Assembly (NCBI GenBank): GCA_044351455.1
Contig: JBILFS010000001.1
Span: forward strand, 1 to 32,533
Source: Paludibacter sp.
GTDB lineage: Bacteria > Bacteroidota > Bacteroidia > Bacteroidales > Paludibacteraceae
DNA length: 32,533 bases
Direction: 5' to 3'
The position numbers and the translations under genes are program-made. This document shows, piece by piece, positions 1 through 32,533 of the stretch (its first letter is position 1; every line of letters starts with the position of its first letter). The notes under the pieces are model-generated. The model had not been told where the DNA came from and made no database searches. It was given only the letters and a program-made list of their open reading frames with translations.

Positions 1-1546
1 TTATTTAGCCAATCTGAATAAAGATGAAGATAAAGGCGATGATGTTCGCGGATTGGGTTCAATACCTGCACTGATTACTTCCTGCGGTATTTGAATGGCT
101 CTTCTCGGATCATTATAGGTTAGTTTCTCTTTTTCTGTTTTACCAATGGCATGTTCAATTTCAATCCCATATCTTTTCAAATCGAACCACCTGTAGCCAT
201 CGAATATCGTCTCTATCCTTCTGAAATGCAAAACACACTGAATGTAAGGCAGTTGAGCTGTTGAAACCGTAAAAGATGAACTCATTTTTGAACTATTCAG
301 GGCTTTATAAACGCTTGAATTTGATGCCACATAAAAGCTCTTAATCTTACTTTCTGTGAGTGTTTCTGTATTAAGTCTGGATTTATTCCATATTTCGAGA
401 TCGCTCAATGCTTCCGGCAATCGGTTCAGATAAACCAAAGCCTCAGCCCTGCAAAGCAAAGTCTCTTCCACTGTAAACTCAGCACGCATCACATGCGCAT
501 ACCCAATCCCGGCCACTTTATCAGTATATTCAAACATTTCGAAGCATTTAGGATAGAAAACACCATAATCCTGTTCCCCGCTGATGTACAATTTACCGAT
601 ATAACACGGTAGCATGCCATTCCATGTTGGTCCTGAACCATACAAAGCACCTTCCATAGCGGTGCCATTATGACCATAGCGGGTACCGAAAGTCCTGTTA
701 AATACCGATGAAGTAGGAACGAGCATCAGGTTGCAGGGAATTTCAGTACTGATATAATCATACGACAAGGCAAATGGATTGTCATAATCCACCGTCCAGT
801 CACGCATTAATGAAGCAGGATTAGCACCCAACACTTCATTGGCATACTGAATAACTTTCGCATAATCCCTTTTATACAGATAAAAACGGGCAGCGAAAGC
901 TGAAGCCGCTTTCTTATTGAAATGATATTTCGGCACTTTGTACTGATGATCAGTAATCAACCCGATCCCTTCTTCCAAATCCTGTTGAATTTTCGCATAA
1001 ACCGCCTGAACTGATTCTCTGACATCATCACCATTGACAACCTTACCCGGTTTTGTGGCATAAGGAATTCCCTGATCATTCACACTGCTTGTTTCATCTT
1101 TATAAGCCTGAGCAAAAATATTGACTAACAGGAAATGACCATATGCCCTGCAAAGTAAAGCTTCACCCCTGAGATAATCCAGTTTGAGTTCCGGACTGGC
1201 AATTTTCAATTCTTCGATAGACTCAAGCGCCTGGTTTGCAGCGGCAATAAGGACTATCCTCCTGTGTTGAAGAAGTTACATCTTTCCATTCGAATATTTC
1301 CTCGTGCATTCTTTCGAAGCTCGACAAGGTGACGGGAAGTATAGCATTATTATCAATAAAATTATCCGAACTCAGTTCTGTAACCACAGCATAATTAGCA
1401 CCGGGATAAGCTGAAACCAGCAACTGAGCTATTTTTTTCTCTGTATTTAATTGTGCTCTGTTATCAGGCAAAGTATCCAGAAATCCCTCACAGGATGCAA
1501 ATATGAGTCCTGAAAGAATTAGAAAAATATATGGTTTTGTTTTCAT
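1..1546 (-). pseudogene. susD: RagB/SusD family nutrient-uptake lipoprotein, frameshifted near 1246-1249 (ORFs 1223-1546 and 1-1209 are one gene)
   Basis: Lipobox IFASC and the SusD N-terminus CEGFLDTLPDNR are in the first frame. The second frame is open from 1248 (IAAANQALESIEELK) and continues into GEALLCRAYGHFLLVNIF, HFNKKAASAFAARFYLY and RRIETIFDGYRWFDLKRY. The gene lies directly downstream of susC. Confidence 0.85.
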
Positions 1547-1563
1547 AAATCAACTTAATAAAA

Positions 1564-4500
1564 TTAAATTCCTAACCTGATAGTAAAAGTCATCTGCCGT
1601 GGAACCGGACTGGCCACACCACCGGTATTGAAAAATTCGGGATCCTGACCGTTAAGTTTCGGGTCAGCCCACAACAAACTCAGATTAGTTGCCTGGAGTT
1701 TAAGCTGTAAACTACTTAATCCGACAGGTTTTATCATTTTCGATGGAAGATCATAGGCCAGTGAAATCTCTTTCAATCGCACGAAACCACCATCAGCCAC
1801 ACGTTCTGTAGAATAGTTATAGGCATTGTATGCATAACTCAGATTCGGATAAATTTTGGTTTGACGAACTGCAGCAATTACCGGAATATTCGTTTTTGAT
1901 TCATCACCAGATAGCATCCACCTGTTTTTAAACTCTCTGGGCATGGCAGATAAATCGGTATAACTGGCTCTGAAAACAGGATCAAGCCGTACTTTATTTC
2001 CAAACGAATACGTAATAAACACATTCAGTTTCAAGCCTTTCCAGGTGAAATTATTTCCGAAACTACCTGTAACAGTGGGATCGGTCGGACCTTCATACTT
2101 CAGAAAACCAAGCTTTTCAAATTCCTGAAAATTCAGGTCAGTAACCGTTTCTTCCTCATTTTGATTGATAAAGACCGGCAAGCCTTCCTCATTTAATTTA
2201 ACAAAAGGAATAGAGAAAAGCGCCCTGACAGGATAACCCCTGAGAGCAAAGCCGGAACCCGAAACCAATTGAATTACATTGGAACGGGAGTCAAGTTCTG
2301 TAATTTTGTTCTTCGCATCAGAAAAAATAAAATCTGTATTCCAGCTAAAATCTCTTGTTTTGATATTTTTGGTTGACACGGTAAACTCAAATCCATTCGA
2401 CATCATCGAGGCCACGTTTGCATATTTAGCAATCTGACCATCAACACCTTTGGTATAAATCAACCCAATTAAATCATAATTCTGCCGGGTATAATAATCC
2501 GCTTCAATGTTAATCTTATTGTCCAGCAAACCAATAGAAGCACCCACATTAAATTCATGTTTCTTCTCATAGGTAAGTTCACTATTTTCCAAATCCTCAA
2601 TCCTGATACCCGATTCAGTAACTCCGGCAGTGGGTCGCCATGGCGTATAACTTTTGAAAACCGCCAACGAATTCGACACAAACGCAGGCCCTCTGTCGGC
2701 AGTAAGCGAATACGAAGATTTTAACGAACCAAAAGAAAGGTATTTTCCAAACAGAGGCTTGAACCATTCCTCTTCATGCATATTCCATGCACCTGCAACA
2801 TTCCAGGTTGGCAACCATCTGGCTTTCGGCGATTTACCAAGTCTGTTACTTCCCTCGTATCTTCCGGTAGCATTGAAAGTATATTTTCCTTCAAATGAAT
2901 AAGTTACAGAGCTAAAATAAGCAAGATTACGGGAATAAGTGGCCAGACTGTAATAATAATCCGTATTTTCTTCCTTACCCTGTTTAAACACATTTGGATC
3001 GTAGAATGGAATACCTCCATTATCATACTGATAGCCCCAACCACGGAACCACGATTTAGTTCTATCGTTTGAGCTTACCTCCATACCTCCGAAGACATTC
3101 AGGATGTGGGTATCGAGCCAGGAAGTATTGTAAGAAAAAGACGTTCTTAAATCCAGCCCTGTCATAGAGTAGTTCGTCAGGTTATAAATACCCCCTTCAG
3201 GCAATACAGATACCGGAAGCGCATCTGGATCATCAGGATTACGATACAGCAAAGGATTATTTTCGGCAATCGTTGCATCTTCAGGATAAATTCCTGCCCG
3301 GTATGCTTCAGCCTGGTTAGAATGATCTTTGATATGATGTTGCTGTGTGGCCGACTGATATTTAACGGCACCCAACACACTGATTTCCATCCCCTTGAAA
3401 GCCTTCCAGTTCAGTTCAGTCTGGAATTTCAAATCAGAAACGACCAAATCGATATAATTATTATCCAGTTCATGAAAAATATTGAAAGGTGCATAATTTC
3501 TGGTATAATACTCATTCGGATTCAGGGTTCTGGAAGTATTGAGGGCAAAGCTATAAGGATTGATATCAAAATCACGTTTAACTTCTCCACGAACCACATC
3601 CACATCCTGTCCGAGAGTCCCCGGTGCTTTTTGTTTCCGGTAAGAACCATTTGTCAACAAATTGATAGTAAGATTTTTGTTGATATTATAAATACTATTG
3701 ATATTGGCAGTATAGCGTTGAACCTCACTTGATTTAGTCCAGCCCGGATCATCAAAGACAGAAAGCGATGCATAGAATTTAGCCTTTTCACTTCCCGAAG
3801 AAATACTAACGGCATGATTCTGTGACAGATTATTATTAAACAACAAATCGAACCAGTTAGTATTTCTGAATTCAGCATCCCGCAAATAAGCATTCCTGGC
3901 AGCAGGAGAATTTTCCAGACCATATCCGCCATTTTGCTTACTATCAATGAGTTGATACATTTTGCCATAGACACCACTGTTTGCAGCATTCTTGAGAGAA
4001 GTAAATTCGAGCCAGCCTTTCTGTTCCATTTCCTGATAGATACCCATCTGTTGCTGAGAATTGGAAATATTAAAATCGTTATAAGATGGCGTAAAGCGGG
4101 AAGTAAACTCACCCGTATAACTCAGTTTACTCATCCCCTCCTTCCCTTTTTTAGTGTTGATAACAACCACACCGGCCATCGCTCTGGCGCCATAAATCGA
4201 CGTAGCTGAACCATCCTTCAATATTTGGAAGCTCTCAATATCATCGGCGTTAATACCTGCAATGGCAGAAGAAATCAGCGTTTCAGCATTTCCTGAGGAT
4301 AATTCATCACTGGAAACATCCACTGCATCCTCCACAATAACACCATCCACAACCCAGAGCGGTTTAGAATTTCCATAGATGGAAGTGGCACCCCTTACCC
4401 TGATTTTGGGAGCAGTACCAAAAGTACCGGAAACATTTTGGACAGAAACACCTGCAGAACGACCTTCGAGGGCACGGCTTACATCCGTCATACCATCAAT

Positions 4501-4968
4501 TTTGGCAACAGCAGCATCAATTTTATCAGTAGCACCCGTAAAAAGTCGTTTATCCATCTTCTGCATACCTGTAACCACAACCTCTTCCAGAATTTTAGTT
4601 TCAGAAGAAAGCACAACAGTCATATTGCTACGGATATCCACTTCCAGACTTTTCATTCCCACATAAGAAACAATCAGTTTTTTCGATCCATCGGGAACAT
4701 TAAGTTGAAATACACCATTAACATCCGTTACAGTCCCGGTTCGCGGAGATTCTTTCACGACCACAGTTGCACCAATGATCCGTTCGCCGGATTCATCTGA
4801 AACAGAACCTTTAATTGGCTGTCCGCTCGATTGTGCTATGGCAAAGTTAGTAGCAGCAAAAAACCAAATGCAAATTAAAAACAGAATATTCTGAGGCTTC
4901 TGCTTACCTGGTAATATCAGGGATAAATTTATCATCAATATTTGACTGGAATATAAAAATTTTATCAT
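1564..4968 (-). CDS. susC: SusC/RagA family TonB-dependent outer membrane transporter
   Basis: CarboxypepD_reg-like N-domain (GSVSDESGERIIGATVVVK), plug motifs PLWVVDG and DIESFQILKDGSATSIYGARAMAGVVVINTKKG, and a C-terminal beta strand. The true start may be slightly downstream. Confidence 0.95.
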   Translation of the reverse strand: MIKFLYSSQILMINLSLILPGKQKPQNILFLICIWFFAATNFAIAQSSGQPIKGSVSDESGERIIGATVVVKESPRTGTVTDVNGVFQLNVPDGSKKLIVSYVGMKSLEVDIRSNMTVVLSSETKILEEVVVTGMQKMDKRLFTGATDKIDAAVAKIDGMTDVSRALEGRSAGVSVQNVSGTFGTAPKIRVRGATSIYGNSKPLWVVDGVIVEDAVDVSSDELSSGNAETLISSAIAGINADDIESFQILKDGSATSIYGARAMAGVVVINTKKGKEGMSKLSYTGEFTSRFTPSYNDFNISNSQQQMGIYQEMEQKGWLEFTSLKNAANSGVYGKMYQLIDSKQNGGYGLENSPAARNAYLRDAEFRNTNWFDLLFNNNLSQNHAVSISSGSEKAKFYASLSVFDDPGWTKSSEVQRYTANINSIYNINKNLTINLLTNGSYRKQKAPGTLGQDVDVVRGEVKRDFDINPYSFALNTSRTLNPNEYYTRNYAPFNIFHELDNNYIDLVVSDLKFQTELNWKAFKGMEISVLGAVKYQSATQQHHIKDHSNQAEAYRAGIYPEDATIAENNPLLYRNPDDPDALPVSVLPEGGIYNLTNYSMTGLDLRTSFSYNTSWLDTHILNVFGGMEVSSNDRTKSWFRGWGYQYDNGGIPFYDPNVFKQGKEENTDYYYSLATYSRNLAYFSSVTYSFEGKYTFNATGRYEGSNRLGKSPKARWLPTWNVAGAWNMHEEEWFKPLFGKYLSFGSLKSSYSLTADRGPAFVSNSLAVFKSYTPWRPTAGVTESGIRIEDLENSELTYEKKHEFNVGASIGLLDNKINIEADYYTRQNYDLIGLIYTKGVDGQIAKYANVASMMSNGFEFTVSTKNIKTRDFSWNTDFIFSDAKNKITELDSRSNVIQLVSGSGFALRGYPVRALFSIPFVKLNEEGLPVFINQNEEETVTDLNFQEFEKLGFLKYEGPTDPTVTGSFGNNFTWKGLKLNVFITYSFGNKVRLDPVFRASYTDLSAMPREFKNRWMLSGDESKTNIPVIAAVRQTKIYPNLSYAYNAYNYSTERVADGGFVRLKEISLAYDLPSKMIKPVGLSSLQLKLQATNLSLLWADPKLNGQDPEFFNTGGVASPVPRQMTFTIRLGI

Positions 4969-5014
4969 TTAAAATGTGTCGTTAAGAATGTCTGATTTTT
5001 CATTTCGAAACCGA

Positions 5015-5022
5015 CAAAAATA
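5015..5022 (-). promoter_or_regulatory. Bacteroidetes sigma-A -7 element (TATTTTTG) for susC1
   Basis: Matches TAnnTTTG about 47 bp upstream of the ORF start. Confidence 0.55.
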
Positions 5023-5085
5023 CTAAAAGAGATTTATATACGAATCATATTTTATTTTTTTTATCTAACATCCGGTAAAAAAACT

Positions 5086-5093
5086 TATATTTG
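5086..5093 (+). promoter_or_regulatory. Bacteroidetes sigma-A -7 element (TATATTTG) for the lipoprotein gene at 5119
   Basis: TAnnTTTG followed by C, 25 bp upstream of the ATG; divergent from the susC1 promoter. Confidence 0.65.
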
Positions 5094-5118
5094 CCGAAAA
5101 TATAAAAAATTAATAAAT

Positions 5119-6510
5119 ATGAAAATTCTATTAACAACGAAAACATTTATCATCGTCTTGCTGACAGTTATTTTTGCATCCTGCGAAACAAGTGAAGTCA
5201 CTAAAATGAGTTTTGACAAAACCACGATATCCATCAATCTTGGTCAGCAAGACACACTGACAGCAAAAATCACCTACACCGGCGATATCAGCGCCATTCC
5301 ATTAGAAATTGTCAATTCCGATCTTACAGTTGTGGAAGTAAAAGAGTTGAATTCATCTGCCATGAGTGAAGGAGGTAGCACAATGGTTGAACGCACCTAC
5401 ACATTGAAGTCGCTCAAGGCAGGTACTGCAACATTAACCCTGAAAGCTGGCAAAATGGAGTTGAAGTGTCAGGTTACTATTGAGCAGAAAAAACTTGTAT
5501 TTCAGAAAGCTACTGCCAATAATTATGGAGATTATTACGATACCGAATCCAATAATTTCGAGTTATTATTGATGGAGAATGGCCTTTCATTCAACACAGA
5601 AGGTAAAATCCAGGGAACAGGATACATGCTCTATATGGATATGTTTGGTGCGCTTACACAAAACACTTTTGGCGATGGCGAATATTTTCCGGCTGAAGAT
5701 GGTCGCGCAATCTCCTACCTGAAAGGAGAGTTATTTGAAAATGAAGATGGAGAAGAAGATAGTTTCGGCAGCAGGATATATAAATTCACTACAAAAGAGA
5801 CAGAAGAATATATGATTTCTGAAGGCAGCCTGAAGGTATTGACTGTTGGAGGAATTACAAGAATTACCGCCGATTTTATCACATTGGATGGTGAATTGAT
5901 TAATGTTAGTTTTGAAGGAATGATCGACAATCAGGATAAACGCGAAGCGCCTGAAGATTTAAAACCTGCATTTAACAAAGGGTTGCTTGTATATCAGGGA
6001 GATGCTTATCAATCCAAAAAAGCAAATACTTACATTGCCTATTTGGGTTCGGAGACAGTAAATTTCAGTGATTCGGTGCTTAATGGTGATTTAATTTCCA
6101 TAGAATTAAACACAGCACTTACGGCTAAAGATTCAATACCTTCAGGAACATATAATTTAATGGCTGATTTATCACTTTCCGGTATAATTCCGGGAACAAT
6201 AGTACCGGGTTATACATCCACAGATGGAGATAATTGGGGCACCTGGTTCTACGGTGATAATACAAAGAAAATCAAAACCGGCAATATGGTTGTTAAACGT
6301 GATGGTAAAAAATATCAGTTCCAATACGAATTTTTCGACAGATTTGGCACCAGGGTATCAGGAGTATATAACGACACATTAAGATATATTGATGGAACGA
6401 AGAGTTCTTCGGGAATAAAAGGTATGAAACTGATCAGAAAGGATAATAAAACGAGAGAATTGAAAGAGGTGATGACAAAAAAGATGCCTTTGAGTTGGAA
6501 GAAAGATTGA
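5119..6510 (+). CDS. Lipoprotein with N-terminal Ig-like domain and two similar beta-rich domains, function unknown
   Basis: Lipobox IFASC and an Ig-like segment (LKAGTATLTLKAG...CQVTI); 463 aa ORF with its own promoter and terminator. Confidence 0.8.
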   Translation: MKILLTTKTFIIVLLTVIFASCETSEVTKMSFDKTTISINLGQQDTLTAKITYTGDISAIPLEIVNSDLTVVEVKELNSSAMSEGGSTMVERTYTLKSLKAGTATLTLKAGKMELKCQVTIEQKKLVFQKATANNYGDYYDTESNNFELLLMENGLSFNTEGKIQGTGYMLYMDMFGALTQNTFGDGEYFPAEDGRAISYLKGELFENEDGEEDSFGSRIYKFTTKETEEYMISEGSLKVLTVGGITRITADFITLDGELINVSFEGMIDNQDKREAPEDLKPAFNKGLLVYQGDAYQSKKANTYIAYLGSETVNFSDSVLNGDLISIELNTALTAKDSIPSGTYNLMADLSLSGIIPGTIVPGYTSTDGDNWGTWFYGDNTKKIKTGNMVVKRDGKKYQFQYEFFDRFGTRVSGVYNDTLRYIDGTKSSSGIKGMKLIRKDNKTRELKEVMTKKMPLSWKKD

Positions 6511-6525
6511 GACTGAAAGCATATC

Positions 6526-6565
6526 AAAAAAAAACTGTCCCGGTATAATCAGGACAGTTTTTTTT
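6526..6565. terminator. Bidirectional rho-independent terminator
   Basis: A9-CTGTCC...GGACAG-T8 hairpin between convergent genes. Confidence 0.85.
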
Positions 6566-6581
6566 ATAATCAGATCATAAC

Positions 6582-7406
6582 TTATTTAGGAGTATAAACC
6601 TCTTCAATAACCCTGTTTCCATTTCCACCAACATAGTAGTAATTCAAATAGAACTTACCGGTTACAGGATCAAAATATGATCTTGCAGCAGAAGCAATAA
6701 TCTCAGTAGGAGTACCATTAGAATAAGAAACATTATTAGTTACAGGATCAACAGTAATATCAACAAAGTAACCAGCACCACCAAGGTCACCAACAGGTAT
6801 CTTACAAGAATACGCAGTCAGAGGCACTAAATATTTATCCTCATTAATTGGTCTCTGACCAGCAGTTGGATGAGTAAAAGTACCTGTACACAGATAATTA
6901 CCTGCATAAGCATTAGCAACACCAATATTGGTAGTTGAACCATTCTCTACTTTTCTGCTGTCAGCTGTCATTGTTGCAACATAAGTAATTGTCCAGCTCT
7001 CACCAATATTCAATAATGTTTCGTTAGCAGGAAGAGCTGCTCCGCCAACTGTCAGTCCTGAAATTAAAGAAGCATAGTTCACAGTTACATTACCTGCAAA
7101 TTCCGCTGAAGTGTTAGCACCCGCAACATTTAATTCTCCCAATTTAGCAATATTTGAAGTTTTTCCGGCAGAATTTGTAAACGACTTATAAAGTTCCACC
7201 TTTTCAATCGCAGGACCAACCGGAACCACAATATCAATTTTGATATTGGTTGTAGCACCTAATTTATAAGGCACATTAACTGTAACAGGAGTTACCAAAC
7301 CACCTGTTTTTACTTCTCCAGTCATTAAATCATCATTCTCCAAACAAGCTGTAAAAGAAAATGCGACAGAAACAATCAGGAAGATATTTAAAAATATTTT
7401 TTTCAT
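6582..7406 (-). CDS. SusCD-associated surface lipoprotein
   Basis: Lipobox FTAC followed by acidic LENDD (export-signal-like); third gene of the susC2-susD2 operon. Confidence 0.8.
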   Translation of the reverse strand: MKKIFLNIFLIVSVAFSFTACLENDDLMTGEVKTGGLVTPVTVNVPYKLGATTNIKIDIVVPVGPAIEKVELYKSFTNSAGKTSNIAKLGELNVAGANTSAEFAGNVTVNYASLISGLTVGGAALPANETLLNIGESWTITYVATMTADSRKVENGSTTNIGVANAYAGNYLCTGTFTHPTAGQRPINEDKYLVPLTAYSCKIPVGDLGGAGYFVDITVDPVTNNVSYSNGTPTEIIASAARSYFDPVTGKFYLNYYYVGGNGNRVIEEVYTPK

Positions 7407-7447
7407 ATCTGTATTTTTTTAATTATCAATTGAAATTTTACCGGAAA

Positions 7448-9004
7448 TTAATTTACATCCCACCAAACTTTGGTATTCATGTCGTCCTTACCACCGATTC
7501 TGGTCACAGCAGCTTCCACATTGGATTTATTTCTGGAATACTCATCCGATGGATAATAAACTCTTACCGGAATTTTCTTCTCATTATCAGCATCAACAGG
7601 TGCTACAAGAACAGGATAACCAATACGTCTCCATTCAAAATTTGCCTGTAGGCCCTGATCGAACAAAGCAACCCATTTCTGAGTTCCGATTTGTTCCATC
7701 GCTTTGGCTGCATCAAATTTCCATCCGCCATATTCTTTAAAATCCTCCAGTGCGTAAGTTATAATATCCTTTTCAGCTTCTTTCCATCCCCATTTAACAA
7801 AATCAGCACTCCAGATTTTTTTGAGTTCAGCAGCAAAGAATGTTGCATTTTGATTGTAAGAAGCTTCAATACCCTTATAATAATATTCTTCTGTCTTAGC
7901 CGCACCACCGGTGATATATGTTTTATGAGCTGCTTCAGCCAGGATAAACTGCAATTCAGCATAACTCATTAACATTCCGGGGGCAGTTGCCTGAGTATAG
8001 AAAGAGCTGATCTTAGATGTGTTTTTAAGTCCACCACCATCATAATTTGCAGCATCAGAAGATCTCAATCCATTAGGCAAACCAGCATAATCACCTTTAC
8101 CATCAGCTAAAGAAGCATACATTGAAACCCTGTAGTCAGGACTTGCCGCATCTTTATAAAGAAGATCGATAAGCTTTTTACTTACACGGTGGTCATCTCT
8201 GGTTTTGCGGTTTTCGTTAATCGGATTATTATTCGGAGCAGATCCCAAATAAACCAGTGCTGCATTATCTGCATTAGAAGTAAAGATCGGGTATTTTGCT
8301 GCATCTCCTACTATAGCTGCCATATCTGCTTTAACATCAACTTTAGCCGACATTCTGAGCAGCAATCTTAATCTTAATGAATTAGCAAACATCTTCCATT
8401 TTGCAACATCTCCATTGTAAAGAATATCACCTTCGATCTCTTCATTATCTTCAGAAAGCAAATCATTGGCTTCTTTTAGTTTAAGAACCAAATCTTTATA
8501 GATATCCTCCTGTTTGTCATAAGCGGGAGAGATAATCGGAGTAGCTGCTGAGCCCTGCCATGCTTCTGAATAAGGAATATCACCAAAAAGATCGGTAAGT
8601 ACAGAGGTAATATAAACCTTTAATACGAGGCCCACACCTTTGTAATTCTTCAAATCCTTAGCTTCAGCAATTTTAAGAATTGTAGATACATCCTGACCAG
8701 ACGCACCATATAAGCTAGTCCATGTATTATTAATTACAGAAACACGGGGAATATAACGATCTTCATCAGTATACTGAACCTTTGCCATGTGCTGTACCCA
8801 ACATGAACCCATTTCATGACCAAGAAATATTTCATGAACCCTGTCAGTCATTGATTCGATAGAGTTGGCAAGAAGCATTTTTGGGTCTGCCTGATCCAGC
8901 GAAGGTTTGTTGACATTGTTATTTATTTCTTCAAAATCTGTTGTACAGGCAGTAAATCCTGTAATCAAAACAGCAGTAAAAATATATTTAAAAACTTTTT
9001 TCAT
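7448..9004 (-). CDS. susD: SusD/RagB family lipoprotein (SusD-like_2 type)
   Basis: FTACTTDFEEINNNVN, LTDLFGDIPYSEA, WKMFANSLRLRLLLRMS, QKWVALF...EWRRIGYP and KVWWD. ATG at 9004 is preferred over GTG at 9010. Confidence 0.93.
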   Translation of the reverse strand: MKKVFKYIFTAVLITGFTACTTDFEEINNNVNKPSLDQADPKMLLANSIESMTDRVHEIFLGHEMGSCWVQHMAKVQYTDEDRYIPRVSVINNTWTSLYGASGQDVSTILKIAEAKDLKNYKGVGLVLKVYITSVLTDLFGDIPYSEAWQGSAATPIISPAYDKQEDIYKDLVLKLKEANDLLSEDNEEIEGDILYNGDVAKWKMFANSLRLRLLLRMSAKVDVKADMAAIVGDAAKYPIFTSNADNAALVYLGSAPNNNPINENRKTRDDHRVSKKLIDLLYKDAASPDYRVSMYASLADGKGDYAGLPNGLRSSDAANYDGGGLKNTSKISSFYTQATAPGMLMSYAELQFILAEAAHKTYITGGAAKTEEYYYKGIEASYNQNATFFAAELKKIWSADFVKWGWKEAEKDIITYALEDFKEYGGWKFDAAKAMEQIGTQKWVALFDQGLQANFEWRRIGYPVLVAPVDADNEKKIPVRVYYPSDEYSRNKSNVEAAVTRIGGKDDMNTKVWWDVN

Positions 9005-9016
9005 AACCACAATTTA

Positions 9017-12000
9017 TTAAAGTTTGCAACTAATACTTACACCTATACTTCGTGCTGAAGGAATCTGACCAAACTCAAGTCCTTGTACATTTGTATTACT
9101 AAATGCACTTTCGGGATCAATATGAGGAACTTTGGCATAAAGTAATGCAAGATTACGTCCGATTAACGAAATATTCAAATCTTTAATTGGTGTTTTTCCA
9201 ATTTTATTGAAAGTATAACCAATTTTCAATTCTCTGAGTTTTACAAAACTTGCATCATAAACACTTGAAGCTGCGACATCACTAACATAAGCAGCTTTAT
9301 TGAAGTTTTCAGCTTCAGCAACAACATCATTAGTCACATAAGAAACATTACCCTGAGCATCGACTACTTCTTTAACACCAACGCCAACGATACCGCCTTC
9401 ACGACCAATCAATGTTTCTTCGAGCACACCAGCATAGCGACCCCATGTTGAAGTCATAGAATACATTTCACCACCCATACGAGCATCAATAAGGAAACTC
9501 ATACTAAGATCTTTATAAGTGAATTCGTTATTGATACCACCAATCCAATCAGGAGTATAATTACCTAACACTTTTAAATCACCCTGTGATGGTAAACCAT
9601 TTCTATAGATAATCTGTCCGTCAGGAGCTCTTTCAAAGTCATAACCGTAAAGAGAACCATATTTCTGACCAGGAATTGCCATCACTTTCATACTCCAGTA
9701 TGTTCCAAGTTCGTATTGTTCGATACCTTCAGCAAGTTCAACAACTTTATTAACGTTTTTAGACCAGTTAACAGTAACATCCCAGTTCAAACCATTCTTT
9801 GATTTAAGCAGTGTTGCACCTAACAATACTTCCACACCACTATTATCAATTCTACCCGCATTTGTAACTTTAGTTGTAAACCCGCTTGATGCAGAAATTG
9901 GAACAGAAATAATCTGGTTAGTTGCACTTGAATTATAATAAGTTAAATCAAGTCTGATTTTATTATCCATAAATCTGAAATCACCACCAAATTCAAGAGA
10001 GCTTACAAACTGAGGTTTCAAATCAGCATTTGGCAATTCATTAGGGATGAACTGGTTCAATAATTTAGTACTTGCATTCCAACCATCACCAAAGGATACT
10101 GTTGGGAATAACTTATAAGGATCGGTATCGGCACCTACTTTAGCATAACTAACACGTAATTTACCGAAAGAAAGCACTGAAGGATCAAACTCAGTGATTT
10201 CAGTAATTACCCCACTTAACTGTACTGATGGATAGAAAAATGAATTATTTCCTGCAGGCAACGTACTTGACCAGTCATTTCTACCAGAGAAATCAAAGAA
10301 GAGCATTGACTTATATCCAACAGAGCCTGAAAAATACAAACTGTTAATTCTTTTTCTCCAGAGGAAATTATCAGCAACCTGTGGTACCAAAGAGTTTTTT
10401 ACATTATAAACACCTTCAACAGCCAACTCAGGAGCTTCAACAAAGTTATAAGTTCTGGAATAATCCATAGCATTACCACCGACACTTACGTTAACCTCAT
10501 AATCATCATATTTCTTAACTGCGGTTAGCAGGAAGTCAGTATTAGATTCTCTGTACAGGTCAACTTCTTCCATATAATAACCGTTAGGAAACTCCTGCAT
10601 GTTCATTGCACGGCGTGAAGTATTGAAATTTGAATAATAGTCGATACCAGTTCTGACAAAAGCGCTTAACCAGGAAGTAAACTGATATTTTGCCATTACA
10701 TTTCCGTAAAATCTGTCACGTTTGTTAGTGTTCAGATTTTCATATAATGTTGAATAAGGGTTATTATGATAGTTTGTGTTCCAGTTATACCATGAACCAT
10801 CAGCATTCTTATAATTTTTAAGTTCACTCAGATCAACCTGGCGACCAAACCAGTTAAACTGTTGCATTACGTTATCAGGATCGTAACCATAACCAGGCAT
10901 ATTGGGGCTATTGGTATGAACATATGAACCTGAAGCAGAGAAACTTAACTCTTTGGACAACTGAGAACTACCATTAAAACTGAAGATATTTTTCTCGATT
11001 TTTGTATTTTCTAACATACCTGTTTGCGATAAGTTAGTGAGCGAGGTCCTGAAAACAGTTTTATCAGTACTTCCCTGTAAAGCAACAGATGAAGTATTGG
11101 TAGTACCTGTAACAAAGAAATTTTTCACATTATCAGGATGCGATACCCATGGAGTTGCAGTACGAACACCATTTACAACAGGAGAATTAAACTGTGGGAT
11201 ATTAAGACCCACATCAAGTTTCGGACCCCAGCTTTCATCAGTACCATCATTAACACCATGACCGGCACCATCCACATACTCAAATAAACCTCCTGAACCC
11301 TGACCATAAGAATTTTGGAAATCAGGTAATCTGAATGGATTTTCAAATGTAGTAGAATGACTTAATTCAACACCAAGTCCTTTTTGGCCCTTTCCGGATT
11401 TTGTTGTAACAACAATTACCCCGTTAGAAGCTCTTGATCCATAAAGAGCAGCAGCATTCGGACCTTTTAAAACAGAAATTGATTCAATATTTTCAGGGTT
11501 GATATCCTGAACTCCACTACCACGGTTAACACCTTCAGTTGCAGTTCCACCAAAGTTCGAGTTCGCCATAGGAATACCGTCAACAACGAAAAGTGGTTGA
11601 TTATTACCATCCAGAGAGTTAACACCACGAAGAATGATTCTTGCAGAAGCACCAACAGCTCCGGAACTACTGGTAATCTGTGCACCTGAGATTTTACCCT
11701 GAAGCGAGTTTACGACATTCACTTCTTTAGCTTTAGAAATCTCATCACCTTTTACGTCCTGCACCGAATAACCGAGTGCTTTCTTTTCTCTACTGATACC
11801 AAGAGCAGTTACAACAACTTCATCAATCAAAAGCGCATCAGATTCCAGCCTTACGACTAAATTGTTTTTCGCTTCGACTTCCATTGTTTTCATACCCACA
11901 TAGGAAATCACTAATACTCCTGATGAAGGAACATTAATAACAAATTCTCCCTGACCGCCGGTAATTGTTCCGGTGGTGGTACCCTTAACTTTTACTGATG

Positions 12001-12124
12001 CTCCAATCACAGGAAATCCATCATCCGCGGAAATTACTTTCCCGGAAACTGACCTTGACTGAGCATTAAGGAATGTAAAGCTTACCATCAACAGGAAAGC
12101 TAAAAAGACCGTTAGTTTTCTCAT
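9017..12124 (-). CDS. susC: SusC/RagA family TonB-dependent outer membrane transporter
   Basis: VVVTALGISREKKALGYSVQ, NQPLFVVDG and DINPENIESISVLKGPNAAALYGSRASNGVIVVTTK. Confidence 0.96.
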   Translation of the reverse strand: MRKLTVFLAFLLMVSFTFLNAQSRSVSGKVISADDGFPVIGASVKVKGTTTGTITGGQGEFVINVPSSGVLVISYVGMKTMEVEAKNNLVVRLESDALLIDEVVVTALGISREKKALGYSVQDVKGDEISKAKEVNVVNSLQGKISGAQITSSSGAVGASARIILRGVNSLDGNNQPLFVVDGIPMANSNFGGTATEGVNRGSGVQDINPENIESISVLKGPNAAALYGSRASNGVIVVTTKSGKGQKGLGVELSHSTTFENPFRLPDFQNSYGQGSGGLFEYVDGAGHGVNDGTDESWGPKLDVGLNIPQFNSPVVNGVRTATPWVSHPDNVKNFFVTGTTNTSSVALQGSTDKTVFRTSLTNLSQTGMLENTKIEKNIFSFNGSSQLSKELSFSASGSYVHTNSPNMPGYGYDPDNVMQQFNWFGRQVDLSELKNYKNADGSWYNWNTNYHNNPYSTLYENLNTNKRDRFYGNVMAKYQFTSWLSAFVRTGIDYYSNFNTSRRAMNMQEFPNGYYMEEVDLYRESNTDFLLTAVKKYDDYEVNVSVGGNAMDYSRTYNFVEAPELAVEGVYNVKNSLVPQVADNFLWRKRINSLYFSGSVGYKSMLFFDFSGRNDWSSTLPAGNNSFFYPSVQLSGVITEITEFDPSVLSFGKLRVSYAKVGADTDPYKLFPTVSFGDGWNASTKLLNQFIPNELPNADLKPQFVSSLEFGGDFRFMDNKIRLDLTYYNSSATNQIISVPISASSGFTTKVTNAGRIDNSGVEVLLGATLLKSKNGLNWDVTVNWSKNVNKVVELAEGIEQYELGTYWSMKVMAIPGQKYGSLYGYDFERAPDGQIIYRNGLPSQGDLKVLGNYTPDWIGGINNEFTYKDLSMSFLIDARMGGEMYSMTSTWGRYAGVLEETLIGREGGIVGVGVKEVVDAQGNVSYVTNDVVAEAENFNKAAYVSDVAASSVYDASFVKLRELKIGYTFNKIGKTPIKDLNISLIGRNLALLYAKVPHIDPESAFSNTNVQGLEFGQIPSARSIGVSISCKL

Positions 12125-12186
12125 AAATTTACCGTTTTGTTTAATTTAACTTCAAGTTTGTTTTACAAATTGACTTTTCAAGACAG

Positions 12187-12217
12187 CAAATATAGAGAAT
12201 AGATATTTAATAAACAA
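12187..12217 (-). promoter_or_regulatory. Bacteroidetes sigma-A promoter for susC2 operon
   Basis: Minus-strand TATATTTG (12187-12194) with TTG 20 bp upstream (12215-12217). Confidence 0.65.
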
Positions 12218-12675
12218 TACCAAATCTTATCAAAATGAAAAATAAAAGGTATAAACAGTATTAAACTGACAAAAAGAGTGAACAAATCTTAATGAAAATA
12301 AGTGTCAGTTTAACAATATCATTTTCTGAGAACTAGTTGTATATCTGTTAGATATATCAATAATTTTTAACACTAAAACATCATTTATCTATATTTTTTC
12401 AGCAATTATGCATATTTAAAAAATTGCTTATCTTTTTTTTAAATATTTTCATCACGACTAAAAAAGAATGAGTTTTATGCATATTTATGACGTTTTATTA
12501 CCTTTTTAACTGTTTTATATGACAATTTGCAAGATATAAATCGAGTGTTTTACAAATTATTAATCATGCAAATGACATAAAAATCGGAAATTATTGCAAA
12601 AAATAACGATTTTCTAAGCCGAAAAATGCCCGGGATTACTATCAGAATATTCAGATAAAGGCTGCATTATAGTAG

Positions 12676-13128
12676 TTATTGATATTGCTTCAACAATTCT
12701 TCTGTTTTCTCCACTGCAAATTTTACGTATTCAGGGCAACGTTTCTTATACATGTTTTCTTTAGCGATAGCATCATCTCCTGATTCAGTATCCATACGGT
12801 AATTATCAAGCAGTTTTAAACATACAATGCTTCCGAATTCTGCCTCGAATTCCTCAATGAACTTTTTTGATATTGACAAAGTACGTTGTTTGTCCTCATC
12901 GGTACCATTTTCACCCTTTCCGTATTTCAAACCAAGGGCCATAAGGGCTCCGGTTACCGCTCCGCATGTCTCCTGACGTCGGGCAATACCTCCACCAAAA
13001 GGTCCGGCTAACCTCAAACCTAAATCTTTATTAATGCCGAAATCAGGCGCAAAAACACAAAAAACAGATTGAGAACAATTATAACTATTGCCAAAAGTGG
13101 CAAGAGCAAGGGAGGATTTGTTGTTCAT
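12676..13128 (-). CDS. C_GCAxxG_C_C family putative redox protein
   Basis: YNCSQSV, GGG...TCGAVTG, IVC and RC cysteine pattern. Confidence 0.9.
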   Translation of the reverse strand: MNNKSSLALATFGNSYNCSQSVFCVFAPDFGINKDLGLRLAGPFGGGIARRQETCGAVTGALMALGLKYGKGENGTDEDKQRTLSISKKFIEEFEAEFGSIVCLKLLDNYRMDTESGDDAIAKENMYKKRCPEYVKFAVEKTEELLKQYQ

Positions 13129-13147
13129 ATTCTTAATAATTATTGTA

Positions 13148-13155
13148 CAAATATA
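13148..13155 (-). promoter_or_regulatory. -7 element (TATATTTG) for the C_GCAxxG_C_C gene
   Basis: TAnnTTTG 19 bp upstream of the ATG. Confidence 0.55.
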
Positions 13156-13187
13156 GGTGTTTATTGTTAATGATAAATATCGGAATT

Positions 13188-13222
13188 AAAAAAGGACCCC
13201 CTGAGATTCAGAGTAGTCCTTT
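13188..13222 (-). terminator. Rho-independent terminator of the CoA-transferase gene
   Basis: Minus-strand AAAGGACTACTCTGA-ATC-TCAGGGGGTCC-TTTTTT hairpin with G-U pairs and a U tract. Confidence 0.75.
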
Positions 13223-13259
13223 CAATTTTTAAAGTTTTCTGCTTAAATGGCAATCAGGA

Positions 13260-14756
13260 TTATCTGTAATCCTCCCAATTCACGTTCATCATATCGCCGG
13301 TTTTCTCGAAAGCAATGTGCATTCCAAAACATGCGCGCAATGTTTGCGGGGTATGTGAAGGACCAGAAAGTGCAAGATAATCTCTTAACAACTGACGATA
13401 AGCAGGATCAACACAATTTTCAATGATGGCATCCGCTCTATCCACAGGACATTTTCCTCTTAAATCTGCCACACCATGCTCAGTAATAATAACATTCACA
13501 GAATGCTCATTTTGGTCGACATGTGAAACCATCGGAACGATTGCAGAAATTTTTCCTCCTTTAGCTGTTGAAGGAGTTGTGAAAATTGAAATATAAGCAC
13601 TGCGGGTAAAGTCAGCAGAGCCACCAATACCGTTCATCATTTTGGCACCCAAAACGTGTGTACTGTTTACATTCCCAAAAATATCGGCTTCCAGGGCAGT
13701 ATTGATCGTGATCAAACCCAAACGACGGGCAAGTTCCGGACTGTTTGACATTTCCTGCGGACGTAAAACCAGTTTACTTCTGAATTCCTCAATATTGGCA
13801 TATACTTCCTGAAGTACCGGTGTAGTGATAGTCAGCGAACAACCACTTGCAAAAGTAACCTTCCCTTTTTTTATCAAATCGATAACAGAATCCTGAATAA
13901 CCTCAGTATACATTTGGAAAGGAGGAATTTCATCATTTGTACCTAAAGAAGCCATAACAGCATTGGCGATATTACCCACACCCGATTGAATTGGCAGGAA
14001 CTCAGCAGGAATTTTACCATCTCTCAATTCTGCTGCAAGGAAATTGGCTACATTATGACCAATTCTATCAGTCACATCATCAGTAGGTGTAAAGCCTCCA
14101 ACCTCATCATCGAGATATGTTTCCACAACACCCACGATTTTGTCCGGATCAACCTTGATGTAAGGAGTACCCATGCGATCTGAAGGAGTCATCAATGTTA
14201 ATGGTAATCTGTGAGGAGGATCCTTTGGTTCAAAAATATCATGAAAACCCCGGAGTGCTTTGGGATGTTTTGTATTTAATTCAATAATAACAATATCAGC
14301 TAAACCACAAATCGTAGGTGAAATACCTACTGAAGAAGTCAGAATAATTTCACCATCATCAGTAACTTCAGAAGCCTCGATAATCGCAATTCTCGGTCTG
14401 GGCATAAAACCAAAACGCAAATGAGGTGCTAATGAAGACAAGTGCATATCAAAGTAAGGGGCACGGTCTTTATTCAATGCATCCCTTAAGTCTCTGTTGG
14501 ATTGATATGGTGTACGAAACAAAACAGCATTAGCCCTTGCAAGTTCTCCATCAAGAGAATCACCGGTTGATGCACCGGTATAAACTCCAATCTTAAATTC
14601 TTTACCTTCCGCATGTAATGCTTCAGCTTTTCTGGCTATTGCTTTCGGAATTTCCTTTGGACATCCCGCAGGTGTAAAACCACTAAATCCAACGGCATCG
14701 CCATTGTTCACGTAAGCTGCTGCTTCATCAGCAGAAATAATTTTATACTTTGACAT
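13260..14756 (-). CDS. Acetyl-CoA hydrolase/transferase family, succinate CoA-transferase (ScpC/AarC-like)
   Basis: GFSGFTPAG, LPIQSGVGNIANAV, YTEVIQD, NGIGGSADFTR and ITEHGVADLRG. The ATG at 14756 (MSKYK) is preferred. Confidence 0.92.
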   Translation of the reverse strand: MSKYKIISADEAAAYVNNGDAVGFSGFTPAGCPKEIPKAIARKAEALHAEGKEFKIGVYTGASTGDSLDGELARANAVLFRTPYQSNRDLRDALNKDRAPYFDMHLSSLAPHLRFGFMPRPRIAIIEASEVTDDGEIILTSSVGISPTICGLADIVIIELNTKHPKALRGFHDIFEPKDPPHRLPLTLMTPSDRMGTPYIKVDPDKIVGVVETYLDDEVGGFTPTDDVTDRIGHNVANFLAAELRDGKIPAEFLPIQSGVGNIANAVMASLGTNDEIPPFQMYTEVIQDSVIDLIKKGKVTFASGCSLTITTPVLQEVYANIEEFRSKLVLRPQEMSNSPELARRLGLITINTALEADIFGNVNSTHVLGAKMMNGIGGSADFTRSAYISIFTTPSTAKGGKISAIVPMVSHVDQNEHSVNVIITEHGVADLRGKCPVDRADAIIENCVDPAYRQLLRDYLALSGPSHTPQTLRACFGMHIAFEKTGDMMNVNWEDYR

Positions 14757-14838
14757 ATTTAATAAATTGTTGTTAGATGGAAAATATCTGATTTTCAAAT
14801 AGATAACACAATAACACGCTAATGCCTGAAAACCGGCA

Positions 14839-14846
14839 CAAAATTA
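14839..14846 (-). promoter_or_regulatory. -7 element (TAATTTTG) for the CoA-transferase gene
   Basis: TAnnTTTG match in the divergent intergenic region. Confidence 0.5.
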
Positions 14847-14998
14847 TTAAATTTTTTTCAATTATGGAAAAATTTCTTTAATAAATTTGATAAGAATTTT
14901 AAATTAAATTTTATAGCAATTTTCAGCGAATAAATAGTAAGTTAACATCAAAAATTAAAAAAAAATACCCATATTTGCACTTATTAAAATTTAAGAAT

Positions 14999-16456
14999 AT
15001 GTCAGCAATAAAATCATTGAATCCTCAGGGATTATGGACTAATTTTTATGCACTAACTCAGATTCCAAGGCCGTCAGGCAAAAAAAAGGAAATTGGGGAT
15101 TATCTGGAAAGTTTTGGAAAGCAACTTAATCTGGAAACATTAAGAGATGAAATTGGCAACGTATTGATAAGAAAACCAGCCACACCAGGCCAGGAAGGTC
15201 GCAAAGCCGTTATTCTTCAGGCTCATATGGATATGGTTCCGCAGAAAAACAGTGACAAAAACCACAATTTTGAGTCGGACCCAATCGAGACAATTATCGA
15301 TGGTGATTGGGTAAAAGCAAACGGAACTACTTTGGGTGCAGATAATGGAATCGGACTGGCTGCAGCGCTATCAATTCTCGAATCAAACGACATCACACAT
15401 CCCGATCTGGAAGTTTTTGTTACTGTTGATGAAGAAACCGGCATGCATGGTGCATTCGGACTTCAACCAAATTTCCTGAAAGGTGAAATTCTGATCAACA
15501 TGGACTCAGAAGATGAGGGTGAACTTTATGTGGGATGTGCAGGCGGTTTAGATGCCATCGCAGAATTTAATTATCAGGAAGTTGAAATTCCTGAAGGTGA
15601 TATTGCATTAAAAATCTCACTTACAGGATTAAAAGGCGGACATTCAGGTGTTGACATTCATCTGCAAAGAGCCAATGCAAACAAACTGATGTTCAGACTA
15701 TTAAAACAAGCAGTTATGGATTGCGAAGCCCGTTTGGCCTCCATCAATGGCGGTAGTCTCAGAAATGCCATTCCAAGAGAAGCTTTTGCAGTGATTACTA
15801 TTCCTCAGGATGCTTTGGATGATATGCTTGAATTGGTGGCTGAGTTTGATGTTTTGTACAATACTGAATTTAAAAACATTGAAAATAAAATAATTTTAAG
15901 TGCTGAACAGGTTGATTTACCGGCAGGACTTATTCCTGAAGAAGTTCAGGATGATTTGATAAACAGTGTTATCGCTGCACATGATGGCGTATACAGGGTT
16001 ATTCCGGAATTACCATCGGTAGTTGAAACATCGGGAAATCTTGCCATAATTAAATCCGATGGCAGCAAAATTACCTGCATCAGTTTACTCAGAAGTTCTG
16101 TAGAATCATTCAAAAACGAACTGGGATCTATGTTCAGCAGTTTATTTTCCATGGCAGGAGCCAAGGTTACATTAACAGGCAGCTACCCTGGTTGGAAACC
16201 AAATCTGGAATCTCCCATACTGAACACAATGAAGCAATTGTATCAGGATAATTACGGAAAAGTGCCCAAAATTCTCATCATTCATGCAGGATTGGAGTGC
16301 GGCATCCTGGGAACACATTATCCTGAAATGGATATGATTTCTTTTGGTCCTACCATCAGATTTCCGCATTCACCTGATGAAAAAGTTCACATTGATTCCG
16401 TTCTGAAATTCTGGGATTATTTACTGATTACGTTGAAAAATATACCTTCAAAATAA
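14999..16456 (+). CDS. pepD: Aminoacyl-histidine dipeptidase (peptidase M20)
   Basis: LQAHMDMV, TTLGADNGIG, DEETGM, GGHSG, IHAGLECG and HSPDE. The ATG at 14999 is preferred. Confidence 0.95.
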   Translation: MSAIKSLNPQGLWTNFYALTQIPRPSGKKKEIGDYLESFGKQLNLETLRDEIGNVLIRKPATPGQEGRKAVILQAHMDMVPQKNSDKNHNFESDPIETIIDGDWVKANGTTLGADNGIGLAAALSILESNDITHPDLEVFVTVDEETGMHGAFGLQPNFLKGEILINMDSEDEGELYVGCAGGLDAIAEFNYQEVEIPEGDIALKISLTGLKGGHSGVDIHLQRANANKLMFRLLKQAVMDCEARLASINGGSLRNAIPREAFAVITIPQDALDDMLELVAEFDVLYNTEFKNIENKIILSAEQVDLPAGLIPEEVQDDLINSVIAAHDGVYRVIPELPSVVETSGNLAIIKSDGSKITCISLLRSSVESFKNELGSMFSSLFSMAGAKVTLTGSYPGWKPNLESPILNTMKQLYQDNYGKVPKILIIHAGLECGILGTHYPEMDMISFGPTIRFPHSPDEKVHIDSVLKFWDYLLITLKNIPSK

Positions 16457-16486
16457 CAAATTAATTTTCGAAATCAACAGTATTGA

Positions 16487-18994
16487 ATGATTCAAACAGC
16501 TCATCCGGAGAACGATACCACCAGTGTTATACAGTTTTCCACCATTGCAGGAGAACTCAACGAAATTAATGCTTCCAACATTGATTATGAGCACATTTGT
16601 AATCAAATGAAAGAAATTTCGGGTAGCATGTTTGTTATCCTGAATAAATTCGACTCCGATGGTAGGAATTTTAAAACTGTTGGCATTTCAACCTTAAGTA
16701 AGGGATTTGAAAAAGCTTTGTCCATTCTGGGTTTTAACATCATCGACAAACATTGGGATTACGACCCGGAAAGAGAAAAAAAAATCAGCAAATCCAAGGT
16801 GACATTTTTTAACAGTCTGGGAGAACTGACAGACAGTAAGGTTTCGGGAGATATCATTGGGAATCTCACCCAGCTGGTAGGTGTTGAGAAAGTTGCCATT
16901 GTAAGAATCACGAGAAAAGACTCAACATTGGGAGATTTTACCCTGATTTTCAAGAGAGAACAGATTCTGAGAAACATCCTGTTAACAGAATATTATGCTG
17001 ATATGGTAGGCATGTTGTTGCACAGAATTCAGATTGAAAAAGAACTGATAAGGGCTAAAGAGGTGGCAGAATCGGCCAATGTTGCCAAAACTGATTTTCT
17101 GTCCAACATGAGTCATGAAATAAGAACCCCGCTGAATGGTGTCATAGGTTTTACTGATTTACTCAGAAACACAAAATTAGACGCCACACAAAAGGAATAC
17201 CTCGACAATGCTATCTCATCAGCCAACTCTTTACTCTCTGTTATCAGTGATGTGCTGGATTTTTCGAAAATTGAAGCAGGCAAACTGGAACTTGAATTGA
17301 TAAAAACCGACATAATTAAAGTTATTGAAAGTGCTGCCGACATTATAAAAATACATGCTGCAAAAAAGGGACTGGAGTTATTGTTAAATATTCAACCCGA
17401 TATTCCGAAATTTGCAGTGATAGATCCTATCCGACTCAAACAAATTCTTGTAAATCTGCTTAGTAATGCTATCAAATTTACGGATAAAGGTGAGGTCGAA
17501 TTAAAACTTGAGTTTGAACCCAGGGATGAAGAAAGAGGTTTTTTCAGCTTTTCTGTGAGAGACACAGGAATTGGTATCAGGGAAAGTGATAAGGTCAAGT
17601 TATTTAAAGCATTTTCACAAGCCGACACTTCCACAACCAGAAGGTATGGTGGTACAGGTTTAGGACTAATTATCTCCAACTCCCTGGCTGAAAAAATGGG
17701 CAGTTCCATAGAGTTTTTCAGTGAATACGGCGGCGGAACGACCTTCTATTTTACTGTAGCTTCTGAATACGAACGCATTGAAGATGTAGACATCAAAAAG
17801 CTTGAGAAAATCAGAAAAGTATTGATTATTGACGACAATGCTAACAACCGAATGATTCTGGAACATACAATGAATCATTGGGGTATAAAGACCATTGGTA
17901 CTGAAGATGGTGTTGAGGCAGTGATGATGCTCGAGGAGGATGACACTTTTGATTTGATCATCGTTGATTATCACATGCCCTATATTGATGGCATTGAAAC
18001 CATTAAGCTTATCAGAAGTAAAACCAGGTTCAGTAGCGAATTAATGCCGGTCATCCTTTTACATAGTTCTTCGGATGATGCAACAATACATGATGCGGCA
18101 GAGGCTTTAGACATCAGGTTTTTACTAACAAAACCAGTAAAAGCGGATGAATTATATCACTACCTTCTAAATGTTTACGAAGCCAGATATCACCAAACTG
18201 AAATAATTCCGAAAAATAATGTTATGCAATTGCCAATCAATGCATTCGAGCAAAAATTTAATATTCTTGTAACCGAAGATATCAAAATGAACATGCTGGT
18301 TATTGGGAATATGTTGAAACTTATTTTACCCAATGCAAAAATATATGAAGCTGAAAACGGATTAGAGGCTGTTGATTTCGTTAGTAATCAAATTCCGGAC
18401 ATCATTTTCATGGATGTTCAGATGCCGGTTATGGACGGCCTTGAAGCCACTACAAAAATCAGGGAATTAACCCGTGGAACTTCTATCCATGTACCGGTTA
18501 TTGCTTTAACAGCAGGGATATCCAAAGAAGAAAGAGAAAATTGTTTCAAGTCGGGCATGGATGATTTTCTGGCAAAACCTGTTGACAAAAAAGCACTTTA
18601 CGATATCTTATCAAAATATGCTCAGGAAATACTGGATAAAAAGAAATCAATACTGCCGGATTTAGCACCGGAAGATGTAATTCATTTCAACAGAAAAGTG
18701 TTGTTTGAAAAGATAGAAGATGAAGATTTACTTCGGACTTTGTTGAAAATGGCATCAGAAGAATATCCTAAATACATCAATGAAATTGAAAAAGCACTGG
18801 ATATGAACGACTTGGCTGATGTGAAATCAAACGCACATACACTGAAAGGCAGTGCTTTCAATATGGAATTCTTACATTTGGGTGAACTCGCCCGCGAGAT
18901 TGAGAAAAATCTCGATAATGAGAAAGTAATCAAAGCCATTCTGCTGAAAATTAAGCAGGAATGGGAACTTATCAAAGAAAAATATATTCGATGA
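16487..18994 (+). CDS. Cytoplasmic hybrid sensor histidine kinase (sensor-HisKA-HATPase-REC-REC-Hpt)
   Basis: H-box MSHEIRTPLNG, N-box NLLSNAIKFT, G-boxes DTGIGI and GGTGLGL, two receivers (VDYHMP and MDVQMP), and Hpt AHTLKGSA. Confidence 0.93.
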   Translation: MIQTAHPENDTTSVIQFSTIAGELNEINASNIDYEHICNQMKEISGSMFVILNKFDSDGRNFKTVGISTLSKGFEKALSILGFNIIDKHWDYDPEREKKISKSKVTFFNSLGELTDSKVSGDIIGNLTQLVGVEKVAIVRITRKDSTLGDFTLIFKREQILRNILLTEYYADMVGMLLHRIQIEKELIRAKEVAESANVAKTDFLSNMSHEIRTPLNGVIGFTDLLRNTKLDATQKEYLDNAISSANSLLSVISDVLDFSKIEAGKLELELIKTDIIKVIESAADIIKIHAAKKGLELLLNIQPDIPKFAVIDPIRLKQILVNLLSNAIKFTDKGEVELKLEFEPRDEERGFFSFSVRDTGIGIRESDKVKLFKAFSQADTSTTRRYGGTGLGLIISNSLAEKMGSSIEFFSEYGGGTTFYFTVASEYERIEDVDIKKLEKIRKVLIIDDNANNRMILEHTMNHWGIKTIGTEDGVEAVMMLEEDDTFDLIIVDYHMPYIDGIETIKLIRSKTRFSSELMPVILLHSSSDDATIHDAAEALDIRFLLTKPVKADELYHYLLNVYEARYHQTEIIPKNNVMQLPINAFEQKFNILVTEDIKMNMLVIGNMLKLILPNAKIYEAENGLEAVDFVSNQIPDIIFMDVQMPVMDGLEATTKIRELTRGTSIHVPVIALTAGISKEERENCFKSGMDDFLAKPVDKKALYDILSKYAQEILDKKKSILPDLAPEDVIHFNRKVLFEKIEDEDLLRTLLKMASEEYPKYINEIEKALDMNDLADVKSNAHTLKGSAFNMEFLHLGELAREIEKNLDNEKVIKAILLKIKQEWELIKEKYIR

Positions 18995-19890
18995 GAAATA
19001 AAAACTACGCTCCCCCAAAATCAAACACGAAACTGACTGTCAAATCGGAATCTGATTTAATGACTTTTCTGCTTGATCACATGGGTGGCATGAAAAGAAA
19101 TTCTGTAAAATCTTTACTTGCACACCGACAGGTAAGCGTAAACAGTCAGGTTATTACACTCTACAATCAACCCTTAAAAATTGGTGATCGTGTGGAGATA
19201 TCCGGACAAACCGGCACAACAGAATTGACCCACAGCAAACTAAGAATAATCTTTGAAGATAAAAATATTGTTGTGGTTGATAAGAAGGAAGGCTTATTGA
19301 CTGTTAGTACAGGCAGGGGTGATGAAACAACTGTATTTTCAATCCTGAAAACTCATATCCGCAGAAATGCTCCTCAAAACAGGATTTATGTAGTTCATCG
19401 GCTCGACAGAGACACTTCCGGTGTTTTGATATTTGCAAAAGATAAAGAAACGCAGGAAATTCTGCAATCGAATTGGAAAGACATCGTTACTAAGAGGTTG
19501 TATGTGGCACTGGTGGAAGGTCGTGTTGAAAAGGAAAAAGATTCTATTACAAGTTGGTTGACTGAACATCCGAAATCTTTAAAGATCCGTTCAAGCAATG
19601 TTGATAATGGTGGTCAGAGAGCTACAACCAATATAAGAAGAATCAAAGCCGGAGATCAATATTCGCTTTTGGAACTTGACCTTGACACAGGAAGGAAAAA
19701 TCAAATCAGGGTTCATTTACAGGATATTGGACATCCTGTTGCCGGAGATCAAAAGTATGGAGCGCAAACCAATCCTTGTGGCAGAATGGCCCTGCATGCA
19801 CGATTGATAGAATTTTACCATCCGGCTACTAACAAAAAAGTAAAATTTGAATCACCGGTTCCGAAAACTTTCACGAAATTTGTAAAATAA
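18991..19890 (+). CDS. RluA family pseudouridine synthase with S4-like N-domain
   Basis: VHRLDRDTSG, TGRKNQIRVH and GHPVAGDQKYG. The ATG overlaps the kinase stop (ATGA). Confidence 0.93.
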   Translation: MRNKNYAPPKSNTKLTVKSESDLMTFLLDHMGGMKRNSVKSLLAHRQVSVNSQVITLYNQPLKIGDRVEISGQTGTTELTHSKLRIIFEDKNIVVVDKKEGLLTVSTGRGDETTVFSILKTHIRRNAPQNRIYVVHRLDRDTSGVLIFAKDKETQEILQSNWKDIVTKRLYVALVEGRVEKEKDSITSWLTEHPKSLKIRSSNVDNGGQRATTNIRRIKAGDQYSLLELDLDTGRKNQIRVHLQDIGHPVAGDQKYGAQTNPCGRMALHARLIEFYHPATNKKVKFESPVPKTFTKFVK

Positions 19891-19913
19891 TTCCCGAAAC
19901 CGGCAAATCCTTA

Positions 19914-21021
19914 TCAGCCTTCAAACTCCATCAGGTATGCTTTGATGAATGCGTCAATATCGCCATCCATCACAGCATTCACGTTGGATGTTTGAAAATT
20001 GGTTCTGTGGTCTTTGACTCTTCTGTCGTCGAACACATAACTTCTTATCTGAGAGCCCCATTCAATTTTCCTTTTTCCGGCTTCCACTTTGGCAGTTTCG
20101 GCACGCCGTTTCTCAAGTTCGAGTTCGTACAATTGCGATTTAAGCAATCGGAGGGCATTGTCTTTGTTGCCAAATTGCGAACGGCTTTCCGTATTTTCTA
20201 TGATAATTTCGTCGGGAGCATTGGTTACAGGATTGGTGAATTTATAATGCAGACGAACACCTGTTTCCACTTTATTTACATTCTGACCACCGGCACCGCC
20301 CGAACGGAAAGTATCCCAGCTTAAACTACCGGGATTAATTTCGATATCGATGGTATCATCGACCAAAGGAACCACAAAAACAGAGGTAAAGGAAGTCATG
20401 CGTTTACCCTGTGCATTGAATGGCGAAACACGCACCAACCGGTGCACACCATTCTCCGATTTCAGATAACCATAAGCCATTTCACCTTCAATCTGCATGG
20501 TAACTGTTTTAACACCAGCCTCATCACCATCCTGATAATTCGTAATTTCGCATTTATAACTCTGTCTTTCTGCCCAGCGTTGATACATCCTGAAAAGCAT
20601 TTGTGCCCAATCCTGAGCCTCGGTACCACCGGCACCAGCCACAATTTTTATCACGGCGCCTAACTTATCCTCTTCTTTGGAAAGCATATTCTTCATCTCC
20701 AAAGTTTCCACAAGTTCCATTGAATGCTGATAAGCCAGATCGACCTCTTCCTCTGTAACCGCTTCTTCTTTATAAAAATCGAAAGCCAGTTGCAATTCTT
20801 CCAGAGAAGCCCTGATAGCCTGATAGCCTTCCACCCACTTTTTCAGTTCCTTCACCTTCTTCATCTGGACTTCAGCCGCTTTGGCATCATCCCAGAAACC
20901 GGGTGCCTGCGTACGAATTTCTTCTTCTTCTATTTGTATTAATTTAGTATCGACGTCAAAGATACCTCCTCAGCGCGTCCCCGCGCTCCAACACGTCTTT
21001 GAGTTGGTCTGCTGTAATCAT
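19914..21021 (-). CDS. prfB: Peptide chain release factor 2, translated via a +1 programmed ribosomal frameshift (about 368 aa)
   Basis: SPF and GGQ motifs. The 21-codon first frame MITADQLKDVLERGDALRRYL ends in CTT TGA, and the +1 frame (DVDTKLIQIEEEEIRTQAPGFWDD) is in frame with ORF 19914-20864. Confidence 0.97.
20955..20970 (-). promoter_or_regulatory. prfB frameshift cassette AGGAGG-TAT-CTT-TGA-C
   Basis: Internal Shine-Dalgarno sequence 3 nt before the slippery CTT TGA C. Confidence 0.97.
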
Positions 21022-21057
21022 TTAATTTAATTTATTTAGTTAAACATAATATAATAT

Positions 21058-21206
21058 TTGAACCACATAAGTCACATAAGTCACATAAGTTTTTTTTGTA
21101 ATAATATAACCTGAATGATAGTTAATTAATTCCTGACATTTATATATTGATGTGATTCCGATAGCGGAATATTACTTATGTTACTTATGTGACTAATGTG
21201 GTTAAA
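21058..21206. repeat. Dispersed inverted-repeat element, copy 1 (MITE/REPIN-like)
   Basis: TTGAAC(CACATAAGT)x3, an 83 bp spacer, then ACTTATGTT ACTTATGTG ACTAATGTG GTTAAA; arms 30/33 complementary. Confidence 0.9.
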
Positions 21207-21211
21207 TGTAT

Positions 21212-21850
21212 TCACCCAATTTCCGGGAATTTAATAATCTGTTCCGACACCAGAATTCCTGCAATAAATACAGTCAGGAAACCCACCGTAAATCCGGCCA
21301 GTGTTTGTCCCGGCGTATGTGCTTTCAGTTCTATCCTCGAAAAAGCGGTGAGTGCCGAAATAAAAAGCATGGCAATCATGGCAAAAACCGGATTTACCCC
21401 CATGATGAAGCTATAAGCAAAAACACCACCGGTTAAACCGCCCACGCCCGACAAATGCGCACTGATTTTCCATTTCAGATTGATAATGGTAATAATTATT
21501 ATCGATAAGATGGACCCTATACCCATGGCAACAAAGAAATGCGGCAAATGCAGGATTCTCCATAAAAAGATGGTCCAGAACACATACGCAATGATTGAAA
21601 ACATATATGGGAAAGTACGTTGTTCCTTTTTAGAGATGTACAAATCCTTGATCTGACCATTTTTCAGCATCAGCAAAATCGGCATGGCCGGCAACAGCGC
21701 AGTAAAAAGGAAAGTGCCGCCAATCGCAAACCATTTCCAAACCGGCATAAAGAAATTTGCCAAATCTGTAAAAAGAAAAACGATGATTCCATAAGTTGGC
21801 ATCAACAGCGGTTGAAAAACGAAAGAAACTGCTTTATGAAATTTTTTCAT
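21212..21850 (-). CDS. Multi-pass membrane protein (PAP2-superfamily-like, commonly downstream of rpoN in Bacteroidales)
   Basis: Several hydrophobic segments; WKISAH and SRIELKAHTPGQ motifs. The ATG at 21850 is preferred. Confidence 0.8.
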   Translation of the reverse strand: MKKFHKAVSFVFQPLLMPTYGIIVFLFTDLANFFMPVWKWFAIGGTFLFTALLPAMPILLMLKNGQIKDLYISKKEQRTFPYMFSIIAYVFWTIFLWRILHLPHFFVAMGIGSILSIIIITIINLKWKISAHLSGVGGLTGGVFAYSFIMGVNPVFAMIAMLFISALTAFSRIELKAHTPGQTLAGFTVGFLTVFIAGILVSEQIIKFPEIG

Positions 21851-21863
21851 ATTATACTTATTA

Positions 21864-23309
21864 TTACAACTCCTTCCGGAGGCGGGCAACCGGAATATTC
21901 AGCTGTTCCCTGTATTTGGCCACCGTACGGCGGGCGATATTATAACCTTTGGTTTTTAACACATCAGCAAGCGCATCATCATTCAAAGGCTTTCTTTTAT
22001 TCTCACTTTCAATGCAATCCTGCAATATCTTTTTTATTTCTCTTGTTGACACCTCTTCTCCCGAATCATTAGTCATCGATTCGGAAAAGAAATATTTCAC
22101 CGCATACACCCCGAATTCGGTCTGAATATATTTACTATTACTAACCCTGGAAATCGTTGAAATATCATAGCCGGTAATATCCGCAATATCTTTCAGAATC
22201 ATCGGTCGGAGGAAAGTATCATCCCCTTCAATAAAAAACTTATACTGAAACCCCACAATCGCCTTCATGGTAGTCAGCAGCGTATGATGTCTTTGTTTGA
22301 TGGCATCGATAAACCAACGCGCAGCATCAATCTTTTGTTTTGCAAAAGTTACAGCATCCTTCATTGCATTGGTTTTCTCCCCTTTTCTTTCAGAATATGT
22401 CTGAAATAATTCGTTATAAGTATTGCTCACCCGCAATTCCGGAACATTTGAATTATTCAGGTGAACAATCAGTTTTCCCTCATCATTTTCCAGATAGAAA
22501 TCGGGAATCACCACCGACATTGATTTTTCAAGCAGGTTGCCACCCCAGGCATTACCGGGTTTAGGATTCAATCTGGAAATTTCCGTAATAGCATCCTTCA
22601 GTTGATCGTCAGTCAAACTCAGGTTTTTTTTGATACGATCGTAATGTTTTTTGATAAACTCATCAAAATAATCTTCGATGATGCAAAGCGCACTACTCAC
22701 TTCCGGTCGATAAATCTTCCTCTCGAGCTGCAATTTAAGGCATTCCTGCAAATCAGTAGCAGCTACTCCGGCAGGTTCAAATTCCTGAATGAGTGCAACC
22801 ATTTTTTGCATTTCATCATCCGTAGTATTGACTCCGGCATTAAAAACGATATCATCCACCATCGATTCAACCGTACGACGCAAATAACCATCTTCATCAA
22901 TATTGCCAATTACATACTCGGCTAATTGTCGCTCTTTTTCCGAAATATTCTGTAACCCAAGTTGTTCAACTAAATGTTCATGAAAAGTAGTTCCGATTGA
23001 AAACGGAATATCCTCTTTTTTATCATCCGGAGAATTATTATTTACTTTCAGTTTATAATCAGGAATATCGTCATCCATCATATACTCATCCAGATCCATA
23101 TCATCGTTGTTTCCACCATCATCATTTAAATCATCCGAATCAGCTTCATCATTTTTATCTGCACCCTCTTCAAGTGCAGGGTTTTCCTCCAGCTCCTGTC
23201 TGATTCTTTCTTCCAGTTCAAGTGTAGGCACCTCAAGCATCTTTATCACCTGAATTTGAGCAGGTGACAATTTCTGTTGTAGTTTTTGTTCTAAAGATTG
23301 CCTTAACAT
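21864..23309 (-). CDS. rpoN: RNA polymerase sigma-54 factor
   Basis: Q/L-rich region I, HTH DISTISRV and RpoN box ARRTVAKYRE. Confidence 0.97.
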   Translation of the reverse strand: MLRQSLEQKLQQKLSPAQIQVIKMLEVPTLELEERIRQELEENPALEEGADKNDEADSDDLNDDGGNNDDMDLDEYMMDDDIPDYKLKVNNNSPDDKKEDIPFSIGTTFHEHLVEQLGLQNISEKERQLAEYVIGNIDEDGYLRRTVESMVDDIVFNAGVNTTDDEMQKMVALIQEFEPAGVAATDLQECLKLQLERKIYRPEVSSALCIIEDYFDEFIKKHYDRIKKNLSLTDDQLKDAITEISRLNPKPGNAWGGNLLEKSMSVVIPDFYLENDEGKLIVHLNNSNVPELRVSNTYNELFQTYSERKGEKTNAMKDAVTFAKQKIDAARWFIDAIKQRHHTLLTTMKAIVGFQYKFFIEGDDTFLRPMILKDIADITGYDISTISRVSNSKYIQTEFGVYAVKYFFSESMTNDSGEEVSTREIKKILQDCIESENKRKPLNDDALADVLKTKGYNIARRTVAKYREQLNIPVARLRKEL

Positions 23310-23339
23310 GAATAATTTATATAAACCGGTTTACAGGTG

Positions 23340-23347
23340 CAAAGTTA
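23340..23347 (-). promoter_or_regulatory. -7 element (TAACTTTG) for rpoN
   Basis: TAnnTTTGC 30 bp upstream of the ATG. Confidence 0.65.
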
Positions 23348-23387
23348 ATTAAATTAGCTAAAATTACCGAACACTTAGCAACATATC

Positions 23388-24239
23388 TCATTTTAATTTT
23401 TTCTTTTTTATTGATAATCCGATATCGATGCGACCCAGGAACAACCCGCTTTTGGCCATTTGAGCAATGATTACCGGCTTTCCATCCATATTCAGAGTTT
23501 TTACATTTTCGAGCATCGAATGCGAATGTCCTCCGATAATAACATCGATATTCCGGGTTTGTTTGGCCAAACTAAAATCATTGAGTTTTACTTCTGTGGA
23601 ATCTGAACCAAGATGCGACATGCAAATCACCACATCACATTTCTTTTTATTTTTAAGAATACCGGCCATTTCCTGTGCCTTTGACACAGGCTCCAGATAT
23701 TTTACACCTTTGTAATTCCGTTCCATGATCAATCCCTCAGGATTCACACCCAGGCCAAATATTCCGATTTTAATATCCCCTTTACGGATGATATGATATG
23801 GTTTTATCAATCCATGAATGACCGATTCTTTCACATCATAATTAGACACCACAACAGGAAATTCAGCCATTTTCAGCAACATGGCTAAAGAGTCGATGCC
23901 ATTGTCAAATTCATGATTTCCAAGATTAACAGCATCGTACTTCATCAGATTATAACCATTAATTTCGACCCTGCCACCATAAAAATTGTAGTAGGGAGTA
24001 CCTTGTGAAAAATCACCGGCATCAATCAAAACCACATTGGGCTCCTGATTTCTGATTTGTGTGATAAGTTCATAACGCCGTGCATAACCACCCATTTCAG
24101 GATTTCTGGCTGCGTTTTTCTCTGTAGGTTCAATCTGACTATGCGTGTCGTTGGTATGCAAAATAACAATTTTGTTGTTTTGCCCTGATAACGAAAGCAG
24201 TGTCAGTAGAAAAAACGAAAGCAATATAATTCTTGTCAT
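23388..24239 (-). CDS. 5'-nucleotidase, metallophosphoesterase (N-terminal domain) subunit
   Basis: LHTNDTHS, DAGDFSQG, GNHEFD, SHLG and GGHSH. Confidence 0.93.
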   Translation of the reverse strand: MTRIILLSFFLLTLLSLSGQNNKIVILHTNDTHSQIEPTEKNAARNPEMGGYARRYELITQIRNQEPNVVLIDAGDFSQGTPYYNFYGGRVEINGYNLMKYDAVNLGNHEFDNGIDSLAMLLKMAEFPVVVSNYDVKESVIHGLIKPYHIIRKGDIKIGIFGLGVNPEGLIMERNYKGVKYLEPVSKAQEMAGILKNKKKCDVVICMSHLGSDSTEVKLNDFSLAKQTRNIDVIIGGHSHSMLENVKTLNMDGKPVIIAQMAKSGLFLGRIDIGLSIKKKKLK

Positions 24240-24243
24240 AATA

Positions 24244-24987
24244 TTATTTTTGTGTTATTCTGCCATCAATTTTTGATTCCACCTTTTTACCTTCAGACGT
24301 AGCCTTTTTGATATAAAATGTTAACATATCTCTCACTTTGATACCTGTTTGAACAGCAGATTCTTGTAACCTGAGTTCAGGCATATTATCATTACCTTCT
24401 GAAAGATAATTATTGGTAGCAATAAAATAAACTTTTTCAGGATTAAGTTTTTCCCCTCCGATGTTGATATCAACTGCTTTTCCGTTGTAAATGATAAAAT
24501 TCATCCCTGAAATACCTTCACCTCCTGCTAAAGCCATGCGATGAAAAAGCGGAATCAAATTACTCCCTTTAACACCAATTATCACAAGTTCATTCTCAAA
24601 AGGCATCAGTTCATACATTTTCCGGATGGTTACATTGCCGGCAGGTATGGTTGTTCTGAGTCCCCCCAGATTTACAATAGCAATATCAACCGGTTTTTTC
24701 AGGAAATCTGTTGCTGTTTCCCTGTAAATATCCGCACAATAATTCGAAAGCAAACTTTCAGGTGCATGTCCCCGCATTGTAGCAGGTGCATATCCTATTA
24801 CCTCATTCATCGTTACGTCGAGGGCAGATTTATATGGTTGAATCATATTCACAACAGGATTATCCTGTTGGACAGACACAGAATTATCAACCGGAATTCT
24901 TATACCCTTCATTCCTGTAATGGAATAATGAATTCCCGAACAGGAAATCAGAAAGAGTAACACAGAAAATGTCAGTATTTTATTCAT
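24244..24987 (-). CDS. 5'-nucleotidase C-terminal domain lipoprotein subunit
   Basis: Lipobox LISC, NLGGLR, LMPFENEL and ATNNYLSEGND; split UshA architecture typical of Bacteroidetes. Confidence 0.9.
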   Translation of the reverse strand: MNKILTFSVLLFLISCSGIHYSITGMKGIRIPVDNSVSVQQDNPVVNMIQPYKSALDVTMNEVIGYAPATMRGHAPESLLSNYCADIYRETATDFLKKPVDIAIVNLGGLRTTIPAGNVTIRKMYELMPFENELVIIGVKGSNLIPLFHRMALAGGEGISGMNFIIYNGKAVDINIGGEKLNPEKVYFIATNNYLSEGNDNMPELRLQESAVQTGIKVRDMLTFYIKKATSEGKKVESKIDGRITQK

Positions 24988-25171
24988 TGTAAATAAATTA
25001 TTAAAATTGCATCATGCACTTATGCGAAAATACAAAAATAATTGAATATGCCAATGATTGATTGATTACATTCAAAAATAATTTACGTCTGCATAATACA
25101 TTTGCTATAATTTTTTGTTATTTAATTGATTTTAACATAGATTGAAATTAATAACCATGACAACAAATGAC

Positions 25172-25179
25172 TATATTTG
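25172..25179 (+). promoter_or_regulatory. -7 element (TATATTTG) for the FISUMP-CotH gene
   Basis: TAnnTTTGC 50 bp upstream of the TTG start. Confidence 0.55.
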
Positions 25180-25229
25180 CGGTGGAAAAATGATTACATA
25201 AATAAATCATTTCAAAAAATAAAAAAACT

Positions 25230-27725
25230 TTGAAATCAACATACTCATTTATAATTATTCTGATATCGCTGAATATATTTCACATCTATGCCACTGAATA
25301 TCAAATTAGTTTCATAGGAAGTGGAGCAGCCGTAACAATTGACAGTATTCAGGTTACCAACCTCAGAAGCGGTCAGCATATTACATTGACAAACAATCAG
25401 TCTCTTCTATTAAGAAGTGATGAAAGTGGCTTTCCCAGCCTTCCTGAGACCAATAATAATTTGCTCATCCATCCAAATCCCTGTTATGGAAAGGCGACGA
25501 TGAGTTTTCAGAATGCCAAAAAAGGCACCTGCCTTGCATCTGTGTATAATATCGATGGAAGGTTGCTAAACGCTTATGTATTTCAGGCTGAGACAGGTAC
25601 ACATCAACTGGAACTTAATCTCCCTCAGGGTATATTCTTTGTAAAAATTTCAGGCAATGGACTGTTGCTTAGATCAAAAATCATCAGCACAAACACCGGA
25701 AATATTGTTAGCGAATTGAAATATGTTGGATTTGAGGCACGAGAGAAGGCGAAGGAACAGGTACAGGCACAGGCACAGGAGCAGGACATGTTTTTTCTAT
25801 CTGGCGACAGGTTTCTCTACAAGGTTTATTCTGGTCATTTTTGCACAATACTTCCCCACAAACCGGTTGCTTCGGAAGATATCAACATCGATTTTTATGC
25901 TTGTACCGATGCTTCAGGAAATCATTATCCGGTTTTAATATTGGGCAATCAGGTATGGATGGCTGAAAATCTGAAAACGACACATTTCAGAAATAACGAC
26001 ATCATATCCAGCATAAACACAAATGTCGGATGGAAAAGTAACTTGTTACCAGCATGGTGTAGTTATAACAATCTTGATAATGCTCAGACAGGCTTACTCT
26101 ACAACTGGCAGGCAGTAAACGACAACAGAATCATTGCACCTGAAGGTTGGCATGTACCAACCAATGATGCCTGGTCAGAATTAAACAATTTTCTGACTAA
26201 CAACCAATTAACATTTGACGAAAATTCTGGTTTTATAAATCTGAAAAGCGGTTACCGTAATGACACAGGAGTTTTTGAGCAATCCGGGAATATGTCAGTC
26301 TTTTGGACAGCTAACTCTACTGATGGCAGCAACAGTTATAGCAGAAACATAAATGCCGGAAACAACTTGCTTTCCGCAGAAAAAAAACTTCATTCTAATG
26401 GATTCTCTGTTCGATGTATCCGGCCAGTTTATACAGCAACGCAGGCTTCGTTCAAAACATTTGACATCAATAGATTACCTGAAATAATGCTGGAAGTGTC
26501 CCCTGATGAGTGGAATAAAATACTGACATATTACGACATGAATCCTCATAATGAAGAAAAAGTATTGGTTAGTTTTACATTCAAAGATGATGGTTTGATT
26601 ACAGTTTTGAAACAAACCGGATTAAAATTACGTGGTAATACCAGCCGACGTCGCCCGGAAGGGAGTAAAAATATTCTGCACAGTAGCTCAAATCCGGACT
26701 GGCATCATGCAAGTTTTTCGGTTGATATGAATGAATTTGTGAGCGGACAAAAATTTGCCGGTTTGAAGAAGTTAAATCTGAAGTGGTTTAAGGACGACTC
26801 TATGTATGCTCGGGAAGTATATTGCTACGATTTATTCAAACGATTTGGCGTATGGACAGCCCCGGAATCTTCCTATTGTAAGTTTTATATTTACATCACT
26901 GGTGACCCGAAACCTGCTTATTTTGGGATTTACGAAATGCTTGAATCAATTGACAGTGATTATCTGAAAAAAAGAAAAAATCAGTTTGGAGACGACAATG
27001 GATTTCTATGGAAAGCTTTCTGGGGAGCGGATTTCAAAACGGCGGATGCTTCCAAAATGGGTATTGAACTTGTAACACTAACGAGCACCTACAAACCTGT
27101 TTATGATTTAAAAAACAGGGAATTGGAACTTCAAACAGCCAAAACACAATTATTGCAATTCATTACCGACCTGAATCAGAAAACCGGCACCGACTTCGAA
27201 ACCTGGATTGAATCAAAAACCGATGTTCCGTTATTTCTCAAAACATACGCAGTGAATGTTATGTGCGGGATGTGGGACGATTACTGGGCTAACAAAAACA
27301 ATTTTTATTTCTATTTTAATTCCTCCGGAAAGTTCTTTTTCATCCCCTATGATTATGATAATACCCTGGGCACATCTTATATCATGAGTAATTCAGGCAC
27401 ACAAAATCTGCTAAAATGGGGCAATAGCTCCCATCCACTTATAGAAAAAATCATTGCCATACCCAAATATAAAAGCATGTATATCAATTACTTGCACGAA
27501 TTATGCAATCCTCAGTCAGACCTATTCTATGTTTCCAAAAGCAAAGTACGGATACTAAACTGGCACAATCTCATCAGGGCATATATCAGCAATGAAACCG
27601 GAGAAGATATGGAAATTGTCGATCGACCTGCCTCGTGGGGAAATTGTAGTTTTTACCGACTTATGGAAGACCAAAATAATTATTTTCAGATTAGAGCAAA
27701 TAATTTGCCTGCAAAAATTAATTAA
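25230..27725 (+). CDS. Secreted fusion protein: T9SS-CTD-like domain + Fibrobacter succinogenes major (FISUMP) domain + CotH kinase domain
   Basis: Signal peptide; IHPNP...VYNIDGR...LPQGIFFVKI; GNQVWMAENLK, GLLYNW, PEGWHVP and GFSVRCI; LRGNTSR, DDYWANKNNFY and IPYDYDNTLG. Confidence 0.85.
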   Translation: MKSTYSFIIILISLNIFHIYATEYQISFIGSGAAVTIDSIQVTNLRSGQHITLTNNQSLLLRSDESGFPSLPETNNNLLIHPNPCYGKATMSFQNAKKGTCLASVYNIDGRLLNAYVFQAETGTHQLELNLPQGIFFVKISGNGLLLRSKIISTNTGNIVSELKYVGFEAREKAKEQVQAQAQEQDMFFLSGDRFLYKVYSGHFCTILPHKPVASEDINIDFYACTDASGNHYPVLILGNQVWMAENLKTTHFRNNDIISSINTNVGWKSNLLPAWCSYNNLDNAQTGLLYNWQAVNDNRIIAPEGWHVPTNDAWSELNNFLTNNQLTFDENSGFINLKSGYRNDTGVFEQSGNMSVFWTANSTDGSNSYSRNINAGNNLLSAEKKLHSNGFSVRCIRPVYTATQASFKTFDINRLPEIMLEVSPDEWNKILTYYDMNPHNEEKVLVSFTFKDDGLITVLKQTGLKLRGNTSRRRPEGSKNILHSSSNPDWHHASFSVDMNEFVSGQKFAGLKKLNLKWFKDDSMYAREVYCYDLFKRFGVWTAPESSYCKFYIYITGDPKPAYFGIYEMLESIDSDYLKKRKNQFGDDNGFLWKAFWGADFKTADASKMGIELVTLTSTYKPVYDLKNRELELQTAKTQLLQFITDLNQKTGTDFETWIESKTDVPLFLKTYAVNVMCGMWDDYWANKNNFYFYFNSSGKFFFIPYDYDNTLGTSYIMSNSGTQNLLKWGNSSHPLIEKIIAIPKYKSMYINYLHELCNPQSDLFYVSKSKVRILNWHNLIRAYISNETGEDMEIVDRPASWGNCSFYRLMEDQNNYFQIRANNLPAKIN

Positions 27726-27938
27726 TCAATCTTAAATCACAACTTCACCTCCACATATTTCACACTTTGCCTTCTTCAGTTATATACCGCATGAATGCGT
27801 CAGTCTCTTCCCTGAATGATTACTAAAAAAAACGATGTATCTTTGCATGTCTGTGTAATTATATGATTAAAGACGTAAAAATTGTGTTTTTGTAATTATT
27901 TAAACATTATTAATCTCGAATGGTTATAAAATAACATT

Positions 27939-27946
27939 TATCTTTG
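27939..27946 (+). promoter_or_regulatory. -7 element (TATCTTTG) for ybaN-maeB; a second match lies at 27838-27845
   Basis: TAnnTTTG 16 bp upstream of the ATG. Confidence 0.5.
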
Positions 27947-27962
27947 AAGAAAATTTGAACAA

Positions 27963-28358
27963 ATGCAATTATTAAAAATTTTATGGGTGATTCTGGGTAC
28001 CATATCCCTGGTTATAGGCCTGATCGGCATTGTAATTCCGGGATTACCCACCACCCCGTTTTTACTTTTAACAGCAGCACTTTACATCAGAAGTTCAGAA
28101 AAATTATACAAAGCACTCATCTCAAACAAACATCTCGGAAAATACATCCTGGATTTCAGGGAAGGGAAAGGACTTCCGCTGAAGACCAAAATCATTTCCC
28201 TGATCATGATGTGGACCATGATTACCCTGTCCTGTTCCTTTTTTATTGATATCCTCTGGTTAAGATTAGGCATCATCATACTGGGAATCATTGGTTCAGT
28301 AGTCATGTTTTTCATTTTACCAACGTCAGAAAATAAATCGGAAGATAATCATCAGTAA
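27963..28358 (+). CDS. ybaN: YbaN/DUF454 family inner membrane protein
   Basis: GIVIPGLPTTPFLLL...RSS motif. Confidence 0.88.
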   Translation: MQLLKILWVILGTISLVIGLIGIVIPGLPTTPFLLLTAALYIRSSEKLYKALISNKHLGKYILDFREGKGLPLKTKIISLIMMWTMITLSCSFFIDILWLRLGIIILGIIGSVVMFFILPTSENKSEDNHQ

Positions 28359-28378
28359 TCGTTTAATAACATCCAGAT

Positions 28379-30673
28379 ATGAAAAAAATCACCCGCGAAG
28401 ATGCATTGAAGTATCATGCACAGGGAAAACCCGGAAAAATTGAGGTAACACCCACAAAACCACACAGTTCACAACGCGATTTATCGCTGGCTTATTCTCC
28501 GGGTGTGGCGGAGCCTTGTCTTGAAATTGCAAAAGATCCGGGACTGGTTTACGATTATACCTCCAAGGGCAATCTGGTTGCCGTTATTTCAAACGGTACG
28601 GCGGTTCTCGGTTTGGGCGATATCGGTCCATTGGCCGGTAAACCGGTGATGGAAGGTAAAGGTCTGCTTTTCAAAATTTTCGCAGGAATTGATGTTTTTG
28701 ATATTGAAATCAACGAAAAAGATCCGGAGAAATTCGTTCAGATCGTCAAAGCCATTTCACCTACTTTCGGAGGTATCAATCTGGAAGATATTAAAGCACC
28801 GGAATGTTTCGAGATTGAAGAGCGACTCAAAGCTGAACTTGACATCCCTTTGATGCACGACGACCAGCATGGTACTGCCATCATTTCAGCAGCGGGGTTA
28901 ATTAACGCACTGGAATTGGTTGATAAAAAGATAGAAGAGGTACGCATCGTGATCAATGGTGCCGGAGCAGCTGCTAATTCCTGTGCACAGTTGTATCTGA
29001 TGCTGGGAGCACGACTTGAAAACCTGGTAATGGTTGATTCGAAAGGTGTAATATCAAAGAAACGCACCGATCTTAACAACCGAAAGATACCTTTTGCAAC
29101 CAGCAGAGAAATAACCACTCTGACAGAAGCAGTGAAAGACTCAGATGTTTTCATCGGATTATCAATAGCCGGATTATTATCCATCGAGATGGTGCGATCA
29201 ATGAATGTAAATCCAATCGTATTTGCACTTGCCAATCCAAATCCGGAAATTTCCTATGATGATGCCATGGCAGCAAGGAAAGACATCATTTTTGCCACCG
29301 GTCGGTCCGACCATCCGAATCAAATCAATAATGTATTGGGATTTCCTTATATTTTTCGCGGGGCGCTTGATGTGAGGGCAACCTGCATCAACGAAGCCAT
29401 GAAAGTAGCAGCAGTTCGAGCCCTGGCCGATCTGACCAAAAAACCCGTTCCGGATGTGGTTAATGCTGCCTACGAACTGAAAAAACTCAGTTTTGGCAGT
29501 GAATATATTATACCGAAACCATTAGATCCGCGCCTGCTTACCGTTGTGGCACCAGCGGTAGCCAAAGCCGCTATAGAATCCGGAATTGCGCGTAAAATCA
29601 TTACCGACTGGGATGCCTACGATTTAAAACTCAGGGAAATCATGGGAAGTGATAATAAGTTGATTCGCAGGTTTTATGAAATGGCACGACAAAATCCAAA
29701 AAGGGTTGTCTTCTCCGAATCTATCCATGTAAATATGATAAAAGCGGCTGAAGTAGCCTTGCAGGAAGGATTATGTCAACCCATATTGCTTGGGAATGAA
29801 GAAAAAATTGCCAGTATTGCAGCAGAAAATGACATTGATTTAACCGGTATTGAAATCATTAATCTCCGACACGACAGAGAAGAAGCCCGTCGTGCCAGAT
29901 TTGCCCGTATCCTCTCAGAAAAACGAAGTCGCGAGGGCATGACCTATGAAGAAGCATTTGAAAAAATGTACGAGCGCAATTATTTCGGCATGATGCTGGT
30001 TGAAACAGGCGAAGCAGATGCGCTGATAACAGGCGTTTATACCAAATATGCCGATTCAGTTCAGGCAGCAATCGATGTTATCGGCATCCGGAAAAACACC
30101 AGATATATGGCAGCCATGCACATCATGATTACCAAAAAAGGCACTTTCTTCCTGGCCGATACCCTGTTCAACAGGCACCCCAACACAGAAGCATTGGTCG
30201 ACATTGCCCGGTTAACACACGACACAGTACGATTTTTTGCCCATGAACCTGTGATGGCCATGCTTTCCTACTCCAATTTCGGCTCCGACAGAAGTGGTAG
30301 TCCGGCCAGTGTACATCAGGTGGTGGATATCCTGCACAAACAACATCCCGAAATGATGGTTGACGGTGAAATGCAGGTTACCTTCGCCATGAATAAAGCC
30401 CTGCGCGACAAGAAATTCCCATTCTCAAAAATTGCAGGGAAAGATGTGAACACCCTGATATTCCCCAACCTCAGTTCTGCCAACACTGCTTATAAAATGC
30501 TGATAGAAATGGGATTAGCTGAAACAATTGGTCCGATACAAATGGGACTTAACAAACCGGTACATATTCTTGATGTAGAAAGTTCTGTGCGCGATATTGT
30601 GAACATGACGGCCGTGGCTGTACTGGATGCGATTGTGCTGGAGCGGGTGAATGCGTACAAGGCGAAGAGTTAA
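28379..30673 (+). CDS. maeB: NADP-dependent malic enzyme with C-terminal phosphotransacetylase-like domain
   Basis: [47 protein letters not shown] and [10 protein letters not shown]. Confidence 0.96.
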
Positions 30674-30677
30674 AATT

Positions 30678-31580
30678 TCAGATTTCTATCTCCCCCAGCG
30701 CCTCTTCAATCTTTTTCCGGTGTTCCTCATCAAATTTATTGAAAGGTGCTGCCAGGAAATCGTTGCAGATGCCCAGAATATTGAGCGCACATTTTACGCC
30801 TTTCAGGTAGCTTGAACCGTAATTACCTACCGTGTAGATGGTTGCGCTTATCTGCATCACTTTGGCATGCAAGGCTCTGACTTTGACCAGATCGCCTGCA
30901 AAAGCTGCATTGTATAGTTCAACATACAGTTTCGGGAACATGTTCGCTCCACCGTTCACACCTCCGTGGGCTCCCATCAGCACCGATTCGGCCATCATTT
31001 CTTCGGGTCCCACAAACAGTGAGAATTCGGGTCGGTCGCGAAAAGCATGCATCACCGACTGAAAATAGGCGCCACTCGCCGAACTATCCTTGAAGCCAAT
31101 TACCTTCGGATTTTCGGCAATCCTGCGAATGGTTTGCGGCGCAAAAGATACCTTCGTATGGGTGGGCATGTTGTAAAGAAAAACAGGTAGCGACAACTGC
31201 GGAATGAGGTGCTCGTAAAACTCAGCAAGTTCGGGTTGTCCGGTGGCAAAATAATACGGTGGTGCTGAAACAACCGCATCTGCACCCTGATCTTTGGCTA
31301 AACCGGCCAAAGCCACGCTGTCAACCAAAGATGTATCAGAAATACCCACCAATAGCGGCAATCTGTTTTTCAGCAACTTAGCCGTCTGTTTTATCATCTC
31401 GTAACGCAACTCAAAACTCAGACTCTGCGCTTCTCCGGTTGTGCCCAGGATGAAAATTCCGTGCACACCACCGGCAATCACATGTTCAATCAATCGCTCC
31501 AAACCTGCAATATCCAGCGAATTATTGTCGTTGAGCGGCGTAACCAATGGAGGCACTATCCCCCTTAAAACTTTTTCCAT
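30678..31580 (-). CDS. Dihydrodipicolinate synthase/N-acetylneuraminate lyase family protein (likely sugar-acid aldolase/dehydratase)
   Basis: GTTGE, LYNMP and Schiff-base lysine GFKDSS; follows a glycosidase gene. Confidence 0.88.
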   Translation of the reverse strand: MEKVLRGIVPPLVTPLNDNNSLDIAGLERLIEHVIAGGVHGIFILGTTGEAQSLSFELRYEMIKQTAKLLKNRLPLLVGISDTSLVDSVALAGLAKDQGADAVVSAPPYYFATGQPELAEFYEHLIPQLSLPVFLYNMPTHTKVSFAPQTIRRIAENPKVIGFKDSSASGAYFQSVMHAFRDRPEFSLFVGPEEMMAESVLMGAHGGVNGGANMFPKLYVELYNAAFAGDLVKVRALHAKVMQISATIYTVGNYGSSYLKGVKCALNILGICNDFLAAPFNKFDEEHRKKIEEALGEIEI

Positions 31581-31597
31581 TTTAATATAATTTTAAT

Positions 31598-31773
31598 TTT
31601 AACCACATAAGACACATAAGTCACATAAGTTTTGAACTTAAACCCTTTGAAACTATTTTAACAAAATTAAATTTCACTTCGACATTATTTATATCACTAA
31701 ACCTGAAAACTAATCACATTTTATACTTACCGTACAAAAAACTTATGTGACTTATGTGTCTTATGTGGTTCAA
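31598..31773. repeat. Dispersed inverted-repeat element, copy 2 (MITE/REPIN-like)
   Basis: TTTAAC CACATAAGA CACATAAGT CACATAAGT TTT ... AAA ACTTATGTG ACTTATGTG TCTTATGTG GTTCAA; arms 35/36 complementary. Confidence 0.92.
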
Positions 31774-31779
31774 TATTTA

Positions 31780-32533
31780 TTACATTTTCCTCAGCCGCAG
31801 ATGCAATTCCTTCACCCCCGGCATAATCGTATATTTCTTCAAAACACCCGGTCCGCAACTGCTGTTTCCCAGTCCCATCACGGCAGCATCAATATTCAGG
31901 ATTACTTCCGGACGGGCCACTAATTCGTCATGATGGGTAGCCCTATACAAATCCTGCGTGGTAAAATGCATGGCAGAAGCAGAGAACGGTTTACTTAATG
32001 ATTCAATCTGAACACCTTTCCCCTTTGCGTTTGTCAGCCTGATGATCTGCACATTTTCCCTGTTGCCGGTATCCTGTGGACGCGGATAAGGCACAGTTTG
32101 CTCACTTACGGTCGAATTCCACCAACCTGTATAAGCAGATTGTATCCGGTCGGGATAATTCTCATGCGGACCAGCTCCGTAATAGCTGAAATTACTAAAA
32201 TCGCTATTGAATGCCATTGAAACACCCATCCGGGGTAAATCAGGCAATTTTCCTTCCGGCAAGAAAGAAATTTTCACATCCATCACTCCGGATGAAAAAA
32301 CACAATATTCCAGGGATGTTAGGATGCTTCCGTTTAGAAAACGACTCGTTTTACTTGTTTTCAAAATCAATGCCCCATCACTTCTGAAATGATATTGAAG
32401 TGGTTCGGCAACAATATTGATGGTATCAAGCAGGTTCGATTTCCAGTCTTTCGCCAGCCAGTTACCAAATCCCTTATCGTTGTCGGTTGGCGCCCTGAAA
32501 AATTGTGGAAGCGGACAAACACCTGCTGTTGCG
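31780..32533 (-). CDS. GH2 beta-galactosidase, C-terminal (small chain) domain; 5'-truncated by the window edge
   Basis: The frame is open to the window end and contains FRAPTDND, LPRMG, YYGAGPHENYPDR, YPRPQDTGNR and GLGNSSCGP. Confidence 0.9.
   Translation of the reverse strand, partial: ATAGVCPLPQFFRAPTDNDKGFGNWLAKDWKSNLLDTINIVAEPLQYHFRSDGALILKTSKTSRFLNGSILTSLEYCVFSSGVMDVKISFLPEGKLPDLPRMGVSMAFNSDFSNFSYYGAGPHENYPDRIQSAYTGWWNSTVSEQTVPYPRPQDTGNRENVQIIRLTNAKGKGVQIESLSKPFSASAMHFTTQDLYRATHHDELVARPEVILNIDAAVMGLGNSSCGPGVLKKYTIMPGVKELHLRLRKM

Follow-up and report, generated by a model that had tools for sequence, protein, structure and literature searches.

Gene-less inverted-repeat doublets in Paludibacter as candidate members of a REPIN-like system associated with small PD-(D/E)xK nuclease genes

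The analysed stretch of DNA from Paludibacter sp. (the window, 32,533 nt in total) contains two inverted-repeat loci, here called copy 1 and copy 2, which lie between protein-coding genes as follows:

19914..21021, minus strand: prfB (release factor 2), with its ATG at 21021, 37 nt from copy 1
21058..21090, plus strand: left arm of copy 1, a tip (AAC at 21061) and then three 9-nt units
21091..21173, no strand: spacer of copy 1, 83 nt, AT-rich, present in both orientations in natural samples
21174..21206, minus strand: right arm of copy 1, with 3 mismatches to the left arm and a longest exact common stretch of 12 nt
21212..21889, minus strand: ORF of 225 aa that matches no Pfam or NCBIfam family and has its stop at 5 nt from copy 1
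30678..31580, minus strand: DHDPS-family gene, its start 17 nt from copy 2
31598..31633, plus strand: left inverted-repeat arm of copy 2
31634..31737, no strand: spacer of copy 2, 104 nt, unrelated to that of copy 1
31738..31773, minus strand: right arm of copy 2, with 33 nt that are the exact complement of the left arm
31780..32532, minus strand: 3' part of a beta-galactosidase gene (small-chain domain), its stop 6 nt from copy 2

As proposed in an earlier note on this DNA, both loci carry genuine inward-facing arms with a periodicity of nine, each consisting of an AAC tip and three units of the CACATAAG(T/A) type. The arms of copy 1 are 33 nt long, 91% complementary and 83 nt apart, those of copy 2 are 36 nt long, 97% complementary and 104 nt apart (110 nt if arms of 33 nt are taken). 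They are built of tandem direct 9-mers that lack a self-complementary core, and pairing is confined to one arm with the other. It also proved correct that the two spacers do not align with each other (score 8, z -0.2) and that no transposase is encoded nearby, as neither a transposase nor a recombinase family was found among the 22 window proteins scanned, and both copies consist of terminal inverted repeats with zero coding capacity. A direct repeat or target-site duplication is not visible at the flanks of either copy, the empty sites for this comparison coming from species about 80% identical, which are too distant to fix the junction.

The two loci belong to a dispersed family, and the possibility that they are its only copies can be set aside. 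The genome containing the window (G000, an assembly that is 77% complete) holds 28 inward-facing doublets of three arm types and no outward-facing one, none of them within an ORF, and 12 of these doublets are of the 9-mer type that includes both window loci. The family is not due to chance, with 30 arms of the 9-mer type in G000 against 0 in three order-4 Markov simulations, 72 arms of all three types against 3 in three simulated genomes, and 13 matches to the arm pattern against 0 to the reversed pattern. While the long pattern of three units matched in 0 of 40 relatives, shorter patterns recover the family in the genus; viral contigs gave 0 matches to the arm. The two arms of one doublet resemble each other more closely than arms of different doublets do (52 and 0 of 20000 permutations). 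Among the 26 spacers of G000 no relationship is seen apart from one pair with a common nested repeat, and hence recent copying of whole elements is not apparent within this genome. For self-folding of the spacers, the median z was -0.64, with 5 of 26 below -2. A comparison of the spacers with one another, with the genome and with about 110 GxxExxY genes gave no convincing match, so that the spacers cannot be regarded as demonstrated gene remnants, and among 369 loci the window spacers matched nothing but G000's own. Two genes of the PF05635 family also occur in G000, within different arms of a heptamer type; unlike 23S rRNA intervening sequences, the elements described here sit between protein genes and are devoid of PF05635 cargo.

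Neither window locus is fixed across relatives, the element being absent from 26 of 26 syntenic relatives at the site of copy 1 and from 22 of 22 at the site of copy 2, all of which have an empty site or unrelated repeats there. Among close relatives, one whole doublet, including a common spacer, occurs at 10 of 22 sites, and doublets are replaced in place by others of a different arm type at at least four orthologous sites. Such swapping, which the earlier note had not foreseen, extends to whole cassettes: between the relatives G060 and G064, galK and galM are 94.8% and 98.4% identical and the GxxExxY gene between them 64.2%, whereas between G064 and G070 that gene is 98.0% identical and the gal genes 83-86%. 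The switch is bounded by positions -28 of galK and +60 of galM. The galK region being mosaic through recombination, normal homologous exchange is sufficient to account for this cassette swap. Hypermutation of spacers was also considered and is not supported, orthologous spacers in relatives being as alike as their flanks.

An allele of copy 1 with an inverted spacer, likewise unanticipated, was found in contigs of four of seven metagenome runs, two of which (X4 and X5) contain both orientations. In each of the four runs the inverted form shows an identical set of substitutions, together with insertions and arms that are one unit shorter; since it always represents one fixed haplotype, it does not behave as a phase switch. 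An assembly artefact can be rejected, because the arms of copy 1 have at most 12 exact letters in common, both junctions reach unique flank and the substitutions recur in four runs. Two further spacer inversions were found between species, and eight other orthologous sites keep a single orientation. Of the empty sites and excised forms for which a search had been suggested, the former exist as orthologous sites in relatives; in the contigs of the seven runs neither form appeared, no joint skipping the whole element being present there. Joints that skip 80-94 letters were not counted, their sides being 18-30 letters long and fitting other copies of the arm.

The link drawn in the earlier note between similar arms and GxxExxY genes was confirmed. 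Both PF13366 (GxxExxY, PD-(D/E)xK) genes of G000 are enclosed by AACCAC-tipped arms of the other two types, one by 8-mer and one by 10-mer arms, and in the relative G090 a GxxExxY gene at the galK site is enclosed by 9-mer arms that match the first two units of the window arms. GxxExxY genes (PF13366/TIGR04256) are the sole genes found between arms. Inverted flanks scoring at least 20 surround 65 of 109 GxxExxY loci in the genus compared with 1 of 55 control genes (1 of 28 in one set and 0 of 27 in the other), 23 of the 109 failing to beat their own shuffles, and phylum-wide they surround 18 of 30 loci compared with 0 of 30 outer windows. Furthermore, arm sequence varies in step with the protein tree (rho 0.55 for n = 33, taking one locus from each site; 0 of 2000 permutations; in genomes that are kin and not independent). 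At the same site, proteins below 65% identity have arms in common in 0 of 30 pairs, and in seven of seven genomes the more abundant arm type is the one expected from the type of the resident gene. The encoded protein of 125-138 aa has a predicted restriction-endonuclease-like fold with Hjc resolvases among the top matches, which are generic in nature (best Foldseek E 3.4e-3, best Z 8.4); a PDB sequence search gave no match. The PD-(D/E)xK catalytic residues D70, E80 and K82 are invariant in 103 of 103 proteins, and dN is 0.09 against a dS of 1.9. The family is present in 88 of 102 genomes of the genus and in 70 of 121 sampled from the phylum, and the gene is retained at galK-galM in at least 15 genomes. 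In a protein comparison with viral contigs, a single match of 16 residues was seen, which we do not use as evidence.

The view that the window loci are non-autonomous members of such a family is supported by the arm-framed GxxExxY genes, by the absence of the elements from orthologous sites in relatives and by the recurrence of whole doublets; a GxxExxY gene within the 9-mer arm type of the window itself was not found in the 77%-complete G000. Elsewhere, too, arms occur in the absence of a matching gene. At least five 10-mer arms occur in 15 of 97 genomes that lack a close homologue of the 10-mer-type gene, including G062 (99% complete) with 22 arms, and in G076 and G115, which hold 51 and 20 arms of the sister 9-mer type, a gene to match them was not found. 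In the analysed flanks of loci picked by arm pattern, the GxxExxY gene was absent in 9 of 9 and 38 of 38 cases. The 9-mer copies of G000 are probably orphans, either because the galK-galM site is at present occupied by a gene with 10-mer arms or because the cognate gene is located in the unassembled part.

From our point of view, these observations are best accommodated (with a probability of roughly 0.65) if the window loci are non-autonomous members of a REPIN-like system that is likely driven by a PD-(D/E)xK nuclease and not by a RAYT. In its gene-bearing form, the element frames a small GxxExxY gene, and the predicted nuclease encoded there is likely to recognise arms of its own type and probably also spreads the copies in trans. 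Several subunits could bind the units of 8-11 nt and introduce nicks or cuts close to the conserved tips, and host repair, by strand invasion and template switching between arms, could then copy and overwrite elements, homogenise arms and now and then invert a spacer. Host repair is invoked here because enzymes of this fold as a rule hydrolyse DNA without rejoining it.

One could alternatively imagine that the GxxExxY protein binds or resolves the arms and does not mobilise them, so that turnover would proceed via template switching, slippage, interspecies recombination or another enzyme, the nuclease being a domesticated keeper such as a hairpin or cruciform cutter. We consider this unlikely, though it is the strongest of the competing explanations. 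On the account given in PMC8604942, template switching alone yields arm homogenisation and spacer inversion, and the greater likeness of arms within doublets, the persistence of the gene at galK-galM, the resemblance to Hjc resolvases and the mosaic flanks would all fit. However, template switching does not put one whole doublet at 10 unrelated sites, and it leaves unexplained both the agreement of arms with the protein at different sites and the link of the resident gene to the arm type that is more abundant; nor was a Y1/RAYT gene (PF01797) found in the 77%-complete G000.

Less probable still is that the doublets are host regulatory elements, namely RNA stems that process or stabilise operon transcripts, or operator arrays for a DNA-binding protein of the host, with the nuclease gene merely carrying the same element. 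Copies do lie just behind stop codons, 18 of 24 are located between co-directional genes and the RNA stems reach -44 and -64 kcal/mol, but co-directional neighbours are no more frequent than in the background (304 of 519, p 0.14), a G-U bias of the sense strand is absent (8 vs 7), no Rfam match was found (loci L001 and L002), neighbouring genes have no common function and the elements are missing from these sites in all syntenic relatives. A phase-variable switch flipped by a site-specific recombinase is very improbable, even though the copy 1 spacer occurs in both orientations, together in two runs, and further inversions exist between species. The orientation is tied to a haplotype, eight other orthologous sites show a single orientation, and no recombinase is encoded in the window, G000's two integrases being on contigs devoid of arms. 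In addition, the motif TAnnTTTG, the Bacteroidota -7 box, is absent from the copy 1 spacer and shows no excess across all spacers (7 vs 4.5).

A system driven by a GxxExxY nuclease would share traits with several known types of element. Bacterial MITEs such as the Correia and RUP elements are short, gene-less and intergenic, have terminal inverted repeats and are patchily distributed among species. Unlike these, the Paludibacter doublets show no visible target duplication and no DDE transposase partner, and their interiors are unrelated within G000. The invertons of Bacteroidota resemble copy 1 in that a short intergenic segment, bounded by inverted repeats, exists in both orientations; copy 1 differs in its fixed orientation per haplotype, in that no excess of a promoter motif and no nearby recombinase was found and in that its repeats are a mobile family. 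The homing endonuclease I-Ssp6803I (PMC3384342) is a small PD-(D/E)xK enzyme with an Hjc-related fold, whose gene spreads by way of host repair. Its conversion of a locus in place is reminiscent of the Paludibacter cassettes, whose exchange would be compatible with cleavage of alleles that lack the element. These cassettes are, by contrast, intergenic, reside in no self-splicing intron or intein, are accompanied by dozens of gene-less repeats and carry the presumed recognition sites themselves. In TIRtrons, on the description in PMC3733652, the enzyme gene is also framed by non-REP terminal inverted repeats that occur as dispersed dimers as well, but TIRYTs are tyrosine (HUH) transposases and not predicted restriction-endonuclease-like nucleases. 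Close parallels are found in REPIN-RAYT systems, or REPtrons, for which PMC3116915, PMC3337134 and PMC6006769 describe many extragenic inverted doublets with variable spacers. These fall into several types in a genome, each type having a single enzyme gene, which is framed by its own repeats and co-varies with them. Their arms are palindromic REPs and their partner is an HUH/Y1 transposase, whereas the Paludibacter arms are tandem direct units of 8-11 nt behind a fixed tip, the partner is a small PD-(D/E)xK nuclease, most spacers appear not to fold and cassettes are exchanged between species. In the largely open-access literature searched on the GxxExxY family, its arms, REPIN/RAYT systems, dispersed repeats and intervening sequences, no description of a link between this nuclease and such arms was found.

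Overall, the present analysis offers a testable role for the widespread PF13366 family, which is listed as of unknown function in the part of PMC3424549 concerned with it. More tentatively, and with slightly less than an even chance in our estimate, GxxExxY genes and tandem-unit arms could constitute a class of mobile bacterial DNA that is operated by a PD-(D/E)xK nuclease alone, with a variant-specific code of 8-11 nt, cutting at the tips, host repair that copies, inverts and overwrites, and rival enzyme-arm types that replace each other at shared intergenic positions throughout the genome. If so, REPIN-like repeat populations would have arisen twice in evolution, the second time around an enzyme whose normal activity is confined to cutting DNA. 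This would bear on the question of how repeats of this kind are copied and what leads hosts to retain the enzyme. The matched enzyme-arm pairs (8-mer, 9-mer and 10-mer types) permit a direct comparison of cognate with non-cognate combinations, and a nuclease of this size whose recognition code drifts with its sequence might prove attractive as a compact module for DNA binding. For reading the mechanism, a natural locus exists in the segregating inversion of copy 1, and the inverted allele would then be the footprint of nuclease-driven activity within one living population.

The two doublets of the window, in each of which two inward-facing arms (an AACCA-type tip with tandem units) enclose a spacer, have the layout that the earlier note had read from the sequence. 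They are listed here with the two GxxExxY genes (PF13366/TIGR04256) of the same Paludibacter genome (G000), which encode predicted PD-(D/E)xK nucleases.

Arms of the window copies and GxxExxY genes of G000 (contigs C338 and C25)
window 21058-21090 and 21174-21206: arms of copy 1, spacer 83 nt
window 31598-31633 and 31738-31773: arms of copy 2, spacer 104 nt
C338:1017-1424: GxxExxY gene, framed by 8-mer arms
C25:987-580, between galK and galM: GxxExxY gene, framed by 10-mer arms

Both copies are flanked by co-directional minus-strand genes, with a stop codon 5-6 nt from each copy and the next start 37 nt (copy 1) or 17 nt (copy 2) beyond. The neighbours of copy 1 are a 225-aa ORF without a family and prfB, which carries at 20955-20970 (minus strand) the classic signal for +1 frameshifting (AGGAGG, then CTT TGA C after three letters); those of copy 2 are a beta-galactosidase and a DHDPS-family gene. 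Within 1-12124, the window (contig C247 of G000) also holds two SusC/SusD pairs, which point to Bacteroidota, along with two ORFs that match no family (1223-1546, minus; 5119-6510, plus), and at 25230-27725 (plus) the gene of an 831-aa protein with a T9SS-type sorting domain near its N-terminus and with Fib_succ_major and CotH kinase domains.

With strict patterns, 72 arms of three types with a common AACCA tip were found in the 2.49-Mb, 77%-complete assembly (30 of the window's 9-mer type, 34 10-mer and 8 8-mer), against 0, 3 and 0 matches in three Markov simulations, and the commonest 16-mers of the genome come from arms. The arms form 28 inward-facing doublets of 72-259 nt tip to tip (12 9-mer, 14 10-mer, 2 8-mer), so that the family which the earlier note knew from two copies has 12 doublets of the 9-mer type; none of the 28 lies inside an ORF, and the genome has no outward-facing arm pairs. 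Within a doublet, arms resemble each other more than arms of different doublets do (52 and 0 of 20000 permutations), and 1 of 325 spacer pairs is related, via a nested repeat. A second repeat of GTCATTC..GAGCGAAGCGAAG type (4 copies, strict pattern) is nested in two spacers (C143:10599-10733, C340:4651-4769), and a 170-nt insert lies inside a spacer of the sister 9-mer type, a distinct arm type of relatives, in G062/G070. The spacers of three adjacent doublets of G064 (loci L313 and L318) measure 53, 53 and 54 nt and are unrelated in sequence; spacer length may be constrained and spacer sequence free.

The association with GxxExxY genes, which the earlier note had named, holds for both genes of G000 and for many loci beyond them. 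The start codon of the C338 gene directly follows the last arm unit, and a tip overlaps the stop codon of the upstream gene (L002:989-1019). No GxxExxY gene with 9-mer arms was found in the 77%-complete assembly; at the galK-galM site of a relative, G090, a 138-aa GxxExxY gene lies between two-unit arms of the window's 9-mer type, and G062, G064, G070 and G077 carry the sister type there. We took 112 loci (2 of G000, one gene-less arm pair, and 109 taken from the 335 remaining genus matches, namely the 30 best, 19 from arm-rich genomes and 60 lower in the list), of which 109 had sufficient flanks. Inverted similarity between upstream and downstream flanks scored at least 20 in 65 of these 109 and exceeded 20 shuffles in 86, whereas 1/28 and 0/27 control genes scored at least 20; among the 30 best loci of the phylum, 18 reached this score and 28 exceeded shuffles, compared with 0/30 for outer windows. 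In the 71 loci scoring 18 or more, arm type tracks the protein tree (rho 0.55, 0 of 2000 permutations; 33 loci, one from each site), although kinship inflates this figure. At different sites, arms are common to about 85% of 46 pairs above 75% protein identity, likewise inflated by kinship, and to 0-2% of 1519 pairs below 45%; at the same site, this applies to 0/30 pairs below 65%.

In the four genomes that carry the sister gene, the ratio of sister 9-mer to 10-mer arms is 1.4-4.2; in the three that carry the 10-mer gene it is 0.18-0.95. Gene-less arm loci and the persistence of arms without the gene count against a tight link: no gene matching the arms was found in 15/97 genomes for the 10-mer type or in G076 and G115 for the sister type. 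Near loci picked by the 9-mer arm, a GxxExxY gene was found in 0/9 and 0/38 cases. Separately, the two PF05635 four-helix-bundle genes of G000 (C294:1390-1800, C134:1280-1720) lie between inward-facing arms built of tandem heptamers, of two further types, a parallel gene-plus-arms design.

The GxxExxY protein was modelled with a restriction-endonuclease-like fold (pLDDT 96.7). Its nearest Foldseek matches are Cas4 and Hjc (E 3e-3 to 5e-3) and other PD-(D/E)xK domains match with Z up to 8.4, which settles the superfamily and nothing finer. E30, D70, E80, K82 and Y98 are invariant in 103/103 proteins, and dN/dS is about 0.05.

Orthologous loci agree with the earlier view of both copies as members of a spreading family. 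The element is present at the copy 1 site in 0/26 relatives with both neighbours (3 of 29 loci, missing the upstream gene, were left out) and at the copy 2 site in 0/22 (7 of 29, non-syntenic or cut, were left out); the intergenic gap is at most 46 nt in 11 relatives versus 190 in G000, and at most 51 nt in 7 versus 199, respectively. Within the genus, the 9-mer core is patchy, with any match in 50/102 genomes. In a close-species group (G060, G062, G064, G070, G078, G018; regions picked for containing arms), 47 doublets occupy 25 sites. Since one spacer, common to 15 doublets, occurs with differing outer flanks at 10 of 22 sites (clustering merged two adjacent sites), whole doublets were copied. 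At no fewer than 4 orthologous sites, one species has a 10-mer and another a sister 9-mer doublet.

Between G060 and G064, galK is 94.8% and galM 98.4% identical, and the GxxExxY gene between them 64.2%; the G064 gene is 99.3% identical to that of G062 and 98.0% to that of G070, versus 83-91% outside the gene. The switch is bounded by galK -28 and galM +60, with identical letters outside the tips in both, and the site is short and empty in 4/9 other genomes. The gene cassette, too, is exchanged between species; the region is a mosaic, and therefore homologous recombination may have produced the swap. Across species, the orthologues of window 21021-21212 and 31580-31780 (L114-L172) and galK-galM (L288-L296) are either empty or occupied by repeats of at least five types unrelated to one another, among them CCCGGG palindromes, CCCC..GGGG stems, tandem heptamers and CTGTCAGG palindromes, and look like hotspots for several repeat systems.

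Contigs of 21 lake or freshwater metagenome runs contain the stretch, and in four of the seven compared (X4, X5, X7, X9) a reversed copy 1 spacer is joined to unique flank. The X9 contig runs from 20982 to 21073 and then from 21181 down to 21123, that of X7 runs through the reversed spacer and then on from 21183, and that of X4 crosses both junctions. The reference orientation occurs in X2, X4 and X5, X1 and X3 gave no orientation, and no contig of the seven runs skips the whole element. An assembly artefact was rejected, as no exact match between the arms is longer than 12 letters and a 31-letter graph could not join them falsely. Judged by its coordinates, the inverted allele carries two units in each arm versus three in the reference; its spacer carries four substitutions and two small insertions, and the two substitutions covered in all four inverted runs are present in 4/4. 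Since a single crossover would leave six units and four are seen, the inversion is best read as an older one-off event that now segregates between strains, not as a switch. Spacer inversions also separate G077 from G062/G064/G070 (30.5-38 reversed versus 9, shuffle maximum 14) and G070 from G078 (27 versus 6.5), and orientation is kept at eight other orthologous sites. Around copy 2 (31767-32229, 30397-31640), contigs diverge from the window by 1-4%. This is above the level along most of the stretch and suggests that a diverged haplotype occurs there.

We favour, with a probability of about 0.65, a reading in which the predicted nuclease would bind arms of its own type at their periodic units and nick near the tips, after which host repair would copy, overwrite or invert the nicked elements. 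I-Ssp6803I, a small PD-(D/E)xK enzyme that spreads DNA through host repair (PMC3384342), offers a precedent. The inversion itself shows rearrangement at the arms and not its agent, since template switching, described in PMC8604942 as a route to inversion and arm homogenisation, needs no enzyme. It is conceivable, if rather unlikely, that the nuclease keeps the arms and does not move them. A host regulatory stem is improbable: the doublets have no G-U strand bias (8 vs 7) and no Rfam match. An inverton, in which the inverted copy 1 form would be one state of a switch, we consider very improbable and rejected, that form being a one-off haplotype.

The way of working inferred here resembles that of REPIN-RAYT or TIRtron systems, as PMC3116915, PMC3337134, PMC3733652 and PMC6006769 describe them; however, the arms have no palindromic REP core, and no HUH enzyme was found in the 77%-complete assembly. 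A MITE with a DDE partner was rejected for the doublets, an intron-borne homing gene for the GxxExxY cassette and an rRNA intervening sequence for the element. PF13366 is listed as 'Unknown' in PMC3424549, and the literature searches made here found no description of the GxxExxY-arm link. Overall, the repeat family is real, ordinary in size and belongs to an apparently undescribed nuclease-repeat system, and at copy 1 rearrangement inside a single population is seen directly.
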